Part shown: piece after piece, positions 1-64,000 of the stretch
Layout of the letters: every line of letters starts with the position of its first letter
Numbering within the stretch: position 1 is the stretch's first letter
Source of the DNA: Candidatus Parcubacteria bacterium
GTDB taxonomy: Bacteria > Patescibacteriota > Minisyncoccia > Minisyncoccales > JAGMDC01
Length of the DNA: 64,000 bases
Reading direction: 5' to 3'
NCBI GenBank assembly: GCA_023131895.1
Contig: JAGLYZ010000003.1
Location: 1,394-65,393 of the forward strand
Made by a program: the position numbers and the translations under genes
Notes under the pieces: model-generated
Database searches by the model: none
What the model saw: the letters and a program-made list of their open reading frames with translations, nothing else
Told to the model about the DNA's origin: nothing

Positions 1-1004
1 AGAATTGATTTATAACCAAGATGCATTTTCTGTTTTACTAACTCTAATGTCTTAGCTGCTTCTTTTTCTGTTTTTTTATTTCCAGCATTTAAGACATCTT
101 TAATAATGCCTTTTTGCTTGTTATAATAATTTCTCTTTTTTCGAATCGGCTCTAAAAATTCATTTATTGCCTTGGCGATTCTTTTTTTACAAGCAACGCA
201 GCCGATCTCCCCTTTCTTGCATTGTTCTCTAATCTCATCTATATCTTTATTAGCAAATGCTTTGTAATATTGGAATATATTACAAACTTCTGGATGGCCT
301 TTATCAAAAGAATGTATTCTTTTAGGATCAGTAATGGCTCTGTTAATTTTCTCCTCTACTGCTTTTTGAGAATCAGAAAGATTAATGGCATTGTTAAAAC
401 TTTTTGACATTTTTCTGCCGTCAAGACCTGGAAGACGCGCTACTTCGCTTGTCAACGCTTCTGGTATAGGAAAAACTCTGCCGAACAAGCGATTAAAATC
501 CCTGGCTATTTCTCTTGTCTGTTCAATATGGGAAAGCTGATCTTCTCCTACTGGCACCAAATCTGCCCTGACGCAAAGAATATCAGCTGCTTGAGCAATC
601 GGCCAGCCAATAAACCCATAGCTTGCCTTTGAAATGCCTCTGGTTTTTATTTCTTCTTTTATGGTCGGGTTTCTTTTTACTCGAGGCAAGCTCACAAACA
701 TTGAGAAAAGAAGCATTAACTCGGCAATCTGAGGAATTTTTGATTCAATAAAAATAAAGCTTTTCTTAGGATCTATTCCCAAAGATAAATAATCAAGAAC
801 AAGCCCATTTATGTTTTTCTCAAGCTCTTTTGTTCTGGATAAATGGTCTGTAAGAAACTCATAATCAGAAATAATAAAAAAGCATTCATATTTGTCCTGA
901 AGCTTTACTCTGTTTTCCAATGAACCTACATAATGTCCGAGATGTAAAGGGCCAGTGGGCCTGTCGCCTGTCAAAATTCTTTTTCTATTTATTGTTTTTG
1001 TCAT
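1..1004 (-). CDS. trpS: tryptophan--tRNA ligase, 3' end runs off the window
   Basis: Manual translation of the minus strand from ATG (1004-1002) gives MTKTINRKRILTGDRPTGPLHLGHYVGSLENRVKLQ... and later ...GRKMSKSFNNAI. Class I HLGH and KMSKS signatures are present. The frame has no stop down to base 1, so it is absent from the ORF track. Confidence 0.85.
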   Translation of the reverse strand, partial: MTKTINRKRILTGDRPTGPLHLGHYVGSLENRVKLQDKYECFFIISDYEFLTDHLSRTKELEKNINGLVLDYLSLGIDPKKSFIFIESKIPQIAELMLLFSMFVSLPRVKRNPTIKEEIKTRGISKASYGFIGWPIAQAADILCVRADLVPVGEDQLSHIEQTREIARDFNRLFGRVFPIPEALTSEVARLPGLDGRKMSKSFNNAINLSDSQKAVEEKINRAITDPKRIHSFDKGHPEVCNIFQYYKAFANKDIDEIREQCKKGEIGCVACKKRIAKAINEFLEPIRKKRNYYNKQKGIIKDVLNAGNKKTEKEAAKTLELVKQKMHLGYKSI

Positions 1005-1006
1005 TT

Positions 1007-2782
1007 TTATTCTTTGATTACGCGCAGAACTTCCTCAATACTGGTAAGCCCTTGCGCCGCCTTGACAAACCCATCCTCAATCATTGTTACCATTCCATCT
1101 CTCTGCGCCTGCTCCTGAATTTGGTCAGAAGTGGCTCCTTTTATAATTAGTTCTTTTATACTTTCAGTTATAGCAAGAACCTCGTAAATGCCAATTCTTC
1201 CTTTATACCCATCCTGACAATCCTTTGATGAAATTGGCTTGTAAAACACAATGTCTTCAATACCCTGATTCTTTTTTGCTATTTTTTCTTTTTCCAAAAT
1301 TTGCTGAATTTTTTCTAAATTGCAATATTTCTCTAGGTTTTTAATTTCTGACGCTTTTAATTTGTATGCCTGTTTATTGGAGCAAAACCGCCTAACTAAT
1401 CTTTGAGCAATAACAACATTTAAAGTAGAAGTAATTAAAAACGGTTCTGCTTTCATATCAATAAGACGGGGGATAGCGCCAGCTGCGTTAGTAGTATGTA
1501 AAGTAGATAATACCAAATGGCCGGTCAAAGCGGCATTAATAGCTAATCCAGCAGTTTCTTTGTCTCTGATCTCACCGACCATAATTATATCCGGGTCCTG
1601 CCGAACTAAAGAACGCAAGCCGTTAGCAAAAGTTAATCCGATTTTCGGCCTTACCTGGGTCTGATTAATTCTGGGAATTTGATATTCAATAGGGTCTTCA
1701 ACAGTAGAAATATTCACCTCTGGCGTGTTTAAAATGTCTAAAACAGCATAAAGGGTGGTGGTTTTTCCAGAACCAGTAGGACCAGTTACTAAAATCATTC
1801 CTACCGGCCTCCTGATATTAAACTGAATATTTTCCAAGGTATTTCCCCTTAAACCTAATGACTCTAAATTGAAGCTTTTTGATCCCTCTGGCAAAAGCCG
1901 CATAACAATCTTTTCTCCGTTAAAAACCGGCAGAATAGAAACCCTGATAGAATACTTATAGTCCTCACTCTCAATTTTAAAACGACCGTCTTGCGGAAGA
2001 CGGTGTTCATCCAACTTCAAATTAGATAAAACTTTAATTCGAGCGACAATTCCAGAAGCGGCCTGCTTAGGAAGAGTCATAGCATCGTGAAGAATACCGT
2101 CAACCCTATAACGGATAATAATTTCTTTTTCTATTGGCTCAATATGAATATCAGAAGCTCTCTGTAAAATAGCATGCTTTAACAGAGTATCTACAATTCT
2201 TATCACAGGCAGCTCCTCTGCCGCTTTTTTAAGGTTCTCTTTCTCTATGCCTATTTCCTTTTCTTTGATTGATTTTATAGCTCCAAGTTTTCCCTTGCCA
2301 GTAATGGTCTTTGCCTGGCCTATTATAATATCGCCAAATTCGGCTCTCAAGGTTTTCTGATACTGCTGCAAAACCTTTTTTATACTATTAGCAGTGGTTA
2401 ATCTTGCTAAAATTTTCAAACCTGCCTTTTTTTTGATAAACTCAATTGTCTGTAAATCCTCTGGATCAAGCATAGCTACCTCAAGATTGTTTTCTTTTTT
2501 TCTAAAAGCGACAATATTATGGGTTCTGGCAATTGGTTCAGGAATAATCTTTAAAACATCTATAGGAATACTCTCTTTTTCTAAATTAACAAAAGGTATC
2601 CCTAAAATATATGCTTGAAGCTTGATTAAATCGTTCTCGCTGATAAATTCTTCAGCAACTAAAATATCACCAATTTCTTGACCTGTCTTCTCAGCTTTTT
2701 TCTTAATTTCTTTAAACTGAGCTTCATTAACAATATTGGCATCGAGAAGAAAAGATTTTAATTGTCTTGCTTCCACTCTCAT
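1007..2782 (-). CDS. pilB: type IV pilus assembly ATPase (PilB/GspE family with N-terminal T2SSE_N-like domain)
   Basis: 591 aa with Walker A GPTGSGKTTT, DPDIIMVGEIRD and LTGHLVLSTLHT boxes. A long N-terminal extension is typical of PilB. Other pilus genes lie in the window. Confidence 0.85.
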   Translation of the reverse strand: MRVEARQLKSFLLDANIVNEAQFKEIKKKAEKTGQEIGDILVAEEFISENDLIKLQAYILGIPFVNLEKESIPIDVLKIIPEPIARTHNIVAFRKKENNLEVAMLDPEDLQTIEFIKKKAGLKILARLTTANSIKKVLQQYQKTLRAEFGDIIIGQAKTITGKGKLGAIKSIKEKEIGIEKENLKKAAEELPVIRIVDTLLKHAILQRASDIHIEPIEKEIIIRYRVDGILHDAMTLPKQAASGIVARIKVLSNLKLDEHRLPQDGRFKIESEDYKYSIRVSILPVFNGEKIVMRLLPEGSKSFNLESLGLRGNTLENIQFNIRRPVGMILVTGPTGSGKTTTLYAVLDILNTPEVNISTVEDPIEYQIPRINQTQVRPKIGLTFANGLRSLVRQDPDIIMVGEIRDKETAGLAINAALTGHLVLSTLHTTNAAGAIPRLIDMKAEPFLITSTLNVVIAQRLVRRFCSNKQAYKLKASEIKNLEKYCNLEKIQQILEKEKIAKKNQGIEDIVFYKPISSKDCQDGYKGRIGIYEVLAITESIKELIIKGATSDQIQEQAQRDGMVTMIEDGFVKAAQGLTSIEEVLRVIKE

Positions 2783-2784
2783 AT

Positions 2785-3153
2785 TTACTCGCTGAGTGCT
2801 TGCTTTACTTTTGTTATTACTTCTTTTAAACTGTAGTTTGCTTTTACTAAATAAGTAGTTGCGCCAAGCTCAATAGCTCTGTCAACATTATCCATTGTTT
2901 CTAAATTTGTTAAAACAATAATAGGAATGTCTTTTATCTCTTCATCTTCTTTAATCGCTTTTAAAACATCAAAACCATTTTGCTTTGGCAAGATAAGGTC
3001 AAGTAAAATTAAATCCGGTTTTTTTAATTTAGCTAATTTGAGGCCAACATCCCCGTCTAAAGCTGAAATTACTTTAAACCCTTCTTCTTCTAAAATTTTT
3101 CCAAAGGTTTTTTGAAGAGCAGCTTCGTCTTCAACAAATAGAACAGTTTTCAT
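2785..3153 (-). CDS. receiver-only (CheY-like) response regulator
   Basis: 122 aa: VLFVEDE...DLILLDLILP...VLTN...K pattern of a REC domain with no output domain. Its stop lies 2 nt from the pilB start. Confidence 0.85.
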   Translation of the reverse strand: MKTVLFVEDEAALQKTFGKILEEEGFKVISALDGDVGLKLAKLKKPDLILLDLILPKQNGFDVLKAIKEDEEIKDIPIIVLTNLETMDNVDRAIELGATTYLVKANYSLKEVITKVKQALSE

Positions 3154-3159
3154 AAAACT

Positions 3160-3247
3160 AAATCATTTTAACATCTTAACATTTTAACATATAAACATTC
3201 TGAATTTGAATTTTGTTAATACGTTAATACGTTAGTATGTTAATATG
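3160..3247. repeat. TAACAT/ATGTTA heptad palindromic element, copy A
   Basis: TCATTTTAACATCTTAACATTTTAACATATAAACAT...GTTAATACGTTAATACGTTAGTATGTTAATATGG. Related copies lie at 10118-10242 and 27290-27348. Confidence 0.7.
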
Positions 3248-3248
3248 G

Positions 3249-4214
3249 TTAGGTTATTGGTATTTTAAACCAAAAAGTTGAACTTTTCCCTTCATAGGAC
3301 TTAAAACCTATTTTACCGCCCATTTTATCTATTACTGATTTAGCAATAAACAAACCTAATCCGCTTCCCTGGGTTTGGTATCTTAAAGCATTGCTTGCCC
3401 TGAAGAATTTCTGAAAAATATATTTTTGGTCTTCTTTAGGGATACCAACACCTTGGTCTTTAACTTCAAAATAAATATTGTTCTGGGATTGCTTTAATTT
3501 TACTTCCACCGTGCCTGCCTTTTTAGTATAACGGACAGCATTATCTATAAAATTCTCTATAGGTAATTTAATCTGGCTAGGATCAATATAAATCATTGGC
3601 AAATTCTTCTGGCAATCAAATTTTACTTTAATATTTGAAGCATCAGCAAGGGCTTTAAATTCGAAAACAAATTTCTTGACTATTTTTTCTAAATCAGTCC
3701 TTTCTTTCTTTTCAGGTATTCCATCCTTTTCCATTCTGGAAACAATTAATAAATCATTTATTAACTCCTCCATTCTAGCACTGTTCTCTTTTAACATTTT
3801 TATAAAATTCAATAAATTTTCCTCTTTAACGTCTTCAATGCCTTCAGATATTATTAGTTCAATTCCCCACTTCAGATTAGTTAAAGGAGCTCTTAACTGA
3901 TGAGATACTATGCTGATAAACTCTGATTTCATACGACTGGCTTCTGCTAATTTTTCTAAACTATGGTTGATCACAAAGGAAATAATAAACAAAACTGTTG
4001 ATAATCCAAGAATAATTAAGGCTACTGTTTCTGGATTATCAAAATAACGAGTACCGATTAAATAAGTGCCAATGGCTGTAATAACAATAATACCACCCAT
4101 TACCACAAAAAGAAATTGTGGACATTCCCAAGTAGCCAAACCATATTTTTTACATTGCTTGAAAATATTTAATTGTTCTGAAATCTTTTTTTGTTTTTTA
4201 TACTCTGATATCAT
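3249..4214 (-). CDS. sensor histidine kinase
   Basis: 321 aa with two N-terminal hydrophobic helices, H-box SHQLRAPL and HATPase_c G-boxes (DQGVGI, GSGLGL). Confidence 0.85.
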   Translation of the reverse strand: MISEYKKQKKISEQLNIFKQCKKYGLATWECPQFLFVVMGGIIVITAIGTYLIGTRYFDNPETVALIILGLSTVLFIISFVINHSLEKLAEASRMKSEFISIVSHQLRAPLTNLKWGIELIISEGIEDVKEENLLNFIKMLKENSARMEELINDLLIVSRMEKDGIPEKKERTDLEKIVKKFVFEFKALADASNIKVKFDCQKNLPMIYIDPSQIKLPIENFIDNAVRYTKKAGTVEVKLKQSQNNIYFEVKDQGVGIPKEDQKYIFQKFFRASNALRYQTQGSGLGLFIAKSVIDKMGGKIGFKSYEGKSSTFWFKIPIT

Positions 4215-4305
4215 ATTATTATATTATATCATAATATTTTATTCTATCATATAGTATATCAAAGAATTGACTAAAAGCCAAAATTTTATTAAAATAAAGC
4301 TATTA

Positions 4306-4376
4306 CGGGGTATAGTGCAATGGCAGCACGAGTCCTTTGGGAGGATTTAATCCCAGTTCGAGTCTGGGTACCCCGA
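4306..4376 (+). tRNA. tRNA-Pro (anticodon TGG)
   Basis: Hand-folded cloverleaf: acceptor CGGGGTA/TACCCCG, anticodon arm AGTCC-TTTGGGA-GGATT, T arm CCCAG-TTCGAGT-CTGGG. CCA is not encoded. Confidence 0.85.
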
Positions 4377-4377
4377 C

Positions 4378-4448
4378 GCGGGTGTAGCTCAATGGCAGAG
4401 CTTCAGATTTCCAATCTGGTGATGAGGGTTCGATCCCCTTCACCCGCT
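4378..4448 (+). tRNA. tRNA-Gly (anticodon TCC)
   Basis: Acceptor GCGGGTG/CACCCGC, anticodon arm TCAGA-TTTCCAA-TCTGG, T loop TTCGATC, discriminator T. It starts 1 nt after tRNA-Pro. Confidence 0.85.
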
Positions 4449-4463
4449 CATAATCTTATATCT

Positions 4464-4492
4464 AAAAAACCGCGCCTATAACGCGGTTTTTT
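4464..4492. terminator. bidirectional rho-independent terminator (tRNA pair / hup)
   Basis: AAAAAACCGCG-CCTATAA-CGCGGTTTTTT, a stem with A and T runs on both sides, between convergent units. Confidence 0.75.
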
Positions 4493-4497
4493 GTTGG

Positions 4498-4770
4498 TTA
4501 TTTTACTGCTTCCTTTAAAATTTTTCCTGGTTTAAATTTAGGAACCTTAGCTGCTGGAATTTTAATCTTTTCTTTAGTTTGTGGATTAATACCCATTCTT
4601 TCCTTTCTCTTATTCACTACAAACTTGCCAAAACCAGTTAAGACAACTTCTCCTCCATTAGAAAGCTGCTTGGTAATTTCTTCCAAAACTACTGTTAAAC
4701 TTTCTTCAGCATCTCTTTTTGAAATGCCTACTTTTTTGCTTATTATTTCTGTTAATTCTTTTTTATCCAT
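4498..4770 (-). CDS. hup: HU/IHF-family DNA-binding protein
   Basis: 90 aa: ...GFGKFVVNKRKERMGINPQTKEKIKIPAAKVPKFKPGK..., the classic HU beta-arm. Confidence 0.9.
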   Translation of the reverse strand: MDKKELTEIISKKVGISKRDAEESLTVVLEEITKQLSNGGEVVLTGFGKFVVNKRKERMGINPQTKEKIKIPAAKVPKFKPGKILKEAVK

Positions 4771-4775
4771 AAATT

Positions 4776-6305
4776 TTATTTCGCGTATTCTATTACTCTT
4801 TTTTCTCTAATTAAAGTTACCTTTATTTCGCCTGGGTATCTCAATTCCTCTTGAATTCTTTTCGCAATCTCCCGCGCCAGTTTATCAGCAGCTAAATCAT
4901 CAACCTCTTCCGGCCTGACAAAAACCCTGATTTCCCTGCCTGCCTGCAATGCCCATGCTTTTTCCACTCCGGAAAAAGCATTAGCAATATCCTCAAGTTC
5001 GCCGAGCCGTTTAAGATAATTCTCAACTGTGTCTTTTCTGGCTCCAGGTCTGGCTCCGGAAATAGCATCAGCTGTCTGGACTAAAACCGCTTCTATACTT
5101 TCTACCGCGTATTCTCCGTGATGGGATTTCATAGCATCAATAACTTCTTTTTCTATGCCAAATTTTTCTAAAATCTTTATGCCTATTTCAGTATGCGAAC
5201 CCTCAACTTTCCAGTCAAGCGCCTTCCCAATATCGTGCAAAAGACCTGCTTCCCGAGCTACTTTGGCATTGGCTCCAATTTCCGATGCTAAGGCGCCTGC
5301 TAAATGAGAAACTTCTATAGAATGAAGCAAAACATTTTGGCCGTAGCTTGTTCTAAAACGGAGCCTGCCTAAAAGCTGAATAATTTTTGGATTTAGGCCA
5401 ACAATGCCTGTTTCATATACTGCCTGTTCGCCTGCTTCTTTTATTTGTAAAACAATTTCTTCTTCTGCCTTAGATACTGCTTCTTCAATTTTCACTGGCT
5501 GAATCCTGCCATCTTGAATCAATCTATCTAAAGCTGTTTTGGCAATCTGCCTGCGGACAGGATCAAATCCTGAAATAACTACTACTCCCGGCGTTTCATC
5601 AACAACTATCTCTACTCCAGTTAAAGATTCTAGAGTTCTAATATTTCTTCCTTCTTTGCCGATAATTCTCCCTTTTATTTCATCATTAGGCAAAGAAACA
5701 TTTGTTGTAGTAATCTCCTGCGCTTGAGAAATAGAGCATTTTTGAATCGCTGAAGCTAAAATTTCTTTTGCTCTCTTTTCAAATTTCTCCATTCCCTCCC
5801 TTTCTAGATTCCTCATTCTTTCCAAAATTTCCAACTCGTTTTCTTTTTCAACCTGTTTTAATAATTCCTTTTCTGCTTCCTTTTGAGATAATTTAGAAAT
5901 TTTCTCCAGTTTTTCCACAATCTCTTTCTTATAATTCTCTAAATTCTCTTTTATTTGCTTCAGTTTTTCTACTTTTAGATGAAATTCCTTTTCCTTATCC
6001 TCGAAATCAGAAATTTTCCTGTCTAAAATATTTTCCCTTCTCAATAAAACCTGCTCTGTTTTTAAAATATTTCTTCTTCTTTGGTCTTCCTCTTTTTTTA
6101 CTGATTCTAATATAGCAGAAGATTTTTCTTTCGCATTAGATGTTAATTCTTCTGCTTCTTTCTTGGCTTGGGCAATCTTTTTTTGGATTTTTTCCTCCAA
6201 GCTGCCAATTTGCTTTTTGGCAATTGACTGGCGCGCATAGTAACCCAAAAACGAACCAACAGCCAAGCAAACTATGCCCACTAAAAGTGAGATTAATAAA
6301 GTCAT
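4776..6305 (-). CDS. rny: ribonuclease Y
   Basis: 509 aa with an N-terminal TM helix, a Lys/Glu-rich coiled coil, a KH motif GKEGRNIR and an HD domain LLHDIGKA. Confidence 0.9.
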   Translation of the reverse strand: MTLLISLLVGIVCLAVGSFLGYYARQSIAKKQIGSLEEKIQKKIAQAKKEAEELTSNAKEKSSAILESVKKEEDQRRRNILKTEQVLLRRENILDRKISDFEDKEKEFHLKVEKLKQIKENLENYKKEIVEKLEKISKLSQKEAEKELLKQVEKENELEILERMRNLEREGMEKFEKRAKEILASAIQKCSISQAQEITTTNVSLPNDEIKGRIIGKEGRNIRTLESLTGVEIVVDETPGVVVISGFDPVRRQIAKTALDRLIQDGRIQPVKIEEAVSKAEEEIVLQIKEAGEQAVYETGIVGLNPKIIQLLGRLRFRTSYGQNVLLHSIEVSHLAGALASEIGANAKVAREAGLLHDIGKALDWKVEGSHTEIGIKILEKFGIEKEVIDAMKSHHGEYAVESIEAVLVQTADAISGARPGARKDTVENYLKRLGELEDIANAFSGVEKAWALQAGREIRVFVRPEEVDDLAADKLAREIAKRIQEELRYPGEIKVTLIREKRVIEYAK

Positions 6306-6392
6306 AATTTAAAATGAGAGATTGGTTATCTAACATAGTAATAAATAAAATGCGATACCAAAAACCATATTATTCTTAATATCTATAAAATC

Positions 6393-6420
6393 ATTATAGC
6401 AAAAACTAATTTTTTGTCAA
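6393..6420 (-). promoter_or_regulatory. sigma70-type promoter upstream of rny
   Basis: The minus strand reads TTGACA-17 nt-TATAAT (TTGACAAAAAATTAGTTTTTGCTATAAT). Confidence 0.6.
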
Positions 6421-6447
6421 AAAAAAAACGAAGGTCGGGCCTTCGTT
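6421..6447 (-). terminator. rho-independent terminator after the 608-aa gene
   Basis: The minus strand reads CGAAGG-CCCGA-CCTTCG followed by a T10 run. Confidence 0.7.
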
Positions 6448-6489
6448 AATTTAGAAATTCAATATCTAAATAAATACTTGCATTGATTT

Positions 6490-8316
6490 TTAATGAGGTG
6501 GAATTTCTTTCCAATCAGGATAAGGAAGTTTTGGTTCAATATCTTTAGAAATAACACAAGGACCAAATCCATCTTTATCAATAATAGAAAGTATTATTTC
6601 ACCAGATGAAAAAAGTTTAACCTTAGGATTTTCAAATGTTTCACTTGTGCCGCCTACAAAGATACCATCACAGTCAGAGATATCCCAAAAAAATGTTCCT
6701 CCTGAGCAGGAAACTTCTTCATTATTTATATCATAGCAAACACTCACATCTAAATCACAAAGCCCTAGTTCCTCAACTGCGCACAATTGAATAGATACAT
6801 CTACTACTGGAGGATCTGGTTCCAAAGTGAAATCAGGCCATGGAGAAGCATGAGCATCAGTAAAGAAAGAAGGACCAGCCTTCCATCCTGAATCAGCTCC
6901 TTTACTATCAAAAACTTTTACCCACCAATAATAAATAGTATTATAGGTAATTTTATCTTCTACAATAGGACTCATAACTATTATTGCTTGACTATTATCA
7001 GAGCCATCAGGATTACTAAGCCCGTCAAAACTTTTATCAACCTCTGGACTTAAATCATTAACATTATTGATATTGTTCACCCGAAAATCAAACCTTGATT
7101 CAGTGTCTCCGTCAGTATCTTTATATGTCCATTTAAAACCAATTAAACCAACGCCTGAACCAATTCCGCAATAGACCTGATATTGAATTGTTTGTGACCC
7201 TAACTCAATATATGGACAATCATTATCACAAGCTCCCCAAACGCAAGAAGAACTGCAGGTTTGTTGACCGCAACCTCCATTACAATCCTTGGTCGCTCCA
7301 GGAGAACAAACGCCTTCGCCAGCGCAGGAACCCCAGATACAATCTACTTGACAGATTTGGCTACCGCAGTCCCCACAACCTTGGTTCGCTCCCGGAGAAC
7401 AAACGCCTTCGCCGGTACAAGAATCCCAAGCGCCCCAAATACCGTTAGCTTGGCAAATTCTATCTTGAGTACCACAATTACCGCAGGATTGAGATTGAGT
7501 AGAACCTGGCGGATGACATTCAACTACTATAAACGATTCCTTAGAAGTTGCTGTATAATTAAAATTATTATCAGTTGCTGTCGCCTGGTATTCAATTAAT
7601 GTTCCTGCTGAATAAGGTCCAATAGTAATGAAATGGGTACCGCCGGTTGGCCATTCATCTACCGGCGAATGGAGCGCGCCATTAACCCAATATTTTATTT
7701 TATGATTTTGAATACCGCAATCATCCCAAGCAGTGGAAGAAAAAGTAATAGTATTAACATCATAGACAGTATTCAATGGACTTCTGGAGAGATTTACACC
7801 ATCAATAATAGCGTCGCAACTAGGCTCGCAGGCGCAATCGCTATCAGCGCAATCTGTTTGTCCGTCGCAATCGTCGTCTATGCTGTTGTGACAGATTTCG
7901 AGGGGGACGCCCACATTGACTGTGTTAGTGGCGCTACCATACCAAGATTCTATCGGAGGATCGTAAGCATCTACTCTTATTTTGGCATCACTCGCCCAAT
8001 CGCAACCTAGGGTGACGGAATAGGAACAGGAGAGAGAATAACCGTCTCCTGAACAGGACATTTTTTGGAAATTCACTTTAGTGGTTCCTGCTGGAGATTC
8101 TATTGTAATGTTAACTTCGTTCGGGTCCGCTGTTCCAAACGCCTGTGTCACTGTTGCCATAATAGTATTGCTTTGATTCTTTGTCATATCACCAGAGGTT
8201 ATTGAAACAACTATGGGAGCCCATGTGGCTAAGGACACATCAGCGCCAATCAAAAACATCCCCAAAAATCCTAAAAGAGTTATTGATAAAATTATTCTGG
8301 TTTTTGTTTTAATCAT
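6490..8316 (-). CDS. secreted cysteine-rich repeat protein (hypothetical)
   Basis: 608 aa with a signal-like N-terminus. It has a DDDCDGQTDCADSDC (MopE-type Cys/Asp) motif and three tandem ~35-aa units C..CG.Q...C...C.WG.C.GEGVCSPGA. Confidence 0.6.
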   Translation of the reverse strand: MIKTKTRIILSITLLGFLGMFLIGADVSLATWAPIVVSITSGDMTKNQSNTIMATVTQAFGTADPNEVNITIESPAGTTKVNFQKMSCSGDGYSLSCSYSVTLGCDWASDAKIRVDAYDPPIESWYGSATNTVNVGVPLEICHNSIDDDCDGQTDCADSDCACEPSCDAIIDGVNLSRSPLNTVYDVNTITFSSTAWDDCGIQNHKIKYWVNGALHSPVDEWPTGGTHFITIGPYSAGTLIEYQATATDNNFNYTATSKESFIVVECHPPGSTQSQSCGNCGTQDRICQANGIWGAWDSCTGEGVCSPGANQGCGDCGSQICQVDCIWGSCAGEGVCSPGATKDCNGGCGQQTCSSSCVWGACDNDCPYIELGSQTIQYQVYCGIGSGVGLIGFKWTYKDTDGDTESRFDFRVNNINNVNDLSPEVDKSFDGLSNPDGSDNSQAIIVMSPIVEDKITYNTIYYWWVKVFDSKGADSGWKAGPSFFTDAHASPWPDFTLEPDPPVVDVSIQLCAVEELGLCDLDVSVCYDINNEEVSCSGGTFFWDISDCDGIFVGGTSETFENPKVKLFSSGEIILSIIDKDGFGPCVISKDIEPKLPYPDWKEIPPH

Positions 8317-8317
8317 A

Positions 8318-8893
8318 TTACTTTTCTCTGATGCTCACCCCGCCTTCGCCGACAGCTATAATCTCAAAAACGTCTTTGAGCGAAGCGCTAAAAACTAAAT
8401 TATAATAATCATCTTTTTTTTCAAAAAGAGGAGTTTGATATCCTTTATCGGTTTTCACTATAAAAGATAAAATTTCACAATCACCTTTGGTAACTACACT
8501 TGTTTTAATTTCTAACTTGCCATTCTCGTATTTTTTCTCCAAGACCTCTGTCCATCCCTTGCATCTCTCCCTTGCTTCTTTTATTTTTTCTTTATCCGGT
8601 TTTGCCTGTTCCTTAACAATTGTTTCGTTCTCTCTGTCTTTAATTAAAATCCCGTATTTATCTCCGCAGTCATAAACACTGCAAGAAAAGAACTCTACTC
8701 CCTCGCAGAGAAAATAATAAGAGCAGTTCTTATCTAAACAGGAATCTGTTAGAAGCTGACAATTTTCAAAAGGAATCGGTTTTTCAACTGGACCAGGAAC
8801 TTGCTGACCAATAAAATAAAAAACTATGAGTAATAAAATTGTAAGAGAGAAGCTAATCCATATTATTAAATTTTTTTTCTTTATTGTTGCCAT
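8318..8893 (-). CDS. membrane-anchored cysteine-rich hypothetical protein
   Basis: 191 aa with an N-terminal TM helix and 8+ Cys. Its stop lies 1 nt before the start of the 608-aa gene (coupled). Confidence 0.55.
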   Translation of the reverse strand: MATIKKKNLIIWISFSLTILLLIVFYFIGQQVPGPVEKPIPFENCQLLTDSCLDKNCSYYFLCEGVEFFSCSVYDCGDKYGILIKDRENETIVKEQAKPDKEKIKEARERCKGWTEVLEKKYENGKLEIKTSVVTKGDCEILSFIVKTDKGYQTPLFEKKDDYYNLVFSASLKDVFEIIAVGEGGVSIREK

Positions 8894-9021
8894 ATTATTA
8901 TTATAAATTATTTTATTATCTTTTTTTATTATATCAAACTATAGAAAATAAAAAAGGTAAACTGTGGATAACTCAAAAACTAAAAATTGGAATTATTATC
9001 TTAATAAGCTATAATAAAATA

Positions 9022-9588
9022 ATGAAATCAGGATTCACTTTAATAGAGCTTTTATTAGTTGTTGCTATTATCTCTATTCTAACTGCTATAGTTACAATAG
9101 ATTATAGAACAGCAGGAAAAAAATTTTCCTTAGAAAGGTCTGCTAATAAATTAGCCCAAGAAATGCGAAAAACGCAGCAAATGACTATGTCAGCTGAACA
9201 AATTGGTTTACCTGGAGCAAAATTTTATCCGGAAGGAGGATATGGAATTCGTTTTGAAGAACCAGACGCTGGATCCCCCTTGGGTCAGGCATTTATTTTC
9301 GCTGATTGCGATAATAACGATCAATTTACACCCGGAAATGACATATGCAATGGCTCATTCTCTGAAAAAATTAAAGATATAGAATTAGAAAAAGACATTA
9401 AGATAAAGTCCCTTTTTCCTGTCTCTAATCTTGATATTACTTTTAAATCACCTGGCCCTACTATTATCTTTTTTTCTGAAAAAGCTGAATCGCTAGTACC
9501 TGAAGCTACAATAACCATTTCTTTTTTAGAAAACGGCAATACCAAAACTGTAAAAATCAACAAAGCTGGTTTAATAGAAGCAGAATAA
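9022..9588 (+). CDS. prepilin-type N-terminal cleavage/methylation protein (pilin/pseudopilin)
   Basis: The internal ATG at 9022 gives MKSGFTLIELLLVVAIISIL.... The upstream 46 codons of the tracked ORF (from 8884) are Tyr/Leu-rich AT-region read-through. Confidence 0.8.
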   Translation: MKSGFTLIELLLVVAIISILTAIVTIDYRTAGKKFSLERSANKLAQEMRKTQQMTMSAEQIGLPGAKFYPEGGYGIRFEEPDAGSPLGQAFIFADCDNNDQFTPGNDICNGSFSEKIKDIELEKDIKIKSLFPVSNLDITFKSPGPTIIFFSEKAESLVPEATITISFLENGNTKTVKINKAGLIEAE

Positions 9589-9607
9589 CAAAAATATAAT
9601 TATCTTT

Positions 9608-10117
9608 ATGAAAAACAAAGGTTTTACTATATTAGAGCTTTTAGTAACTATTTTTATTATTAGCATAGGCATATTAGGAGCTTCCGCGGCTATTAACAAA
9701 ACCATGAGTTTAACATCAAATTATTCCTCTAAACTTATTGCTGTTTCTCTTGCCCAAGAAGGTATTGAAATTGTTAGAAATATAAGAGACGGCAATTTTC
9801 TTGAGCAAAGGGCTTCTCCAGCTACACCTTGGAATGATGGATTTGTTACTCCTGGAGATTATGAAGCTGACTATACAATGGCAGATGGATTAGATAATTG
9901 GACTAACAGATATTTAAAAACCAATAGCAACGGTTTTTATTTTTATAGCGATAATCCTATTTATTCAGAAACTAAGTTTAAAAGAAAAATTACTATTTCG
10001 GAAATAGCCGATATTATAGACCCAAATTCCAGAGCAATCTTAGTTGAAGTATCTTGGCTGGAAAAAGGAGATACTAAAACAATTACTGCCAAAGAATATT
10101 TATGTAACTGGGAATAG
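9608..10117 (+). CDS. prepilin-type N-terminal domain protein (minor pilin)
   Basis: MKNKGFTILELLVTIFIISIGILG... Confidence 0.8.
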   Translation: MKNKGFTILELLVTIFIISIGILGASAAINKTMSLTSNYSSKLIAVSLAQEGIEIVRNIRDGNFLEQRASPATPWNDGFVTPGDYEADYTMADGLDNWTNRYLKTNSNGFYFYSDNPIYSETKFKRKITISEIADIIDPNSRAILVEVSWLEKGDTKTITAKEYLCNWE

Positions 10118-10242
10118 CAAGTCATACTAACATACTAACATTTTAACATTCTAACAAAATTCAATATAAAATGTTTATATGCTTACATGTTAGTACGTTA
10201 ATATGTTTAAATGTTAATATGTTAAAATGCTTAAATGTTAAA
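10118..10242. repeat. TAACAT/ATGTTA heptad palindromic element, copy B (inverted relative to copy A)
   Basis: CATACTAACATACTAACATTTTAACATTCTAACAAAATTCAATATAAAATGTTTATATGCTTACATGTTAGTACGTTAATATGTTTAAATGTTAATATGTTAAAATGCTTAAATGTTAAA. It ends at the ATG of the next pilin gene. Confidence 0.7.
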
Positions 10243-10824
10243 ATGACGAAAAGGGGTTTTACTTTAATGGAAATAATGGTTTCAGTAACTGCTTCTTTTT
10301 TGATTATAGGAGCTATCATCGGACTTTTTATTTCTATAAATCAATCTCAAAAAAGAATATTATCTACTTATGAACTTGTAAACCAAACCGGCTATGCTAT
10401 AGAATATATGAGCCGTGCGTTAAGAACAGGAGAAAAAGAATCAGGACAGGGGTGTCTTGCGTCTTCAGGATTGAATTATGAAATTCCAGTTATATATCAA
10501 ATTGGAGGAAATGAAAATTTAGGAACTGGCTTGAAATTTATAAATCATTTAGAGAATAATGACTGTCAGGAATTTTTTCTTGATGGAAGTCAACTAAAAT
10601 ACAGAAAAGGTATTGGAACCGTGAACGAACAAATATTAGCTTTAACTTCTAATGATCTTCAAATTATTGATTTTAAGTTTAAACTTTCAGGAAAAGACCA
10701 TGAAGACAATATTCAGCCAAGAATAACTATGCTTTTTGTTATTCAAGCTGGTGAAGAAGGGGCAAAAATCAATATTCAGACCACAGTGTCGCAAAGAAAC
10801 ATTGATACATATCAAATATATTAA
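10243..10824 (+). CDS. prepilin-type N-terminal domain protein (minor pilin)
   Basis: The ATG at 10243 gives MTKRGFTLMEIMVSVTASFLIIGAI.... The tracked start at 10171 lies inside the heptad repeat. Confidence 0.8.
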   Translation: MTKRGFTLMEIMVSVTASFLIIGAIIGLFISINQSQKRILSTYELVNQTGYAIEYMSRALRTGEKESGQGCLASSGLNYEIPVIYQIGGNENLGTGLKFINHLENNDCQEFFLDGSQLKYRKGIGTVNEQILALTSNDLQIIDFKFKLSGKDHEDNIQPRITMLFVIQAGEEGAKINIQTTVSQRNIDTYQIY

Positions 10825-10825
10825 A

Positions 10826-11206
10826 ATGGCAATCCAAAAATCAGAAAAAGGCGTTATTTTTTATTTAGCTTTAATAATACTGACTATTTCAATGGCTATT
10901 GTTTTAGGATTGAGTCCAATTTTAATAGGACAAATTAAAACAATCCAGCAAATGGAAAATTCAATGAAAGCATTTTTTGCGGCTGATACAGGGATAGAAA
11001 TAGCTCTTTATGACAAAAGCGAACCTGAATCAAGTTATTCAGGTTCTTTAAATGGCGCAACATACGAAGTAACAGTTGTCTGCAATGAGCTTTATTTAGA
11101 CTGCCCTTTTGGAATATGGGATAGTGACTGCAACGGTCATTTCTTTTGCTATGAGTCAATTGGCAGTTACAGAGAAATTAAAAGGGCAATTGAAATTATA
11201 AGATAA
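10826..11206 (+). CDS. PilX-like pilus-associated membrane-anchored protein (hypothetical)
   Basis: The ATG at 10826 gives MAIQKSEKGVIFYLALIILTISMAIVLG.... It is the last gene of the pilin cluster and begins 2 nt after the previous stop. Confidence 0.5.
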   Translation: MAIQKSEKGVIFYLALIILTISMAIVLGLSPILIGQIKTIQQMENSMKAFFAADTGIEIALYDKSEPESSYSGSLNGATYEVTVVCNELYLDCPFGIWDSDCNGHFFCYESIGSYREIKRAIEIIR

Positions 11207-11224
11207 AAAAAACAGACAATTTTT

Positions 11225-11812
11225 TTATGCTTTTTTAAAAATCACCTGGTCAATGATGCCGTATTCCTTTGCGTCCTGGGCTGATAAATAAAAATCTCTG
11301 TCAGTATCCTTTTCAATTCTGCTCAATGGCTGGTTTGTATGTTTAGCTAAAATTTTATTTAGCTTTTCTTTTATTTTAATAATCTGTTTTGCGGTAATTT
11401 CAATTTCTACTGCCGCCCCGCTTATGCCTCCACCGGCAACCTGATGAAGTAAAATTTCAGAATTAGGCAGGGCAAATCTTTTCCCTTTAGCGCCAGCGGC
11501 TAAAAGAATAGCGCCCATTGAAGCAGCTATGCCGATGCAAACCGTGGAAATAGGCGACTTAACATACTGCATTGTATCATAAATTGCCAAGCCGGAAGTT
11601 ACTACTCCGCCAGGAGTGTTGATATAAAGCTGGATATCTTTTTTCGGCTCCTGCGAAGCCAAAAAAAGCATCTGGGCAATAACTGAATTAGCCACTGAAT
11701 CAGTAATCGGTCCTGCTAAAAAAATAATTCTCTCTTTTAATAATCTAGAATAAATATCAAATGCCCGCTCTCCATATTTAGTTTTCTCAATGACAGTTGG
11801 AATCAAATTCAT
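11225..11812 (-). CDS. clpP: ATP-dependent Clp protease proteolytic subunit
   Basis: 195 aa: ...[22 protein letters not shown]...[14 protein letters not shown]...LLHQ... Confidence 0.9.
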
Positions 11813-11827
11813 AGTATTTAAATTTTA

Positions 11828-13042
11828 CTATTTAGATTTATTAGATGTTTTTTTCTCTTTTGTCTTTTTCTCTTTTTTTTCTTCCTTGTCCGCCGTAGTC
11901 CCGCGTGGCGGGACGGGTTTTCCTTCTTCCGGGCTTCTAACATCTATTTTCCAGCCAGTTAATTTGGCTGCTAAACGGACATTTTGGCCATTTTTGCCAA
12001 TAGCTAAAGAAAGCTGATCTTCCGGCACCAAAACCAATGCCTTGTTTTTCGGCATAATCTTAACCTCTAAAACTTTGGCTGGAGACAAAGAATTCGCAAT
12101 ATATTTTTCAGGGGCATCAGAATATTCAATAATATCAATCTTTTCTCCGCCTAATTCATTAATCACTGCTGTAACCCTTGTTCCTCTTTGGCCAACCATA
12201 GCGCCAATAGGATCCATGCCTTCTGCGTCAGAACTAACAGCAATTTTTGAACGGGACCCAGCTTCTCTTGCAATTGACTTTATGAAAACCTGATCAGTTG
12301 AAATCTCTGGCACCTCCAACTCAAAAAGTTTTGAAACCATTTTGGGATAAGCCCTGGACAAAATAATCTGCGGTCCTTTAGGCGTGAGCTCCACATTTAA
12401 AACATAAAGCCGAAACCTCTGGTTAAGACGGTAAAATTCCCCTAAAATCTGCTCCTCTCTTGGCAAAATGCCAACTGTCTTGCCAATATCAAAGAAAACT
12501 GCTCTTTGCTCAATTCTCTGGACTAATCCAGAAATTATTTCTCCTATTTTTGATTCAAACTCCTGAAGAATTGACTCTCTTTCTACTTCTTTAATCTTTT
12601 GTAAAATTACCTGCTTGGCTGTCTGCGCCGCAATTCGGCCATAATCATCCTGTGTTTCTAAAGATAGCTCTAATTCATCCCCAACTTTTATCTTCGGCTC
12701 TATCTTTTTCGCTTCTTCAAATATAATATGCTTTTCTGGATTAAAACGGATTTTTTCCTCCTTGTCCGCCGAAGCTTCAGCAGAGGCGGATTCCTTTAAC
12801 TCCTCCAGTTCATCTTCAGAATAAATCATATCCTCTGAAACAACCATCTTTATCTGCCAAAATTTTACACTCCCTGTTTTTGGAGAAAGCTTAGCTTTAA
12901 TAATCTGCCCTTTTTTACCATAATCCTTTTTATAGGCAGCAGCCAATGCCTGCTCAATAACCTCAATCACTTTTTCTTGAGGGATGCCTTTTTCTTCAGC
13001 AATCTGTGTTACAGCTGATGTAAATGATTTAATTTCAAACAT
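11828..13042 (-). CDS. nusA: transcription termination/antitermination factor NusA
   Basis: 404 aa with N-terminal, S1 and two KH regions (...GMDPIGAMVGQRGTRV...AIGKNGQNVRLAAKLTGWKIDV...) and a Lys/Glu tail. Confidence 0.9.
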   Translation of the reverse strand: MFEIKSFTSAVTQIAEEKGIPQEKVIEVIEQALAAAYKKDYGKKGQIIKAKLSPKTGSVKFWQIKMVVSEDMIYSEDELEELKESASAEASADKEEKIRFNPEKHIIFEEAKKIEPKIKVGDELELSLETQDDYGRIAAQTAKQVILQKIKEVERESILQEFESKIGEIISGLVQRIEQRAVFFDIGKTVGILPREEQILGEFYRLNQRFRLYVLNVELTPKGPQIILSRAYPKMVSKLFELEVPEISTDQVFIKSIAREAGSRSKIAVSSDAEGMDPIGAMVGQRGTRVTAVINELGGEKIDIIEYSDAPEKYIANSLSPAKVLEVKIMPKNKALVLVPEDQLSLAIGKNGQNVRLAAKLTGWKIDVRSPEEGKPVPPRGTTADKEEKKEKKTKEKKTSNKSK

Positions 13043-13120
13043 AAAAAATTTTTAGAAAAGTCCGTTGAAAAGAACGGACTGTTTTTATAATAGCAAATCT
13101 AATAACTTTGTCAACTATTT

Positions 13121-13474
13121 GGTGGTGTTTGTTGGACGAAATCCGAACTTTCTTTGAGCAAAATCCAGAGGATTTTGCGGATTGAATCCCGCCCAGCGTT
13201 TCCGCCCGCCTTTGCTTCGCTACGGCGAGCAAAACAGAAAAATTTTCTAAACATTTTTTAATCGCCTGCCCCAAATTTTTTTCAATTAAGGAAAAGAAAA
13301 TTTTTCTGTTTTGATATTCTACTAACGCAGAATTGCGGAAACGCTTTCCCACCCCATAGTCCCGCTTTGCGGGACTGGCAAGCTGGCAAAAATTCATTTT
13401 CCCTACACCCCTTTTTCTTTTTGCCCGCCTGTTCTTTGACTCTGTCCTGAAAATTTTTTTGGCTGGCGTCGGGG
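13121..13474. repeat. structured ~350-bp repeat, copy X1 (body 13121-13377, 41-bp palindromic core 13385-13425, tail to 13474)
   Basis: The body is about 80% identical to the reverse complement of 21064-21314. 13378-13474 is 100% identical to the reverse complement of 14865-14961. Confidence 0.85.
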
Positions 13475-13501
13475 ATATATTAAGAGAGAGCAAACATAAG
13501 G

Positions 13502-13993
13502 TTACAAACCCAGCCGTTCAATCATATCTTTTTTCAGATTTATTGCAAAATTTCTCGCATCTTCTAAATCTTTTTTATTAGGTCTGCCTTTGTTTAGTCC
13601 ACCAGTAAATTTCAAAAATGGAATGTATCTATCAAAAAGATATGTATCAAACCCTCTACAAGAAAACTTCCCTACAATATCAAACCCCTTTTCTAACAAT
13701 TTTTTAAAAAGTGGCCGATGATAAAACCATACAGGACCTATACCTCTTGTTGAAAAAATAAATGCCTTTTTGTTTTTCATTATAGGTAGATTATCAACAA
13801 GAGCAAGTAATGCTTTATGCTGTTTAAAAAAATAAATTCCTGAGCCAAACCCAATGAGGTCGTATTTGGAAAGAGTATTCACCTCAATCTTATTGGGTCT
13901 CAATAATTCTGCATTAAAGATTTTAGCCATTTCTTTAGCAATTTTTTCTGTATTACCATTATGTATTGATATGTAAATAATTAGAGTTTTCAT
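13502..13993 (-). CDS. flavodoxin-like fold protein
   Basis: 163 aa: MKTLIIYISIHNGNTEKIAKEMA...IGFGSGIYFFK... Confidence 0.6.
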   Translation of the reverse strand: MKTLIIYISIHNGNTEKIAKEMAKIFNAELLRPNKIEVNTLSKYDLIGFGSGIYFFKQHKALLALVDNLPIMKNKKAFIFSTRGIGPVWFYHRPLFKKLLEKGFDIVGKFSCRGFDTYLFDRYIPFLKFTGGLNKGRPNKKDLEDARNFAINLKKDMIERLGL

Positions 13994-14451
13994 ATTAACA
14001 TTTCTAGATTTTTAAACTCCTCTTTTGCGTGTTTTTCAAGCGCCTCTTCAAATGCTTTTGTAAGATAAAATTTTTTCAAAAGCAAATCGATTATTTTACC
14101 GAATAATCCTTTGTATCCAACCTCTATTTTATGAATTACTTTCGCGCCTGTGTTCGTAGATTCGAAAGCTAACGAAAAATAACCAGAAATAAGCGATTTC
14201 CATTTATAAAGCAAAAATCTATTTGGTTCAACCTTTACAAGTTTTCCAGTAAGTTTTAATCTGAAGTGGTTAAATTGTTCATCTAAATAGACAATACTTC
14301 CCATTTCATTGGGTGTTCGTTTAATAGTCTTCCATGCTTTATGGGCGGGGTGCCACTTCTTATATTTCTCATCATCCAAATCGAGAATCCAGTTATATAT
14401 CTGTTCTGGAGTTTTGCCTTTTATCTCAATTTTCGTAATTATAATAATCAT
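13990..14451 (-). CDS. SRPBCC/START-like hypothetical protein
   Basis: 153 aa. Composition and length fit the SRPBCC fold. ATGA overlap with the flavodoxin-like gene. Confidence 0.4.
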   Translation of the reverse strand: MIIIITKIEIKGKTPEQIYNWILDLDDEKYKKWHPAHKAWKTIKRTPNEMGSIVYLDEQFNHFRLKLTGKLVKVEPNRFLLYKWKSLISGYFSLAFESTNTGAKVIHKIEVGYKGLFGKIIDLLLKKFYLTKAFEEALEKHAKEEFKNLEMLI

Positions 14452-14520
14452 ATTATCTCTCCCTCATAAGTTTATAGATTTTTTTATTTATTAGATTTTT
14501 CTAAAGCGAGGTTAGGAATT

Positions 14521-14733
14521 TCATTTTATTAAATCGCCAATATCAACCTTTAATGCTTTAGCGATTTTCGTTAAAGTTTCAATAGTGGGATTTGGATTTT
14601 CACCAGATTCAATTTTTACAATAGTATTATAAGCGACATCAGCAAACTTAGAAAGCTTATCTTGAGAAATCTCAAGTTTCTTTCTATAATGCTTGATATT
14701 TTTCGCTATTGTGGATAATCTTCTTGTTGACAT
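14521..14733 (-). CDS. XRE-family helix-turn-helix transcriptional regulator
   Basis: 70 aa: ...IKHYRKKLEISQDKLSKFADVAYNTIVKIESGENPNPTIETLTKIAKALKV... Confidence 0.85.
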   Translation of the reverse strand: MSTRRLSTIAKNIKHYRKKLEISQDKLSKFADVAYNTIVKIESGENPNPTIETLTKIAKALKVDIGDLIK

Positions 14734-14864
14734 TTGACTAATAATTTAATACTATTATAGTAGATGTTAGATATTAGATATAGTATATTTTTTCTCATTA
14801 ACTAATATAATGATACTAAATTATTTTAGTAATGTAAAGCAGCAAATTTATCTTTTTCGATTTG

Positions 14865-14999
14865 CCCCGACGCCAGCCAAAAAAATTTTCAGGACAGAGT
14901 CAAAGAACAGGCGGGCAAAAAGAAAAAGGGGTGTAGGGAAAATGAATTTTTGCCAGCTTGCTTATTCACTCTCTGATTTAGAATTTTATTGCTCCTGAT
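14865..14999. repeat. partial repeat copy X3 (tail + core 14914-14954 + 38-bp S1 arm 14962-14999)
   Basis: 14865-14961 is the exact reverse complement of 13378-13474. 14962-14999 matches the reverse complement of 20977-21014 at 35/38. Confidence 0.85.
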
Positions 15000-15005
15000 T
15001 TTTCT

Positions 15006-15087
15006 CTATAACGAATCGAGGATAAAAGAAATTCTGCGAGGCAGAATTTGGACGGAGCAAAGCGGAGTCTTTTATCCTCTGTTATCG
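15006..15087 (-). other. attC-like folded palindrome 4
   Basis: The minus strand reads CGATAAC-A-GAGGATAAAAGA-(38 nt)-TCTTTTATCCTC-GATTC-GTTATAG. Confidence 0.55.
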
Positions 15088-15170
15088 GAGTCTTGGCAAG
15101 CTGAGACCGAGCCACGAAGTGGCGAAGAGTTGCGGGGCTTTAATTTTTGTCATTAAAAGTTTTTTTCTCT

Positions 15171-16298
15171 TCACTCAGTTGTAGGATATAAAAGTCTTTC
15201 CCCTGATGCGACTCTCTTTACTAAATCTAAATTAACAAGTCTACAAAGGTCTTCTACTTTAGATTTAGCTGAATAGAAACCTAATGGATGATTTTCCATT
15301 GGAGGTATCCAAGAATCCTTATAGATAGTAACCCTAAGTTGTTCTATTTCTTGAATTTCATCATTATTGAGTTCATGATCAAAATATAAGAAAAGTTTCA
15401 TTTCGTCTGTGATATTTTTTTGCATGGCTTGCATTACAACTAGACTTTCAAATTTTTTGCTGTCTCTAATATCTTCTAGGTCACATTCAATTATAGATGG
15501 TTTTGCCTTGCATCCACATTGTTTACTGTTTTCCTCTGTAATTAAATCTGAATTTGAAATCCATGGACAGGGTTCTGATTCGTTTTTGGCTATTGCTTTA
15601 CAATACTCTTCACAGTTAATTTCTCTTTTTACCGTGCATTTGTTATCAACGCAAATAGGTGTGAATTTCTCTAAATTTAGGCAGTGAGAACATTGTGGTG
15701 GTGAGTAATAAGGGCAAGTTGGCGGGCACTTTGCTTTCATCTCCTGTTCGATTTTTTCTTTACTCTCTTTATTCACAACATTTGGTGATTCTCTTTTACA
15801 TGGGTCTGGAGGTGGACAACATCTAATAAAATCCAAAAATACACAATCTGAATCTTTTTCACAATATTTTTCATTATCTATGACTTTTGTCTTTTGGCTA
15901 CAACAATCAAAATAACATGTCCAGTCATATCCAAAAACAAAATTGCCTGATTTCCTTTCTTTTACAGAAGAAGCTTTAATAAATTTACAATCGCGATCAA
16001 TAAGATTAATATTTTTATATCTTTGCCATTCATCATACCAAACAGAGTCTTTTCCAATCTCCTTAGAGCACATCACTTGGATAAAATCCTTTAATCTATT
16101 TTCACACAATCTTTTTTGTTCTTCTGCGTTGGCTGGAGGACCTGCCTCATCGCCGGCACCCATTTCAAAGTAAATATTACTACAATCTACCTTTACCTGT
16201 TGAGTTGGTTGACTGCTCCAAAGCCACAATCCACCAACTACAACAATTCCAATTACTAAACAAACTATTCCAATTTTAATTTTCTTTTCCATAGTCAT
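15171..16298 (-). CDS. membrane-anchored cysteine-rich hypothetical protein (cassette ORF)
   Basis: 375 aa with about 30 Cys. N-terminal anchor ...VVVGGLWLWSSQPTQQV. Confidence 0.55.
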   Translation of the reverse strand: MTMEKKIKIGIVCLVIGIVVVGGLWLWSSQPTQQVKVDCSNIYFEMGAGDEAGPPANAEEQKRLCENRLKDFIQVMCSKEIGKDSVWYDEWQRYKNINLIDRDCKFIKASSVKERKSGNFVFGYDWTCYFDCCSQKTKVIDNEKYCEKDSDCVFLDFIRCCPPPDPCKRESPNVVNKESKEKIEQEMKAKCPPTCPYYSPPQCSHCLNLEKFTPICVDNKCTVKREINCEEYCKAIAKNESEPCPWISNSDLITEENSKQCGCKAKPSIIECDLEDIRDSKKFESLVVMQAMQKNITDEMKLFLYFDHELNNDEIQEIEQLRVTIYKDSWIPPMENHPLGFYSAKSKVEDLCRLVNLDLVKRVASGERLLYPTTE

Positions 16299-16348
16299 AA
16301 TTTAATTGTATTAAAGTTAATAAATATTTTCAAAAGCCTCGCCATTTC

Positions 16349-16426
16349 CGATAACGTATCCCAGATATACGAAGTCCCGAAGGGATTTGAGCGTAACGAA
16401 GTGAAGCCGTATATCTGGTGTTAGAT
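16349..16426 (-). other. attC-like folded palindrome 3
   Basis: The minus strand reads ATCTAAC-A-CCAGATATACG-(36 nt)-CGTATATCTGG-GATAC-GTTATCG. The TAA inside ATCTAAC is the stop codon of the upstream ORF. Confidence 0.55.
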
Positions 16427-17173
16427 GTTGTAAATTTTTAGGGATTTTGCGAATCTTCTCTCCCTGTACAACAACATACCGGCATAGATAACGCTTACAT
16501 TTAAAACAATTTGGGAAACTATTTCTATAAAAATTATCAATGGATTAAATCCAAAGAATATGACATAGTCAATCGTTCCATCTAATAAACCATATACTGG
16601 TGGTACCAAAAGAAATGTCTCAAGCCACATATAGATAAACGGTATCATAGCAATGCTAAATAATGTTGCTCGTCCTAACCAGTTGTTTTTTATATCAAAA
16701 TGTAATGCTAACAATATGTTCAGCAGCATAAAAATAACGGGTATCCGAATTGAAGTTAATATAAAAACGAATTCTTCTAATCCCATCAGGTCCCCTAAAA
16801 TATATGAGCCAAACCACAGTGTAAAGGCGGGGAATAATCCGGGATGCTCTAATGCCATTTCAGGTGTCAATGAAGATGTACTTAAAGCGTCTATAGCCCC
16901 CCATGATGTTAAAATCACAAAAAACCAGATTGGAACCCCAATCAGACCACGATATAAGTCCCACTTATACAATTTTTTAAGATTACCTTCTGGTGGTTTA
17001 CTCATTAACATACTGATAAACAGAATTGTAAAGCCAGCAACAATAAATACCATTCCTAATGCGCCAATACCCGCTTGATCTTCTGTAATTTGCGGCTTTG
17101 ACATTGTATCCAAAACCATGAATATACCAATAATTCCTAAAATCAAACCAATTGCAAATATGATTTTTTTCAT
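16421..17173 (-). CDS. polytopic membrane protein (hypothetical, cassette ORF)
   Basis: 250 aa with about 7 hydrophobic helices. Confidence 0.55.
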   Translation of the reverse strand: MKKIIFAIGLILGIIGIFMVLDTMSKPQITEDQAGIGALGMVFIVAGFTILFISMLMSKPPEGNLKKLYKWDLYRGLIGVPIWFFVILTSWGAIDALSTSSLTPEMALEHPGLFPAFTLWFGSYILGDLMGLEEFVFILTSIRIPVIFMLLNILLALHFDIKNNWLGRATLFSIAMIPFIYMWLETFLLVPPVYGLLDGTIDYVIFFGFNPLIIFIEIVSQIVLNVSVIYAGMLLYRERRFAKSLKIYNI

Positions 17174-17244
17174 AATTAATCCTATTGAAAATCTTTATTA
17201 ATAAAACTTTTCCCGAGCAAAATCCCGTTAAGAAAATTTATTGC

Positions 17245-17345
17245 ATCTAACATCTGGGATATACGAAGTTTTTCTGGAACGAAGTGGAAGAAAAATTTGG
17301 GTGAGGGGCGAGCCGAGCCCCGAACCGTATATCCTCTTGTTGTAC
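17245..17345 (-). other. attC-like folded palindrome 2
   Basis: The minus strand reads GTACAAC-AAG-AGGATATACG-(60 nt)-CGTATATCCC-AGAT-GTTAGAT. Confidence 0.5.
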
Positions 17346-17522
17346 GCCCCGACGACTGAAGGGAGGAGAGCGCAGCGTGGCTTGAGTTCAAAAAATATTT
17401 TTCGTTCTTATCCATCAAATAGGCTTTCGTTTATTTCTTATAAATTTGATTTTTTCCTATTTTAAAAATGGAAGAGGGGTTAGGGGTGAATTTCATTTTT
17501 TATGGTCAACCATATCATTATA

Positions 17523-18344
17523 TTATTGATGTTTATCAAGATTAACAACTTCAAACTTTGGATAATGAACTACAAATTGCGGAACACTAACATTTGAGTC
17601 CAATAATATTTTTTTTGTCTTATCAATAAATTCATTAAACTGCGTTTCATCCACCAGTATTTGATAATTTCTCAGGTAGTTTTCTCTAAGTATCTTTTTA
17701 AATTCTCCACCAGCGGCTTTTAAATTCATCATTTCAACAATGTAGTAATCTGCAAAATTTTTTGTTTTTGAAATCAATAATTTGATATTGATTAATTCAG
17801 GAATTACTGGGGATATAAAACAAAAAGTTTTAATCCTATTATTTTTTAGAGTTTTCAACGCCTTTATTCTTTCTTCATTACTGGGAGAATGCGGTTCAAA
17901 TAAATCTTTTGTATTTCCTTCAAAAGTATTAATTGTCAAACCGACTTCTATTTTTTTGAATTGTTTTAATAAATCAATGTCCCTTGTTATTAAATCTGAT
18001 TTTGTTAATATTGAAAGTTCTGTGCGTTTGTCCATGCTTTGCAAAATACGGCGTGTCAACTGCAATTCTTTTTCTGCTGGCTGATAAGGGTCGGAGACAG
18101 AAGACATAATGACTTTTCCATTAACAATTTTTTTTGCGAGTTCAGGAGCATTGATTTTCGCTTCTACCCAATCACCCCATTTCCCGTGATTTTTCCACCG
18201 GCACATAAATTTTGCGTAGCAATAAGTACAAGCATATTCACAGCCAATATATTGGTTTATTACATACTTTGCACTAGGAGTTTTCGTTTTTGTAAATATA
18301 CTCTTTGCATTAATTTTAATTATTTTGGCAGTCATAGTAATCAC
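17523..18344 (-). CDS. radical SAM protein, SplB/DNA-photolyase-like (COG1533-type)
   Basis: 273 aa with a CxxxCxxC cluster motif GCEYACTYCYAKF near the N-terminus. Confidence 0.7.
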   Translation of the reverse strand: MITMTAKIIKINAKSIFTKTKTPSAKYVINQYIGCEYACTYCYAKFMCRWKNHGKWGDWVEAKINAPELAKKIVNGKVIMSSVSDPYQPAEKELQLTRRILQSMDKRTELSILTKSDLITRDIDLLKQFKKIEVGLTINTFEGNTKDLFEPHSPSNEERIKALKTLKNNRIKTFCFISPVIPELINIKLLISKTKNFADYYIVEMMNLKAAGGEFKKILRENYLRNYQILVDETQFNEFIDKTKKILLDSNVSVPQFVVHYPKFEVVNLDKHQ

Positions 18345-18850
18345 TTAGAAGCACTTGCCTTACAGAGAGATCTCATTTTGCATTGAGAGCATCCTTTCTT
18401 TCTTCCGAATTGGTTTATTATCATAATCACAATAAAACCCAATAGAGAGATTCCACCAGAAATTAAAAATTCTCTATTCAAAAATATAGCAATTGGAATA
18501 ACAATAATTGGAATGAGTGTTAATAATCCCCAAGTCATGCCTGCTAATTTCATTCCGAGTTTGTAATCTCCTGATTTTTGTTTAAACTGGCATGAACTTA
18601 ATTTGCTCCAGCCACTTCCGCATAATTTACCATAATAATAGCAATGTGTGCAAAGATGTTTTCTTAGGACAATTCCCAACATTACTAATGCAAATGACAA
18701 ATAGAGTATGGAAATAATAGGGAATCCTGCAAATTTAAATGCCGACATTCCGTACGCCGCTAATCCAAACCATAATAACAACAGCGTGTTGGTTAAAATT
18801 ACTGATGATTTTGGATAATTCTCCAATCCTTTTTCGTATAGTTTTTCCAT
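18341..18850 (-). CDS. membrane protein with CxxC motifs (hypothetical)
   Basis: 169 aa with 4 TM segments, plus CTHCYYYGKLCGSGW and GCSQCKMRSLC. It overlaps the radical SAM start by 4 nt. Confidence 0.5.
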   Translation of the reverse strand: MEKLYEKGLENYPKSSVILTNTLLLLWFGLAAYGMSAFKFAGFPIISILYLSFALVMLGIVLRKHLCTHCYYYGKLCGSGWSKLSSCQFKQKSGDYKLGMKLAGMTWGLLTLIPIIVIPIAIFLNREFLISGGISLLGFIVIMIINQFGRKKGCSQCKMRSLCKASASK

Positions 18851-18852
18851 AA

Positions 18853-19182
18853 TTACTTTTCTCCAAAGCGACCAATAAAATAACCCATCAAACTTCCGAT
18901 AATAAGATTTGTAACCAGCATTGGAACTAGTTCTTGGGGACTGCCAGCAACTACTACAATCATCATTGGAAAGGCTATTAAAAAGAAAATTAGCGTTCCT
19001 TTTAAAGTATTATTCAATTTTAGGTTTGATGTTGATATGAGAAAACCGCCGATAACACACATCAAAAATGCTGATACTAATGTGTCCCAAGTCATTTTCA
19101 TAAGCATCATAGGGATTATATCAACTATACCAAAAATAATACCAATGATAAGTCCTACTTTTGTTTTGCTCATTTTTTCCAT
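18853..19182 (-). CDS. small membrane protein (hypothetical)
   Basis: 109 aa with 3-4 TM segments. Its stop lies 2 nt before the next start. Confidence 0.5.
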   Translation of the reverse strand: MEKMSKTKVGLIIGIIFGIVDIIPMMLMKMTWDTLVSAFLMCVIGGFLISTSNLKLNNTLKGTLIFFLIAFPMMIVVVAGSPQELVPMLVTNLIIGSLMGYFIGRFGEK

Positions 19183-19381
19183 AATCTTTACCTCTTTATT
19201 AAATATAAATATCGTTATTATATAAGTTTTGTTTTTCTTTTCAATTTATAAGTTGTTTTCGTAACGGAGTGGAGAAAACACAAATTATCCCCCTCTTTTG
19301 TTTCAGAAAAAATCAAATTTATTTCCCTTTTTAGAAAGCCCGTCATTCTTTTGTCTTTTAGAAAAATATTTTTTGAATTGC

Positions 19382-19472
19382 GTATAACATATAGTGCTAA
19401 AAGAAGTTGTTGCGTAGCAACAATTTGGATGGAACGACCGCAGGGAGTGAAATCTTTTAGCACTTGTTAAGT
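19382..19472 (-). other. attC-like folded palindrome 1
   Basis: The minus strand reads ACTTAAC-A-AGTGCTAAAAG-(50 nt)-CTTTTAGCACT-ATAT-GTTATAC. The plus strand ends in GTTAAGT (fits GTTRRRY). Confidence 0.55.
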
Positions 19473-19501
19473 GAAGTATGACGCAGCCGCCGAGTTAAAA
19501 T

Positions 19502-19945
19502 CTATTTCATCTTCTCGAGTTCCATTATGTTGTTAGGAGGTGTGGTAGCTTCATGAACTGTTATTTTACCTGTGAAGTCCACAAATACGTATCTGCATGG
19601 GTGTGCCCAGTTGGCCCATGGAGCGTCATCAACGAAGAAGAACCAACCCTCCTTCTGTGGGAGTTCAATTGAACTGTGCCAACTTTCTATGGTTGTGCCA
19701 GCTTTCACTGGTTTGGGACCTACATATACCCATTTCCCTTCGGTACTTCCATTCAAAAGCTCTGATATGACCAGATTGTAAGCATCCGTCTTGGATATGT
19801 TTTTATCTGCTTCAAATTCTTTCCATTCCTCAACTTGATCTAGTTGTTGACTATTCCAAATCCACAATCCTCCAACTAAAACAATTACCATAATCAAAAT
19901 TCCAATAAAGATTTTTGTTTTTGAATTCATAATAGTTTTCCTCAT
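19502..19945 (-). CDS. membrane-anchored/exported hypothetical protein (first cassette ORF)
   Basis: 147 aa. The N-terminal anchor ...VLVGGLWIWNSQQLDQV is shared with the 375-aa ORF. Confidence 0.55.
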   Translation of the reverse strand: MRKTIMNSKTKIFIGILIMVIVLVGGLWIWNSQQLDQVEEWKEFEADKNISKTDAYNLVISELLNGSTEGKWVYVGPKPVKAGTTIESWHSSIELPQKEGWFFFVDDAPWANWAHPCRYVFVDFTGKITVHEATTPPNNIMELEKMK

Positions 19946-20010
19946 AATTTTATTGTTAGACTTATTTATTAATCTTATGAGTTTATATGCTCGGCGGCGA
20001 GTAATATTTC

Positions 20011-20086
20011 ATTTAACTCGTTTCTATACGAATTGAATGTATAATATCGACCTTTTGTTGCATATTATACGAACTTAATGTATAAT
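20011..20086. promoter_or_regulatory. attI-like region: GTTAAAT core plus two 21-bp direct repeats
   Basis: Minus-strand GTTAAAT at 20017-20011. TATACGAATTGAATGTATAAT (20025-20045) and TATACGAACTTAATGTATAAT (20066-20086) match 18/21, and each has inverted TATAC/GTATA ends. Confidence 0.45.
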
Positions 20087-20146
20087 TATTAATGAAATTA
20101 CTAATAATTACTTAACTAACTTTAGTTTACTAATTTTTATAAAATT

Positions 20147-20962
20147 ATGCAACAAAAATATTTGGAACAAACAAGGCGGGAATTAAAATTAAGAAATTAT
20201 AGTTTCAAAACCATAAAGGCCTATCTCGGTTGTTTAAAAGAATATTTTGATTTTAAAAAATTTAATTTAGAAAAAATAGACGAGGAAAATATAAAGCAGT
20301 TTTTATTAAATAAACAAGACAAAAATTATTCTTCACAAACGATAAATCTTTACTTAAATGCAATAAAATTTTTTTACCGCGAAGTATTGAAAATTCCCGA
20401 AAAGATAAATTTGAAATTCGCCAAGCGAAGTAAAAAACTACCGATTGTTCTATCAAGAGAAGAAATTGAAAACATCATTGAGTCAATCAAAAATCCAAAG
20501 CATAAATTAATAATCTCTTTAGCTTATGGCGCCGGCTTGAGAATCAGTGAAGTTATTAGTCTAAAAGTAAAAGATGTCGATTTAGAAGAATTAACTATCC
20601 ATCTTAAAAACGCCAAAGGCAAAAAGGACAGAATCACTATTTTCCCGGAAAAAATTAGAAGAGATATTCAAGGTTTAATAGCCAGAAAAAATTCGGACGA
20701 TTATCTTTTTGAAAGCGAACGGGGCGGAAAATTAACCGAGCGGACAGCCCAAAAAGTTTTTGAAAACGCACTCCGAGGAACGGGTATAAAAAAAGACGCT
20801 ACATTCCATTCGTTAAGACACAGCTTTGCAACACATTTATTAGAAAATGGTGTTGATGTCAGGTATGTGCAGGAACTTTTAGGGCATCAGAATATCAGAA
20901 CAACTCAAATTTATACTCAGGTAACAAATCCAAAACTCAAAAACATTAAAAGTCCGTTATGA
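20147..20962 (+). CDS. tyrosine site-specific recombinase (IntI/Xer-like, lacks the IntI-specific insertion)
   Basis: 271 aa: ...YSFKTIKAYLGCLKEYF..., KKLPIVLSREEI, LAYGAGLRISEVISLKVKDVDL, KGKKDR, HSLRHSFATHLLENGVDVRYVQELLGHQNIRTTQIYTQV...IKSPL. The R..K..HxxR..H..Y catalytic pattern is present. Confidence 0.9.
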   Translation: MQQKYLEQTRRELKLRNYSFKTIKAYLGCLKEYFDFKKFNLEKIDEENIKQFLLNKQDKNYSSQTINLYLNAIKFFYREVLKIPEKINLKFAKRSKKLPIVLSREEIENIIESIKNPKHKLIISLAYGAGLRISEVISLKVKDVDLEELTIHLKNAKGKKDRITIFPEKIRRDIQGLIARKNSDDYLFESERGGKLTERTAQKVFENALRGTGIKKDATFHSLRHSFATHLLENGVDVRYVQELLGHQNIRTTQIYTQVTNPKLKNIKSPL

Positions 20963-20976
20963 TTAAAACGGGAAAA

Positions 20977-21314
20977 ATCAGAAGCAATAAAACTCTAAAT
21001 CAGAAAGTGAATAAGCTTAGTAAGCAAAAAGAAAAAGGGATGTGGGGGAAATGAATTTTTGCCCGCCTGCTGTCCCTCAAAACGGGACTGGGGTTGGGAG
21101 CGTTTCCGCAATTCTGCGTTAGCAGAATATCAAAACAGAAAAATTTTCTTTTCCTTAATTGAAAAAAATTTTGCGAGGGGCTATTAAAAAAATGTAGAGA
21201 AAATTTTTCTGTTTTGCTCGCCGTCAGGCGAGTGAAAACGCTGGGTCGGGGTTCAAAAATCCGCTTGCGGATTTTTCTCAAAATGAGTTCGGATTTCGTC
21301 CAGCAAACACCACC
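20977..21314. repeat. structured repeat copy X2 (S1 arm 20977-21014, core 21023-21063, inverted body 21064-21314)
   Basis: Reverse-complement match to the X1 body. The S1 arm and core are shared with X3. Confidence 0.85.
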
Positions 21315-21398
21315 ACTTCGCTTTTTGTAATTATAGATTAATGTTTATTATGCTCGTGTTTGCACCACGTAGCTCCGAGGCGTAACCGAGGAGCGAAG

Positions 21399-21472
21399 TG
21401 GTGGACCCAGCGAGAGTCGAACTCGCGACATCGCAATGCCATTGCGATATTTTACCACTAAACTATGGGCCC
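21399..21472 (-). tRNA. tRNA-Ala (anticodon GGC), CCA encoded
   Basis: Acceptor GGGCCCA/TGGGTCC with the G3:U70 identity pair, anticodon arm TCGCA-ATGGCAT-TGCGA, T loop TTCGACT, then ACCA. Confidence 0.85.
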
Positions 21473-21982
21473 TTATTTTTTTCTATCTAAAATTTTTTTG
21501 CTTTTCTTTTCAACATCCTTGCGAAATGCTGATAAAATTTTCCTTCCTAGAATAATATGCTGTTCAATAACTTTTCTCCAGATATGATTCAGGTAAATAA
21601 TATTAAAAAGAACCACTGAAATAACCACTACCGCATCAAGACTGTGCCTAAGCCAATAATTATCATCTAAATGAAGCCACATTCCGAACTCGTCAAAAGC
21701 TAAAGCTAATCCAATGCCGTAAATTTTAGCTATTTTCAAGCGATGTTCTTCTTTTTCGCTTACCAGAAGCAAATAGCCGACAACAGCTAAAGTAAAAATG
21801 CCAATATTAAAATGATGGACTTCTATGCCTTTTATCATTAAAGACAGCTCTGGGATATACCCATAAGTCCAGGCATAAACTAATATTCTTACAATAACAA
21901 AAGTGGCAAAAAAATAAACCAAAACAACAAAAGGCACCTTCCTATTATGTTTTCCAAAAAGATTATAATAAAGTTTGTTCAT
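21473..21982 (-). CDS. membrane protein (hypothetical), sandwiched between two tRNA genes
   Basis: 169 aa with 4 TM segments. The ATG lies 7 nt after tRNA-Arg, and the stop codon abuts tRNA-Ala base 1. Confidence 0.55.
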   Translation of the reverse strand: MNKLYYNLFGKHNRKVPFVVLVYFFATFVIVRILVYAWTYGYIPELSLMIKGIEVHHFNIGIFTLAVVGYLLLVSEKEEHRLKIAKIYGIGLALAFDEFGMWLHLDDNYWLRHSLDAVVVISVVLFNIIYLNHIWRKVIEQHIILGRKILSAFRKDVEKKSKKILDRKK

Positions 21983-21989
21983 ATTACTG

Positions 21990-22061
21990 TGCCCTTGACA
22001 GGAGTCGAACCTGTATCAGAGGTTTAGGAAACCCCAATTCTATCCATTAAACTACAAGGGC
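21990..22061 (-). tRNA. tRNA-Arg (anticodon CCT)
   Basis: Acceptor GCCCTTG/CAAGGGC, anticodon arm GGGGT-TTCCTAA-ACCTC, T arm ACAGG-TTCGACT-CCTGT. Confidence 0.8.
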
Positions 22062-22070
22062 GTCATTTAA

Positions 22071-22118
22071 AGAATAGCATATCTTTTTCTTGCTGACAAT
22101 TGTGTTTTATGGTAAAAT
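22071..22118. promoter_or_regulatory. overlapping divergent promoters (tRNA-Arg operon on the minus strand; htrA on the plus strand)
   Basis: Minus: TTGTCA (22099-22094)-17-TATTCT (22076-22071). Plus: TTGCTG (22090-22095)-17-TAAAAT (22113-22118) with a TG extension. The plus TSS is predicted at or next to the htrA ATG. Confidence 0.45.
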
Positions 22119-22124
22119 AAATGA

Positions 22125-23150
22125 ATGGAAAAATCACCAATTATTAAAATAGTAAAAAAAGCCTGCCCAGCTGTTATTACTATTGTTATCTCAAAAGACC
22201 TTCCTAAAATAGATGGTTTTTACATGCTCCCTTTTGGCGGACAGAATTTTGTTGTTCCTAAAATAGAAAAGAATAAAAAAGAAAAAACAAAAATCGGAGG
22301 CGGTTCCGGCTTTATTATTTCTCCTGACGGCATAATTCTTACTTCCCAGCATGTGGTTGGCGATCCTCAAGCCGAATATACTATTGTTTTAGAGCCGGAA
22401 AAAAAATACCCTGCTAAAATTTTAGCTCGCGACTCTTTAAACGACATTGCTATTTTGAAAATTGAAGCTAAAAACCTGCCTTTTTTAAAATTAGGCAATT
22501 CAAACCAGATTGAGCTCGGTGAAACCGTTATTGCTATTGGCAATGCTTTGGGGGAATTCCATGACACTGTAAGCACTGGGGTTGTTTCCGGCTTAAGCAG
22601 GACTATTACTGCTTTTAATAATATTGCCCAGCAAGCAGAGAGCTTGCGCGGGCTTATCCAAACCGATGCCGCTATCAATCCAGGCAATTCTGGCGGACCA
22701 TTAGTAAATATTAATGGCAATGTTATCGGCGTTAATACTGCGATGGTCGCTATGGCCCAGAATATCGGCTTTGCTATCCCCATAAACTACGCTAAAAAGG
22801 ATTTGGAAGAAGTAAAAAAATACGGAAAAATCAAAAGGCCTTTTTTAGGAGTAAGATATATTCTCTTGAATAAAGATTTATCAGAAAAAAACAAGCTGCC
22901 AGTTGGTTATGGAGCTTTGATTGTTAGAGAAGCATTAGGCGAATCAGCAGTAATTCAAAACTCTGCAGCTGGAAAAGCAGGTTTAAAAGAATTTGATATT
23001 ATTTTGGAATGCAATAATAAAAAAATCACTACTGATAATCCATTATCGGCTATTTTACAGAAACATAAAATAGGAGAAGAGGTTGAATTAAAAATCCTGC
23101 GGGACAAAAAAGAAATATTAGCAAAAGTAAAATTGGAAGAAAAAAAGTAA
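22125..23150 (+). CDS. htrA: HtrA/DegP-family serine protease with C-terminal PDZ
   Basis: 341 aa: GSGFIISPDGIILTSQHVV (His box), DIAILK (Asp), GNSGGPLVN (Ser). Confidence 0.9.
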   Translation: MEKSPIIKIVKKACPAVITIVISKDLPKIDGFYMLPFGGQNFVVPKIEKNKKEKTKIGGGSGFIISPDGIILTSQHVVGDPQAEYTIVLEPEKKYPAKILARDSLNDIAILKIEAKNLPFLKLGNSNQIELGETVIAIGNALGEFHDTVSTGVVSGLSRTITAFNNIAQQAESLRGLIQTDAAINPGNSGGPLVNINGNVIGVNTAMVAMAQNIGFAIPINYAKKDLEEVKKYGKIKRPFLGVRYILLNKDLSEKNKLPVGYGALIVREALGESAVIQNSAAGKAGLKEFDIILECNNKKITTDNPLSAILQKHKIGEEVELKILRDKKEILAKVKLEEKK

Positions 23151-23168
23151 ACTCACGATCGTGAGTTT
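23149..23168 (+). terminator. perfect 20-bp palindrome after htrA
   Basis: AAACTCACGATCGTGAGTTT, overlapping the stop codon. Confidence 0.5.
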
Positions 23169-23502
23169 ACTGAAACATTTAAATATTTATTACCGAACTA
23201 TTGCTTAGCTTAGCTAAACAATAGTCAAAGCCCCTCACAAATGCGAGAGGTTTTTAGTTTACAACTTTAGTAAAGATTAAAAATCAAAAGTTGTAAACCT
23301 GGCTGGAAACATTTAATCAAAAACTCTATAAGAACGATTCTCGTAGAATTTACTTAGGAAATATCATCGGCAGGTTTTCTAAATTCATTTTTTTTCTCAT
23401 GTAATTTATAATTTCAATTATTTATTAATTTATTTCTTCAAAAAAAGAAGGGGTATAAAAATGCCCCTATGTTTTTAGTTTTTGACGTACCTTCTCCATG
23501 CT

Positions 23503-23712
23503 CTACAACAAGTGCTCAAAAGGTTGTTTTTCCTTTTTTATTGTATTCGGCTTCTCTTCAAAGTTTTTGCATACAAAGTAATTTCCGATTACTTTTAGTT
23601 CTATTTCATTTTTTGTGCATGTGCCTTTGCATAAACCAAATGGTATATGTAGAGTCCAGTGTATACAATCCTTTCTTTTACATTCACTTTCTATCTTAAT
23701 TTTGGTATCCAT
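23503..23712 (-). CDS. small cysteine-rich protein (hypothetical)
   Basis: 69 aa with 6 Cys (C..KDC...CKGTC...C). Strong SD AGGAGGTG about 10 nt upstream, and a hairpin terminator (about 23445-23475) downstream. Confidence 0.55.
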   Translation of the reverse strand: MDTKIKIESECKRKDCIHWTLHIPFGLCKGTCTKNEIELKVIGNYFVCKNFEEKPNTIKKEKQPFEHLL

Positions 23713-23770
23713 TTTCTTCTTTTCACCTCCTATTTTTTATTCTCAACGAACCATGAATTTTCGTTTGTCT

Positions 23771-23803
23771 AAAAACGAAAACCCCTTCCTTCTCAGGAAG
23801 GGG
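23771..23803 (-). terminator. rho-independent terminator of hisS
   Basis: The minus strand reads CCCCTTCC-TGAGAA-GGAAGGGG followed by TTTTCGTTTTT. Confidence 0.75.
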
Positions 23804-23912
23804 CTATTTTGATAATTTTTAAAATATCAACACAACCCTTTCCTGAGAAAGAAAAAGTTATGATGATGAGAATCTACTACTTTATTTAATTGTTTTAAAT
23901 TTATAAAATTCA

Positions 23913-25169
23913 TTATTTTATTATCTCTTTTAATTTTTCTAATAACTCTTTTTCTTTTACTTTAATTTGTTCTCCGGTTTTCATATTTCTAAGAGTTATT
24001 TGATTTTTTATTGCTTCTTCCGGACCAATAATTATGACAAAAGGAATTTCTTTTTTATTCGCATATCTTAGTTGTTTTTCCAAACTGGTTTCAAAATCAA
24101 GATAAATTTCATTATTAATATTTTCGGAACGCAATGCTTGAGAAATTTTTATACACTGGTCTAAAAAAGATTTATCAATTATGGTAATTAAAATTTTAGT
24201 GTTTGTTGAAGAAATTTCAGGCCAAAGATTTAATTCTTGTATAGCATCAACTATTCTGTCAATTCCTATTGTTGTGCCGCACGCAGGAATGTCTTTTTCC
24301 GCGAACATTCCGATTAGTTTATCATATCTTCCGCCGCCGGCAATTGAACCAATTTTTGGCTTTTCAACAACTGCTTCATAAATAGGTCCTGTATAATAAT
24401 CCAGTCCTCTTGCTAAAAATGGATCAAATTTGAGAAAATTTTCTGGCACGCTTAATTTTTTTACAAGTAATAATACCTGTTGAAGAAACAAATCCGGTTT
24501 TGCTTTTTTAATAAGCTGAAAAATTTTTTCAGCTGTTTGCGTTTCAATATTTTTTTCTATCAATTCTTGTTTAACTTGCTCAAAAGAAATTTTGTCTAAT
24601 TTATCAATAGATTGTATGGCTGAAAGAATTTTGTCTTGAGATACACCAGCGTTTTTCATAATAGAAAATAGAATTTGGCGGCTATTAATGCGGATTATAA
24701 ATTTTTCAAAACCAATTTTTCGCAGAACCGTATAAATAATTGCGATAATTTCAGCATCAGCCAAAGATGATTTACTGCCAATAGTGTCAATATCACATTG
24801 AGTAAATTCTCTATAACGGCCCTTTTTTGGTTTGTCTGCTCTCCAAACCGGCTGGATTTGGTAGCGTTTAAATGGTTTTGGAATATTGAGATACTGGGCA
24901 ACAAATCGCGACAAAGGAACAGTAAGGTCATACCGTAAAGCTACATCGCGACTGCCTTGATCTTTGAAACGATAAACTAATTTATTTGCTTCACTTCCTA
25001 ATTTACTTAGTAATATCTCAGAGTATTCCAAGCTTGGTGTTTCAATCGGGACAAAGCCATAAGATTCAAAAACATTTTTTACAATATCAAAAACCTTTTG
25101 GCGAATAATCATTTGTTCAGGTGAAAAATCACGAAATCCTTTTAAAATTTTTGGTTCAATTTTTTCCAT
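23913..25169 (-). CDS. hisS: histidine--tRNA ligase
   Basis: 418 aa: ...KGFRDFSPEQM...YRFKDQGSRDVALRYDLTVPLSRF...YQIQPVWRADKPKKGRYREFTQCD...GGGRYD... Confidence 0.9.
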   Translation of the reverse strand: MEKIEPKILKGFRDFSPEQMIIRQKVFDIVKNVFESYGFVPIETPSLEYSEILLSKLGSEANKLVYRFKDQGSRDVALRYDLTVPLSRFVAQYLNIPKPFKRYQIQPVWRADKPKKGRYREFTQCDIDTIGSKSSLADAEIIAIIYTVLRKIGFEKFIIRINSRQILFSIMKNAGVSQDKILSAIQSIDKLDKISFEQVKQELIEKNIETQTAEKIFQLIKKAKPDLFLQQVLLLVKKLSVPENFLKFDPFLARGLDYYTGPIYEAVVEKPKIGSIAGGGRYDKLIGMFAEKDIPACGTTIGIDRIVDAIQELNLWPEISSTNTKILITIIDKSFLDQCIKISQALRSENINNEIYLDFETSLEKQLRYANKKEIPFVIIIGPEEAIKNQITLRNMKTGEQIKVKEKELLEKLKEIIK

Positions 25170-25176
25170 ATTTTTG

Positions 25177-25251
25177 GGTGGACGACGGGGAACGATCCCG
25201 CATCCCTAGCTCCACAAGCTAGTACTCTAAACCAATTGAGCTACATCCACC
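25177..25251 (-). tRNA. tRNA-His (anticodon GTG) with G-1; atypical T loop
   Basis: G-1 + GTGGATG/CGTCCAC + C73, anticodon arm CTAGC-TTGTGGA-GCTAG, T arm GCGGG-ATCGTTC-CCCGT (A54/T58 instead of T54/A58). Confidence 0.7.
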
Positions 25252-25261
25252 ATAAAACAAA

Positions 25262-25575
25262 AAACTCCCGTTCCTCTTACAAGATAAGAAAAATCATTAT
25301 AGATTTTTCCCAGAGGAACGAGAGTTTTAATATAAAATTCCCGCGGTCCCATCCTCGTTTCCTAACACCTTAAAAGGTAGCAGGACACTTGATTAAGTTA
25401 ACGATGAGTGACACCGTCTCAGCTTGTATCTTCTTAGGATTTTCTTGCCGAGCTGCTCCAGAGGCGTGTTTAGAAATTTTTTAGCGCTTGGCTTTCACTA
25501 CCCCAAGCTCGCTTTAGCTTATATTATATTTCTTACTATTCCTCTGTACAAACGCATTTCGTATTTAATTTTAAT
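25262..25575 (-). ncRNA. T-box riboswitch leader, His specifier (CAC)
   Basis: Stem I: CAGAGG/CCUCUG base, specifier loop AAUAGUA / AAA-CAC-G, distal GCUUGG-GGUAGUGAAAG-CCAAGC. Antiterminator: GAGGA-UGGGACC-GCGGGA..UCUCGU-UCCUC. Terminator: AAAACUCUCGUUCCUCU..AGAGGAACGGGAGUUUUUU. Confidence 0.85.
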
Positions 25576-25586
25576 CTCTATTATAA

Positions 25587-25614
25587 AGTATATGGATTCT
25601 AAAAAATTTGTCAA
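25587..25614 (-). promoter_or_regulatory. candidate promoter of the T-box leader
   Basis: The minus strand reads TTGACA-16 nt-TATACT. Confidence 0.5.
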
Positions 25615-25625
25615 GTTTTTTTGTG

Positions 25626-25698
25626 GGCGAACGAGGAGATTCGAACTCCCCCTTAGATCTCCACAGGATCTAGTGCTAACCACTACACTACGTTCGCC
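25626..25698 (-). tRNA. tRNA-His (anticodon GTG), canonical
   Basis: G-1 + GCGAACG/CGTTCGC + C73, anticodon arm AGATC-CTGTGGA-GATCT, T arm GGGAG-TTCGAAT-CTCCT. Confidence 0.8.
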
Positions 25699-25708
25699 AT
25701 TTATCATA

Positions 25709-25782
25709 TGCCCTCGGGAGGACTCGAACATCCACTCTTGACCTTAGAAGGGTCCTGCTTTATCCAATTAAGCTACGAGGGC
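25709..25782 (-). tRNA. tRNA-Arg (anticodon TCT)
   Basis: Acceptor GCCCTCG/CGAGGGC and anticodon loop CTTCTAA. There is one mismatch each in the anticodon and T stems. Confidence 0.7.
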
Positions 25783-25809
25783 AGATTATTATATTATAAA
25801 ACAAAATTA

Positions 25810-26145
25810 TCATTCGGTCAAATTCTCTTCCTCCTCTTCTAAAAGAGAAACTTCCTCTCTTAATAAATCAGGATACTTTTTTGCATCAGCTGCATTAAAT
25901 TTTACTTCTCGTTCATCCCATTTTTCTAAAATATTTTTGAAAATATTTTCTTTGAATTCAATCGGCTTTTTTAAAACCTCTGGCTGTTTTTTTTCAGCCA
26001 AAACACTATATTTATAGAATAAAACACAACCAAAAATCAAAGCAAGACAAACTAAAATCATAAAAGAACGAAAAGCGTTTTTTGCTAAGTTTCTCGGCAA
26101 TTTTTTCAAAAATTTTTCCAGTTTATCTGTTTTTATTCTCTTCAT
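25810..26145 (-). CDS. single-pass membrane protein (hypothetical), last gene of the pilMNO unit
   Basis: 111 aa with one TM helix and an acidic C-terminus. Confidence 0.45.
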   Translation of the reverse strand: MKRIKTDKLEKFLKKLPRNLAKNAFRSFMILVCLALIFGCVLFYKYSVLAEKKQPEVLKKPIEFKENIFKNILEKWDEREVKFNAADAKKYPDLLREEVSLLEEEEENLTE

Positions 26146-26204
26146 GTATCATTTGAGCTTGTGCTCAACCAGGTTAAGCACAAGCCATAATCAGCTTAGT
26201 TAGC

Positions 26205-26747
26205 TTATTTCGTATAGGCCTTTATTGTTAAATTAGCTTGAGCGTTTTTATTTAAATCAGCAGAATCTTTCTTTATATTTAAGTTAGAGATTTCAATTAA
26301 ATAAGGAGCGTTTTCCAGCTTTTCCAAAAATTTTAAAATATTAGAAAATGAACCCTCAAGAGATAGCTGGGAATTATTAAAATTCCATGCATCTAATTCT
26401 GCTTTCTTAACTGGAAGATTTAATATTTCAATTGGAAGACCGCAATCTTTAGCATTATTTTCTAAAAATTCCATAAAAGCGGTAAATTCAACAGGATCGC
26501 TTGAATTAATAAATAAAGCATCAATTCTTTTCAAATCCTGTTTATAGGTTTGATAAAAAAATTTTAATTTCTTGAAATTTGCTTCTCTTTCTTGAAGTTC
26601 GGCAAAGCTGTTTTTTTGAAGCACAAAGTTAGAAGAATTTTCTCTAATTTGAGTTAAAAGCGGATAAATAACAAGGAAAGCAAAAACTAAAGCTGCTGTG
26701 GTAAATAAACCCAAAGATATATAAATTTTTTTATTAAAATCCGTCAT
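26205..26747 (-). CDS. pilO: PilO-like pilus assembly protein
   Basis: 180 aa with an N-terminal TM helix plus a coiled-coil segment. It overlaps the pilN stop by 4 nt. Assigned by position and architecture only. Confidence 0.5.
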   Translation of the reverse strand: MTDFNKKIYISLGLFTTAALVFAFLVIYPLLTQIRENSSNFVLQKNSFAELQEREANFKKLKFFYQTYKQDLKRIDALFINSSDPVEFTAFMEFLENNAKDCGLPIEILNLPVKKAELDAWNFNNSQLSLEGSFSNILKFLEKLENAPYLIEISNLNIKKDSADLNKNAQANLTIKAYTK

Positions 26748-27289
26748 ATTTTAAAATTAAGAGAAAAATCTATATCAACCGGCTTTGTCCAAGTAGATTG
26801 AGGGAAACTTGAATCTTTAAAAAATTCTTGTTTTTTCTTAATATTGCTTTCTAATTCAAGCAGAAGCTCGCGGCTTGGAGAAAAACCAGAAAGAGAAACT
26901 AAAAATCTATAATCTTTTTCTTTACTGGTATTTATAGAAATATTATTCAAATATATTCCATCTGGAAGGATATTTGAAATCTCTTCTGAAATTTTAATAA
27001 TAGAGGTTTGATTTTCGTAAAAAAGAGCTAATTTAGAAACATTTTCATTAACAAATTTTATTTTCTGTTCTAAATCTTCAATCTCTGAAAACTTCATTTC
27101 CTTTTGAGATTGTTCAATAAATTGTTTTTTTATTTCAAGCTGGCCAGAAACGTAAATTTCTATAGAAAGCAAAATCAAACTGAAACAAAATAGAAAAAGT
27201 AAAACAAAAATTCCTAAATTAAGAACGATTTTGAACTGTTCCTCTTTTGATAATTCCTTTTTATATTCCGGCGGAAGTAAGTTAATCAC
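26744..27289 (-). CDS. pilN: PilN-like fimbrial assembly protein (GTG start)
   Basis: 181 aa with an INLLPPEY N-terminal motif followed by a TM helix. Confidence 0.7.
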   Translation of the reverse strand: MINLLPPEYKKELSKEEQFKIVLNLGIFVLLFLFCFSLILLSIEIYVSGQLEIKKQFIEQSQKEMKFSEIEDLEQKIKFVNENVSKLALFYENQTSIIKISEEISNILPDGIYLNNISINTSKEKDYRFLVSLSGFSPSRELLLELESNIKKKQEFFKDSSFPQSTWTKPVDIDFSLNFKI

Positions 27290-27348
27290 AAATCATTTTA
27301 ACATTTAAGCATTCTAACATTTAAGCATTTGTTTATATGTTAGTATGT
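27290..27348. repeat. TAACAT/ATGTTA heptad palindromic element, copy C
   Basis: AAATCATTTTAACATTTAAGCATTCTAACATTTAAGCATTTGTTTATATGTTAGTATGTTTATATG fills the whole pilM-pilN gap. Confidence 0.7.
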
Positions 27349-28488
27349 TTATATGTTTTCGGTTATGCCGCGGAGAGCTAATCCTATGGCTGTAGTATAT
27401 TCAAGTGATTTTTCTAACGGCATTTCTATTTCTTTTGAAATATTAATCCAAGGGTTTCCCGGCTGGACTAAAATTTTTAATTCAAGAGAAAGAAACTTAG
27501 AAATGCCCTTTAAATTTGCCCCTCCGCCGCAAAGAATAATTTTTTCCGGCTCTTTATTCTTGCTATGCGATTTATAATAATCAATATAAGATTTAGTTTG
27601 CTCAACCAAATCAGTGAGAATCGGGATTAATGCCTCAAAAATTCTTTCTTGGCATATAATTTCTTTCTTAAACCCTGCTTTATTTTTTTTACCTTTCAAA
27701 TGAATTGTTTCCGGATTTTTTAACCCGTATTTGGTCTTTAACTTTTCTGCTCTTTTAATATCAACTTCTAGCGCCCGGGAAATTACTTCAGTAAACTTCT
27801 GGCTAGAAATAGGAATAGAAGCAGTAAATCTTAAAGAGTTATCGCTGAACATTATAAAAGAAGTTTTAGCCGCTCCTAAATCTATCAAAAGAACGGTGTT
27901 TAAACTTTTTTTATTTTTAAGCAATGCTCTAACAATAGAAATTGAATCAACTTCCAACGCCTTAATTTTTAGCCCGGCTTTTTTAAAGCAGGAAACATAA
28001 GGATCTACTATATCTTTAGGCATAGCAGCAAGCAAGACCTTAAAATAATTCTGTTTCTTGTTTCCGGAAGGAATAATTTGAAAATCAAGATAGACTTTAT
28101 GAATAGGCATAGGGATATAATTTTCTACTTCAAAACGGATAGCGCTTTCCATTTCTTCTCTTTCCATTTTTGGCATTTTAATTACTTGCAAAAAAGCATT
28201 TTTTTCCGGAAAAGAAGCCGTAACGTACCTTGTTTTCAATTTTTCGCCTTTTATATTACTAACTGCTTTTTGAATAGCCTTTACTAATGCAAGTTCATTC
28301 CTAATTCTTCCTTCTTTTATAATGCCTGATTTTATAGATGTTTGTCCAAAAGAAGCTAAAGACAGGCCTTGTCCCGCCGTGGGCTCGCCTCGGCCCTTTT
28401 TCTTAAGTTTTACAATCCTTATAGACAAATCAGATATGTCTATGCCAAATGCCTCTGGATTTAAATTTAAATAATCTAATATTTTCAT
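27349..28488 (-). CDS. pilM: type IV pilus assembly protein PilM (actin-like ATPase fold)
   Basis: 379 aa: ...FGIDISDLSIRIV...LIDLGAAKTSF...ILCGGGANLKG... Confidence 0.8.
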   Translation of the reverse strand: MKILDYLNLNPEAFGIDISDLSIRIVKLKKKGRGEPTAGQGLSLASFGQTSIKSGIIKEGRIRNELALVKAIQKAVSNIKGEKLKTRYVTASFPEKNAFLQVIKMPKMEREEMESAIRFEVENYIPMPIHKVYLDFQIIPSGNKKQNYFKVLLAAMPKDIVDPYVSCFKKAGLKIKALEVDSISIVRALLKNKKSLNTVLLIDLGAAKTSFIMFSDNSLRFTASIPISSQKFTEVISRALEVDIKRAEKLKTKYGLKNPETIHLKGKKNKAGFKKEIICQERIFEALIPILTDLVEQTKSYIDYYKSHSKNKEPEKIILCGGGANLKGISKFLSLELKILVQPGNPWINISKEIEMPLEKSLEYTTAIGLALRGITENI

Positions 28489-28492
28489 ATGT

Positions 28493-29824
28493 TTATTCTA
28501 TTTCCTTCCATTCAGCTATTTTCCAGGAGCCTGACGGCCCGCTGGAAAAGCTAGCATCTTGAAGGCCTACTTCATATTCAATTTCAGCATTATTACCAAG
28601 ATAAAGCTTGTATCCAGTAGCTTCTCTAATTTTCATATTATTGCGTAAACAGATTAAGCCGTCAGATGTATAAAAAACTGCTCCTGCGGAATTGTTGTCT
28701 ACATTAATAGCTGGATTAGCAGGATCTAAAGAAGAATTGGTGGAAAGAAGCATAGCATAGCTTCCCCCTGCTCCTGAACCTTGGATACTGCCGCCGTTTT
28801 TAACATCAATAAGCCCGTCAGCAATAATCACTCCACTGGTTGAGCCATATCCAGCATCCAGTTTCATAACAGCATTGTTATTAATTATAATATCTTGAAT
28901 TACATAAATCGTTCCAGTCATTATTAATGTAGCATTATTTTTTATCTCTAAATTGCCAGTAATTTTTATAGGACCAAGAGATTCAGTTTCTCCTCCGCTA
29001 ATTGTATAATTTCCATCAAAAACATTAACTTCCGCTTCAGTCTTCCATACACTAATTTGCGCATCAGAAATTGGCAAAGGAAGAGGATCTATCTGACTCG
29101 GCCGAGTTTTAGTTGCTAAGGCGGCAACACAACCCGTGCTTGTTCCGTCATCTCCTGGAACCCCTGTTCCTGTTCCAGAAACGAAAGTCAAAGTTCCTCC
29201 AATCTTACAATCTTTACAAGTATGAACTGTAGCATCTTTTTCAACCCACAACCATTTAATTTTTTTACCTTTATTAGCCACTATAATATCATCAGTTATA
29301 TTAGAATTTGCTCCAAATGCTCCGCTTAAATTGACAACATCTCCGTTTGAGAAAACATTACCCTTAATTCTGCTATTGCTTTGCATTTCCATACCTCCAT
29401 CGCCGACTTGAGCGCCATAATGGAAAGCAACGCTGACACTAGAAATAGTTATAACAACCCTTACTTTTCTGATTCTATCGTCAACATCCGCTTGGGAAAT
29501 AATTTCTCTTGTTCCAGCAATAATATCCCCAATATCGCGTATAGCTGTTCCCTCTCCAAAACTTAAAGTGCTAGGATTAACAGCCGGCAGTTCTATGCCT
29601 TTGTTATTTCTTAAAAGTATATCTTCTATTCCTGCCTCAGCTAAATAATAACTTTTTAAAGATTTAGTAAAGTTCTTAGTTGTCTTTATTTCATTTAAAG
29701 CTAAAGTTCCAAAAGCCAAAGCAATGAGCAAAGAAACAGACAATACAATAATGGCTGTTATTAAAGCAGCAAATCCTTTATTTTGAGATTTATCTTTAGA
29801 TTGAGCTTGAAATACGTATTTCAT
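28493..29824 (-). CDS. large PilX-N-like pilus-associated protein with repetitive Gly/Asn-rich beta region
   Basis: 443 aa. N-terminus KGFAALITAIIVLSVSLLIALAFG...YYLAEAGIED (PilX-type anchor), followed by repeated GN/GD turns. Confidence 0.5.
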   Translation of the reverse strand: MKYVFQAQSKDKSQNKGFAALITAIIVLSVSLLIALAFGTLALNEIKTTKNFTKSLKSYYLAEAGIEDILLRNNKGIELPAVNPSTLSFGEGTAIRDIGDIIAGTREIISQADVDDRIRKVRVVITISSVSVAFHYGAQVGDGGMEMQSNSRIKGNVFSNGDVVNLSGAFGANSNITDDIIVANKGKKIKWLWVEKDATVHTCKDCKIGGTLTFVSGTGTGVPGDDGTSTGCVAALATKTRPSQIDPLPLPISDAQISVWKTEAEVNVFDGNYTISGGETESLGPIKITGNLEIKNNATLIMTGTIYVIQDIIINNNAVMKLDAGYGSTSGVIIADGLIDVKNGGSIQGSGAGGSYAMLLSTNSSLDPANPAINVDNNSAGAVFYTSDGLICLRNNMKIREATGYKLYLGNNAEIEYEVGLQDASFSSGPSGSWKIAEWKEIE

Positions 29825-30307
29825 TTATCTTAAACTTGAGCTTGAACTCAAGGTTATTTCTCTCTGATATTTTACCTTGGGAGAACGATAACGGACAGTG
29901 ATGTCAGTTTTTACTGAGTCAATTAAATAATTAAAAGTTAAGGCAGTAATCTCTACTTTTTCAGAAGTTAATGGCTGCGCATCTGCTCCTTCCCTTTTCA
30001 CGCATAATATTCCATTGTCTAAATAAAAATCAACATAAGTATTTATTTCTCCAGAAGGAGGATTTAGATTAGTTTCTAAGCTAAGCTGATTCACATTGCT
30101 TGTAGGAGTATAAATACTGGAAGCATGCTTTACTTCTAAAAGAATTGTATTTAAACCAGAATGAGCATTATTTAAAACTGCTCTATTAAAACGACTGATA
30201 TTATAAAATTCAATCAAGCCGAGCATAGCTGCAACAATAGCTCCAGTAACCACGGCTAAAATAGCTGAATAAACTAAAACTTCAATAAATGTAAAGCCAT
30301 TTTTCAT
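29825..30307 (-). CDS. prepilin-type N-terminal domain protein
   Basis: MKNGFTFIEVLVYSAILAVV... Confidence 0.8.
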   Translation of the reverse strand: MKNGFTFIEVLVYSAILAVVTGAIVAAMLGLIEFYNISRFNRAVLNNAHSGLNTILLEVKHASSIYTPTSNVNQLSLETNLNPPSGEINTYVDFYLDNGILCVKREGADAQPLTSEKVEITALTFNYLIDSVKTDITVRYRSPKVKYQREITLSSSSSLR

Positions 30308-30308
30308 A

Positions 30309-30809
30309 TTAAAAATTAGTAATAAGAGTTACTAATGTTAAATCTTTTGTCTCGCCTTTTTCCAGCCAGCTGATTTTTGCGTTTATCTTAAGAGAATGAG
30401 CATCTTTATTAAGAGCATTGTAGACGTCCTCAATATCGCCTGTAACAGGATCTCGAGAAATAGGTTCAAAAGTAATTTTTCGGCTAAAGCGGTTATCAAC
30501 AAGACCAGGGTTAATAGTCGTCATTTCCCAGCTTGCTCCAGAAATAGTCAAATAATAAGTATTGGCAGTATTTATTTCCCCAAGACCAGTTTTTCCATCA
30601 GCTGGATCGTCCCAATCAACTTGGTTTCTAACGCTTCTAACTGCTTCTATGTATTCTTCTGCCAAATAACCTGCTTTCATTTCATTTTTTGTTTGTTCTA
30701 AAATTGTAAAAGAGAAAACAGCAGCTTGATAAAAACCAATAATAGCCACTACCAAAATAAAAATGGCAATCATTAATTCTATTACGCTAAAAGATTTTTG
30801 ATAAAACAT
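30309..30809 (-). CDS. prepilin-type N-terminal domain protein
   Basis: ...QKSFSVIELMIAIFILVVAIIG... Confidence 0.7.
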   Translation of the reverse strand: MFYQKSFSVIELMIAIFILVVAIIGFYQAAVFSFTILEQTKNEMKAGYLAEEYIEAVRSVRNQVDWDDPADGKTGLGEINTANTYYLTISGASWEMTTINPGLVDNRFSRKITFEPISRDPVTGDIEDVYNALNKDAHSLKINAKISWLEKGETKDLTLVTLITNF

Positions 30810-31681
30810 TATTGTAGTTGAGGATCGCTTGCAAAAACAGAGCTGCCTTTTGCCACTGTTCCATCTGCAGTATAGCTAATCAAAGTACCTGCTTCTCCGC
30901 TAATACTGATGGTCAAGCTTTTATTATTATATCTCCTATCGCGATGAATACAAAATTGGGTATACAGAATAGGATCATTCAGCCAATGAGTATGAATACG
31001 AATTTTTTGATCATCAGTCCCCACTGTGACTGTTCCCTCCCAATCAAATTGCCCTCCTATCATAAAATCACTAATTTTTATATTTTCAATAACAGCCCCC
31101 TCGCTAAAACTTAAAATTATTATTCCATCCGTTGTATCTATTATATTTCCATCATAAACAAAATGAATATGACGGGAATCAGTTACTCGGGGCGAGGGAA
31201 TTGAAAGAGGAACAGCGGTTCCTTGAATACTTGCTTGTCCTGACGCAGCTATTTCTATAATTCTAAACTGATTAGGATCTTTTTTCAGCTCAAGTTTAAC
31301 AGTGCCGAATTCAGAAGTAAAACCGCTAATCCTATCAAAAATTATTTCCGTTCCGCCTCCATTAAGAGATATGTTTGAAATTTCTACGCGCGAAGAAAAA
31401 TCATGCATTTCATTATTGGGATCCAATGCGTCATAAACATCTCCTTTAAACAAAACTATTTTATCTTGTTCAAGGTGAACTCCATATTCAGAAGCTCCTT
31501 CTGAACTCAATGTTTTTGACTGTGATAATCTTAAAACGCTAAGAATTTCCTCTGAACTTGTGTTTAATTCGCTATGGGAACGAAAAGAAGAATAAACACT
31601 CGCTGTTATGCCAATTAAAATAATAATAACAGCTATAATAACCAAAACCTCTATTAAAGTGAATGATTTTGAAAATTTCAT
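30809..31681 (-). CDS. prepilin-type N-terminal domain protein (large)
   Basis: MKFSKSFTLIEVLVIIAVIIILIGI... Confidence 0.75.
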   Translation of the reverse strand: MKFSKSFTLIEVLVIIAVIIILIGITASVYSSFRSHSELNTSSEEILSVLRLSQSKTLSSEGASEYGVHLEQDKIVLFKGDVYDALDPNNEMHDFSSRVEISNISLNGGGTEIIFDRISGFTSEFGTVKLELKKDPNQFRIIEIAASGQASIQGTAVPLSIPSPRVTDSRHIHFVYDGNIIDTTDGIIILSFSEGAVIENIKISDFMIGGQFDWEGTVTVGTDDQKIRIHTHWLNDPILYTQFCIHRDRRYNNKSLTISISGEAGTLISYTADGTVAKGSSVFASDPQLQ

Positions 31682-32895
31682 TACATTGATCCCACCATTG
31701 AATACATTGGCTGAATCATAGATACAGCGAAAAAGCCGACTGCGCCTCCAATAATGAGCATTAAAACTGGCTCTATAATAGAAGATAGGTTTTTAGTCGC
31801 GTTAGAAACTTCTTCTTCATAGAAATCAGCCATTTTTGCTAAAATATCTGATGTCTCGCCAGTCTCTTCTCCTACTTTAACCATCTCAATAATAGTTAAA
31901 GGATAAATATCTGTGTAAGACATTAAAATATCAGACAGTTTTTCTCCTTTTGCTACTTTTTTAGCCGCTTCGTTTAAAGCTTGTTTGTAATAAAAATTAC
32001 TTAATGAATTAGCAGTAATTTCCAAACCGCGAACAATAGGAATACCAGCAGAAATTAAAGAGCTCAAGGTTCTGGACGTAAAAGCAGTATTTGTCTTTTG
32101 GATTAAAGAAGAAATAACTGGAATTTTCAACAGTAAACCATCAAGTTTTTTCTTTCCTTTCTTGCTTTTCAAAGCCATGCGAAAAAGAAAAGCAAAAGCA
32201 ATAAGAGCTGAAATAAACAAATACCACTTTTCAACCATAAATGTGCCAAGAAAAATAACGCATCTTGTAGTAATTGGAAGCTCAATTTCTAAATCTTCAA
32301 AAACAGCTGCTAAGCTCGGCACAACAATAACAAGCATTAACATTCCAATTCCAATCATAGCGCAAAGAATTACTGCTGGATAAATCAATGCTCCTATTAT
32401 TTTTGACTTCAATTCAACACTCCTTTCTATCTGGCGAGTAAGGGATTTTAAAACATCCTCTAATGTGCCTGATTCTTCTCCCGCTTTTACCATATTGCAA
32501 AAAAGTTCGGAAAATATATCAGGAAATACTTCCAAAGATTCTGAAAAGGTCTTGCCTTTTATTATCTCGCCTTTTATTTTTAATAAAGCATCTTTAAATT
32601 TCTTATTTTCAGAAACAGCAGCTAAAATATCCAATGCGCGCGGTAAAGACATGCCTGTAGCAATCATAATGCGCAGGTTTCTGGTAAAAAATAATTTCTC
32701 TTTCGCGCTCACTCCTAAAAAGGGAATGGAAATATCCATTTTTCCTTTTTTTACTTTGCCTTTTTCCTCTGCTTTAACCAAAATATAACCTTGGCTGCGC
32801 AAATCACGAGCCAATACACGCTCGTCTTTGGCTTCAGCTGTTCCAGAATGAACCTCTCCTTCTAATGATTTAGCTGTATAGAAATAATTAGGCAC
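31681..32895 (-). CDS. pilC: type IV pilus inner-membrane platform protein (PilC/GspF family)
   Basis: 404 aa with two repeated T2SSF halves and 3 TM segments: ...MVKAGEESGTLEDVL... / ...MVKVGEETGETSDIL... Confidence 0.85.
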   Translation of the reverse strand: MPNYFYTAKSLEGEVHSGTAEAKDERVLARDLRSQGYILVKAEEKGKVKKGKMDISIPFLGVSAKEKLFFTRNLRIMIATGMSLPRALDILAAVSENKKFKDALLKIKGEIIKGKTFSESLEVFPDIFSELFCNMVKAGEESGTLEDVLKSLTRQIERSVELKSKIIGALIYPAVILCAMIGIGMLMLVIVVPSLAAVFEDLEIELPITTRCVIFLGTFMVEKWYLFISALIAFAFLFRMALKSKKGKKKLDGLLLKIPVISSLIQKTNTAFTSRTLSSLISAGIPIVRGLEITANSLSNFYYKQALNEAAKKVAKGEKLSDILMSYTDIYPLTIIEMVKVGEETGETSDILAKMADFYEEEVSNATKNLSSIIEPVLMLIIGGAVGFFAVSMIQPMYSMVGSM

Positions 32896-32916
32896 AATAC
32901 TAAAATAATTTTTAAT

Positions 32917-33492
32917 TTATTTCCCTATTATTTTCAGGATTTCTTTCACTTTTTCCTCAGTATTTTCTATCTCTTTAGGAATTTTAGATAATGCGTCTTT
33001 TACTGCTGCCTTAGAAAATCCCAAATTAACTAATGCTCCAAAAGCCGGATCTTCTGTCGCTCTTTCTTGTTTCTTGTTTAAAAATTCATCCTCTTTTATC
33101 TTGCCGGAAAGCTCCAAAAGAATTTTTTTGGCTTTTTTTCTGCCAATGCCTAAAATTCCTTCAAATATTGCTCCATTACCTTCTTGAATTGCTCGCTTTA
33201 ATTTATCCAAAGGACCTAATGAAGAAATCTCTAAAGCCGCTTTTGGACCCACTCCGGAAATACCAATTAAAAACTCAAATAATTCGCGCTCTTCCCAGCT
33301 TAAAAAACCATATAAGTCCAAAATATTTTCCCTTACATAGAGAAAAGAGAAAAGCTTGATTAAGTCAACTTCTTTTGATATGCTGTTAAGAGTTTTTTTA
33401 GAAAGAAAAATCCTATAACCAATATTATTGACGTTCAAAATTATAAACTTTTCTTTTTTCAAAATAATTCTCCCTTGGAGGCAGCTAATCAT
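32917..33492 (-). CDS. ruvA: Holliday junction DNA helicase subunit RuvA
   Basis: Start moved to the internal ATG giving MISCLQGRIILKKEKFIILNVNNIGYRIF.... HhH motifs GISGVGPKAALEI / GIGRKKAKKILLEL. Confidence 0.8.
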   Translation of the reverse strand: MISCLQGRIILKKEKFIILNVNNIGYRIFLSKKTLNSISKEVDLIKLFSFLYVRENILDLYGFLSWEERELFEFLIGISGVGPKAALEISSLGPLDKLKRAIQEGNGAIFEGILGIGRKKAKKILLELSGKIKEDEFLNKKQERATEDPAFGALVNLGFSKAAVKDALSKIPKEIENTEEKVKEILKIIGK

Positions 33493-33579
33493 TGTTTTAT
33501 TATAACAGCTATTGATAAAAAATAAAAACATGCTACCATAAAGTAAATTAAAAAGTTTTTAATTTGAGCGATAGCGAAT

Positions 33580-33843
33580 ATGGCTATAACTAAATCAGTA
33601 AAAAAGGCAATACGCCAAAACATTAAACGTAGGAAAAAAAATCTGATTTACAAAAATAAAATAAAAGACCTTATTAAAAAGGCCAGAGCTTTAGTTAAAG
33701 AAAAAAAAGCAAAAGAGGCAAAAGAACTTCTGCCTCAAATATACAAAATCTTAGATAAAGCTGCTAAGAAAGGAGTAATCAAAAAAAATACTGCTTCAAG
33801 AAGAAAATCAAGAATCACTAAAATGATAACTTCTAATTTCTAA
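33580..33843 (+). CDS. rpsT: 30S ribosomal protein S20
   Basis: 87 aa: MAITKSVKKAIRQNIKRRKKNLIYKNKIK... Confidence 0.9.
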   Translation: MAITKSVKKAIRQNIKRRKKNLIYKNKIKDLIKKARALVKEKKAKEAKELLPQIYKILDKAAKKGVIKKNTASRRKSRITKMITSNF

Positions 33844-33859
33844 ATTATGTTTAAGCGAA

Positions 33860-33945
33860 GAAAACCAATTTTTTAAATTGTAGGTGTGGGCGTGCGCCCG
33901 AGCGAAGCGAGGGTAGGGATAAGCAATTTAAAAAATTTGGTTTTC
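33860..33945. terminator. long palindrome between convergent rpsT and holA
   Basis: GAAAACCAATTTTTTAAATTG-(43-nt GC-rich loop)-CAATTTAAAAAATTTGGTTTTC, 21-bp arms with a 1-nt bulge. Confidence 0.55.
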
Positions 33946-33951
33946 GTAGCC

Positions 33952-34881
33952 TTAAATCCCAGCAATCAGCAAATCAATAGCAGTAATGGGTTCTATTTTT
34001 CCAGTTTTAATGTCAAAATCTGCCTTAAAAAGTTTCCGGTAGATTTTTTTTAATTCTTCTAATTTAAATTTCTTCGCTTGAAAAAAACTTTTTCTCGCAA
34101 CATATGGATGAATGCCTGGAATTTTAGGCAAACCATAAAAAGACTGCTTTTCTGGAATAAAGCTCTTTACCGCAAGTATGTTTCTAAATTGGAAAACAAT
34201 CATTGAAAAAAGATATAATGGCGAATCGCCTTTATCTAAATGCTTATGAAGTAAAAAAAGAGCTGTTTTCTTATCTTTTGAAGCAATAGCATCAATTGTT
34301 TTGAAAATGTCGGTCTGAATTTTCGGCTTTACTAAGAGATTAATATCCTCAATTACAACGGCTTCCTTGTTTTTATAATTTATAAGCTTATTTATTTCAT
34401 TTGACATCCGCCATAAATCCTGGCCAACATAATCAACAAGCAATTCTAATGCTTTTGATTCTATTTTTACACTGTTAAATTCTTTTTTTGCCCAGTCTTT
34501 TAATTCTAAACCATCTAATAATTTAAATTCCTGAAAGCGAGCCTCTTTTTTAAGTAGATTAAATAAACTATTATTCTTGTGGATTTCTTTCTCCTCGTAA
34601 AATAAAATAATATCTTTTAATTCTTTAATTTTCTTTATATTTTTAGAAAATTTTTCTTTGAAGTTTTGCTTCGTAAAAGCGTTTTTTAAAACAATCAACT
34701 TTTTTTCTTTCAACATTGGCCTTATTTGAAAATCATTTTCAAAATCCTCAAAATCTTGTTCTTTCATATCCAAAAACTTTAAACTTAATCCGCTCTTGTG
34801 GATTTTTTTGTAATGTTCAATTATCTCTGTCAGCTTTTGGCGCGACCTGTATGTATCTGAACCATAAAGAAAAATAATCAT
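33952..34881 (-). CDS. holA: DNA polymerase III delta subunit
   Basis: 309 aa. N-terminus MIIFLYGSDTYRSRQKL... and length are typical of HolA. Assigned by pattern recognition only. Confidence 0.6.
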   Translation of the reverse strand: MIIFLYGSDTYRSRQKLTEIIEHYKKIHKSGLSLKFLDMKEQDFEDFENDFQIRPMLKEKKLIVLKNAFTKQNFKEKFSKNIKKIKELKDIILFYEEKEIHKNNSLFNLLKKEARFQEFKLLDGLELKDWAKKEFNSVKIESKALELLVDYVGQDLWRMSNEINKLINYKNKEAVVIEDINLLVKPKIQTDIFKTIDAIASKDKKTALFLLHKHLDKGDSPLYLFSMIVFQFRNILAVKSFIPEKQSFYGLPKIPGIHPYVARKSFFQAKKFKLEELKKIYRKLFKADFDIKTGKIEPITAIDLLIAGI

Positions 34882-34938
34882 AAGAGAAATAAAAGTCCTT
34901 TTCAGGACTTTTTTTCTTAACTCTTGAATAGCTCATTT

Positions 34939-35307
34939 CTACTCCAGCACCTTCTTCACCTTCTCAATAATTTCATTAGGGGTGAAATGGGCCTTGATTA
35001 AAAAATCAATTGCTCCTAATTGCAAGCCTTTTTCTATATCTTCCTTTTGCCCTAAATTGGATAAAATAATCACTGGTATTTGGGATAATTCCGAATCCTT
35101 TTTTATCCTTGATAAAACTTCAAAGCCGTCAATACCTGGCAGAATCAAATCAAGCAAAACTAAATCAGGTTTTTCTTCTTTGATTTTTTTCACACCTTCC
35201 TCACCGTCAATCGCCGCCGGCGCTTCATAACCATCGTCAATTAATTTTTTAACGATCAATTCTCTTAAAAATTTATCATCTTCTACAATTAAAATTTTTT
35301 TAGCCAT
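34939..35307 (-). CDS. receiver-only response regulator
   Basis: 122 aa: KILIVEDD...DLVLLDLILPGIDGFEV...ILSN...K. Confidence 0.85.
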   Translation of the reverse strand: MAKKILIVEDDKFLRELIVKKLIDDGYEAPAAIDGEEGVKKIKEEKPDLVLLDLILPGIDGFEVLSRIKKDSELSQIPVIILSNLGQKEDIEKGLQLGAIDFLIKAHFTPNEIIEKVKKVLE

Positions 35308-35333
35308 ATAATTATTATGTGTTATGTGAATTA

Positions 35334-35699
35334 TCAGCCGATTTGTTTTTTTACTTTTTCAACTACTTCCATGGGGTCAAACTCAGTCTTTATAAGCCAA
35401 TCTCTTGCGCCTAATTCTTTTGCCCTGTCTAATTCTACCTCTTGCCCTGAATTAGAAATTATAACTATTGGAATATTCTTTAAATCCTCATCACTGTGCA
35501 TTTCTTCCATAACTTCAAAGCCGTCTTTTTTTGGCATAACAATATCAAGTAAAACAATGTCAGGCATTACCTTTCTCATTATCTCAAGACCTTGCTCACC
35601 ATTAACAGCAATGGAAACATCATACCCTTCTTCAATTAATTTCTTTTGAAGCAAGCTAAGAAGAACTTCTTCATCTTCTATAATTAATATTTTTTTCAT
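35334..35699 (-). CDS. receiver-only response regulator
   Basis: 121 aa: KILIIEDE...DIVLLDIVMPKKDGFEV...IISN...K. Confidence 0.85.
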   Translation of the reverse strand: MKKILIIEDEEVLLSLLQKKLIEEGYDVSIAVNGEQGLEIMRKVMPDIVLLDIVMPKKDGFEVMEEMHSDEDLKNIPIVIISNSGQEVELDRAKELGARDWLIKTEFDPMEVVEKVKKQIG

Positions 35700-35755
35700 A
35701 TTGGTTCTCCCTGTTAAATAATTTTGCCTTCGGTAAAATTGCTGCGAAGCAGCAT

Positions 35756-37207
35756 TTAATAGGGTAAACTAAAACAAAAAGTGGATCCTTGTCCTTCTTT
35801 GGATTGAAACCAAATTCGACCTTTGTGAGCTTCAACAATATTTCTAGCGATATAAAGGCCAAGCCCAGTGCCTTCTGTATTTATTTTCAACACATTAGCT
35901 CCTCTAAAAAACTTGGAGAATACTCTATCTAACTGGTCTTTAGGGATTCCTATGCCCGTATCTTTTACACAAAGCTCTGCTTTCATATTAGCACTTTTTA
36001 AAGAAATTGTCACTTCTCCATTGCAAGGAGTATACTTAAGGGCATTTTCAACAAGATTCTGAATAGCTAATGTTATCTTCTCCTTATCTAATTTAACCTT
36101 AGGAAGTTTCTCGTCTGGTTGCTGAAAAACAAGCTTAATATTCCTCTGTTTCGCCATTTCTCGAAAAGAATCAGCCACTGTTTGGCATATTTCTTGAATA
36201 TCAAAAAGAAAAACCTTAAAAATATATCTTCCCTCTTCAATTCTAGTCACGTTTAAAAGATCATTAATCAAAGTGATCATCCTTTCGTTGCTCTTATATG
36301 TTTTTTCTAAAAATTCTTTTTGCTTTTCAGTAACTGCGCCTAAATCACCGTCCAGCAGCATTCTTAATGTCCACTTAATTGCTGATAAAGGCGTTCTCAA
36401 TTGATGCGCAGAAATGCTTACAAATTCTGTCTTCATGTTCTCAATCATTTTTTCCCGAGTAATATTATGCAAGCTAACCAATCTGCCTGTCCTTTCTCTT
36501 CCACGCATGATAAAAATAGCAGAAACCTCTAAAACCAGATTTTTACGAATAATCAGTTCCTCTCTAAACATCTCTTTCTTTTCTTCTCCTAAAAGATCTA
36601 TTAATTTCCCAAAATCCCCAAACTTATGAATCTCTGAAATATGTTTATTAACAACTTCTTCGCTTTCAACATTTAAAAATTCTTTAGCCTGGGGATTTAT
36701 TAAAGCAAGGCATCTTTCTTTATTAAAAACCAGCAAGCCATCGCTGAAATTATTAATAATATCCAATGTTTTGTTCTTTTCTTCTTCTGTTTTTAATCTT
36801 GCTTCGTTTAAATAAACATTGAAACGTCTCAAACTTTTTATGGTCGCATTAAAGGTCTCTGATAATTCACCAATTTCTGTGCCAGCAAAAACAGGAATCT
36901 TAACATTCAAATTGCCTTTTCTTATTTCTTGGCATGCGAAAATAATTTCTTTTAACGGCTTTAAAAATCTATTTAATATAAAAAGCAATGATATAACAAA
37001 AAATATCAATATGCCAAAAAGCGTTATAATATCGCGAATCCATATCTCTTGAATTGCCTCATCTATTTCTTTCTCTGTAGCTTCTTGAAAAACAATATTA
37101 ATTAATTCAGTTCTGCTTTGGTTTAAAGAAAAAAATATTAATCCAGAACTTATAATCGCAAAAACTAAAATGAATATTAAAACTTTAACGTATATTGAAT
37201 ATTTCAT
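35756..37207 (-). CDS. sensor histidine kinase (TM-HAMP-PAS-HisKA-HATPase)
   Basis: 483 aa with two TM helices, H-box SAHQLRTPL, and DTGIGI / GTGLGL boxes. Confidence 0.85.
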   Translation of the reverse strand: MKYSIYVKVLIFILVFAIISSGLIFFSLNQSRTELINIVFQEATEKEIDEAIQEIWIRDIITLFGILIFFVISLLFILNRFLKPLKEIIFACQEIRKGNLNVKIPVFAGTEIGELSETFNATIKSLRRFNVYLNEARLKTEEEKNKTLDIINNFSDGLLVFNKERCLALINPQAKEFLNVESEEVVNKHISEIHKFGDFGKLIDLLGEEKKEMFREELIIRKNLVLEVSAIFIMRGRERTGRLVSLHNITREKMIENMKTEFVSISAHQLRTPLSAIKWTLRMLLDGDLGAVTEKQKEFLEKTYKSNERMITLINDLLNVTRIEEGRYIFKVFLFDIQEICQTVADSFREMAKQRNIKLVFQQPDEKLPKVKLDKEKITLAIQNLVENALKYTPCNGEVTISLKSANMKAELCVKDTGIGIPKDQLDRVFSKFFRGANVLKINTEGTGLGLYIARNIVEAHKGRIWFQSKEGQGSTFCFSLPY

Positions 37208-37217
37208 TATAAAAAAA

Positions 37218-38105
37218 TTAAGGCAATCTGTTAATTAAAGTATAAAAGCTATATTTTTTCAGAACTTCAACTGCTTTTTCCCTATTATAACCTTTCCATT
37301 CACATTTTGCCAAACTAAATGCCAAAGGCACGTCTGTCCGCGCCTTTGCCAAGTCATAAGAAAGAAATACCTGATCCTTATAATCCAATAATAACTCCTT
37401 GGTATGTATTTTTATATCCCATGCTTCGCCTGCTTCTATTGTCTTATAAAGATTTTCAATGCTGCCATATTCTTGAAGCAGTTCAATTGCTGTTTTCTTG
37501 CCAATGCCAACAGCGCCTGGAATATTATCTGACGGATCGCCGGCTAAGGCTTTAAAGTCAACCACTTGCCTTGGCAAAATGCCAAACCGTTCCTTGATTT
37601 TCTCCTCGTCATAAATAACAGTATCCTTAATCCCTTTTCCCAGAGTATAAACTTTGACATATTGGTTAACGAGCTGAAGAGCATCCAAGTCGCCTGTTAA
37701 AATCATAATTTCAATTTTAGGCTCCGCCAGCTGGAGGAACTGCTTTTCGGCAAGTTTTGCAATAGTGGCAATTAAATCATCTGCTTCAAAATCTTGTTTC
37801 TCAAAAATATGGATTTGAAAACAATTTAAAACTTGCTTTATCTTTGGAATCTGCTCATATAATTCATCCGGTGCTTTAATTCTTTTCGCCTTGTATCCAG
37901 CAAATTTTTTATGCCTAAAACTTGGCGCTGGAAAATCAAAACAGGCAGCAATATAATCTGGTTCTAATTCTTTTAAGACTTTTAAAAGAATAGAAAAATA
38001 TCCGTAAACAGCATTAACCAGTTCGCCTTTCTTTGTTGTCAAAGGAGGCAAGGCATGATATGCCCTGTGTACAAGAGCATTACTGTCAATGATTAATAAT
38101 TTCAT
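37218..38105 (-). CDS. 5'-3' exonuclease (stand-alone Pol I N-terminal/FEN-like domain)
   Basis: 295 aa: MKLLIIDSNALVHRAYHALP...TGDLDALQLV...GDPSDNIPGAVGIGKKTA... Confidence 0.85.
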   Translation of the reverse strand: MKLLIIDSNALVHRAYHALPPLTTKKGELVNAVYGYFSILLKVLKELEPDYIAACFDFPAPSFRHKKFAGYKAKRIKAPDELYEQIPKIKQVLNCFQIHIFEKQDFEADDLIATIAKLAEKQFLQLAEPKIEIMILTGDLDALQLVNQYVKVYTLGKGIKDTVIYDEEKIKERFGILPRQVVDFKALAGDPSDNIPGAVGIGKKTAIELLQEYGSIENLYKTIEAGEAWDIKIHTKELLLDYKDQVFLSYDLAKARTDVPLAFSLAKCEWKGYNREKAVEVLKKYSFYTLINRLP

Positions 38106-38117
38106 AAGTATAGCAGC

Positions 38118-40619
38118 TTATTTCTCTGATTCTTCGTTTTCAAGTTTCTCTGGGGTTTTAAACTTGCCTGATTCTAATTCCTCTATCTTGTCTTGGACAT
38201 CCTGATTGCCTGGATTTAACTGAAGAACCTGTCTGAAACTTTGAAGCGCCTTGTCTGTATCTCTTTTAGAAGCATAAGCCACGCCCAGTGAATAATAAGC
38301 ATTGGAATAATTTGGCATCAAAACAACTGATCCTTCAAAAAAAGTAATGGCTCTGTCTGCTTCATTATTATTGTAATAAAGCCGGCCCATTTGAAACAAG
38401 ATCTCCGCATTTTCCGGAAAACTGGCATAGACCGATTCCATTTTTTTAATCGCTTCTTCTAATTCACCGTCTCTTTCATAAAATAATGCCTCCTGAATTA
38501 GCGCGGTTACATAATCGCCTTTCAATTCTAATGCTTTTGTAAATGCCTCTTTCGCTTTATCTGTCTCTCCTTTGTTTAAATAAAGCTTGCCCAGTTCAAT
38601 ATGAAAAGCTGGATTGGTCGGTTCTAATTCAGATGCTTTTTCAAAAGATGTAATTGCCCAGTTCAAAGCGCCTGCGGCCACGCCTTGAATATTCCTGTAA
38701 ATCATAGCTAAAATCTCCCAGTTTGCTACACGATTCTCTGATATTTCCACTGCGCCTTTTATATACTTGCTTTTTAGCTCCCCGGTTTCTGCGATATAAT
38801 CTATATTTCCGCCCTTGCTAAAGGCAAGGGCATATGAAATATACTTTGTAACTTCAGCTTGCGCTTGCTCCCCGTCTGCCGCGACTCTTAATGCTTGGGC
38901 AATATATGTCCTGGAAAGAACAATCCTGTAATTGGCCTCATAAGGATTCAAATCAACTGCTTTTTCCAATTCTGCGACTCTCTGATCGCTTGTAAGCTGG
39001 GATGACTTTATTGCCTGCGCATAAGCAATATCAGCAGAATAAAACCTGTAAGTAAAAAAGTAAATGCTAAACACTGCAACGACAAACACAATAAAAATAA
39101 TATTAAACACCAAACCCATTTCAGGAAATTTCTGAAGAGAAATAACTTTCTCCCTGACTATGCCCTGCTGTTTTAATTTGCTCTCCGAGAAAGAAGATAA
39201 AACAATTATTAAAAGAGCCAATACCAGCCAAAAAGTAAATCCCAAAACAATGTTTTGATAATAGATAAACTGCGCTAACAAAAGCGCTATAAAAGCAAAA
39301 GCCAAAGGAAAGATATAAGACAAGTCATCAGTAAGTATTGGTTTTTTCTCTTTTTTGGCAATCTGCTGTTCCGCAATCTTCAGTTTTGTCTGCACCAGCA
39401 GCCATAAAACGAGCAAAAGCAGAACTATAATACTGAAATAGGCAAGAATGCCTAATATTCCCATAGTGGCTATTATTTCCAGAATATAGTTGCCAGGCCT
39501 GTCAAACCTTATCTGCCAAAACCTGTTTTGATTAAATTCCAATGGTTTGAACTTGGCAAAATCATAATGAAATGTTCCAATTCCTGTGCCAATAAACGCG
39601 GATTTAACACTGCTGGTAACTGCTCCTTTTGTTATTTCAAACCCTGTTCCAGCATCTAATTTATACTCTTGAATGAAATTCGCCGCGCTCAAAGGCACTT
39701 GCGCGTCTTGATTGTTTACTGGTTTGAAAGGCGAACTTATCAAAAACACCATTGCGATAATAATTATTAAAATAGGCAGAATCAAGCGATTCACATCCTG
39801 TTTAAAAATTCTTTTCCATAAAGCAAAACTGATAAAGGAAACCAGTGTAATTAAAATAATAATCCAGACAGGAGTATAATCAATAATAACTAATAATCCC
39901 AAGACGCTGAATAACAGAACAAATAAAGGAATGCCTTTCAGCTTCTTTGGTATATTCACTATTAGCAAACCTGCTGTCATTACTAAAATCACTGTTAAAA
40001 ACATTGCCGCTCCTTCAATAGAATTGCCTATCGGATTAAATGTTTTCTGAATCATAACTACGGGCAGCTTTACGCCTGCCTGAATTATTTTCTGCCATAT
40101 GCCTAATAAGGAAAAATAGCTCGTCAAAACTACCAAAAAAGAAGAACATAAAAGCGTTCTTATTAAACCGCGTACCGACACTATGTTTGCTTTATTGAAT
40201 TGGTTAACAAGCAGGAAATATAAAAGCCCAAAACAGATGAGAACCATTAAGCCATCGCTGAATTTGCCGTAAAACCCGAATATGCTGGACATTGCGTCAA
40301 CTGAAAAGACGACTGACAAGATAGCGAAAACAATAAAACCTAAAATAGGAATATCCAAAATCGTTCTTTTTATGCGGATTTCCTTGTCAATAAATATCAT
40401 TTTCCCCAGCCATCCGATATAGCCGAGCAAAACCAAAACTAATAATAAATACTGCTTGTTAAACTCAAATGCCTCAAAACTAAAAGGCATAAAGAAAACA
40501 GGCAAAAGAAACACGAGCAGATAAATGCTCCACCTCGTAAGACGAGAAAATATATTTGGCATATACTTTTTATCTTGAAAAACCTTATCAGATAATCTTA
40601 TTGGATAATCCTGTATCAA
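38118..40619 (-). CDS. polytopic O-antigen-ligase-like (Wzy_C-type) membrane protein fused to C-terminal TPR repeats
   Basis: 833 aa with 12 or more TM helices, a ...GTGIGTFHYDF... motif, and about 6 C-terminal TPR units. The TTG start is uncertain. Confidence 0.55.
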   Translation of the reverse strand: MIQDYPIRLSDKVFQDKKYMPNIFSRLTRWSIYLLVFLLPVFFMPFSFEAFEFNKQYLLLVLVLLGYIGWLGKMIFIDKEIRIKRTILDIPILGFIVFAILSVVFSVDAMSSIFGFYGKFSDGLMVLICFGLLYFLLVNQFNKANIVSVRGLIRTLLCSSFLVVLTSYFSLLGIWQKIIQAGVKLPVVMIQKTFNPIGNSIEGAAMFLTVILVMTAGLLIVNIPKKLKGIPLFVLLFSVLGLLVIIDYTPVWIIILITLVSFISFALWKRIFKQDVNRLILPILIIIIAMVFLISSPFKPVNNQDAQVPLSAANFIQEYKLDAGTGFEITKGAVTSSVKSAFIGTGIGTFHYDFAKFKPLEFNQNRFWQIRFDRPGNYILEIIATMGILGILAYFSIIVLLLLVLWLLVQTKLKIAEQQIAKKEKKPILTDDLSYIFPLAFAFIALLLAQFIYYQNIVLGFTFWLVLALLIIVLSSFSESKLKQQGIVREKVISLQKFPEMGLVFNIIFIVFVVAVFSIYFFTYRFYSADIAYAQAIKSSQLTSDQRVAELEKAVDLNPYEANYRIVLSRTYIAQALRVAADGEQAQAEVTKYISYALAFSKGGNIDYIAETGELKSKYIKGAVEISENRVANWEILAMIYRNIQGVAAGALNWAITSFEKASELEPTNPAFHIELGKLYLNKGETDKAKEAFTKALELKGDYVTALIQEALFYERDGELEEAIKKMESVYASFPENAEILFQMGRLYYNNNEADRAITFFEGSVVLMPNYSNAYYSLGVAYASKRDTDKALQSFRQVLQLNPGNQDVQDKIEELESGKFKTPEKLENEESEK

Positions 40620-40960
40620 TTAGTCAAGAATTAATTAATTATATTGAAAAGCGAAGAAAACAGATTTTTCAAATTAGGTTGGCAAGGATTTTGAATTTTC
40701 CGAGACGCGTAGGGCTCCAGCTTCAGCGGGATAAAGCGCGAGGAAAATTATTCATATAATCCATATATTTTCTGAACTTCCAGAGAAGCTGGGAATAACT
40801 CTCGGTCTGTTGGTATTCGGTCTGTTGGTATTTGATACCAACACACTGTACTGTGCTACTTTTTACTCAAAATTGGATTTTATTTTATCTTTTTGGTTGT
40901 AGTTTTGGCTTTTTTAATTTGTGCTTTGGGTTTGCATAGATTAGAAATTAAAAATTTAAG

Positions 40961-43900
40961 TCATACTCCGTCTTCGGAAGGCGTGGTTGTGTCAACTGGA
41001 GGAATATCTGGAACATCTGGAACATCTGGCTCGCTCCCTTCGACTTCAACACACTCGCCGAGTTGCTTTTGCCATTCGCCATTTTCAATCCAGGTACACC
41101 AAACATGGCCAGTAGCTTTATCCCGCATCTCCATTTGCTCAGCCGCCATTGTTTTTGTCTTTAATTTTTGGACCTCCAAAGTACCGTATTCACTGACGAT
41201 TAAGCCGAGATTAGATAGATTATTGATAATTGATAATTGATCATCATTGAGAATATTATCGTTCTCGTCAGTAATAACTGCCAAATCCTGGCCCTGCCAG
41301 CCAACATTAACCAAAGTCATCACCTTGCCGATTTCGCTTTGTACTACTTCACAACTTTCAGGTTCTATATCTTCTCCTTCTTCGTTTTTAATAAAGCTGA
41401 TTTCACAATTAGTCACTGTACCGTCAAACGGCTCAAAGGCCTGACCAATAATCCTGCCAGGGCCAGTGGCTTTCATAGCCACCCCTGGCTCAGAAGAAGA
41501 AGTTAAAAAATCACCGATTTTAATAGGCCCGTTTTCCAGATTAACTTTAACCGGCACTCTACCAACTAAAGCAACCGGAACCTGGAAAGGATAATCTTCG
41601 GTATTACAACCGCTACCTAAAATTAAACCTGGTTTAGTTGAAATTACACCAATTATTGTTTGTTCGTAAGAACTTACTGTTTTTTCAACTAAGTTTGATT
41701 CTTTAATTCTGACTACATCTCCTGGTTCAAGTTCTTTGTTTGAGAAAAATAATTCAGCGACATCAGATTCGCCGCTATGAGCAGTGCCATAATAAATATC
41801 TCCGGCTATATTGCCAGCGCAATCATTACCGTCTGCTCTTACGCATAACGCTCCTACAACCTTTAATTTAGCAGTGGGCGTTGTGTCGCCAATACCAACA
41901 CTGCCTTCAATGATTACTCCATCAGTGGGTGAAGTAGTGGTCATATAGCTAGAGCCGAAAGCAGCATTACCGGCTACGGATAACATTGCTAAGGGCACGG
42001 TTGTGCCAATGCCCAGGTTGCCGCCAAAATAGGCATCTCCTTTGCCAGAGATATTGCCTGCGCTGAACAAACCACCAGAACCGATATTGACGCCGCCGCT
42101 AATCTGGAGCTGGCCCTGAGCGATAATATCATTTCTTACCTGAAGACTGCCAGCTTCCAAAGAATGAGCCATAATTGATGTTGCCTCAATTCCTTTAATA
42201 TCCACCACTACTACTCTGGCTGGGGATGTACATGTTAAAATATAGGCGTATCTTCCTGAGACAGCAATGGAATAACCATAGTTTTCACCCGTATCCAGGA
42301 TGACTGCGCCAATTCGGATTGGGCTAACAGGATTAGAAATATCCACCACTACTACTCTCGCTGGAGATGTCCATGTTAAAACATAGGCATATCTGCCCGA
42401 GACAGCAATGGAATAACTAATGTTTTCACCCGCAGCCAGGGTGACTGCGCCAATTCGGGTTGGAGAGGCAGGATTAGAAATATCCACCACTACTACCATG
42501 GCTGGGGATGTGTATGTTGAAACATAGGCGTATCTTCCAGAGACAGCAATGGAATAACCCCAGTCTTCACCCGCAGCCAGGGTAACTGCGCCAACTCGGG
42601 TTGGAGAGGCAGGATTAGAAATATCCACCACTACTACTCTGGCTGGGGATGTCTCTGTTGAAACATAGGCATATCTTCTCGAGACAGCAATGGAAAGACC
42701 TTCGTCTTCACCCGCAGCCAGGGTGACTGCGCCAACTCGGGTTGGGCTAACAGGATTAGAAATATCCACCACTACTACTCTGGCTGGGGATGTGCCTGTT
42801 GAAACATAGGCATATCTTCCCGAGACAGCAATGGAATAACCATAGTTTTCACCCGCAGCCAGGGTGACTGCGCCAACTCGGGTTGGGCTAACAGGATTAG
42901 AAATATCCACCACTACTACTCTGGCTGGGTTTGTAAATATTGAAACATAGGCGTATCTTCCCGAGACAGCAATGGAATAACCAGTGTTTTCACCCGCAGC
43001 CAGGGTGACTGCGCCAATTCTGGTTGGGCTAACAGGATTAGAAATATCCACCACTACTACCCTGGCTGGGGATGTGTATGTTGAAACATAGGCGTATCTT
43101 CCAGAGACAGCAATGGAATAACCAGTGTTTTCACCCGCAGCCAGGGTGACTGCGCCAACTCGGGTTGGAGAGGCATCAGCATTGGCGATATTTTGAATAT
43201 TCCCCACAACATCCAATTTTGTTCCTGGCGTTGCTGTTCCTATTCCGACATTGCCATTTACAAAAGCAGCTGCATACTCTGCACCTGCTCCTGTGCCAGC
43301 ATCTACATACAGGCCATAGCCAGTTGTTCCTGATGCTGCTGTAATTGTTGAGTATAATCCATAGATTGTATCTGCTCCTGATGCAGTGAAGTAGCCAGCA
43401 ATATTAATGGAAGTTGTGCCAGTATTGGCAACTGAAGAATATATACCATAAGCTGTATGGGACGCATTAGCATTGGTGCCAGAGCGAGAGAGGTTGAGAA
43501 GCTTTGAGGTCCCGCTTGCTCCGCCAGCAGTGGAAGTAGAAGTAATATCTAAACCAGTTCCAGTTATTAAGCCATTAACTGAAAGAGCCATTCCAGTGCC
43601 GGAGGTAATTGAGTCGCCAGTGAGATTTACAATATCACCAGTGCCGGCTTGGGTCACGGTGAGAGCGGTGAGAGTGGCATCTGAATCTGTCTCAATTACA
43701 AATAATCCTTCCCCTGCGGCGCCGGTGCGGTTGCCGGCAATAGAAGTAGCGGCGCCAACAACAGAAAGCCCGTCGGTTGTTTTATTGCCGCGAAGGTCAT
43801 TATCAGAAATAGTGTTGTAATTTGAAGAGCCTGTCTCTTCTATTCCATATTCCTGTGTCTTTGTCCCCTGAGTATCAGTACAACGATTATCGCTAATGAT

Positions 43901-46900
43901 ATTATATGTGGAATCGTGAATTTTTATTCCATCGTCATCATTTAGATAAATACCTGTTGGGTCTTGCCCATTATTTATACAAACATTACCGGAAACAGTA
44001 TTATTATCTGAACTATGAGTAAGCCAAATTCCTTCAAAATTATTTTTATAGCAATTATTATTATTCACTACATTTCCATCAGAATATTCCAAAGCAATTC
44101 CGGCTTTCTGATTTTCATAACAACTGTTGCCAGTAATAGTATTATAATGAGCGCCATCGCTTCCAATACTTTTCTCAAGCAAAATCCCAGCGTCAGCATT
44201 ATTATAGCAAACATTTCCTTCTACTATATTATAATTAGCGCTGCTGTAAAGAGTTATACCATCTGTGCCGTTATTATTGCAGGTATTACCTATAATTTTA
44301 TTATTATCTGCTCCATCAATAAAAATACCTCTACTGCTACAACTATCAATTTCATTATACGAAATAGTGTTAAAACCAGAAGAAACATAAACACCGTACA
44401 CGCCGGTTGTGATCCTATTTTTTATCACAATATTATAATTACCTCCGATTTCAATCCCATTACCAGCGCCAGAATCACAATAGTTATTCTCAATCTTGTT
44501 ATAATTTGATGAACTTAAGGCGATATTTGTCGGTGATCCTGTAATGACATTGTTGCTGAAAACATTATTATCTGATGAATTTAACTCCACTCCGTTGGCT
44601 GAAGGAGTTCTACCTATAATAGTATTGCCAGAGATTATATTTTTAGAGCAGGATGTTACTTTAAGATAATATATGTATTTGTTGCCGCGTATTATGTTAG
44701 AATTTGATGACGTCAAAATCATATACCCTAGATTACCGAAATAATTATTAATGATGGAATTATTCGATGAAGACAATATTCTCATTAAAGCATTAAGTTC
44801 GTTATTCTCAACTAAGCAATTAGATGAAGAATCTAATCCAAGAGTTGCACCGCGATTGAAACTGCAACTTGAAATATTAGATTGCGAAGAAGATTTTAAT
44901 AAAACTCCAAAGTCCTGTAAACTATCTAAGTAATTAGGTGAGGTAAATTTAATTTTTTCAACCGAAACCATACTTCTATTTTCAACATTTATAATGCCAT
45001 CATATAATTGCTTAACATAATTATCATCTGGATATGGTGGATCCCCCGCGGAATAGTTATTTTGAAGATTATCCACCATTGTAAGAATATCATTTGATAT
45101 AGAAGCAATTGTATTGATTTCACTTGTTTCTCCTTCTTCCATAGAATAGATATAAACTTTTTCACCTACATAATATTGAGATGCATCAAGAACTTCTATA
45201 TCCGGCTGACCACTGGAAGCACTAGCCGCAATGCCTGATTTATATACTGCGGCATTTAGAATGGTCGCTCCTTTTGCCGCACCTGTTATCACAACATTAT
45301 TTTTATTAACCACAACTGGTTGTTTCAAATTGTAAGTTCCTTCTAACAAATAAACCAAACCGCCGGCAGAAGGCAAGGCAGTTATCGCCGCATTTATCTG
45401 AACATCATCTGCTGTTCCATCGCAGACATAATCCGCTTTTTCTTTGTTTTGGGAGTCGCTGGCTGCCACGATTTTGGTTGCTGTTGTTCTGTCTGTGTGC
45501 CAGCGAGAATCACCCGCGTCATAAACATAGAGTTGATTTTTGTCAGTGGCAAAATATATTTGGCCTTCAACTGGAGCAGGCGAACTCGGCAGATTAGCGT
45601 AAGTGCCGGAATGAATTACCGGTTCAATAATCTGGTGCTGGTTCATATCCAAATTAGCGCCAGCGAAAATTACTCCTGCGCCAGAAGGAGTTATTGTTAT
45701 GTCTTGATTTGTTCCTCTGGCAGTAAGGTCAATGGCGCCATTGGCATCAACAGCAAGAATTGCTTCGGTGCCTCGTTTTAATTGATAGACACCAGTAGCG
45801 GCAAAAACATTATAAAGGGAAGCCAGAGAAGTAAAAGTAATATTTCCAGAAGAGCCGCAAGCCACTGTTAAATAATTAGAAGCGTCATATCCAACCGTGA
45901 GTTGAGGAGTTGAAGTAGAAGTAATTGTTGTTTGGCCGCCATTGGCAATAATAAAATTGTCTGCGCCGTCTGTCTGAAAGCGAACAACATTGCCTGCACC
46001 TTGCTGATTAACTAATAAACCGTCTGCTGACGAAGTCACAGTAAAAACAGCGGCGCCGGAATAGGTCTGGGCGCCGGTCACAGTAAAATCGCCGCCGACA
46101 ACAATATTGCCGTCTGTATTAACATTGCCGCTTGTGTCTACTGTAAAACTTGCATCGCTGCCTGTTTCGCCTATGGTTAAAGTATTGTTAATAGTTACAG
46201 GCGCTCCAAAATTAGATGTGGCATTAACTGTAAGGGTATCAGTTTTGTTAGTTCCCAAAACAGTATTGTCGGCAACATCCAGATATTGGAAACCGCCGGC
46301 AGAAACACCTAATGAAGTAACAGTGCCTGTTCCGCCAACGCTAACTGTGCCAGAACCAATATAAGAACTTGGAAATGAAGCAATGTTTGATTGGAGATTT
46401 TTAATATTATTTTCTGCTTGAGCTAATTGCGATTTTATTTCTGTTAATGACGCGCTGTCAAGAATTTTTATTTCTTTGGTAATTTCTTTGAGCGGCTCTA
46501 TCTGGGTTATTTTTTGAACCTCTTTTATAATTTCTTTTTGCGGCAGTCCTTCTCTTTCCATTTTTTCAATCTTTGCCTGAAGCTCTACTAAAGCTTGTTC
46601 TAATTCCTTATCTATTTTTTCTTTTTCAACAACAATTTCTTCTTTTTCTTCCGGCCATTCTGGTTCTTCTCCCCAAAGAGACCTGTATGCTTGACTTAAT
46701 TTTTCTTCAACAAAATCATTGGCATTTTGATATTCCTGTTTAAAAGCAATACTAGTATTCATTATTTTCTGACCGATATTTGACGGTGCTTCTTTTATTA
46801 TTTTACTTACAACAAGAGCCTGCTCTCCATACCATCGGATAAATTTCTGAAAGATATTGAGGCTGTATTTAAAGTCATCGTCTGTCTCGCCAACCACTTC

Positions 46901-47290
46901 TGCTAAAAAGGTTTTGGAATTCACAATGGAACCACCGATTATTGTTGTTAATTTATCTAAAGAAATAACTGACCAAATAGCATCTTTACTAAAGACGATA
47001 CCGGTAAAAAGTAAAGAAAAAACCAAAATTCCAGCTAATGCGTATCGGAAAGCATATCGGAATTTTGGTTGTTTAAATGAATTTGAAAACGATATTACTG
47101 GTTTTTTAATCTCTTTGCATTTCTTTGAATTGCTCTTTAAATATTCCTCCAACCATTCTTTTTTAGTTACCCATTTCTTGCCGAATTTAACTGACTTTAA
47201 CTTTCCTTGTCTAGCTCTCAATGACAAATATTCCTGTGAATAATCACAGTATCGGGTTGCTTCTGTAAGAGAAATATAATCCTCATTCAT
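40961..47290 (-). CDS. giant membrane-anchored surface protein: HTH_17-like N-terminus, TM helix, coiled coil, parallel beta-helix repeats, 7 LVIVD-type repeats, tail-fibre-like C-terminus
   Basis: 2109 aa. aa 5-52 ISLTEATRYCDYSQEYLSLRARQGKLKSVKFGKKWVTKKEWLEEYL; TM about aa 83-101; NN..GN..I.. beta-helix rungs about aa 800-1150; repeats ...GRYAYVST.TSPARVVVVDISNP...; GIGTT.P...L.V motifs near the C-terminus. Confidence 0.8.
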   Translation of the reverse strand: MNEDYISLTEATRYCDYSQEYLSLRARQGKLKSVKFGKKWVTKKEWLEEYLKSNSKKCKEIKKPVISFSNSFKQPKFRYAFRYALAGILVFSLLFTGIVFSKDAIWSVISLDKLTTIIGGSIVNSKTFLAEVVGETDDDFKYSLNIFQKFIRWYGEQALVVSKIIKEAPSNIGQKIMNTSIAFKQEYQNANDFVEEKLSQAYRSLWGEEPEWPEEKEEIVVEKEKIDKELEQALVELQAKIEKMEREGLPQKEIIKEVQKITQIEPLKEITKEIKILDSASLTEIKSQLAQAENNIKNLQSNIASFPSSYIGSGTVSVGGTGTVTSLGVSAGGFQYLDVADNTVLGTNKTDTLTVNATSNFGAPVTINNTLTIGETGSDASFTVDTSGNVNTDGNIVVGGDFTVTGAQTYSGAAVFTVTSSADGLLVNQQGAGNVVRFQTDGADNFIIANGGQTTITSTSTPQLTVGYDASNYLTVACGSSGNITFTSLASLYNVFAATGVYQLKRGTEAILAVDANGAIDLTARGTNQDITITPSGAGVIFAGANLDMNQHQIIEPVIHSGTYANLPSSPAPVEGQIYFATDKNQLYVYDAGDSRWHTDRTTATKIVAASDSQNKEKADYVCDGTADDVQINAAITALPSAGGLVYLLEGTYNLKQPVVVNKNNVVITGAAKGATILNAAVYKSGIAASASSGQPDIEVLDASQYYVGEKVYIYSMEEGETSEINTIASISNDILTMVDNLQNNYSAGDPPYPDDNYVKQLYDGIINVENRSMVSVEKIKFTSPNYLDSLQDFGVLLKSSSQSNISSCSFNRGATLGLDSSSNCLVENNELNALMRILSSSNNSIINNYFGNLGYMILTSSNSNIIRGNKYIYYLKVTSCSKNIISGNTIIGRTPSANGVELNSSDNNVFSNNVITGSPTNIALSSSNYNKIENNYCDSGAGNGIEIGGNYNIVIKNRITTGVYGVYVSSGFNTISYNEIDSCSSRGIFIDGADNNKIIGNTCNNNGTDGITLYSSANYNIVEGNVCYNNADAGILLEKSIGSDGAHYNTITGNSCYENQKAGIALEYSDGNVVNNNNCYKNNFEGIWLTHSSDNNTVSGNVCINNGQDPTGIYLNDDDGIKIHDSTYNIISDNRCTDTQGTKTQEYGIEETGSSNYNTISDNDLRGNKTTDGLSVVGAATSIAGNRTGAAGEGLFVIETDSDATLTALTVTQAGTGDIVNLTGDSITSGTGMALSVNGLITGTGLDITSTSTAGGASGTSKLLNLSRSGTNANASHTAYGIYSSVANTGTTSINIAGYFTASGADTIYGLYSTITAASGTTGYGLYVDAGTGAGAEYAAAFVNGNVGIGTATPGTKLDVVGNIQNIANADASPTRVGAVTLAAGENTGYSIAVSGRYAYVSTYTSPARVVVVDISNPVSPTRIGAVTLAAGENTGYSIAVSGRYAYVSIFTNPARVVVVDISNPVSPTRVGAVTLAAGENYGYSIAVSGRYAYVSTGTSPARVVVVDISNPVSPTRVGAVTLAAGEDEGLSIAVSRRYAYVSTETSPARVVVVDISNPASPTRVGAVTLAAGEDWGYSIAVSGRYAYVSTYTSPAMVVVVDISNPASPTRIGAVTLAAGENISYSIAVSGRYAYVLTWTSPARVVVVDISNPVSPIRIGAVILDTGENYGYSIAVSGRYAYILTCTSPARVVVVDIKGIEATSIMAHSLEAGSLQVRNDIIAQGQLQISGGVNIGSGGLFSAGNISGKGDAYFGGNLGIGTTVPLAMLSVAGNAAFGSSYMTTTSPTDGVIIEGSVGIGDTTPTAKLKVVGALCVRADGNDCAGNIAGDIYYGTAHSGESDVAELFFSNKELEPGDVVRIKESNLVEKTVSSYEQTIIGVISTKPGLILGSGCNTEDYPFQVPVALVGRVPVKVNLENGPIKIGDFLTSSSEPGVAMKATGPGRIIGQAFEPFDGTVTNCEISFIKNEEGEDIEPESCEVVQSEIGKVMTLVNVGWQGQDLAVITDENDNILNDDQLSIINNLSNLGLIVSEYGTLEVQKLKTKTMAAEQMEMRDKATGHVWCTWIENGEWQKQLGECVEVEGSEPDVPDVPDIPPVDTTTPSEDGV
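42200..43186 (-). repeat. seven tandem 141-bp (47-codon) near-identical coding repeats
   Basis: The ATCCACCACTACTAC landmark recurs at 42200, 42341, 42482, 42623, 42764, 42905 and 43046. Confidence 0.9.
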
Positions 47291-47398
47291 ATTATTTTAT
47301 TTTCTCATAAGTAAACCTGCTGTCAAATATAAAACTGTGGATAACTATCGGATATTAAATACCCATCAACTCTATTTTTTAATTGTAATTGTACTACA

Positions 47399-48328
47399 TT
47401 ACTCTTTAGTTTCAAACTTTACTCCTTGTTCTCTCAATATTTTGAGTTTTTCTAAAAAATCTCCTAATTTTCTTTCTAATCCTGGATTAAATTCAATCGC
47501 TTTTTCCAAATATTCAATAGTAGCATCAATATCAAGCAATTTATTAAAGGAAAAAATCGCAATTGCCAAATAATAACGGTCATTGTAAGCTATATCTTTA
47601 TCTGCTTCTTCTTTTAATCCTTGAATTATAGCTTCATAATCTTGTTTTTGAGCATATCTTAAGCTATTAAACTTGCTGTGCGGATAACCTGACCCCACTG
47701 CTTTAACGATCCAATTAACTCCTTTTTCTTGATTAGACACAGCAAAATAAAATTGGCCTAATTCCCAGCGAGTACGGTTAAAGTCTTCATTTAAATTTAA
47801 TGCTTTTTGATAAAAAGCAAAAGATTGATCATACTCTTCCTGCATTAATTTAATATCTGCTATTTCTAAATACGGTTCCGCTCTGTTCGGGGTTAATTCT
47901 ATAATTCCCTGAAAAACCTGTTCTGCTTCATTATAATACGTCGAGTCGCTCATACTTAAAAGCCTATATTGAAGCCCTTGTGTAATTCTCCATTTCATTT
48001 CTTGAGGATGTTTTTCTATATTTTTTTCTAATCCATTAATATTAAATTTAACCAATTTTTCAGTCCTTTCTTGCTCTATTTTAGAATATCCTTGGATAAT
48101 AAGATTGGCTGAAATATATCTGATTTCATCTGAAATAAAAGTATTATAATCAAATGTCTTGTTAAACCCTGAAAAAACTTGTTCCAATTCTTTGCCTAAA
48201 ACCATATAATCTATAGCAGTTTTCCCTTGGCGAGCAGCTAAAAATGGCCGTAAAGTGCCGAAATAAACCATGCAACTGATTCCTGCTGCGGTTATTATTA
48301 TTAATAAAATTTTAGAAAATTTATTCAT
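47399..48328 (-). CDS. TPR-repeat protein with N-terminal anchor
   Basis: 309 aa with several A..YY..A/L..P TPR-like units. Confidence 0.6.
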   Translation of the reverse strand: MNKFSKILLIIITAAGISCMVYFGTLRPFLAARQGKTAIDYMVLGKELEQVFSGFNKTFDYNTFISDEIRYISANLIIQGYSKIEQERTEKLVKFNINGLEKNIEKHPQEMKWRITQGLQYRLLSMSDSTYYNEAEQVFQGIIELTPNRAEPYLEIADIKLMQEEYDQSFAFYQKALNLNEDFNRTRWELGQFYFAVSNQEKGVNWIVKAVGSGYPHSKFNSLRYAQKQDYEAIIQGLKEEADKDIAYNDRYYLAIAIFSFNKLLDIDATIEYLEKAIEFNPGLERKLGDFLEKLKILREQGVKFETKE

Positions 48329-49694
48329 ATGTTGATGTAATGTGATAAACTACGCCTAATGTTGCGAAAAACATAATATACGAACTCAAAGTATCAAGCA
48401 TTAATTGATTCTGAAAAAAGTAAGCAAAGAGCAAACCAATAAGACAGGAACAAGATAAAACAATAACTTTATTATCCTTATTATCTTTTATTTTTTTAAA
48501 AAGCTTGAATAATACTGCTCCAAAAATTGAAAGATAAGCCAATAAACCTAAAATTCCTGTATTAACCATTGTTTCTAATGTCTTATTATGCGGTCTGTCA
48601 AACCATTCATTAGAATAAGAAAGAATTTTAGGATTGTAAAACTTAGAAAAAACAATTGAATAATTTTCTGTCCCCCAGCCCAAAATCGGTTTTTCTTTAA
48701 ATCCTTGGAAACCAATCTGCCAGGACTGAAGCCGGCTTTGAAAAGAACTGCCCTGTGTCATATTGCTAAACCGGGCTAACAAAGGCTTTTCTTTTAACCA
48801 GGGCTGGTCTTTATTTAAATATAAAAACCCTAAAAAAGAAAAGAAAATCAATAAAAAGATTAAAATAGCAATCTTACTCCACTTACGAAATTTTTCATTA
48901 CCAGAGAAAAAACTATAAATTCCAATAAAAATTAAAACGCCAAAAATCACTCCTAAAAACGCGCTTCTGCCGCCAGTCAGAATCAAAGTATAGCCGATTA
49001 AAAGAAAACAAAAAAAATAAGACAAACACCAGTAATGATTTTTGAGGATGGACGTATCTAGGTCAGACCTCGACAGTTTTTCTTGTGAACTTGTCCAAAA
49101 AAAGAGGAAAATGCTTAAAAACAAAGGAAAAATTAAATAACCGGCTAAAAGGGCAGAATTGCCAATTGGTCCTGGAACCCGAATCGGCGTCAACCCATAA
49201 TCAATGTATTCTTGAATATGCTTTAATCCTAAAAAACCGAATTTCTGGCCAATACTATAAATGCTTACAAAGGCTGCTGAAATTAAAGCAAATCTCAAAA
49301 ACCACAGCCACTCTATTTTGGTCTTAAAAACAGAAATAATGATAATAAAAAATACTAAAAGATGGAAAAAGCTGAAAAATCCTTCCATCCTCTCCATATT
49401 GCCCCAAAAACTGTGATAAGAATCAACGCTAAAAACAGTAGCAATGCCTAAAACCGCAAAAAATAAAAAAACAGTTAATGTGATTGAATTTAAAGAAGGC
49501 AGAAATCTTTTTTCTGGATAATCCAAAATCAAAAGAATAAGCCATAAAATTAACAATACGCCAATCAAGGATTGGAAAAACACTGCCTTGCCTACTATAA
49601 AAGGAAAAGGAGTAATGCGCAAAATAACCAATGGCGTAAATAAGGCCAAAACTAATCCGCCTTGAATAATTCTTAAAATATAGCTTTGAATCAT
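48321..49694 (-). CDS. O-antigen-ligase-like (Wzy_C-type) polytopic membrane protein
   Basis: 457 aa with about 11 TM helices and a ...GWGTENYSIVF... motif. It overlaps the TPR gene start by 8 nt. Confidence 0.55.
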   Translation of the reverse strand: MIQSYILRIIQGGLVLALFTPLVILRITPFPFIVGKAVFFQSLIGVLLILWLILLILDYPEKRFLPSLNSITLTVFLFFAVLGIATVFSVDSYHSFWGNMERMEGFFSFFHLLVFFIIIISVFKTKIEWLWFLRFALISAAFVSIYSIGQKFGFLGLKHIQEYIDYGLTPIRVPGPIGNSALLAGYLIFPLFLSIFLFFWTSSQEKLSRSDLDTSILKNHYWCLSYFFCFLLIGYTLILTGGRSAFLGVIFGVLIFIGIYSFFSGNEKFRKWSKIAILIFLLIFFSFLGFLYLNKDQPWLKEKPLLARFSNMTQGSSFQSRLQSWQIGFQGFKEKPILGWGTENYSIVFSKFYNPKILSYSNEWFDRPHNKTLETMVNTGILGLLAYLSIFGAVLFKLFKKIKDNKDNKVIVLSCSCLIGLLFAYFFQNQLMLDTLSSYIMFFATLGVVYHITSTYE

Positions 49695-49702
49695 AATTTT
49701 AA

Positions 49703-50059
49703 TTATGTAATGCTTTCATAATGCTGAATACGGCTTAATTTATGATTCTGGTCTAAGACCACGCAAACAGCATCTATGCGATATTGTCCTTTCCATCTTT
49801 TTATCGCGCTGTAAGCATCAGCGCTTCTTATCAATCTTCTGATTTTCTCTTTATTGATAGTTTCTTCAGGCGAACCAAACCTTTCACTGGTTTTTGTTCT
49901 CACCTCTATAAAAACAAGAACATCATCTTTTTTAGCAATTAAATCAATCTCTGAGTATCTGGTTTTACAGTTTTGTTCTATTATATCATAACCCTTATCT
50001 TCTAAATAATCTCTGGCTATCTCCTCTCCTATTCTGCCAATTTTAATATTATTTTTCAT
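49703..50059 (-). CDS. yraN: YraN-family (UPF0102) endonuclease-like protein
   Basis: 118 aa: GRIGEEIARDYLEDKGYDIIEQN...EIDLIAKKDDVLVFIEVRTK. Confidence 0.8.
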   Translation of the reverse strand: MKNNIKIGRIGEEIARDYLEDKGYDIIEQNCKTRYSEIDLIAKKDDVLVFIEVRTKTSERFGSPEETINKEKIRRLIRSADAYSAIKRWKGQYRIDAVCVVLDQNHKLSRIQHYESIT

Positions 50060-51584
50060 ACATTTTTACTGGCTGCGCGTATTGCAATGCCTCTGCCATA
50101 TGGGAAACTTGTATCTCTAGCGAGCCTTCCAAGTCAGCAATCGTTCTGGCCGCTTTAATCATTTTGTAATAAGAACGGGCGGAAATCTGAAGCATTACTC
50201 CTGCCTGATGAAGTATCTTTTTCACTTCTTTTGATAAGGGACAGAATTTTTTTATCTGATTGTTTTTCATTTCAGAATTAGTATAAATGCCTTGGCCTTG
50301 GAATCTTTGCACCTGAATTTTTCTTGCCTTTGCCACTCTTTTCCTTATATCTATTGATTTTTCCAAGGACTGCTTTTCCTGTGAAAGTTCTTGTATATCA
50401 ACTGGCGGAACTTCTGTAAAAAGGTCAATTCTGTCTAAAATTGGGCCGGATGTCCGCTTCCTATATTTAAAAACTTCTCTGGGACTGCAAATGCAGGCCT
50501 TCTTCGGATGGTTTAAATAACCGCAGGGACAGGGATTGCTGGAAGCAACCAGCATAAATTCAGCAGGATATTTGACTCTTGCTTTGGAGCGGGCGATAGA
50601 AACAATTCCATCTTCCAAAGGCTGCCTCAACGCCTCTAACACAGAACGCGGAAATTCATTAAATTCGTCTAAAAACAGGATTCCGCGATGAGCCAGACTT
50701 ATTTCTCCGGGACTGGGATTGGTTCCGCCGCCGATCAGTCCCACCTGCGAAATAGTGTGATGAGGAGATCTAAACGGACGTATTCTTATCAAAGAGCCTT
50801 GGGCAGGAATATTACCTGTAACAGAATATATTTTTGTCACTTCCAAAGACTCTGGATCCTGAAGAGGCGGTAAAATTCCCGGCAGAGCCCGGGCAAGCAT
50901 TGTCTTGCCAGCCCCAGGACTGCCAACCATAAAGATATTATGGCCTCCTGCAGCAGCAATTTCCACTGCCCTCTTTGCCTGCTCCTGTCCTAAAATTTCT
51001 GACATATCAAAATCAACTCTATTCTCGTCTAATTCAAAGCAAGCAGAGTTATTATATTTTGCCGGCTTTAAAAGTTTTTTGTTAAGTAAATGATCTAAAA
51101 GTTGGGACAAGCTTTCCACAGGATAAACTTTAATTTCTGGGACAATGGCTGCTTCATTGGCTGACGCTTTAGGAATAAAAATCTGCTTAAACCCTGCCTC
51201 TTTGGCAAAAAGAGCTAAAAGCAATGCTCCTTTTGTATGCCTTAAATCCCCGTCTAAAGAAAGCTCGCCAAAGAAAAGGGATTTCTTTGGAACAGAAAAG
51301 CCAATTTCTGCGCAAAGAATACCTACTGCAATAGGCAAATCATAAAATGATCCCTCCTTGGGAACATCAGCAGGAGCCAAATTAACTGTTATTTTTCTTG
51401 CTGGAAAATCAATATTTGAATTTATAATGGCTGTCCTCACTCTTTCCTTACTTTCATCAACTGCCTTGCTCGGCAAGCCGACAATATCAAAACCAGGCAG
51501 TCCTCTGCTTGCTACGTTTATTTCGCAATCAACTGCCATAGTATCCAATCCTATGTTCAAAGCTGACCCTATTTTAATCAACAT
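50049..51584 (-). CDS. comM: YifB/ComM-family Mg-chelatase-like AAA+ ATPase
   Basis: 511 aa: ...GGHNIFMVGSPGAGKTMLARALPGILPPL...GILFLDEFNEF... Confidence 0.85.
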   Translation of the reverse strand: MLIKIGSALNIGLDTMAVDCEINVASRGLPGFDIVGLPSKAVDESKERVRTAIINSNIDFPARKITVNLAPADVPKEGSFYDLPIAVGILCAEIGFSVPKKSLFFGELSLDGDLRHTKGALLLALFAKEAGFKQIFIPKASANEAAIVPEIKVYPVESLSQLLDHLLNKKLLKPAKYNNSACFELDENRVDFDMSEILGQEQAKRAVEIAAAGGHNIFMVGSPGAGKTMLARALPGILPPLQDPESLEVTKIYSVTGNIPAQGSLIRIRPFRSPHHTISQVGLIGGGTNPSPGEISLAHRGILFLDEFNEFPRSVLEALRQPLEDGIVSIARSKARVKYPAEFMLVASSNPCPCGYLNHPKKACICSPREVFKYRKRTSGPILDRIDLFTEVPPVDIQELSQEKQSLEKSIDIRKRVAKARKIQVQRFQGQGIYTNSEMKNNQIKKFCPLSKEVKKILHQAGVMLQISARSYYKMIKAARTIADLEGSLEIQVSHMAEALQYAQPVKMYEK

Positions 51585-52491
51585 AATATTTATTGCCTTG
51601 TTTGGAAATTATGCCATGTATTTGCATTAAAGAAAGAACAGTTCCGAGCTTGGCGATTGGGACTTTTAAATTTCGTGAAAGAATATCTATCCCCAATGGC
51701 TCTCTTTGAAGATTTTCAATGATTTTTCTCTCTAAATTTCTTTCTAGGAGAGCAGGATTATGGCTGTGAATGGAGGGGTTAGGGTGCGGCGAGGCCGAAG
51801 GCCGAGTAGGGAGAACGGAATGAACAGCCATATCATGCTCTCTAATATAATAACGTAAAACATCTTTCGCTGAAATAGCCATTTGAGCGCCTTCCTTAAT
51901 CAACTGCAAAGTTCCTTTTGAATTCTCGCTTGTTACTGGTCCAGGAACAGCAAAAAGCTTTCTTTTATATTTATTAGCAAGCCTAGCAGTAATTAAAGAA
52001 CCGCTTTTTTCTCCTGCCTCAACCACCAAACAAGCTTGCGACAAACCAGCCACAATTCTGTTTCTTTTTGGATATGTCCAAAGAGCTGGAGCTAAATCTT
52101 TTTCAAATTCAGAAACAATTAAGCCGTTATTATTTAAAATCTCAAAGTACAAATCTTTCTGGTATTCCGGGCTGATTATATCTATTCCGCATGGCATTAC
52201 TGCAATTGTCCGTCCGCCTGCCCTTAAAGCAGCCCTATGCGCTCCAGCATCTATTCCATACATAAACCCTGAAACAATCGTAATGCCAGCCATAGCAATT
52301 TCTGTAATAAATCTTTCCACAACCTGCCTTCCATAAACTGTCATTCTCCGAGAGCCCACAACTGCCAAACAATTTTCAAAAATCTCTGAATTCCATTTTC
52401 CCTTATAATACAACTGCTTCGGCGCATCGCTGATTTCCTTTAATGGCCTTGGATATGCTTTGTCATCTTTTAAGATAATCCCTTCTTCCAT
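51574..52491 (-). CDS. dprA: DNA processing protein DprA
   Basis: 305 aa: ...AVVGSRRMTVYGRQV...IVSGFMYGIDAGAHRAAL...GSLITA... Confidence 0.85.
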   Translation of the reverse strand: MEEGIILKDDKAYPRPLKEISDAPKQLYYKGKWNSEIFENCLAVVGSRRMTVYGRQVVERFITEIAMAGITIVSGFMYGIDAGAHRAALRAGGRTIAVMPCGIDIISPEYQKDLYFEILNNNGLIVSEFEKDLAPALWTYPKRNRIVAGLSQACLVVEAGEKSGSLITARLANKYKRKLFAVPGPVTSENSKGTLQLIKEGAQMAISAKDVLRYYIREHDMAVHSVLPTRPSASPHPNPSIHSHNPALLERNLERKIIENLQREPLGIDILSRNLKVPIAKLGTVLSLMQIHGIISKQGNKYYVD

Positions 52492-52609
52492 AATTTGTAT
52501 CTAATATTTAATTGAAAATTAGAAATTGAAAATTAACATCAAATTGATGAAAATTATAAAAATGGGTTAAAATATAATTTTTAGCAAAAGAAGCTGAAGT
52601 TTTTACTGT

Positions 52610-53593
52610 TTACCAAGCCAGAAAAATCCTATTTTCAATAAAGTCGTTTGCGTTTTGATAATCCTGCCTAAAAATAATACCAGTATTAACTATTTTCTGA
52701 CCTACAACAATGGCTTGCTCTTTATACCACTGCGTAAATCTCTGAAAAACACTAAATACATATGTAAGGCTATCTTCTGCATCAGCACCTGCTTCAGCTA
52801 AAAAAGAATGAGTATTTTTACTTGTTAGTAAAATACTTGCTCCTAAATTATAAAAGTAGCTTTTTGTTTCTGCTTCTAATTCATCTGACCTCGCTATTAC
52901 TCCTTTTCTCCATTCATATACTGAGTTATTTATCTGTATTAAAGCTTGATTGAGAAATGGTTTTGAATTTACTATAGAACCGCCTATTATTATTGTTAAT
53001 GTGTTTAAGAAATCATCTGTTTTTTGAGAGATAAACGATATTCCTTTAGAACTGTTTTTAGCAACAAAATTTATAGTGTCTTTGAAATCCTGTATCGGAT
53101 GCAGTCCTGAAAAAAACAAGGATATCTGTTGTTTTTTTGCTGTTATATTTATAGGAATAGAAAATTTAGGAATTGATATGGATGCTTTCACAACACCGAA
53201 CATAGTATCGGAAGCTGTAATAGATAGTTCTGTGCCAGTTTTTATTAAAGTGTCTTTTATTGACCAAAAAATGTCTTTATTAAAATCAAAAACAACCCCT
53301 GTTGTAAGCAAACAAAAAACCAAAACTCCTGCTATTATATATTCTAAAGCATATCGGAGTCTTGGCAGAGATATCTTTTTATCCAATGCTTTTTGGAAAA
53401 TTACTCTTTTTTCTTTATTATTTTTTCTGGAATTAGTTTTTAAATATTCATCCAGCCATTCTTTCTTTGTTACCCAATTCCTGTCAAATTTAACTGCTTT
53501 TAGCTTTCCCTGCCTGGCTCTCAATGACAAATACTCCTGTGAATAATCGCAGTATCGGATCGCTTCTGTAAGAGAGATATAATCCTCATTCAT
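52610..53593 (-). CDS. short paralogue of the giant protein's N-terminal module (HTH_17-like + TM)
   Basis: 327 aa. The first ~55 aa are nearly identical to the giant protein (MNEDYISLTEAIRYCDYSQEYLSLRARQGKLKAVKF...). The C-terminal ...FQRFTQWYKEQAIVV...YQNANDFIE matches giant aa ~150-200. Confidence 0.7.
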   Translation of the reverse strand: MNEDYISLTEAIRYCDYSQEYLSLRARQGKLKAVKFDRNWVTKKEWLDEYLKTNSRKNNKEKRVIFQKALDKKISLPRLRYALEYIIAGVLVFCLLTTGVVFDFNKDIFWSIKDTLIKTGTELSITASDTMFGVVKASISIPKFSIPINITAKKQQISLFFSGLHPIQDFKDTINFVAKNSSKGISFISQKTDDFLNTLTIIIGGSIVNSKPFLNQALIQINNSVYEWRKGVIARSDELEAETKSYFYNLGASILLTSKNTHSFLAEAGADAEDSLTYVFSVFQRFTQWYKEQAIVVGQKIVNTGIIFRQDYQNANDFIENRIFLAW

Positions 53594-53664
53594 ATTGCTT
53601 TATTTTCTCATAATTAAAGTTACTGTCAAATTTAAAACTGTGGATAAATATCGGATATCAAAAT

Positions 53665-53696
53665 CCCGCACCACTTTTAATAAAAGGTGGTGCGGG
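53665..53696 (-). terminator. hairpin terminator after tsaE
   Basis: CCCGCACCAC-(12 nt)-GTGGTGCGGG, followed on the minus strand by ATTTTGAT. Confidence 0.55.
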
Positions 53697-53715
53697 ATAA
53701 TTAACTAGGATTATC

Positions 53716-54123
53716 TTAGCTAATGATTATTTTTCTCGTGTTTTTGTCAATAAATTTGAATTTTATTTTTATGATATTTTTTGGCAGGATTTTTTTGATT
53801 TTTTCCGGCCATTCTATAGCAACAATATTGTTCGGATTAGAAATAATTTCTTTAAATCCGATACTTAAAATTTCTTCTGGCGTCTGAATGCGGTAACAAT
53901 CAATATGATAGAAATTTTTAAAATTTTTTAAAATTACAAATGTCGGGCTTGTGATTTTTTCCTTAATACCAAGGCCTTTGGCAAAGCCCTGGATAAAAGT
54001 TGTTTTGCCTGAACCCAAATTTCCCTCCAGAGCAATAATTCCTCTTGAGGTTTTTCGGGCCAGCATTCCTCCCAGTTTTCTAGTTTCTCCAGCACTGTTG
54101 GTTTGGTATATTTTTTTCCACAT
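53716..54123 (-). CDS. tsaE: tRNA t6A37 biosynthesis ATPase TsaE
   Basis: 135 aa: ...IIALEGNLGSGKTTFIQGFAKGLGI...SPTFVI... Confidence 0.85.
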   Translation of the reverse strand: MWKKIYQTNSAGETRKLGGMLARKTSRGIIALEGNLGSGKTTFIQGFAKGLGIKEKITSPTFVILKNFKNFYHIDCYRIQTPEEILSIGFKEIISNPNNIVAIEWPEKIKKILPKNIIKIKFKFIDKNTRKIIIS

Positions 54124-54178
54124 TGACTAGATTGTTTATTTAAGTTAAGTTGTAATAATATTTACTTATCTCTATAAT

Positions 54179-55474
54179 ATGAATAAAAAAATAACTGGTC
54201 AAATTATTATATCACCTCAGACCATTTCTAATATAGAAAAGAAAGTAAAAAATCTTTCTGGTTTCAAAAAAAACATTGAATCAGTTTTAGAAGAAAACAT
54301 AACTGAAGTTTTAGAAAATATTTTAATAGGCGCAATTAATTTAAATGCTTCAGATATTCATATTGAACCAAGGAAAAAAGAAATAAAAATCAGAATAAGA
54401 ATTGACGGAATGCTCCAAGAGATTATCTCTTTAGATAAAAAAATATTTGAATCTCTTCTCTCTAGAATCAAACTTTTAAGCGCTCTGAAGCTTAACGTTT
54501 CTGACCGTCCGCAAGACGGCAGGTTTTCTATTATTTCAAAACAGGAAACTATAGAAATTAGGGTCTCTTCCCTGCCGTCTGAATACGGAGAGTCAATTGT
54601 TTTAAGAATTCTAAATCCTAAATCATTAATTGAGGTTGAAGGATTAGGATTAAGAAAAGACCTGCTTGAACTCTTTTTAAAAGAAATAAAAAAGCCGAAT
54701 GGAATGATTATTGTAACCGGTCCGACCGGCTCTGGAAAAACAACCACACTTTACGCTTTTCTTAAAAGAATTAAAAGCCCGGAAGCTAAAGTTATAACGA
54801 TTGAAGATCCTATTGAATACCACCTCAAAGGCATCTCACAAACCCAAGTAGAGCCGGAAAAAGGATATGATTTTTCCAATGGACTTCGTTCTATTATGAG
54901 ACAAGACCCAGACGCAATTCTTGTTGGAGAGATCAGGGATACAGAAACAGCTAAAATTGCCATTCAGTCCGCTCTCACCGGCCATTTAGTTTTGACTACC
55001 TTGCACACAAATGATGCTGCCGGAACTATTGCCCGTTTAATAAATTTAGGCGCCAAGCCGGTAAATATCGGACCAGCAGTGAATATGATTATTGCGCAAA
55101 GATTAGTAAGAAAAATATGCAAGAAATGCGCTAAATTAGAGAAAGCGTCAATACTGGAAGTTGAAAAATTAAAAAACGGGTTAAAGAGCCTTTCTAAAGA
55201 AATTAGTTATAAAATTGATAGTGATTTAAAAATTCTAAAGCCAAATGGATGCAAGGATTGCAATAATACAGGATACAAAGGAAGAACTGGAATTTTTGAA
55301 GCAATTTTAATTGATGATGTAATGGAAAACTTTATTTTAGAAAACCCTTCAATCTCTGCTTTAAGGAAGGCAGCATTTAAAAAAGGAATGGCAACAATGA
55401 AGCAGGATGGTTTTCTAAAAGTTTTAAATAAAGAAACCACTATAGAAGAAATAGAAAGAGTGGCTGGCGAATAG
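54179..55474 (+). CDS. second GspE/PilB-family secretion ATPase (short, no T2SSE_N domain)
   Basis: 431 aa with Walker A GPTGSGKTTT and a tetracysteine CKKC...CKDCNNTGYKGRTGIFE. Confidence 0.8.
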   Translation: MNKKITGQIIISPQTISNIEKKVKNLSGFKKNIESVLEENITEVLENILIGAINLNASDIHIEPRKKEIKIRIRIDGMLQEIISLDKKIFESLLSRIKLLSALKLNVSDRPQDGRFSIISKQETIEIRVSSLPSEYGESIVLRILNPKSLIEVEGLGLRKDLLELFLKEIKKPNGMIIVTGPTGSGKTTTLYAFLKRIKSPEAKVITIEDPIEYHLKGISQTQVEPEKGYDFSNGLRSIMRQDPDAILVGEIRDTETAKIAIQSALTGHLVLTTLHTNDAAGTIARLINLGAKPVNIGPAVNMIIAQRLVRKICKKCAKLEKASILEVEKLKNGLKSLSKEISYKIDSDLKILKPNGCKDCNNTGYKGRTGIFEAILIDDVMENFILENPSISALRKAAFKKGMATMKQDGFLKVLNKETTIEEIERVAGE

Positions 55475-55648
55475 CCCGGAGCCGGGGACAGGACTTTAGC
55501 TTGAGAACTTAAAGTTCAGAATCTCTTTGAGGAATAAGCCAGCATTACCTGAATTATCCATTAACTGAAAGAAATTCCTATATCCCCGGCTCTGGGCTAT
55601 CTTTAGCTTTAATTATAATAAATAATATGAATTTGTCAACCCCTACAT

Positions 55649-56680
55649 ATGATTATATCTAAAAAAAACAATTGTATTCTAAAAAAAGATAAATCCTGCA
55701 AAGATGACGAAATTTTAGATAATGCTTTACGGCCAAAAAACTGGGAAGAATATATCGGCCAGGAAAAATTAAAGAAAAATCTAAGAATAATTATTCAAGC
55801 AGCCAAGCAAAGAAAGGAAGCTCCTGACCACTTGCTTTTCTACGGAAGCCCTGGACTTGGAAAAAGCACAATTTCCCATCTCATTGCTAAAGAAATGGAA
55901 GCTGATATTAAAACTACCTCTGGCCCAGCCATTGAAAAAGCTGGCGATTTAGCTTCTATTCTAACCAATCTTGAAGATGGTGATGTTCTTTTCATTGATG
56001 AAATCCACCGTTTAAACAAGGTCTGCGAAGAAATATTTTACCCGGCAATGGAGGATTTTAAACTGAATCTTATCTTGGGAAAAGGCCCAATGGCAAGAAC
56101 AATGGAAATGAAGCTGCCCAGCTTTACTTTAATAGGGGCAACAACCCGTTTAGCTCTTTTATCATCGCCTCTAAGAAACCGTTTTGGCGCTATTTTCCAA
56201 ATTGATTTTTATGACTCCAAAGATATTGAGAAAATTGTTGAGCACTCCAGTAAAATTCTAAACATAGCGATAGAGCCAAAAGCAGTTACAATAATCGCTA
56301 AATGCTCGCGTTATACTCCTAGGGTAGCCAACCGCTTGCTGAAAAGAATTAGAGATTTCGCCCAGGTAGAAGGCGATGGAATTATTGATGAAAAAATCAC
56401 TAAATCAGCTATGAAGTTTTTAGAAATTGATGAGCTTGGATTAGAGCCAGGCGATAGAAAAATTATTCAAACAATTATTAAAAAATTTGAAGGAGGTCCA
56501 GTAGGATTAAAAACCCTGTCAGCTGCTACTTCTGAAGAAGAAGACACTATTTTAGACATCTACGAGCCATACTTAATGCAATTAGGATTTATAGAAAGAA
56601 CTCCTAAGGGAAGAATGGCTACTTTGAATGCTTATAAACATCTTGGGATAAAATATAAGAGAGAACAGAATCTGCTTTAA
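55649..56680 (+). CDS. ruvB: Holliday junction DNA helicase RuvB
   Basis: 343 aa: ...LRPKNWEEYIGQEKLK...FYGSPGLGKSTISHLIA...LFIDEIHRL... Confidence 0.9.
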   Translation: MIISKKNNCILKKDKSCKDDEILDNALRPKNWEEYIGQEKLKKNLRIIIQAAKQRKEAPDHLLFYGSPGLGKSTISHLIAKEMEADIKTTSGPAIEKAGDLASILTNLEDGDVLFIDEIHRLNKVCEEIFYPAMEDFKLNLILGKGPMARTMEMKLPSFTLIGATTRLALLSSPLRNRFGAIFQIDFYDSKDIEKIVEHSSKILNIAIEPKAVTIIAKCSRYTPRVANRLLKRIRDFAQVEGDGIIDEKITKSAMKFLEIDELGLEPGDRKIIQTIIKKFEGGPVGLKTLSAATSEEEDTILDIYEPYLMQLGFIERTPKGRMATLNAYKHLGIKYKREQNLL

Positions 56681-56744
56681 ACAGAATTTAAACAATCTTT
56701 GCACTGCTTTTAAACAGTTTTTAAACAGTTTTTTTTACAGCAAA

Positions 56745-57944
56745 ATGGAAAAAACTTTAAAATTTTTTTTGTTAATAATTATAGCACTAATCGGTTTTCA
56801 AACCGATTTTATTTTGGCTGTTGAAAATTCAGTAGTTATTAACGAAATTGCATGGATGGGTACTAAAAACTCTCATAACGATGAATGGATTGAATTGTAT
56901 AATAATAGCTACACTAATGTAAATCTTGATGAATGGATATTAAAAGCTAATGACAAAAGCCCAGAAATTAAATTATCTGGTTTTATTTTATCTAAAGGCT
57001 TTTATCTTTTAGAAAGAACTGACGATGACAGTGTAAATGAAGTTTCTGCTGATATAATTTATAAAGGGGCTTTAAATAATAAAGGAGAAATTTTAGAGCT
57101 CTTTGACAGTAATGACAATCTAATTGATAAATTAGATTGTCATGAAGCATGGTTTGCTGGAGACAATCAATCCAAACAAACTATGGAAAGGAAAAATAGC
57201 AATTGGCAGACAAGCCAAGAGCCAGGTGGAACGCCAAGAAGAGAAAATAGCGATGGTAAGTCCGATGACGAAGAAGCTAATTACGAGGATGATAACGAGG
57301 CCAAACATCTTATGGATGTTCCGCCTCGAAATAATTATCCTTCTGGGATAGTTATTAATGAAGTACTCCCCTCGCCCGAAGGTCCGGATGCGGAAAATGA
57401 ATGGATAGAGATTTTTAATAAAAATAATTTTGATGTAGATATTTCAAAATGGAAAATTTCTGACACTATTGGTAAAGTTAAAGAATATATTTTCCCAATA
57501 GGAACAAAAATTTCAGGAAAAGGGTTTTTGGTTTTAGAGCGTCCTGAAACAAAAATTACCCTAAACAATAATAGTGATGGATTAAAAATTTTTAATCCTA
57601 ATAAAGAAATTGTTGACGAAGTAAGTTTTGAAAAAGCGATTTTGGGACAGTCATATAACAAATTTGAATTTAACTGGCAATGGTCAGAAAATTTAACACC
57701 AGGATCTATTAATGTCCTGTCATCTCTAAAAGAAAAATATACAGAGACCCGATCTCTGTTAAGTGAAAGAGCCACAGAGAGCGGATCTCTGTCAGACGAC
57801 TCTATCGAAGCAAGCATCAGCCAAGGATTTAAAGGATTCTACGAGAACAGTTCTCGTAGAATGGCTATTGTAATCGCTTTAATAATTTCTTTTTATTCAG
57901 CTGTTATTATTTTAATTTTAAAAAAGAATTTGAAAAGTAATTAA
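56745..57944 (+). CDS. secreted protein with two lamin-tail (LTD) domains and a C-terminal TM anchor
   Basis: 399 aa: VVINEIAWMGT...DEWIELYN and IVINEVLPSPEG...NEWIEIFN. Confidence 0.7.
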   Translation: MEKTLKFFLLIIIALIGFQTDFILAVENSVVINEIAWMGTKNSHNDEWIELYNNSYTNVNLDEWILKANDKSPEIKLSGFILSKGFYLLERTDDDSVNEVSADIIYKGALNNKGEILELFDSNDNLIDKLDCHEAWFAGDNQSKQTMERKNSNWQTSQEPGGTPRRENSDGKSDDEEANYEDDNEAKHLMDVPPRNNYPSGIVINEVLPSPEGPDAENEWIEIFNKNNFDVDISKWKISDTIGKVKEYIFPIGTKISGKGFLVLERPETKITLNNNSDGLKIFNPNKEIVDEVSFEKAILGQSYNKFEFNWQWSENLTPGSINVLSSLKEKYTETRSLLSERATESGSLSDDSIEASISQGFKGFYENSSRRMAIVIALIISFYSAVIILILKKNLKSN

Positions 57945-57964
57945 AAATTTAGTAAGATGAAAAC

Positions 57965-58690
57965 ATGAGCGGACATTCGCATTTTAGTTCAATAAAGCAT
58001 AAAAAAGCCATTACTGACGCCAAACGCGGTAAAATTTTCTCTAAAATAGCCAGGCAGATTCTGATTGCTGTTAGAGAAAAAGGAAACGACCCGGAAACCA
58101 ACTCTGGCTTGCGCTTAGTTGTTGAAAAAGCTAAGTCAGTGAATATGCCAAAAGATAATATAGAAAGAGCGATAAAAAGAGGAACTGGAGAATTAGAAGA
58201 AGAAAAACTGGAAGAAGTAATTTATGAAGCATACGGACCCTCTGGAATAGCTATTATTATTGAAGCAATTACTGATAATAAAAACAGGTCGTTGGGAGAG
58301 ATTAGACAAATTTTAAATCAGGCAAACGGCAAGCTGGCTGGAGAAGGCTCAGTTAAATGGATGTTTGAGAGGAAAGGAGCTATCACAGTAAACAATGAGC
58401 AGAAAACAATGAACAAAGAAGATTTAGAGCTAAAAGTAATAGAGGCAGGAGCAGATGATATTTACTGGCATAATTCTCTTTTAGATATTTATACAAAGCC
58501 AGAGGATTTAGAAAAAGTTAAAAAAAATATTGAAGCGCAAAACATTGAAATTGAATCTGCGTCATTGGACTGGGTAGCAAAAGAGGAAATTAAATTAGAA
58601 GAAAAAGATAAACAAAAAACAGAAAAATTATTTGAACTGTTAGACGAAAACGAAGCGGTTCAAGAAATTTATTCTAATCTTAAAACATAA
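57965..58690 (+). CDS. yebC: YebC/PmpR-family transcriptional regulator
   Basis: 241 aa: MSGHSHFSSIKHKKAITDAKRGKIFSKIARQI... Confidence 0.9.
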   Translation: MSGHSHFSSIKHKKAITDAKRGKIFSKIARQILIAVREKGNDPETNSGLRLVVEKAKSVNMPKDNIERAIKRGTGELEEEKLEEVIYEAYGPSGIAIIIEAITDNKNRSLGEIRQILNQANGKLAGEGSVKWMFERKGAITVNNEQKTMNKEDLELKVIEAGADDIYWHNSLLDIYTKPEDLEKVKKNIEAQNIEIESASLDWVAKEEIKLEEKDKQKTEKLFELLDENEAVQEIYSNLKT

Positions 58691-58692
58691 CT

Positions 58693-59163
58693 ATGATTAT
58701 TATAGGTATAGATCCTGGTATTGCTACTACTGGGTACGGCATAATAAAAAAAACTCAAAAATCAAAAATCTTAAGGTGTCTTGGATATGGATGCATCAGC
58801 ACTAAACCAGGATTTAGCGACGGAGAAAGGCTTAAAAAAATAAATACAGAACTTAATAAAATAATTAAACAATACAATCCAAAAGTAATGGCAGTAGAAA
58901 ATATATATTTTTTTAAGAATTTAAAAACCGCTTTTCCCGTGAGCCAGGCAAAAGGAGTAATATTGTTTACAGCTGCTAAGAAAAAAATCCCTATTTACGA
59001 ATTTACTCCTCTTCAAATAAAAATGGCAATAACAGGTTATGGAAAAGCAGACAAACAGCAAATTCAAAAAATGATAAAGGTTATTCTTAATCTAAAAGAA
59101 CTGCCAAAGCCAGATGATGCTGCTGATGCCTTGGCAACAGCAGTTTGTTATACTAATTTATGA
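58693..59163 (+). CDS. ruvC: crossover junction endodeoxyribonuclease RuvC
   Basis: 156 aa: MIIIGIDPGIATTGYGII...AVENIYFFKN...DDAADALATAVC. Confidence 0.9.
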   Translation: MIIIGIDPGIATTGYGIIKKTQKSKILRCLGYGCISTKPGFSDGERLKKINTELNKIIKQYNPKVMAVENIYFFKNLKTAFPVSQAKGVILFTAAKKKIPIYEFTPLQIKMAITGYGKADKQQIQKMIKVILNLKELPKPDDAADALATAVCYTNL

Positions 59164-59172
59164 TAAAAAGCC

Positions 59173-59200
59173 TTGACAAGTTTTTAAAAACACATATAAT
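59173..59200 (+). promoter_or_regulatory. consensus sigma70-type promoter
   Basis: TTGACA (59173-59178)-16 nt-TATAAT (59195-59200). Confidence 0.6.
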
Positions 59201-59297
59201 GGAGATATAGCTTGGAAAGGTCGATGATAATAGAGTAGAAATTAAAAATCACTCTTTTTTTATTTACTGTGAAGAGAGTGATATTCTTTAAAAAATT

Positions 59298-59567
59298 ATG
59301 ATTTACGAATTTACTAGTGAAGGAGAAGAAGAAACAACTGACGCTCCTGAAACTCCTGCCACTGACGCTCCTGTAGAAGGAGAAACAACTAATCAGTTGG
59401 AAGGAGAAGAAGCTACTGGAGAAGAAACTCCTAAAGAAGAAGCTGAAGGAACTCCTGAAACCGAAGGAACTCCTGAAACCGAAGGAGCACCTAAGGAAGT
59501 CCCAGAAACTGAAAAAACTACTGAAGAAGGTTCTGAAGAAAAACCAGAAGAAACTCCAGTTGTGTAA
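59298..59567 (+). CDS. highly acidic low-complexity small protein (hypothetical)
   Basis: 89 aa rich in Glu/Thr/Pro, with tandem EGTPET units. It has its own promoter and a downstream terminator but no clear SD. Confidence 0.4.
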   Translation: MIYEFTSEGEEETTDAPETPATDAPVEGETTNQLEGEEATGEETPKEEAEGTPETEGTPETEGAPKEVPETEKTTEEGSEEKPEETPVV

Positions 59568-59570
59568 TTT

Positions 59571-59596
59571 AAAAATCCCGCCTCTGCGGGATTTTT
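59571..59596. terminator. bidirectional terminator (acidic ORF / tyrS)
   Basis: AAAAATCCCGC-CTCT-GCGGGATTTTT. Confidence 0.75.
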
Positions 59597-60794
59597 AAAT
59601 TATCTTAATAAATCTTCTTTTCCCGACTTGAATTATTATGCCTTTTTTTATTTTAATCTTTGCCTGCCAGTCATTTTGAATTTTATTATCTATTTTAACT
59701 CCCTTTTGCAAGACCAATCTTTTAGCTTCTGACTTTGAGGAAGCTATTTTTATTTCCTTCAACAAGTCCAAAATATCCCAATCGCCAGCCTTCAACTTGA
59801 TTGCAGGGATTTTAGACGGCAGTTTTTTTTCTTTAAAAACCCTGTTAAATTCCTTTTCAGCCTTTCCTGCCGCTTTTTTACTATAATAGAGAGCAACAAT
59901 TTCCCGAGCCAATCTTTGTTTTAAATCCTTGGGGTTTATTTTTTTTAATTTTAAATCTTTTTTTACCTGAGTAATCTTTTCTAATGGAATATCTGTGGCT
60001 AATTCAAAATAATGAAGAATTAAATTATCAGGGACAGACATTGTCTTTCCATACTGCTCTGTCGGAGGTTCAGTAATCCCAATATAATTATCTAAACTTT
60101 TACTCATTTTGTCTTTGCCGTCTAATCCAACCAGAAGCGAAGTAGTCATCACATCCTGTTGAGGTTGATTAAATCTTTTCTGAAGCTTTCTGCCCATCAA
60201 CATATTAAAGGTTTGGTCGGTCCCCCCTATTTCAAGGTCTGACTTTATAACTATGGAATCATATCCTTGTAAAATCGGGTAAATTATTTCATGGGGATAA
60301 ATATCAATTTTTCCTTTCATTCTCTTTTCAAAATCATCTCTTTCTAAAATTCGAGCTAAAGTAATTTTACTGAATAGTTTTATAAAATCGTCTGGGGCCA
60401 TCTTATCGTACCACTCACTGTTTCTTTTAATTTCTATTTTTTTTGTATCAATCACCTTTCTCACCTGTTCAAGGTAGGTTTTAGCATTCTCATTGACTTG
60501 TTTATTTGAAAGTTGAGGCCGAGTTTTTGATTTGCCTGAAGGGTCGCCGATTCTACCAGTAAAATCACCAATAATAAAAACGATTTGATGCCCCAGTTTT
60601 TGAAATTCTTGGAGTTTTTTTAAGGGAACAGTATGACCTAAATGAATATCAGGTCTTGAAGGGTCAACTCCAAATTTTATTCTTAATCTTTTTCCGGAAA
60701 GCAGTTTCTTTTCTAAATCTTTCTTTATAATCATTTCTTCTACTCCTCGAGTCAACACCTCTTCAATTTTTTCAGGATTGGTATCTATTTTCAT
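59595..60794 (-). CDS. tyrS: tyrosine--tRNA ligase
   Basis: 399 aa with HLGH, KMSKS (KMSKSLDNYI) and a C-terminal S4-like domain. Confidence 0.9.
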   Translation of the reverse strand: MKIDTNPEKIEEVLTRGVEEMIIKKDLEKKLLSGKRLRIKFGVDPSRPDIHLGHTVPLKKLQEFQKLGHQIVFIIGDFTGRIGDPSGKSKTRPQLSNKQVNENAKTYLEQVRKVIDTKKIEIKRNSEWYDKMAPDDFIKLFSKITLARILERDDFEKRMKGKIDIYPHEIIYPILQGYDSIVIKSDLEIGGTDQTFNMLMGRKLQKRFNQPQQDVMTTSLLVGLDGKDKMSKSLDNYIGITEPPTEQYGKTMSVPDNLILHYFELATDIPLEKITQVKKDLKLKKINPKDLKQRLAREIVALYYSKKAAGKAEKEFNRVFKEKKLPSKIPAIKLKAGDWDILDLLKEIKIASSKSEAKRLVLQKGVKIDNKIQNDWQAKIKIKKGIIIQVGKRRFIKII

Positions 60795-60822
60795 ACTTTT
60801 ATGATAGCAAAAGTATTTAAAT

Positions 60823-62817
60823 TTGCCAAATAGGATAAAATCTACTAAAGTTAATGGTAGAAAGTCTATGGCAAAAAGAGTATATCATCGAAAAATATTT
60901 GGAGAAAATAAAAAGATAAGACAGATTAAAAAATTGGCAAAATTTTTAGTCTTTTGTTTTGGCTTTTTGTTCTTTGTTCTTTGTTCTTTGTTCTTTTATT
61001 ATGCCAAAGATCTACCCAGGCCGGAAAACTTTATGGAAAAGGTCTTCATTGAATCAACAAAAATATACGATCGGACTGGCGAAGTTCTTTTATATAATAT
61101 CTATGGAGAAGAAAAAAGAACCATAGTCTCCATAGAAACAGTGCCAGAGCAATTGATACAAGCAATCATCACAGCAGAAGATAGATCTTTTTATAAACAC
61201 CATGGAATTGATTATAAAGGCGTTACAAGGGCTGTCCTGACAAATCTTAAATTAAAAAAGCCTGCGCAGGGCGGTTCTACTATTACACAGCAATTAATTA
61301 GATCTAGTTTTTTAACCCTAAGTAAAACAGCTGAAAGAAAAATAAGAGAGATTATTCTAACAATAGAGCTGGAAAGAAAATATACCAAAAATGAAATAAT
61401 GGAATGGTATTTAAACCAAGTGCCCTTCGGCTCCAACGCTTATGGAGTAGAAGCGGCAAGCCAGACATATTTCAAAAAACCAGTTCAAGACCTTTTTCTG
61501 GAAGAATCTGCTATACTGGCTTCGCTTATCTGCGGGCCAAGCAGGCTTTCTCCTTATGGGAAAAACAAAGACCGTCTACTGGGAAGAAAAGACTATGTCT
61601 TAGACGCAATGGCAGAGCAAGGATATATATCTAAAAAACAAGCAGAAGAAGCAAAGAGAAAAGAAATAATTTTTGCGTCTAAGGCTGTGGAAATAAAAGC
61701 GCCTCATTTCACTATCTATATTAAAAGCAAATTAGAAAAACAATACGGAAGCGAATTTTTAAAAGAAAACGGATTAAAGGTCTATACCTCTCTGGATTGG
61801 GATCTTCAGCAATTAGCAGAAAAATCAGTGGAGGAGAGAGTAAAAATTAATGAAAATTACCAAGCGCATAACGCGGCATTGGTTGCCTTAAATCCGAAAA
61901 ACGGCGAGGTTTTGGCAATGGTCGGTTCAAAAGATTATTTCGCTGGATCCTATCCAGAAGGATGTACTTCAGGAAAAGATTGTTTATTTGAACCAAAGGT
62001 AAACATTCCTATTTACGGCATTGGAAGGCAGCCAGGCTCTGCTTTTAAGCCGTTTGTTTATGTTACTGCTTTTCAAAACGGCTATGACGATGAAACTACG
62101 GTGATAGACGAAAAAACAAACTTTGGCCTTTGGGGAGATAAAGAATATGTTCCTCAAAACTATGATAATAAATTCAGGGGAGAAGTAACCTTAAGAGAAG
62201 CATTAGCTCAATCAATTAATGTGCCAGCAGTAAAAGTTTTAGTCAATTTTTGCGGCCCTACAGTACAGGAAAGCATTAAGAACAGCGTTGAGACAGCTCA
62301 AAAATTAGGGCTTACTACTTTAAGACCTCCTTATGGACCAGCCATTGTTTTGGGCGGCTGGGAAGTAAGATTACTGGAAATGACCTCTGCCTATGGCGTT
62401 TTTGCAACCGAGGGTTTAAAGGTGCCGCCAGTAACTATTTTAAAAATTGAAGACGCGCAAGGCAATATAATAAAAGAAAACAAAAAAAACCCTCAAAGGG
62501 TTTTAGGAATTCAAGAAACTCGCCTGCTCAACGATATTCTTTCAGATAATGAAGCAAGAGCGCCTCTTTTTGGATATAATTCATCTCTATATATTAAAGA
62601 TTTTGATACAGCTGCTAAGACAGGAACTACTCAGGAATATAAAGATGCTTGGACAATCGGCTACAGCCCCTCAATTGTATGCGGCGTTTGGGCAGGAAAC
62701 AATAATAATTCTCCAACAAGTAAAAAACCAGGTATTACCCTGTCTGCGCCTATTTGGAAAGCATTTATGTCAGAAGCTCTTAAAAAATTCCCCAAAGAAG
62801 AATTTATGTCGCCTTAA
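60823..62817 (+). CDS. class A penicillin-binding protein (glycosyltransferase + transpeptidase)
   Basis: 664 aa: GT51 motifs EDRSFYKHHGID, GGSTITQQL, RKIRE; TPase SAFKP, KTGT. The tracked start is TTG; the ATG at 60868 is an alternative. Confidence 0.85.
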   Translation: MPNRIKSTKVNGRKSMAKRVYHRKIFGENKKIRQIKKLAKFLVFCFGFLFFVLCSLFFYYAKDLPRPENFMEKVFIESTKIYDRTGEVLLYNIYGEEKRTIVSIETVPEQLIQAIITAEDRSFYKHHGIDYKGVTRAVLTNLKLKKPAQGGSTITQQLIRSSFLTLSKTAERKIREIILTIELERKYTKNEIMEWYLNQVPFGSNAYGVEAASQTYFKKPVQDLFLEESAILASLICGPSRLSPYGKNKDRLLGRKDYVLDAMAEQGYISKKQAEEAKRKEIIFASKAVEIKAPHFTIYIKSKLEKQYGSEFLKENGLKVYTSLDWDLQQLAEKSVEERVKINENYQAHNAALVALNPKNGEVLAMVGSKDYFAGSYPEGCTSGKDCLFEPKVNIPIYGIGRQPGSAFKPFVYVTAFQNGYDDETTVIDEKTNFGLWGDKEYVPQNYDNKFRGEVTLREALAQSINVPAVKVLVNFCGPTVQESIKNSVETAQKLGLTTLRPPYGPAIVLGGWEVRLLEMTSAYGVFATEGLKVPPVTILKIEDAQGNIIKENKKNPQRVLGIQETRLLNDILSDNEARAPLFGYNSSLYIKDFDTAAKTGTTQEYKDAWTIGYSPSIVCGVWAGNNNNSPTSKKPGITLSAPIWKAFMSEALKKFPKEEFMSP

Positions 62818-63973
62818 TCGGCATTATTACATAAAGATAACTTTCATCGCCTACTGGTTTTAAAACAGAAGGACCGTCTTCTTTATTTATATCAAAAACA
62901 ACTTCTGAGCTTTTTATATTAGCTAATCCTTCAATTAAGAATTTCCAATTAAAAGAAACTTTTATTTCCTTGCCTGTTATATTACATGGAAGAATCGATT
63001 TATTTTCACCAAGCTCTGTGCTTTGAGAAGAAATTTCTATCTGCTTCTTTTCAGGCACTGCCTTTAACTTAACCTCATTAACCTTGCCGCTAAAAAGAGA
63101 AGCTGTTTTTATTTTATTTAAAAATTCATTTTTATCTAAAATAGCCCGTGTTTCATATTTTTTAGGAATAATCTCCTGATAATCTGGATAGTCGCCTTCA
63201 ATCAAGCGGGAAATAAGTTGAATTTGCGGTTTAGTAATTTCTGGAAACAATATCTCAAACAGGACTTGATTAGAGGAGAAATAAATTCTAATCTTTTTAG
63301 AATCCATTTTTTTAACAGCATCACTGTCTTTTTCGGAAAAAACATTAAGAAGCTCTCTACTTGTTTTTAACGGAAGAATAAAAGAATATCCTTGCTCAGG
63401 AATTAAATCGCTGTCTATTTTATTTTTAAAATAAAGTGTTTTTTCAGCCAGTCTAAAACTATCAGTGCTTGTTATTTTTAATTGGTTTTTTTTAAAATTA
63501 AAATATATTCCAGATAATTCCGCTCTGGTTTGGCTAGGGCTTGTGAAGGCAATTACTTGAGAAATTCCTTCATAAAAAGGATTAATATTAATTTCTAAAA
63601 ATTTTTCATTATCAATTTTAGGAATAATTGGAAACTCTTCTGTTTTCTGTCCTTTAATTTGCGCTTTTTGATTTTTACACTCAATATGTAAAATATTATT
63701 TTTTACATCTAATATTATTTTCTCATTAGGAAGAAAATTAATAAAATTAGACAAAAACCTGGCTGGAATAGTTATTTTCCCTTGTTTCTCTACTTTAGCT
63801 AAAACCCAGTATTTTATTCCTACTTCAAGGTCAGTTGTAATAAGATTTAGAAGATTGCCTTCAGTTGAAATTAAAACATTATTTAAAATGGGAAGAGTAA
63901 GATTTTTACCAGTTATTTTTTCTACAATATCTAATCCTTTTTTTAAATTTTCTTTTAAAATTACTATTTTCAT
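62804..63973 (-). CDS. dnaN: DNA polymerase III beta sliding clamp
   Basis: 389 aa. N-terminus MKIVILKENLKKGLDIVEKITGKNLTLPILNNVLI and a three-domain length. Confidence 0.85.
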   Translation of the reverse strand: MKIVILKENLKKGLDIVEKITGKNLTLPILNNVLISTEGNLLNLITTDLEVGIKYWVLAKVEKQGKITIPARFLSNFINFLPNEKIILDVKNNILHIECKNQKAQIKGQKTEEFPIIPKIDNEKFLEININPFYEGISQVIAFTSPSQTRAELSGIYFNFKKNQLKITSTDSFRLAEKTLYFKNKIDSDLIPEQGYSFILPLKTSRELLNVFSEKDSDAVKKMDSKKIRIYFSSNQVLFEILFPEITKPQIQLISRLIEGDYPDYQEIIPKKYETRAILDKNEFLNKIKTASLFSGKVNEVKLKAVPEKKQIEISSQSTELGENKSILPCNITGKEIKVSFNWKFLIEGLANIKSSEVVFDINKEDGPSVLKPVGDESYLYVIMPIKAT

Positions 63974-64000
63974 ATTATTAATATTAGTTAATTAAATAAA

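Follow-up and report, generated by a model that had tools for sequence, protein, structure and literature searches.

A likely integron-type gene-capture platform with folded cassette-end sites in Patescibacteria

A compact tyrosine recombinase gene that diverges from a row of ORFs, each followed by an imperfect palindrome, raises the question of whether an ultra-small bacterium captures genes as integrons do. We analyzed such a locus in a 64-kb stretch of DNA (here called the window) from a Candidatus Parcubacteria MAG (CPR/Patescibacteria). The recombinase gene occupies positions 20147 to 20962 (plus strand), and the array consists of four co-oriented minus-strand ORF blocks, each ending in a folded site. 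A preliminary description, made from the sequence alone, had called this an integron-like platform. The genes, four blocks, palindromes, sequences, and coordinates that it reported were all present, and its reading is supported by comparative evidence that was not available to its author. On that evidence, the platform is likely an integron-type gene-capture system.

Cassette 1 (19388 to 20016, minus strand) comprises an ORF for a 147-aa protein with an N-terminal membrane helix (19502 to 19945) and a 91-nt attC-like site (19382 to 19472) scoring 64 bits with a covariance model. Because the ~140-nt leader following this cassette adjoins the docking site (attI) in other genomes, cassette 1 is placed between attI and that leader. 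Cassette 2 (17251 to 19387, minus strand) contains a leader (19248 to 19381), three abutting ORFs (block 19182 to 17523), a trailer (17346 to 17500), and a 101-nt attC-like site (17245 to 17345; 69.5 bits) that is 94% identical to one in a related locus (L063). Its ORFs encode proteins of 109 aa (18853 to 19182), 169 aa (18341 to 18850), and 273 aa (17523 to 18344). The last is a radical SAM protein resembling TIGR04470 “mobile pair protein B” (167 bits, below the cutoff), and a 45% homologue of it sits within a cassette of locus L014. The leader and trailer represent the same element in opposite orientations, forming inverted ~115- to 135-nt repeats that start at the R-box heptamers. Cassette 3 (16355 to 17250, minus strand) carries an ORF for a 250-aa membrane protein (16421 to 17173), the TAA stop of which lies inside the R'' heptamer (ATCTAAC) of its own 78-nt site (16349 to 16426; 56.7 bits). 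Cassette 4 (15012 to 16354, minus strand) carries an ORF for a Cys-rich 375-aa protein with an N-terminal membrane helix (15171 to 16298) and an 82-nt site (15006 to 15087; 59.6 bits). Family searches returned no family match for the ORFs of cassettes 1, 3, and 4. Cassette lengths in the window were 0.6 to 2.1 kb.

The four sites share one polarity, with 1 to 4 nt after xxxTAAC and 4 to 5 nt before GTTAxxx; this polarity and the stop codon in the third site had both been claimed in the preliminary description, and both held. When folded as single-stranded DNA, the sites gave z scores of −2.5 to −5.6 relative to shuffles, on either strand. A motif scan of the full 64 kb found no further hairpin with TAAC/GTTA ends and the same asymmetry. 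The covariance model, run over the 64 kb with filters off, produced only four strong matches (56.7 to 69.5 bits), i.e., the four sites, which had belonged to its training set, and two weak matches (22.9 and 18.7 bits) inside flanking repeats. An inverted repeat brackets the platform. Its left arm (a'; 14960 to 15004) adjoins R' of the last attC and is 93% complementary to positions 20972 to 21016, and its right arm (a-b-c; 20972 to 21315) begins 9 nt past the recombinase stop codon. Within the right arm, positions 20972 to 21016 match 15004 to 14960, and positions 21024 to 21315 match 13424 to 13120 at 83%. No further copies were found within the 64 kb; the bracketing repeat is also present in loci L004, L008, and L147.

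About 160 related loci contain the same system, and sequence comparison shows that both the position and the strand of the sites in them are strictly tied to the recombinase. A covariance model of the folded sites (R1) detected 108 of them across 80 genome loci, without exception on the strand opposite the recombinase; 35 of the 108 had been used in constructing the model. The region upstream of the recombinase (320,843 bp) held 106 of them, versus 2 in 495,402 bp downstream, and at least one site was found in 45 of the 51 loci with >1.5 kb of upstream sequence. After completing R1, we fetched and searched a second set of 80 metagenome loci, two or more of which duplicate loci of the genome set (further overlap was unchecked). 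This set yielded 94 sites, every one of them within the 219,184 bp upstream; the 251,013 bp downstream had none. Of 43 loci with >1.5 kb upstream, 41 contained a site. For the 160 loci combined, 200 opposite-strand sites lay upstream versus 2 in the larger downstream sequence (746 kb). The longest ORF was co-oriented with the array in 101 of 107 cassettes, and the median cassette length was 952 bp (range across the 160 loci, 0.15 to 5.7 kb). Promoter-like matches were not more frequent than expected by chance.

Comparison of the sites showed that their structure, not their sequence, is conserved. Median pairwise identity between sites was only ~55 to 59%, with compensatory changes at 10 of the 12 main-stem pairs. 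The interior is Y-shaped with a conserved CCCAAAT, and its two inner hairpins form from differing sequences (median, 7 bp each; z scores of −1.8 and −3.1). Heptamers fitting at six or more of seven positions were found in 89 of 97 sites for RYYYAAC and in 76 of 97 for GTTRRRY. No Rfam family matched the folded sites, and we found no prior description of the system in Rfam or in the literature searched.

The attI region (20011 to 20146, minus strand) was recognized by its direct repeats, a conserved motif, contig ends, and a heptamer match to the first cassette. Its crossover heptamer, GTTAAAT (20011 to 20017, minus strand), is preceded by TTCGTATA-GAAACGA, and the two copies of a 21-nt direct repeat, ATTATACATT(C/A)A(T/G)TTCGTATA, lie at 20025 to 20045 and 20066 to 20086. 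The motif CGYATA-NAAAC-SA-GTTRNNN occurs ~100 to 140 nt upstream of the recombinase ATG in 46 of 80 related genome loci as well as in the window. Palindromic units, ATTATAC-N9-GTATAAT, are also found within attI, and three contigs (L041, L059, and L080) terminate at the attI GTT. In 36 of 64 loci, the tail of the attI heptamer equals R'' of the first cassette (P = 4e-25); an attI heptamer that varies with the first cassette is integron behavior. This region, the Y-shaped site interior with CCCAAAT, and the bracketing inverted repeats had been missed in the preliminary description.

A similar relationship was observed along the arrays. Of 43 adjacent pairs from the genome loci, 16 had an R' whose complement equaled R'' of the next site (P = 1.7e-8), as did 21 of 34 from the metagenome loci (P = 4.8e-17), against a background of ~7% for random pairs and 5 to 9% for the two ends of a single site. 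In the window, R' of site 2 (GTTAGAT) and R' of site 3 (GTTATCG) are exact complements of R'' of sites 3 (ATCTAAC) and 4 (CGATAAC), respectively, and the mismatches along the array number 1, 1, 0, and 0. These comparisons place the crossover and the cassette boundaries in GTT, with the GTTxxxx tail matching xxxxAAC of the next site and not its own partner (P values from ~1e-8 to 1e-25). About 40% of adjacent pairs violate the rule, exceptions that we attribute, without proof, to missed sites or mutation.

Sequence comparison also showed that the same cassette occurs at attI and at internal positions and that arrays turn over between relatives. One cassette (91% identical) lies at attI in L032 and in the second position, behind an attC, in L014; the homology begins at GTTATAT, and the left flank is half an attC in one and attI in the other. 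The GTTAxxx that precedes the leader GCAATTCAAAAAATATTTTTC belongs to an attC in the window, L040, L044, and L014 and to attI in L063, L078, L037, and L036. An ORF and its downstream hairpin move as a unit (L014/L032; the trailer plus the attC of cassette 2). Locus L004 is syntenic with the window on both flanks (ClpP, NusA, and a membrane protein at 98%, 90%, and 89% aa identity, respectively), but the shared chromosomal position is occupied there by two unrelated cassettes.

The 271-aa recombinase has all of the catalytic residues (R132, K157, H221, R224, H247, and Y256), which are invariant across 29 homologues. Pfam assigned it Phage_integrase (1e-44) and a SAM-like N-domain. Its best NCBIfam match, and the sole one above its own cutoff, was XerA_Arch (241.7 bits; cutoff, 220); the integron integrase family TIGR02249 matched in two stretches at 226.3 bits, below its cutoff of 265, and was the top NCBIfam match for one homologue (L066). 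The best PDB sequence match was 2a3v, the Vibrio integron integrase VchIntIA (IntI4). It aligned in two pieces (4 to 198 with 4 to 203 and 195 to 271 with 241 to 317), which left chain residues ~204 to 240 unmatched, i.e., the roughly 37-aa IntI-specific insert is missing. Structural comparison also ranked 2a3v first, followed by XerA. The recombinase is unusually conserved (61 to 93% aa identity across Patescibacteria lineages) and full length in nearly all related loci, a pattern expected of a housekeeping gene more than of a typical intI.

In the mechanism that we propose, the recombinase would recombine the attI beside its own gene with the folded attC-like sites at cassette ends, and the attI crossover would fall at G|TTAAAT. 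A cassette would consist of TTxxxx, the ORF(s), xxxxAAC-A, a 12-bp stem, the Y-shaped interior, the return stem, RAAC, and G. Both insertion at attI and excision by attC × attC recombination would exchange DNA within the GTT of the 3' heptamer, and the heptamer tail, once integrated, would therefore belong to the following cassette. The recombinase as catalyst is inferred, not shown by experiment, and the same holds for the action of the sites as folded single strands, for which strand folds, and for replicative resolution as in integrons. Because the helix with which IntI reads extrahelical bases is absent from the recombinase, site polarity is probably read from the 1-nt versus 4-nt spacer asymmetry, the conserved CCCAAAT junction, or both. 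Against the integron reading, the recombinase falls under the curated integron-integrase cutoff without the IntI domain, reported in the literature to be necessary for IntI activity, and the site geometry departs from that of canonical attC. The preliminary description had raised both the missing insert and the noncanonical spacers, and these caveats held; its view that standard integron detectors would miss the system remains an expectation only. Neither experiments nor read-level evidence (circles or alternative junctions) are available.

The recombinase might instead be the chromosome dimer resolvase of the lineage, like XerS, XerH, or XerA, with the conserved site beside its gene being dif and the cassettes being hairpin elements that hijack the resolvase, in the way that the single-stranded DNA of CTX phage exploits XerCD, so that gene capture is a by-product. 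This Xer-dif explanation overlaps mechanistically with the integron reading and differs in the primary purpose of the enzyme. In its favor are the XerA_Arch match, the compact protein without the IntI insert, its conservation and intactness, the palindromic units in attI, and the grouping of candidate-phyla recombinases as Xer related (“Cand”) by Smyshlyaev et al. (2021); xerS and xerH, moreover, adjoin their dif sites. However, dif is expected at the terminus, and the window shows no reversal of GC skew or gene orientation; of the 27 loci that had 7 kb of sequence to either side, 10 kept the skew sign and 1 reversed it. The genomic neighborhood is unconserved even between recombinases that are 85 to 92% identical, the attI heptamer follows the first cassette, and no such sites were found beside plasmid XerA-like genes. 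We regard this explanation as unlikely, although the recombinase doubling as the Xer of the cell is not excluded.

Alternatively, the palindromes might be terminators or structured 3' RNAs of ordinary genes, near the recombinase by coincidence or among genes shuffled by homologous recombination. The sites do lie 3' of ORFs in the sense direction, hairpin B resembles a terminator by score at sites 1 and 4, 35 of 38 sites keep a G·T wobble at the stem end in the sense strand, and the conserved interior motif recalls RNA motifs. This explanation is nevertheless all but ruled out by the absence of sites from the remainder of the 64 kb and, save for the two genome-set matches, from the sequence downstream of the recombinases; by junctions between attI and cassettes, which have only ~AAC..GTTA in common, too short for homologous recombination; by the heptamer shift, a crossover signature; by the lack of an Rfam family; and by an antisense strand that folds equally or slightly better. 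Transposon-like modules, bounded by terminal inverted repeats (heptamers or leader/trailer) and moved by another enzyme with the hairpins merely between them, would account for the complementary heptamers flanking each ORF block, the inverted repeats flanking cassette 2, and those bracketing the platform. No transposase was found within or near the arrays, however; ORF and hairpin travel jointly, the sites face one constant way relative to the recombinase, and attI is a common entry point, all of which makes such modules very improbable. Three observations had been named in the preliminary description as refuting it. Palindromes throughout the genome and a lack of cassette variation were not borne out, given the absence of further sites from the 64 kb, the counts in the 160 loci, and the L004 and L014/L032 comparisons; a sole Xer homologue paired with dif is not excluded, the skew data notwithstanding.

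Among known systems, XerA, XerS/difSL, and XerH/difH resemble the platform in their compact recombinase (~270 aa), which includes its best curated family match, and the targets of XerS and XerH adjoin the gene, as here. Unlike the platform, where no terminus signature was seen, these systems act on chromosome dimers, resolving them at a double-stranded dif of ~28 to 31 bp in the terminus, and they are not known to have cassette arrays or folded sites. CTX phage and other IMEX, which rely on the host Xer to enter dif, join a folded single-stranded hairpin site to a double-stranded chromosomal site through one strand exchange by an Xer-type enzyme, and they build tandem arrays at dif. They are, however, phages or islands that bring their own genes for replication or packaging, whereas the units here are gene cassettes whose sites form a single family and which have a dedicated recombinase next to them. 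In Acinetobacter, pdif modules are genes bounded by inverted recombinase sites in varied contexts, but the sites are plasmid-borne, double-stranded XerC/D sites of 28 bp, without hairpins, attI, or an adjacent recombinase gene. Compared with integrons (the chromosomal integron of V. cholerae and class 1), the platform has a recombinase that lacks the IntI-specific domain, scores under the TIGR02249 cutoff, and shows much stronger conservation than is usual for IntI. In its sites, the interval between the R and L boxes is base paired and carries a 3- to 4-nt bulge on one side (A versus RAAC) instead of single extrahelical bases, the site interior is a Y-shaped junction with CCCAAAT instead of a free variable loop, and the host range is Patescibacteria. 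As in integrons, a tyrosine recombinase gene diverges from a co-oriented cassette array, and the adjoining attI is a simple site with upstream direct repeats. Cassettes of ~1 kb, mostly of unknown function, end in imperfect palindromes bounded by RYYYAAC...GTTRRRY and conserved in fold over sequence; the crossover is in GTT, with heptamer tails going with the next cassette; the arrays of relatives differ; and the nearest solved structure is that of an integron integrase.

The recombinase gene (20147-20962, +; 271 aa) and the minus-strand ORF blocks upstream of it form a platform that is integron-like in every respect testable by comparison; recombinase catalysis and single-strand folding are inferred from sequence comparison, without biochemical data. 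The preliminary description had proposed a capture platform of this kind with a recombinase lacking the insertion specific to integron integrases (IntI). The positions it gave for the recombinase ORF, the four ORF blocks (cassettes 1 to 4), and the four palindromes at their ends (attC-like sites 1 to 4: 19382-19472, 17245-17345, 16349-16426, and 15006-15087) held exactly. The window, which belongs to a Candidatus Parcubacteria MAG, has a G+C content of 34.6%, and the platform is surrounded by ordinary genes encoding ClpP, NusA, tRNAs, an HtrA-like protease, and HisRS. Several tRNA genes were located at 21402-21472, 21990-22061, and 25177-25782, and a T-box leader (25311-25561, -; 93.2 bits, barely at the gathering score) precedes the HisRS gene region.

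The recombinase comprises a Phage_integrase catalytic domain and a SAM-like N-domain, and its catalytic residues (R132, K157, H221, R224, H247, and Y256) are invariant across 29 homologues. Its placement in NCBIfam is between the XerA_Arch and integron integrase families. The XerA_Arch model NF040815, which carries the NCBI name "site-specific tyrosine recombinase/integron integrase," gave 241.7 bits, a score that reaches the curated Xer cutoff (220). With the integron-integrase model TIGR02249 (cutoff, 265), the score was 226.3 bits in a match split into two stretches, and homologues scored 230.8 and 200.8 bits. Scores against the bacterial XerC and XerD models (189 and 188 bits) fell far short of the cutoffs (335 and 330, respectively). 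The top PDB sequence match was the Vibrio integron integrase structure (2a3v), in an alignment that omits 2a3v residues ~204-240 (i.e., the IntI-specific insert). This structure was also the top fold match of an AlphaFold model of the recombinase (pLDDT 78), followed by the XerA structures 5hxy and 4a8e. Relatives are abundant: a threshold of E<=1e-30 admits 7,453 proteins, of which the top 120 share 75-100% identity with the query.

The attC-like sites were first picked out by a motif scan, upstream of the recombinase and on the opposite strand. Their consensus in the ORF direction is RYMTAAC-A-NNNNATATSNGG-[hairpin A]-CCCAAAT-[hairpin B]-TCSNATATNNNN-RAAC-GTTRNRY, opened by an xxxxAAC heptamer (R'') and closed by a GTTxxxx heptamer (R'). 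In an alignment of 38 sites, compensatory changes were observed in 10 of the 12 base pairs of the main stem. The inner hairpins A and B (median of 7 bp each; z of -1.8 and -3.1, respectively) are formed by unrelated sequences, and the fold of the site is therefore Y-shaped. The median pairwise identity between sites was 55-59%. Site lengths were 78-101 nt in the window and 52-197 nt (median, 99) among 97 sites, of which 89 matched RYYYAAC and 76 matched GTTRRRY at >=6/7 positions. The sites described here fit the definition of an integron attC, an imperfect inverted repeat of ~57-141 nt that has RYYYAAC and GTTRRRY at its ends and conserves its structure and not its sequence. They depart from the canonical attC geometry, in which the central spacer is unpaired and polarity is set by single extrahelical bases, and show an asymmetric bulge instead. 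A single A follows AAC in 95 of the 97 sites, RAAC or ATAC typically precedes GTT, and the intervening 4 bp are paired. Both strands of the sites fold, the antisense strand being more stable by 1-2 kcal/mol. Wobble pairs left the folding strand undecided; one conserved G·T aside, the G·T and A·C counts were balanced. No Rfam family matched the sites at gathering thresholds, and none was found up to E=5 across 12900-21500.

Linkage of the sites to the recombinase was evaluated with a covariance model built from the 38-site alignment. With filters off, a search of the whole window returned the four sites alone, plus two weak matches in flanking repeats. The genome set consisted of 80 related recombinase loci from species-representative genomes (nearly all Patescibacteria, of many classes; recombinases 61-93% identical). 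At E<=0.01, it contained 108 matches, 35 of them training sequences of the model. All 108 lay on the strand opposite the recombinase, with 106 in 320,843 bp of upstream sequence and 2 in 495,402 bp of downstream sequence. A set of 80 metagenome loci, searched once the model was complete and including at least two duplicates of genome loci, gave 94 matches on the opposite strand, all within the 219,184 bp of upstream sequence and none in the 251,013 bp downstream. Among loci with >1.5 kb of upstream sequence, a site was present in 45 of 51 genome loci and 41 of 43 metagenome loci. For the pooled sets, 202 of 202 matches were on the opposite strand and 200 of 202 were upstream. The longest ORF ran in the array direction in 101 of 107 cassettes (median cassette, 952 bp). 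The arrangement is that of integrons, in which intI is divergent from a co-oriented cassette array. Three plasmid XerA-like genes used as a negative control (Chryseobacterium, Clostridium, and Fulvitalea; 39-40% identical) had no sites, and the IMG/VR loci, meant as a further control, proved to hold arrays. The sole two model matches downstream of a recombinase gene, at 3607-3696 and 4896-4994 of locus L068, have the orientation of the upstream array and may hint at a second platform past the contig end.

Of the 80 genome loci, 46 carry a putative docking site (attI) ~100-140 nt upstream of the recombinase ATG, with the motif CGYATA-NAAAC-SA-GTTRNNN in the cassette direction. The window has it as well, reading TTCGTATA-GAAACGA-GTTAAAT (heptamer, 20011-20017). 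The motif looks like the 3' half of an attC (TCGTATATCCC-AGAT-GTTAGAT). A second copy of ATTATACATTNANTTCGTATA precedes the window attI, 41 nt off (direct repeats 20025-20045 and 20066-20086); attI1 is likewise a simple site with upstream direct repeats. Integron exchange occurs between G and TT, so that the GTTRRRY tail of a site is part of the next cassette. It follows that R' of one site, when complemented, should equal R'' of the following site and not the R'' of its own site. Exact heptamer matches were found for 16 of 43 adjacent pairs in the genome set (p=1.7e-8), for 21 of 34 in the metagenome set (p=4.8e-17), and at 36 of 64 loci between the attI heptamer and R'' of the first cassette (p=4e-25). 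The corresponding controls were ~7% for random pairs and 5/97 and 7/80 for the two ends of one site. In the window, there was one mismatch from attI to site 1 and one from site 1 to site 2, and none from site 2 to site 3 (GTTAGAT/ATCTAAC) or from site 3 to site 4 (GTTATCG/CGATAAC), against 3, 3, 3, and 1 mismatches between the own ends of sites 1 to 4, respectively. Three contigs (L041, L059, and L080) terminate at the predicted crossover (...AACCAGTT, ...CCAGTTGT, and ...CGAGTTG, respectively), as is expected of assemblies if populations differ there. On the basis of these sequence comparisons, attI beside the recombinase gene is the entry point, with crossover at GTT, as in integrons. A search for a σ70-like promoter (Pc) gave 18 matches versus 26.8 by chance, i.e., fewer than expected. 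Plausible σ70-like matches on the minus strand, for which no promoter is claimed, are at 20092-20064, 19244-19217, and 16333-16305.

Comparisons among loci supported the mobility of cassettes. L014 and L032 share a 705-nt cassette (91% identity) that occupies the second position, behind an attC, in L014 and the first position, at attI, in L032. Homology between the two loci begins at GTTATAT, and the sequences to its left are unrelated. This homology reaches into the downstream attC; the ORF and its attC therefore move together, as in integrons. In L063, L078, L037, and L036, a conserved leader of ~140 nt (GCAATTCAAAAAATATTTTTC...) comes after the GTTAxxx of attI; in the window (past site 1), L040, L044, and L014, it comes after the GTTAxxx of an attC. 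Since the leader abuts attI elsewhere and an attC here, the window's cassette 1 sits inserted between attI and the leader-bearing cassette. The closest comparison was with L004, a Minisyncoccales MAG with a 93% identical recombinase and both flanks in common with the window: ClpP and NusA (98 and 90% amino acid identity, respectively) on one side and attI, the recombinase, a tRNA, and a membrane protein (~89% nucleotide identity) on the other. At the same place, L004 has an array of two cassettes unrelated to the four of the window. Cassette gain, loss, and reordering are thus supported, by comparative evidence only. An absence of cassette variation would have refuted the preliminary description, and arrays do vary in all three comparisons (window and L004, L014 and L032, and leader positions). 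An apparent variant within cassette 1 in L002 was a scaffolding run of N and not a polymorphism. Proteins of the window cassettes mostly have no family, with the exception of a radical SAM protein akin to "mobile pair protein B," a 45% homologue of which is encoded in an L014 cassette. The N-terminal membrane-helix regions of cassettes 4 and 1 (16208-16283 and 19846-19921) share 72% DNA identity over 76 nt, the rest of the proteins being unrelated.

Inverted repeats (14960-15004 versus 20972-21016, extended by 13120-13424 versus 21024-21315) bracket the whole platform, last attC and recombinase stop codon included. One arm adjoins R' of the last attC, and the other begins 9 nt past the recombinase stop codon, which itself reads GTTATGA. 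Brackets were also found in three relatives (L004, 5942-6037 versus 8824-8918; L008, 2269-2481; and L147, 800-1154). Across the window and these relatives, the repeats measure 45 to ~350 nt, without further copies in the 64 kb. Near-perfect palindromes (CAAAACAGAAAAATTTTCT...AGAAAATTTTTCTGTTTTG) within the bracketing repeats at 13229-13314 (+) and 21130-21217 (-) have weak attC-model scores (22.9 and 18.7 bits) and could be degenerate sites or chance matches. A 31-aa ORF at 20959-21054, called as a gene in the source annotation, overlaps the recombinase stop codon and crosses repeat arm "a." Inverted copies of a ~115-135-nt leader element (19248-19388, -, and 17339-17500, +) flank the genes of cassette 2 and start at the R-box heptamers, with ~50 nt extra in the trailer copy. 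The element holds TTGATT...GATAAT and a hairpin like attC hairpin B, and it also frames unrelated genes in L063, L078, L061, L044, and L037. Separately, perfect 97-nt inverted repeats (13378-13474 and 14865-14961) enclose flavodoxin, SRPBCC, and HTH genes (13475-14864). This segment is missing from the syntenic L004 and may be invertible, recently inserted, or an assembly artifact.

A second clade of compact recombinases on IMG/VR contigs (L084-L101; e.g., L095, 1214-4688, and L093, 3296-5815) also has divergent upstream arrays, detected by the same covariance model. These recombinases (261-265 aa) are 33-40% identical to that of the window and score under the XerA cutoff. Their sites are closely spaced (ACATAAC-A-AGGTGTATAAGA...TCTCATACACCC-AACC-GTTATAA), and their attI ends in TATATATAATA-GTTAxxx. 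The clade has ~7,000 relatives in the protein collection. Recombinases of the Patescibacteria type found in the window, with their sites, also occur in MAGs labeled as archaea or as unrelated bacteria, including L063 (Methanosarcinaceae), L020 (Altiarchaeales), and many Gammaproteobacteria/Pseudomonadales/Actinomycetota. An L063 attC is 94% identical to site 2 of the window. These loci are probably misbinned or mislabeled, and transfer across lineages is not excluded.

The palindromes could belong to a REP or terminator family, in which case they would follow ordinary genes all over the genome. They did not do so within the window or in the downstream stretches of related loci, and this explanation was ruled out by the absence of sites elsewhere in the window and, the L068 matches aside, downstream of recombinases. 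Alternatively, the recombinase could be a housekeeping Xer, as its compactness, XerA score, and very high conservation suggest; a published classification of tyrosine recombinases (Smyshlyaev et al. 2021) places candidate-phyla recombinases as Xer related. An Xer target is expected at the replication terminus. At ~20 kb in the window, the skew did not change sign and no gene-orientation switch occurred at the locus, and of the 27 loci that extend 7 kb in both directions, 10 kept the sign and 1 flipped. The windows were short, and cassettes are foreign DNA. On this short-window skew evidence alone, the locus does not fit a terminus, and a dif site at the terminus was set aside for lack of a skew switch at the locus. 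The skew does change near 55 kb, where gene orientation also switches and no dnaA is present. The neighborhood of the recombinase is not conserved beyond L004. No paralogue of the recombinase was found in the 64-kb window; the search for paralogues and dif covered this window and ±8 kb of related loci, not whole genomes. The possibility that the recombinase is the sole Xer homologue and pairs with dif, which would count against the preliminary description, is therefore not excluded, although the locus shows no terminus skew signature. A dual role as Xer and integron integrase also remains possible.

We lean, without certainty, toward a bolder reading of the integron-like platform. Here, it would represent an undescribed integron lineage in Patescibacteria and at least one unidentified low-GC clade, with a compact XerA/IntI-intermediate recombinase that lacks the IntI-specific domain and with Y-shaped attC sites read via a one-sided bulge and a conserved junction. 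Such a lineage could be an ancestral form behind classical integrons, or an Xer doubling as an integron integrase. The literature searched, subscription journals being outside its scope, gave no account of integrons or attC sites in candidate phyla radiation (CPR) bacteria, and no CPR integron is described in the integron papers and the one tyrosine-recombinase classification examined. If true, this reading would open a very large unsurveyed pool of cassette genes in the CPR. The genomes of CPR bacteria are tiny, with few mobile elements known in them, and a widespread capture platform would help explain variation in their surface and membrane proteins. A compact enzyme with well-defined attI and attC sites is also directly testable and perhaps useful as a tool.

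Compared with known integrons, the recombinase lacks the IntI-specific additional domain around patch III, a defining feature of integron integrases (Ghaly 2022; Messier & Roy 2001) that corresponds to the skipped residues of 2a3v (~204-240). Archaeal integrons reportedly keep this domain. The recombinase also remains under the TIGR02249 cutoff (226.3 versus 265 bits). We therefore file the platform as an integron-like variant and not as a member, because it lacks the IntI domain, the curated cutoff score, and the canonical attC geometry. The same cassette logic appears here without the IntI domain, and the domain would therefore not be required for integron-type recombination. Integrons are defined and searched for via this domain and the canonical attC model, and current surveys may miss a whole branch of such elements. 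The platform is a concrete candidate for the route from Xer-like recombinases to integrons.

Follow-up and report, generated by a model that had tools for sequence, protein, structure and literature searches.

The locus studied here places a 271-aa tyrosine recombinase gene beside a run of ORFs that are all encoded on the opposite strand and are poorly assigned to families, if at all (they encode membrane proteins, a radical SAM enzyme, and a Cys-rich protein), and it raises the question of what role the short, repeat-bearing stretch between the two plays. CPR bacteria account for much of bacterial diversity, and their genomes are tiny; to our knowledge, integrons are hardly documented in them. 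In class 1 integrons, the attI1 site combines the L and R core boxes with the direct-repeat sites DR1 and DR2, and an earlier note, made on the same window (the whole 64-kb stretch of DNA that was analysed, ~33% G+C), had read the stretch as an analogue of such a site.

We conclude that positions 20004-20086 are, with high probability, the attI-type primary recombination site of an integron-like cassette platform on a Parcubacteria/CPR chromosome. The analogy with attI is supported by the comparison with 80 related loci, and the flank of the junction is complementary to the far end of the first cassette. The features of the platform are collected in Table 1.

Table 1. Features of the cassette platform; positions are counted from the first nucleotide of the window
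Feature	Position	Strand	Remarks
Cassette-side arm of the putative attI-type core, ATATTTCATTTAAC, including GTTAAAT	20004..20017	+	Family consensus ATttc..aTAAC
Central region TCGTTTC, from the AAC junction to box 1	20018..20024	+	7 nt in 64/64 loci; consensus TcGTTtt
Direct repeat 1	20025..20045	+	Box 1 TATACGAA (20025-20032) and degenerate inverted partner TGTATAAT (20038-20045)
Predicted recombinase promoter with box 2	20058..20086	+	-35 TTGCAT (20058-20063); -10 TATAAT (20081-20086)
Box 2, TTATACGAA	20065-20073	+	Part of direct repeat 2 (20066-20086)
Cassette 1	19389..20017	-	ORF 19502-19945 (membrane-anchored, 147 aa) and hairpin; bounds from AAC| junctions
Cassette 2	17252..19388	-	ORFs 18853-19182, 18341-18850, radical SAM 17523-18344; own ends GCGTATAAC, GTTGTACGC
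Cassette 3	16356..17251	-	ORF 16421-17173 (polytopic membrane protein); own ends GCATCTAAC, GTTAGATGT
Cassette 4	15013..16355	-	ORF 15171-16298 (Cys-rich, membrane-anchored); own ends TTTCCGATAAC, GTTATCGGAGT
GC-rich element CTCGGCGGCGAG	19990..20001	+	Pairs with GCCGCCGAG at the base of the reconstituted attC stem of cassette 1 (MFE structure)
GCCGCCGAG, partner of 19990-20001	19486..19494	+	MFE structure of the reconstituted junction
attC-like hairpin 1 (cassette 1)	19382..19472	+	R1 67.1 bits; stem GTGCTAAAAGA/TCTTTTAGCAC between AAC and GTT
attC-like hairpin 2 (cassette 2)	17245..17345	+	R1 62.7 bits; stem contains ATATACGAAGTT
attC-like hairpin 3 (cassette 3)	16349..16426	+	R1 57.6 bits; stem contains ATATACGAAGT
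attC-like hairpin 4 (last cassette)	15006..15087	+	R1 56.7 bits
Left arm of the platform-flanking inverted repeat	14909..15004	.	Abuts the last attC-like site; same arrangement in L001 and L005
Right arm of the platform-flanking inverted repeat	20972..21067	.	Starts 10 nt past the recombinase stop; structured repeat to 21315
Tyrosine recombinase, 271 aa	20147..20962	+	Pfam PF00589 Phage_integrase, PF13495 Phage_int_SAM_4

Anatomy and conservation of the site

The minus strand, which is the cassette strand, reads GTTAAAT at 20017-20011 (ATTTAAC on the plus strand, 20011-20017). To its right lie two direct repeats of 21 nt, TATACGAATTGAATGTATAAT (20025-20045) and TATACGAACTTAATGTATAAT (20066-20086), identical at 19/21 positions and spaced 41 nt start to start; their pattern occurs twice in the 64-kb window, against 0.01 occurrences expected from shuffles. 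The second repeat falls within a perfect 7-9-7 palindrome (ATTATAC-N9-GTATAAT, 20064-20086), and the first is an imperfect palindrome with two mismatches. Repeats and GTTAAAT are placed between the first cassette ORF and the recombinase gene, and the TATAAT of the second repeat lies 17 nt past TTGCAT and 60 nt ahead of the ATG at 20147. The elements listed in the earlier note were thus all found where it had put them, apart from the lower bound that it gave for the repeats. Box 1 is the platform-side arm of the core, and the cassette-side arm is complementary to GTTAAGTGAAG (19466-19476), at the far end of cassette 1.

Then, we compared the site with the related loci, namely the best 80 matches of a scan of the GTDB species genomes, each from a different assembly, with recombinases 61-93% identical. 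Nearly all of these loci are from Patescibacteria; one lies on an Altiarchaeales scaffold and one in a Methanosarcinaceae bin. The motif YAAC|T[CG]GTT[TA]YTATRCGAA, in which the bar marks the cassette junction discussed below, was found upstream of the recombinase gene in 71/80 loci, and both boxes could be located in 64 loci, which were used to measure the geometry. In all of them (64/64) AAC and box 1 were 7 nt apart, and the spacing from box 1 to box 2 was 41 nt in 53/64 (40-42 nt in 62/64), whereas the distance from box 2 to the ATG is free, ranging from 31 to 121 nt. The conserved architecture can be written as YAAC|TcGTTty-TATRCGAA, and the family consensus of box 2 as TTGtAT-aTTATaCGAA.ttatg.-tA.a.T, i.e. 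TTGtATaTTATaCGAA.ttatg.tA.a.T. Since this architecture precedes the homologous recombinase gene in 64-71 of the 80 loci, which are from independent genomes, the site is far beyond what chance would produce. The pair of direct repeats 41 bp apart, on which the earlier note had built its reading, is confirmed, with a geometry that is fixed across CPR lineages.

The same comparison showed which parts of the repeats are kept. Both 21-bp palindromic repeats that had been described are present, but the palindrome as such is not conserved, and the part that is maintained is the left half, TTATRCGAA, which is presumably the protein-bound portion of each repeat. Indeed, the cross-locus geometry and the box 2 consensus identify TATRCGAA as the conserved half. 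Besides boxes 1 and 2, this motif is carried by the inner arm of attC, ATATnnGAAGTT, and by the R' arm GTTATRYGAAAT, which is the reverse complement of the cassette-side consensus. In repeat 2 the other half, GTATAAT, coincides with the -10 element, and in repeat 1 it is an inverted, degenerate copy of the box; in four distant loci (L017, L018, L060, and L072) the region of direct repeat 1 is a perfect palindrome, TATACGAA-GTGTT-TTCGTATA. The site holds two overlapping inverted pairs, one made of the R' arm and box 1 (9 nt between cores) and one of box 1 and box 1b (5 nt), the latter being perfect only in some loci; for reference, a dif site is a single palindromic core of ~28 bp (11-6-11). 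As for the GTTAAAT core, it does mark the junction between conserved platform DNA and variable cassette DNA, but its consensus across loci is GTTATRY and not the GTTRRRY that had been assumed.

The placement of the -10 of the recombinase gene in the second repeat was also borne out, a promoter around this repeat being conserved across loci. As judged from the alignment of the loci, box 2 sits in the spacer of a conserved sigma-70-type -35/17/-10 promoter (TTGTAT-17-TAnanT). Consensus promoter scanning gave matches that, in this AT-rich region, were no commoner than in shuffles, so that the promoter argument rests on cross-locus conservation. In the window, the -35 TTGCAT matches 3/6 positions of the TTGACA consensus. 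A further pair on the minus strand, TTAATA-17-TATAAT (20092-20064), aims into the array, the direction of the Pc promoter that in integrons drives the cassettes from intI or attI; promoter-like matches of this kind are at shuffle level.

Cassettes and attC-like hairpins

If cassettes enter at GTTAAAT, other strains should carry different ones there, as the earlier note had anticipated. Close relatives do carry different cassettes, and homology is lost at AAC|. In a set of ten close relatives, identity is 78% over the 40 nt right of AAC| and 40% over the 40 nt left of it; between the window and L002, attI is near-identical, the recombinases are 93% identical, and the first cassettes are unrelated. 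Three contigs begin exactly at the AAC| junction, and 16/80 end at most 320 nt upstream of the ATG; assemblies that break beside the recombinase gene would follow from an array that varies among strains. The crossover would lie at or next to AAC| (20015-20017) and, because AAC and GTT are invariant, it can be placed only within TAAC/GTTT.

Left of the site, the cassettes are separated by hairpins of the form nTATAAC-GTTTn-GGGATATnnGAAGTT-[hairpin]-AATTTGGG-[hairpin]-AnCCnnATATCCC-nT-GTTATnT. With a crude scan for hairpins, the enrichment was no more than 2-3-fold and false positives were many; a covariance model (R1), built from 30 hairpins including the four sites of the window, was used instead. 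On the 64-kb window, R1 found exactly four sites, all at 15006-19472 and on one strand, all four being seed sequences. On the 80 loci it found 98 sites, all on the same strand relative to the recombinase and 96/98 upstream of it, with at least one attC-like site in 46/52 loci that have at least 1.5 kb of upstream sequence. The inner core of the hairpin of cassette 2 is nearly identical to that of a hairpin in another locus (L060, 617-716) and the AAC/GTT ends of the two differ, which is the expected result of end exchange.

The structure of these hairpins is conserved. RNAalifold predicted 15 pairs on the 30 hairpins, 9 of them with compensatory changes; among 91 aligned R1 matches, 95.9% of the cells are paired and compensatory changes occur in 10/15 pairs. 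The covariation score was 0.547 against 0.14 for shuffled and at most 0.10 for slid controls, on an alignment that was fitted to the structure of the R1 model. Between the stem and AAC/GTT there is an asymmetric internal loop, whose two sides have 3-5 nt and 1 nt. Two conserved G.T wobbles, one next to AAC/GTT (79/91 sites) and one at the base of inner hairpin 1 (65/80 sites), pair only on the strand complementary to the ORFs; these two positions suggest that the bottom strand folds, as it does in integrons. At the second of them, the base of inner hairpin 1, A-T/T-A covariation is also seen (46 vs 17). A general strand test on the main stem (helix 2) was not significant (26 G.T vs 18 A.C).

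The longest ORF between sites reads away from attI and the recombinase in 77/80 cases. The cassettes encode no recombinase, and their target is coupled to a dedicated recombinase gene and does not lie at the terminus. A cassette that enters as a circle, by exchange at AAC/GTT, should have a GTT flank complementary to the next AAC flank of the same cassette and not to the local one. Coherently, the GTT-side flank matched the reverse complement of its own cassette at 5.26 of 9 positions and the local one at 3.61; own-cassette complementarity exceeded local complementarity in 60 comparisons vs 9 (p=1.4e-9, attI junction included), and the reconstituted junctions fold more stably than the local ones in 68 vs 14 (p=1.9e-10). 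All four window cassettes bear this signature. Some own-end comparisons fail, likely owing to intermediate sites missed by the R1 model. Own-end complementarity of this kind is the trace that insertion of circular cassettes at AAC/GTT leaves.

For cassette 1, the reconstituted circular junction has a folding energy of -65.8 kcal/mol, vs -33.9 for the local one, and its base is CTCGGCGGC/GCCGCCGAG: the GC-rich pair that had been noticed to bracket the first cassette forms the base of its reconstituted attC stem. In cassette 2, leader and trailer are inverse-complementary over ~115 nt, and both were found again in 12 or more further loci, in many cases right at attI.

The recombinase and the flanks of the platform

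The recombinase is identical to protein MCK4520767.1 of a Candidatus Parcubacteria MAG. It passes the model NF040815 (recomb_XerA_Arch; 241.7 bits vs a cutoff of 220), which bears the NCBIfam name "site-specific tyrosine recombinase/integron integrase". It fails TIGR02249 (integron integrase; 226.3 bits vs 265) and NF011946 (144 vs 435), matching both in two stretches, and it is far under the cutoffs of the XerC and XerD equivalogs (189 vs 335 and 188 vs 330). Among solved structures, the best matches are the integron integrase VchIntIA (2a3v, E 2.7e-46, in two stretches) and archaeal XerA (4a8e, E 2.4e-43, in one stretch), with scores that are about equal; a second archaeal XerA structure (5hxy) matches with E 5.4e-41. 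In the alignment to VchIntIA, residues ~204-240, the IntI-specific insert, have no counterpart in the recombinase. All 80 homologues are ~265-272 aa long, and public data hold more than 7,800 homologue clusters of ~270 aa, mostly named XerD or "tyrosine-type recombinase/integrase".

Because the IntI-specific insert is absent, the protein is no canonical integron integrase. The recombinase next to the attI-type site is, by its sequence, Xer/IntI-like. An extra domain, located near patch III, defines integron integrases and is regarded as necessary for recombining folded attC sites. The passages of PMC9668308 and PMC8138268 that refer to Messier and Roy (2001) and MacDonald et al. (2006) give the insert as necessary for attC recombination, and Smyshlyaev et al. 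(2021) describe it as essential for integron function.

The locus is flanked by housekeeping genes (clpP, nusA, tRNAs, htrA, and hisS), and inverted repeats stand on either side of the platform; they measure at least 96 nt in the window, as against 100 nt in L001 and 220 nt in L005, and a perfect inverted repeat of 97 nt is found in the vicinity. A repeat of ~290 nt ending in ..CACCACCA (13120-13424 and 21024-21315) was considered as a tmRNA/tRNA-like target; ARAGORN and Rfam, at gathering and E<=1 thresholds, returned only chance miRNA matches, and the repeat is better described as the outer part of the long inverted repeats around the platform.

Three other candidates were discarded. The skew minimum near 54 kb was considered as dnaA/oriC, and the ORFs there encode a PilB-type ATPase and RuvB. 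A phage-borne platform was considered on account of eight IMG/VR matches to the attI 18-mer; these come with no recombinase, box 2, or R1 match (E<=0.001), and they are chance matches. A GTTATGA at the stop codon of the recombinase, taken as a possible second recombination site, is not conserved in L001.

Alternative readings, working model, and known systems

The repeats could belong to a dif-type dimer-resolution site served by a housekeeping Xer of the "Cand" group, the cassettes being IMEX-like hitch-hikers or irrelevant. We regard this as unlikely. The recombinase does pass the XerA equivalog model NF040815, public sources name its homologues XerD, its gene is highly conserved (the best 80 matches each come from a different assembly), and box 1 forms a dif-like palindrome in some loci; moreover, Smyshlyaev et al. 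(2021) place the CPR Xer-like recombinases in a "Cand" subgroup and treat them as presumed Xer substitutes. However, the GC skew stays below zero between 1 and ~54 kb, both left and right of the site, with no switch at it, and gene orientation is unchanged there; terminus-type skew polarity was found in only 4/40 loci, a count that, with short flanks, is weak for the loci other than the window. A dif role would leave unexplained why box 2 keeps its 41-nt distance, why the arrays are oriented and lie on one side, and why the junction falls 7 nt outside the box 1 palindrome. A dif role and a role in cassette insertion are compatible, and they are not mutually exclusive.

A purely transcriptional function, with the repeats as duplicated -10/-35 boxes or operators for divergent promoters and no part in recombination, appears highly improbable. 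Repeat 2 bears TATAAT on both strands, the minus-strand TTAATA-17-TATAAT match aims at the cassettes, and the -35/-10 pair around box 2 is conserved, but the box 1-junction offset (7 nt, 64/64) and the box 2 offset (41 nt) are fixed where the ATG distance is free, the conserved half is TATRCGAA, shared with the cassette hairpin arms and the R' ends, and not TATAAT, and the promoter matches are at shuffle level. We give still less credit to the idea that the hairpins are ordinary intergenic repeats (REP/MITE-like elements or terminators) that lie beside a recombinase by coincidence, with no platform at all. Against it stand the count of just four sites in 64 kb, none of them farther than 5 kb from the recombinase, a strand bias of 98/98 with 96/98 upstream of the recombinase in the 80 loci, near-identical hairpin cores with different ends in different genomes, and an own-end complementarity offset by one unit, which is unexpected for terminators or MITEs; what speaks for it is that the hairpins follow ORFs, as terminators would, and that CPR genomes carry repeated intergenic elements. 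There is an equally slim chance that the 21-nt repeats are the end-binding sites of the whole 6-kb platform, moved or flipped as a unit between the long inverted repeats: these bracket it in the window, L001, and L005, and the perfect 97-nt inverted repeat is close by. Nevertheless, the 21-nt repeats are internal, ~950 nt from the right inverted repeat, no sequence is common to the boxes and the inverted repeats, which are devoid of TATRCGAA, and the junction evidence puts the strand exchange at AAC| beside box 1.

Under the preferred attI-type reading, the site would work as follows. The core would be lox- or dif-like, with a cassette-derived arm, ATTTCATTTAA, opposite the platform arm, box 1 TATACGAA; the reverse complement of the former, GTTAAATGAAAT, can be read as a degenerate TTATRCGAA motif. 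The inverted arms would be arranged as TTCGTATA-ACTCGTTTC-TATACGAA, with the nine nucleotides ACTCGTTTC between the motif cores and the junction one to two bases inside the central region; inverted arms with a junction just inside the central region would correspond to normal tyrosine recombinase geometry. Circular cassettes would carry a hairpin site of ~80-140 nt, composed of YAAC, the asymmetric internal loop, a stem of 10-11 bp containing TATnnGAA, two inner hairpins, and GTT. The adjacent 271-aa Xer/IntI-like recombinase would insert them at the AAC| site, with strand exchange at or beside AAC| (G|TT on the cassette strand), and repeated insertion would build up the array, its cassettes all in one orientation and pointing away from the gene of the recombinase.

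Box 2 repeats box 1 in direct orientation at a distance of four helical turns; it may be an accessory recombinase-binding site like DR1/DR2 of attI1 and, because it lies between the -35 and the -10, expression of the recombinase would be self-limiting. What the comparisons show is the anatomy and conservation of the site, the structure of the array, the signature of the cassette ends, and the family of the recombinase; the binding of the recombinase to the boxes, the recombination of a folded single strand, the exact position of cleavage, and the autoregulation are inferred. For the specific roles of box 2 and of single-strand recombination, we consider the chances to be even.

The resemblance to integrons, among them those of class 1 and the sedentary chromosomal ones, is extensive. 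In both systems a tyrosine recombinase gene is divergent from a co-oriented cassette array, with an insertion site ending in GTT between the two and extra direct-repeat copies of the binding motif beside the core; in both, imperfect palindromes running from ..AAC to GTT.. and conserved more in structure than in sequence separate the cassettes, the cassette ends are circularly permuted, and wobbles favour the folding of the ORF-complementary strand. Unlike in integrons, the recombinase is devoid of the ~37-aa IntI-specific insert and is under the TIGR02249 cutoff, and the core consensus is GTTATRY instead of GTTRRRY. The hairpins have a conserved asymmetric 3-5/1-nt loop and conserved inner motifs, GAAGTT ... 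AATTTGGG, in place of the canonical extrahelical bases; the attI is strongly conserved across phylum-level lineages, and the hosts are CPR/Patescibacteria.

Elements of the CTX-phi type (IMEX), which have no recombinase of their own, are integrated at dif as a folded single-stranded hairpin by the host Xer. The platform shares with the Xer/dif and IMEX systems a recombinase of the Xer-like family that passes the XerA model, inverted arms around a short central region, and, as it would seem, a hairpin-folded substrate that enters a double-stranded chromosomal site. It departs from them in that the site is off the skew switch and is coupled to the recombinase gene, and in its ordered multi-cassette arrays and the accessory box 2 at a fixed distance. 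The archaeal XerA proteins (Pyrococcus abyssi 4a8e and Thermoplasma acidophilum 5hxy) are similar over the full length, share the layout of domains, and likewise have no insert; the role known for XerA is that of a dif resolvase, and we know of no cassette arrays or attC-like partners described for it.

Cre/loxP has inverted arms around a central region of ~8-9 bp as well, and its loxP arm, TATACGAAGTTAT, is almost the same as the arm ATATACGAAGTT seen here. The substrates of Cre are two identical sites in double-stranded form, and no homology is evident past the tyrosine recombinase superfamily. In the pdif modules of Acinetobacter plasmids, gene modules are likewise bounded by Xer-type sites in varied contexts, but the pdif sites are 28-bp double-stranded sequences of alternating orientation, which have neither a hairpin partner nor a dedicated recombinase next to them and do not offer a single point of insertion.

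The architectural hallmarks of integrons are all found at this locus: accessory repeats at the attI, attC-like hairpins of uniform orientation, and cassettes that are circularly permuted and change from one close relative to another. The locus is integron-like in its working but fails the defining feature of the integrase, and some of these loci may already carry an integron label from automated tools. A literature search, incomplete in its coverage and no proof of novelty, returned no account of integron-like arrays in CPR. The survey done with IntegronFinder 2.0 makes no mention of CPR/Patescibacteria phyla, and Ghaly et al. (2022) report that archaeal integron integrases have the additional domain.

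A broader view is conceivable, and we rate it slightly below even: CPR/Patescibacteria, and possibly some archaea, would harbour a widespread, undescribed sister system of integrons, with a minimal Xer-type recombinase lacking the IntI domain that would take up hairpin-forming cassettes at a self-regulating, lox/dif-like attI. It would be either an ancestral intermediate from Xer to integrons or an independent invention of single-strand capture, and a main route of gene flux in organisms with such reduced genomes. If functional, the platform would mean that the IntI insert is no prerequisite for cassette capture and would provide a concrete intermediate between Xer/dif, IMEX, and integrons. 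Furthermore, it would account for the assemblies that break beside the recombinase gene, and the compact recombinase with its short, well-defined sites could become a tool. For CPR bacteria, it would identify a gene-exchange platform, in a family of more than 7,800 protein clusters.

Inverted repeats and cassette ends

Long inverted repeats enclose the entire platform, i.e., the array, the attI-type site and the recombinase gene, and we located comparable pairs in two of the related loci, L001 and L005 (see table). The outer portion of these repeats, about 290 nt, is highly structured (z about -5 on both strands) and had no match in Rfam or by ARAGORN. The left arm of the window's own pair is split by a three-gene segment, coding for flavodoxin-like, SRPBCC-like and XRE-type HTH proteins, which is itself enclosed by a 97-nt inverted repeat. 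Located at the array's distal end, this segment could be invertible or very recently duplicated.

At a smaller scale, cassette 2 has a leader and a trailer that are inverse-complementary across ~115 nt. Each of them is conserved, with 72-89% identity, in 12 or more other loci, where the counterparts often adjoin attI directly (L033, L034, L060 and L075). These ends look like either a cassette-end module of wide distribution or an attC stem of much greater length.

Coordinates of the features, on the window unless a locus is named
Feature	Position	Strand	Remark
Platform-flanking inverted repeat	13120-13424 (reverse complement) and 21024-21315
Same, L001	3941-4039		paired with region from ~10 nt past recombinase stop
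Same, L005	263-481		paired with region ~30-250 nt past recombinase stop
97-nt inverted repeat	13378-13474 and 14865-14961		100% complementary
Flavodoxin-like gene	13502-13993		within 97-nt repeat
SRPBCC-like gene	13990-14451		within 97-nt repeat
XRE-type HTH gene	14521-14733		within 97-nt repeat
Cassette 2 leader and trailer	19249-19388 and 17346-17500
attC inner-arm sites compared with loxP	16361-16374 and 17259-17272		also attC consensus
75-nt hairpin, L068	1630-1704, 2338-2412, 4853-4927, 5676-5750		four copies, one array
Hairpin, L031	53-128		listed with L068 hairpins
attC-like matches, L065	3607-3696 and 4896-4994		same strand; downstream of recombinase
N-terminal GFTLIELL motifs	9030-9071 and 9619-9660		in prepilin-like genes
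hisS	23913-25169	-	after tRNA-His gene
tRNA-His gene	25176-25250	-	after T-box leader
T-box leader	25311-25561	-	Rfam 93.2 bits
Second tRNA-His gene	25625-25697		just upstream of T-box leader
Giant ORF	40961-47290	-	2109 aa

Variant attC-like sites

The L068 hairpin has a stem of 19 bp that lies between AAC and GTT, and it represents a variant type of site, to which R1, our covariance model of attC-like hairpins, gives low scores; its copies differ only in their first bases. Among the 98 attC-like matches, the L065 pair are the only two lying downstream of the recombinase, and may represent a second array or a rearrangement. Furthermore, the attC inner arm ATATACGAAGTT agrees at 11/13 positions with the loxP arm, TATACGAAGTTAT, a likeness that may reflect coincidence or shared arm recognition.

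Other features of the window

The T-box leader, a tRNA-His gene and hisS follow one another in this order on one strand. At 10121-10247, three 24-nt units resembling GTTTATATGCTTACATGTTAGTAC stand in tandem, with inverted copies just upstream, and lie at the start of an ORF adjoining the prepilin-like genes. Within the giant ORF, the GC content rises locally, to 0.47 at 42-44 kb vs 0.33 elsewhere.

The recombinase and attI on archaea-assigned contigs

The same attI and the same recombinase were found on a 1.39-Mb Altiarchaeales IMC4 scaffold (L017, 71% recombinase identity) and in a Methanosarcinaceae bin (L060, 68% recombinase identity). L060 and the window also have in common the cassette leader and a nearly identical attC core. 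These occurrences on archaea-assigned contigs point to cross-domain transfer or mis-binning.

Follow-up and report, generated by a model that had tools for sequence, protein, structure and literature searches.

Coding sequences set close behind tRNAs, and a predicted histidine T-box ahead of tRNA-His and hisS, in a Candidatus Parcubacteria genome

How does a protein gene obtain a translatable mRNA when its start codon lies 7 nt behind a tRNA, the spacer holds no Shine-Dalgarno (SD) sequence and, in one case, the stop codon touches the next tRNA? Two minus-strand loci raise this question in a stretch of DNA from the small genome of a Candidatus Parcubacteria bacterium (the window, meaning the whole 64-kb stretch that was analyzed; GC 34.6%, about 55 genes). 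CPR/Patescibacteria are uncultivated, and the rules of their gene expression are little understood. The earlier note proposed that tRNA processing releases near-leaderless mRNAs from these loci, resembling the model of tRNA punctuation that Ojala, Montoya and Attardi reportedly put forward for animal mtDNA. The window holds seven tRNAs (ARAGORN and Rfam), and tRNA-Pro and tRNA-Gly are separated by just 1 nt.

The first unit consists of tRNA-Arg(CCU), ORF169 and tRNA-Ala(GGC). A promoter-like sequence, TTGTCA-17-TATTCT with TG before the -10 element (22099-22071), lies 9 nt ahead of G1 of tRNA-Arg(CCU) (22061..21990), and both hexamers recur at two related loci, L085 and L086. The tRNA itself was called by ARAGORN, scored 63 bits with the Rfam tRNA model and was checked base by base; its discriminator is A at 21990, and CCA is not encoded. 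The 7-nt spacer CAGTAAT (21989-21983) ends in AAT directly before the ATG, a start context typical of this genome, and leads into ORF169 (21982..21473), a 169-aa predicted membrane protein. Its TAA (21475-21473) abuts G1 of tRNA-Ala(GGC) at 21472 (21472..21399), a tRNA with an encoded CCA in the window that is missing in L085 and L086. Every coordinate previously given for the tRNA-Arg(CCU)-to-ATG geometry, as well as the contact between positions 21473 and 21472, proved correct base by base.

ORF169 matches no Pfam or NCBIfam family, and its AlphaFold2 model is poor (mean pLDDT of 62). It carries the motifs HH and FDEFGMW, and an N-terminus of the form M[NKG]K[IL].. is kept across 34 homologues. 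A miscalled start is ruled out by these shared N-termini for ORF169 and, for hisS in the second unit, by HisRS homologues that align from residue 1. In one homologue of ORF169, P0135, the stop codon is gone and the reading frame continues into the tRNA. When the tRNA-Ala 3' end was considered as an attachment site, no direct repeat of at least 11 nt was found at the far end of the neighboring island.

Members of the ORF169 family are located behind tRNA-Arg(CCU) or tRNA-Gly(UCC) at at least nine loci, the window included. The complete tRNA-Arg(CCU)/ORF/tRNA-Ala unit is kept in L082, L085, L086, and L100. L085 and L086 (83% and 78% identity) have the promoter TTGTCA-17-TATTCT, tRNA-Arg(CCU), an 8-nt spacer, the ORF, and a TAA abutting tRNA-Ala; in L082, gaps of 23 nt (5') and 4 nt (3') flank the ORF and tRNA-Ala is followed by a clear terminator, and L100 has gaps of 13 nt and 12 nt. 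The more distant members follow a tRNA-Pro–tRNA-Gly(UCC) pair at 12 nt (L089), 14 nt (L091), 5 nt (L104), and 1 nt (L124), which brings the discriminator-to-ATG distances in relatives to 8, 8, 23, 13, 12, 14, 5, and 1 nt. Riding on what are predicted to be tRNA operons is a conserved feature of the ORF169 family.

The second unit has the minus-strand order promoter, tRNA-Arg(UCU), tRNA-His2, promoter, T-box, terminator, tRNA-His1, 7 nt, hisS, and terminator. Both the T-box leader and the second tRNA-His had been overlooked in the earlier note. tRNA-Arg(UCU) (25782..25709) is preceded by the promoter-like sequence TTGACC-17-TATAAT (25821-25793) and followed by tRNA-His2 (GUG; 25698..25626), a "type A" housekeeping copy with G-1 encoded at 25698 and the canonical T-loop TTCGAAT, orthologous to the tRNA-His located after tRNA-Arg(UCU) in L085 and L086. 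Another promoter-like sequence, TTGACA-16-TATACT (25614-25587; 11/12 matches), whose equivalent in L087 is TTGACA-16-TAAGAT, precedes a leader that the Rfam covariance model assigns to the T-box family RF00230 (25561-25311). The match covers the full length of the model (positions 1-219) with an E value of 4e-19, and its score of 93.2 bits exceeds the gathering score of 93 by a narrow margin.

The specifier of this leader is CAC (His) at 25468-25466, in the context AAA-CAC-G (25471-25465; GAA-CAC-G in L087), with a purine as the next base. The bulge UGGG (25351-25348) matches by complementarity a tRNA-His 3' end of the form C73-CCA, and both tRNA-His copies have C73. The terminator (25324-25254) pairs 25324-25312 with 25277-25265 over 13 bp and ends in the T-run TTTTTTGTTTT (25264-25254); it folds at -39.2 kcal/mol (z = -4.1), the Rfam alignment shows its 5' arm sharing bases with the antiterminator's 3' side, and its T-run stops 2 nt before G-1 of tRNA-His1. 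With all the defining sequence features present, the leader is by its sequence a His-specific T-box, for which antitermination by uncharged tRNA is predicted. tRNA-His1 (GUG; 25251..25177), the hisS-linked "type B" copy, extends from G-1 at 25251 to C73 at 25177 and does not encode CCA. The spacer CAAAAAT (25176-25170), again ending in AAT, leads to the ATG of hisS (25169..23913), which encodes a histidine--tRNA ligase of 418 aa (Pfam tRNA-synt_His, 2e-45, plus HGTP_anticodon) and is followed by an intrinsic terminator with an 11-bp GC-rich stem and a T-run (23805-23780). Discriminator, spacer, and start codon of this junction were likewise confirmed at the positions first reported.

The hisS locus was compared in two samples, namely, close relatives (L08x and L17x loci) retrieved individually via contigs encoding homologues, which gave nine distinct loci for the close clade, and 80 GTDB species loci among the matches listed, mostly distant relatives. 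In L087/L088 (HisRS 87%), a T-box of 97.8 bits is followed by a terminator, tRNA-His, a 99-nt spacer with hairpins, and hisS. L082/L083 (79%) lack the T-box and have tRNA-Arg(UCU), tRNA-His, CAAAAAT plus 21 nt, and hisS. No tRNA is present in L081, L169, L170, and L084 (72 to 77%), where a conserved short ORF, M..KNLI.IHHHTILLLPK.., and a terminator are followed directly by hisS, beginning a few nucleotides past the terminator hairpin without an SD. L171 (71%) has an attenuator, tRNA-His, and then hisS 9 nt past the discriminator, and in L172 (67%) the ORF before the terminator ends in ..HHH.., tRNA-His begins 3 nt after that terminator, and hisS follows 9 nt past the discriminator. The short ORF and terminator of L081, L084, L169, L170, and L171 are, as read from their sequences, a classic His leader-peptide attenuator.

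Within the close clade, tRNA-His is located immediately upstream of hisS at five of nine distinct loci. Of the 80 GTDB species loci, among the matches listed, 6 have a tRNA-His in the same orientation no more than 2.5 kb ahead of hisS, and three of these six are directly adjacent, L003, L004, and L038 (~4 nt). tRNA-His precedes hisS in many Patescibacteria among the loci compared, at discriminator-to-ATG distances of ~9, 9, 28, 99, 4, and 30 nt. The T-box is absent from L081-L084 and L169-L172, none reached the gathering score upstream of hisS at 20 loci of distant Patescibacteria, and none was found at E <= 0.1 at the six GTDB loci with tRNA-His. The predicted hisS leaders of the Parcubacteria compared alternate between a T-box and a His leader peptide, an exchange that has already been described in Firmicutes (PMC2965389). 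A literature search found nothing relevant on T-boxes with CPR or Patescibacteria, and no record of tRNA-His/hisS co-transcription or of tRNA-His between a regulated terminator and a start codon.

The six hisS-linked tRNA-His copies have 99.2% of cells paired, with changes on both sides at 12 pairs, and G-1:C73 and the GUG anticodon are invariant among them. tRNA-His1 has the cloverleaf, the GUG anticodon, and G-1:C73 expected of a functional tRNA-His; its T-loop, AUCGUUC, is non-canonical, with A54/U58 in place of the pattern of T54, Psi55, C56, and A58. The same A54/U58 pair occurs in four of the six copies (the window, L087 with L088, L172, and L003), the other two, L082 and L171, having T54/A58, and this 54/58 swap covaries perfectly across the set. 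The possibility that tRNA-His1 is a decaying pseudogene is ruled out by the compensatory changes and the invariant identity elements.

The exact spacing of 7 nt, to which the earlier note attached meaning, is not conserved, since relatives range from 1 to 23 nt in the ORF169 family and from 4 to 99 nt at hisS, and a 7-nt rule is rejected on these distances, 1 to 99 nt overall. What recurs, far beyond chance in the loci compared, is the apparent tight linkage of tRNA to ORF. Both spacers do lack an SD, as had been noted, and this is not specific to them, for the window as a whole shows no SD enrichment: GGAG, GAGG, or AGGA occurs at -20 to -4 in 7 of 55 window genes against 9.4% of random 17-mers. 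A missing SD as a special feature of tRNA-led genes is rejected on this ground.

The start context of the window genes shows T at -1 in 42/55 and A at -3 in 36/55. The pattern TANNNT peaks at a single spacing, with 9 of 55 genes carrying it precisely 6 nt ahead of the ATG and other offsets giving about 2. This peak fits frequent leaderless transcription, with htrA as one of the apparent cases. The divergent plus-strand promoter of htrA, TTGCTG-17-TGgTAAAAT (22090-22118), was located as claimed, with TTGCTG at 22090-22095 and TGGTAAAAT at 22110-22118; 6 nt separate TAAAAT from the ATG at 22125, and a leaderless mRNA is predicted. The htrA promoter is kept in L085 (TTGTTG-17-TGtTAAAAT-6 nt-ATG) and not in L086 or L082. 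The idea that tRNA processing may yield near-leaderless mRNAs fits a genome without SD usage and with this TANNNT peak. The predicted processed leader would be 7 nt in the window, 5 nt in L104, and 1 nt in L124; a leader of 7 nt is neither classically leaderless nor leadered.

For co-transcription of tRNA and ORF, which we regard as very likely for both units, the argument is that the spacers are too short to hold a promoter and that the -10 positions do not look like one, the bases 7 to 12 nt upstream of the two ATGs being GGGCAC and CCACCC. In addition, a promoter-like site precedes the tRNA, neither a promoter nor a terminator separates tRNA from ORF, and the arrangement is conserved in L082, L085, L086, L087/L088, L100, L171, and L172, as in a mixed tRNA-mRNA operon. 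At hisS, the T-box terminator ends 2 nt before tRNA-His1, and therefore the switch reaches hisS only through the tRNA. Since no gene other than hisS makes sense as the target of a His T-box, the position of the predicted leader is strong indirect evidence for a single tRNA-His1–hisS transcript. The order of regulated terminator, tRNA-His, and hisS in L171, where the predicted terminator belongs to an attenuator, and in L172 also supports the co-transcript model.

Given such transcripts, the reading we prefer, and consider on balance the probable one, is that the tRNAs are excised and that the processed, near-leaderless mRNAs are translated. In the first unit, transcription from the promoter at 22099-22071 would yield one RNA comprising tRNA-Arg(CCU), ORF169, and tRNA-Ala(GGC). 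In the second, transcription from the promoter at 25614-25587 would produce the His T-box leader, and pairing of uncharged tRNA-His with the CAC specifier and UGGG bulge would let RNA polymerase pass the terminator at 25324-25254 and read on through tRNA-His1 and hisS. The riboswitch would then induce, in one step, the synthetase and one copy of the tRNA that serves as its ligand.

In bacterial tRNA maturation, RNase P acts at the tRNA 5' end, and an enzyme of the RNase Z type cleaves behind the discriminator. RNase P would accordingly be expected to cut at the tRNA 5' ends, removing the T-box leader and leaving an ORF169 mRNA that ends exactly at its UAA. A cut after the discriminator by an RNase Z-type enzyme is expected because neither upstream tRNA encodes CCA. 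The processed mRNAs would begin with CAGUAAUAUG and CAAAAAUAUG, that is, with A/U-rich leaders of 7 nt bearing a 5'-monophosphate, and their initiation would be SD-independent and leaderless-like, by a route apparently general in this organism. An ORF169 mRNA that ends at its stop codon without a protective 3' hairpin could be a substrate for ribosome rescue. None of rnpB, rnpA, rnz, and cca was seen within the 64-kb window, where Rfam likewise gave no RNase P RNA.

The proposed excision may be compared with passive compaction, under which tRNA and ORF are co-transcribed and tRNA excision plays no role in expression. The precursors would be translated SD-independently, ribosomes or helicase activity would melt the neighboring tRNA, and the tight junctions would simply reflect the deletion of spacer DNA. 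Several observations agree with this: spacing is free to vary from 1 to 99 nt in relatives, the CAAAAAT plus 21 nt of L082 resembles a simple indel, tRNA-Pro and tRNA-Gly stand 1 nt apart and therefore indicate that compaction is general, and the attenuator-only relatives start hisS a few nucleotides after a terminator hairpin, also with no SD. However, the 30S subunit occupies the region around the AUG, as known from ribosome footprints, and a folded tRNA 7 nt from the AUG (1 nt in L124) would lie inside that region, so that some removal or unfolding seems necessary. Moreover, tRNA processing enzymes act on all tRNA precursors anyway, and the repeated presence of one gene family behind two different tRNAs suggests a useful position. 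We therefore hold passive compaction to be unlikely, though with a real share of the probability, and keep excision as the preferred reading.

That reading may also be carried further. In this clade of Parcubacteria, a His attenuator would control a specialized A54:U58 tRNA-His that serves both as an inducible tRNA and as an obligatory, self-excising 5' UTR of hisS; once RNase P and RNase Z had cut it out, a leaderless-type hisS mRNA would result, with processing, and possibly HisRS binding, as a second checkpoint, and CPR would regularly make translatable SD-less mRNAs by tRNA excision. We put this fuller scheme forward as speculation with a small chance of being correct.

Another possibility, which we judge improbable, is that tRNA-His1 serves the hisS leader chiefly in cis, as a tRNA-like element, and not in decoding. 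It might be a dedicated processing signal, or an operator to which excess HisRS binds, blocking the AUG 7 nt away, which would place translational autoregulation on top of T-box control. The canonical tRNA-His2 is present 375 nt upstream, the unusual A54/U58 T-loop is found in tRNA-His1 and also in the hisS-linked copies of L087/L088, L172, and L003, and the elements by which HisRS recognizes its tRNA, G-1:C73 and GUG, do not vary, all of which would suit such an element. The full cloverleaf and anticodon, however, are kept as in a working tRNA, and L082 and L171 have canonical T-loops at the same position. In L082, of which just ~10 kb of the genome is covered, the hisS-linked copy replaces type A after tRNA-Arg(UCU), and the 28- to 99-nt spacers of relatives would not permit steric occlusion of the AUG.

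Separate, leadered ORF169 and hisS mRNAs from independent promoters inside the tRNA genes are highly improbable: a weak sigma-70-like match exists in the D-arm region of tRNA-Arg(CCU) (ATGACG-18-TAGAAT, 22066-22037, 9/12 matches), but the region searched has 9 such matches against 2.9 expected, weak matches being common in AT-rich DNA, no match is listed inside tRNA-His1, the hexamers before the ATGs are not -10-like, and such promoters would bypass the T-box and make a conserved leader pointless.

The excision reading places these units near several known systems. Bacterial mixed tRNA-mRNA operons are exemplified by thrU-tyrU-glyT-thrT-tufB and tyrT-tpr of Escherichia coli. As in those operons, a promoter lies upstream of the tRNA, the protein gene is predicted to be co-transcribed, and the mRNA 5' end would be set by tRNA processing. 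The spacers of the E. coli operons hold an SD leader, whereas those described here have 7 nt (1 to 14 nt in most relatives) and no SD, and at ORF169 a second tRNA abuts the stop codon. By its sequence, the locus is thus a tRNA–mRNA operon of the tufB kind, with closer spacing and no SD.

Mitochondrial tRNA punctuation is similar in that a coding sequence is closely framed by tRNAs (ORF169 has a 5' gap of 7 nt and a 3' gap of 0 nt; in L085 and L086 the 5' gap is 8 nt, again with 0 nt at the 3' end), and in that RNase P and RNase Z are predicted to define the ends of leaderless or near-leaderless, SD-less mRNAs. The proposal of mitochondrial-type punctuation thus holds as local geometry at two genes and not as a general organization, since just 2 of about 55 window genes are flanked by tRNAs. 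In contrast to mitochondria, the units here come with promoters and terminators of their own, the full stop codon is encoded and needs no polyadenylation, and the processing is predicted from sequence. The t-elements of plant mitochondria (PMC1920247) are tRNA-like structures that also set mRNA ends through RNase P and RNase Z; they are degenerate and non-decoding, whereas the elements here are full tRNAs with conserved identity elements.

On the regulatory side, leader peptides of the hisL type (those of the Bacillus hisS paralogue and hisZ; PMC2965389) resemble the predicted attenuators of L081, L084, L169, L170, and L171. This type is not found in the window, which has a T-box instead, and L171 differs from it by having tRNA-His between attenuator and hisS. 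The known hisS T-boxes of RF00230, in Bacillus and Lactobacillus, share with the leader in the window the entire layout from Stem I to antiterminator, the CAC specifier, the UGGG bulge, and an intrinsic terminator upstream of hisS. The leader described here differs from them in its host, a member of CPR/Parcubacteria, in the first gene past the terminator, which is tRNA-His, the ligand's own species, and in the regulated mRNA, which would have no conventional 5' UTR or SD.

These results suggest that T-box and His leader-peptide attenuation are present, and apparently functional, in CPR/Patescibacteria, and that the hisS locus offers a natural case of a riboswitch over the gene for its own ligand tRNA plus the cognate synthetase. 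They also point to conserved tRNA-to-AUG junctions of 1 to 14 nt at which mRNA 5' ends would derive from tRNA processing. This opens the question of whether bacterial ribosomes can use near-leaderless mRNAs with a 5'-monophosphate generated by RNase Z. If the model is true, it would be a bacterial parallel of mitochondrial tRNA punctuation and would bear on how genes and operons are predicted in reduced genomes. The main value of these loci may thus be as a way into the study of attenuation, and of how translation is initiated, in CPR bacteria.

Directly 5' of hisS in the loci of five relatives, we found a conserved arrangement consisting of a short ORF, M..KNLI.IHHHTILLLPK.., followed by a terminator, AACCTCTT..AAGAGGTTTTTT (L081 5861-6000, L084 5867-6000, L169 2337-2500, L170 1403-1561 and L171 350-490). 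This ORF and its terminator form a histidine leader-peptide attenuator in Parcubacteria, and in all five loci the attenuator stands in place of the T-box that precedes hisS in the window. In one of these loci, L081 (1-4601), the interval from where the Rfam 23S match stops (1796) to the 5S rRNA (4491-4601) contains two LAGLIDADG homing-endonuclease ORFs (2634-3209 and 3560-4036), which may mark intron- or insertion-associated sequence within the rRNA operon.

In the tRNA-His linked to hisS, A54 and U58 replace T54 and A58 in the T-loop in the window (25177-25251) and at the relatives' loci L087 (1047-1120), L172 (2418-2493) and L003 (2359-2431), where the loops read, in that order, AUCGUUC, AUCGUGC, AUCAUGC and AUCAUUC. 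Set against the canonical T-loop, represented by L082 and L171, the two positions covary perfectly, and the T-loops of every other tRNA in the window are canonical. At the other end of hisS, two adjoining hairpins follow the gene on the minus strand (23775-23864): a long AT-rich one (23831-23862), whose 14 pairs include only 3 G-C, and a GC-rich one with 11 pairs, 6 of them G-C (23780-23805). Because the GC-rich stem is called terminator-like on the plus strand as well (23782-23803), it may work bidirectionally between hisS and htrA. Weak Rfam miRNA and trpB-motif matches at 23770-23864 fall far short of their gathering scores and are traceable to these same hairpins.

Coding sequences placed tightly against tRNAs are also found outside the two window units. 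At 4306-4500 in the window, tRNA-Pro(UGG) and tRNA-Gly(UCC) are separated by 1 nt, with a clean intrinsic terminator, ACCGCGCCTATAACGCGGTTTTTTG, 3' of tRNA-Gly, and in the relatives' loci L089 and L104 a homologue of the 169-aa protein directly follows this tRNA pair. Two relatives' tRNA-His loci add cases of an ORF starting directly behind a tRNA. In L014 (1142-1330), a 25-codon ORF, MKNKILNILNHRHTVAVKSAGFLTA, starts 5 nt past the CCA of tRNA-His and is followed by a terminator, an M20-peptidase-like gene and hisS. In L001 (1229-1489) the ATG of an 85-codon ORF lies 3 nt past the tRNA-His discriminator. Fragments of tRNAs occur as well, namely a tRNA-His 5'-end remnant (GGTGGGCGTAGTATAGT) just 5' of the T-box promoter in L087 (630-660), and a partial duplicate of the tRNA-Arg 5' half, 5' of tRNA-Arg(CCU) in the close relative L086 (6840-6915). 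These fragments suggest that the tRNA genes concerned have undergone recombination in the past.

In the close relatives L085 and L086, nusA-clpP lies within about 80 nt after tRNA-Ala; in the window, nusA (13042-11828) and clpP (11812-11225) are 8.3 kb away from it. The intervening block (13120-21315) resembles a mobile island that has integrated at the tRNA-Ala 3' end. Its edges are long imperfect terminal inverted repeats, such as 13120-13166 versus 21269-21315 (89%) and 13222-13345 versus 21099-21224, and a perfect inverted repeat of 97 nt lies within it (13378-13474 versus 14865-14961). The block encodes a tyrosine recombinase (20147-20962), a radical SAM protein (18344-17523) and a flavodoxin-like protein, and several of its ORFs are without any match. 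Two ORFs situated within the island repeats, 21000-21281 and 13035-13493, are probably not genes. The insertion may also be the source of the CCA of the window's tRNA-Ala, which is absent in L085 and L086. A hairpin, GTCCGTT..AACGGAC, with a T-run behind it is conserved in the nusA leader (about 13055-13090 in the window, 7625-7655 in L085), where a TTGACA promoter lies upstream of it, and this hairpin may be a NusA autoregulatory attenuator.

The start codons of the window sit in a strong sequence context: T occupies position -1 in 42 of 55 genes and A position -3 in 36 of 55, and there is next to no G at -1, -3 and -7. No Shine-Dalgarno enrichment was found over all start codons of the window, and the TANNNT peak lies 6 nt 5' of the ATG. 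Jointly, these features suggest that initiation in this genome is leaderless and Kozak-like.
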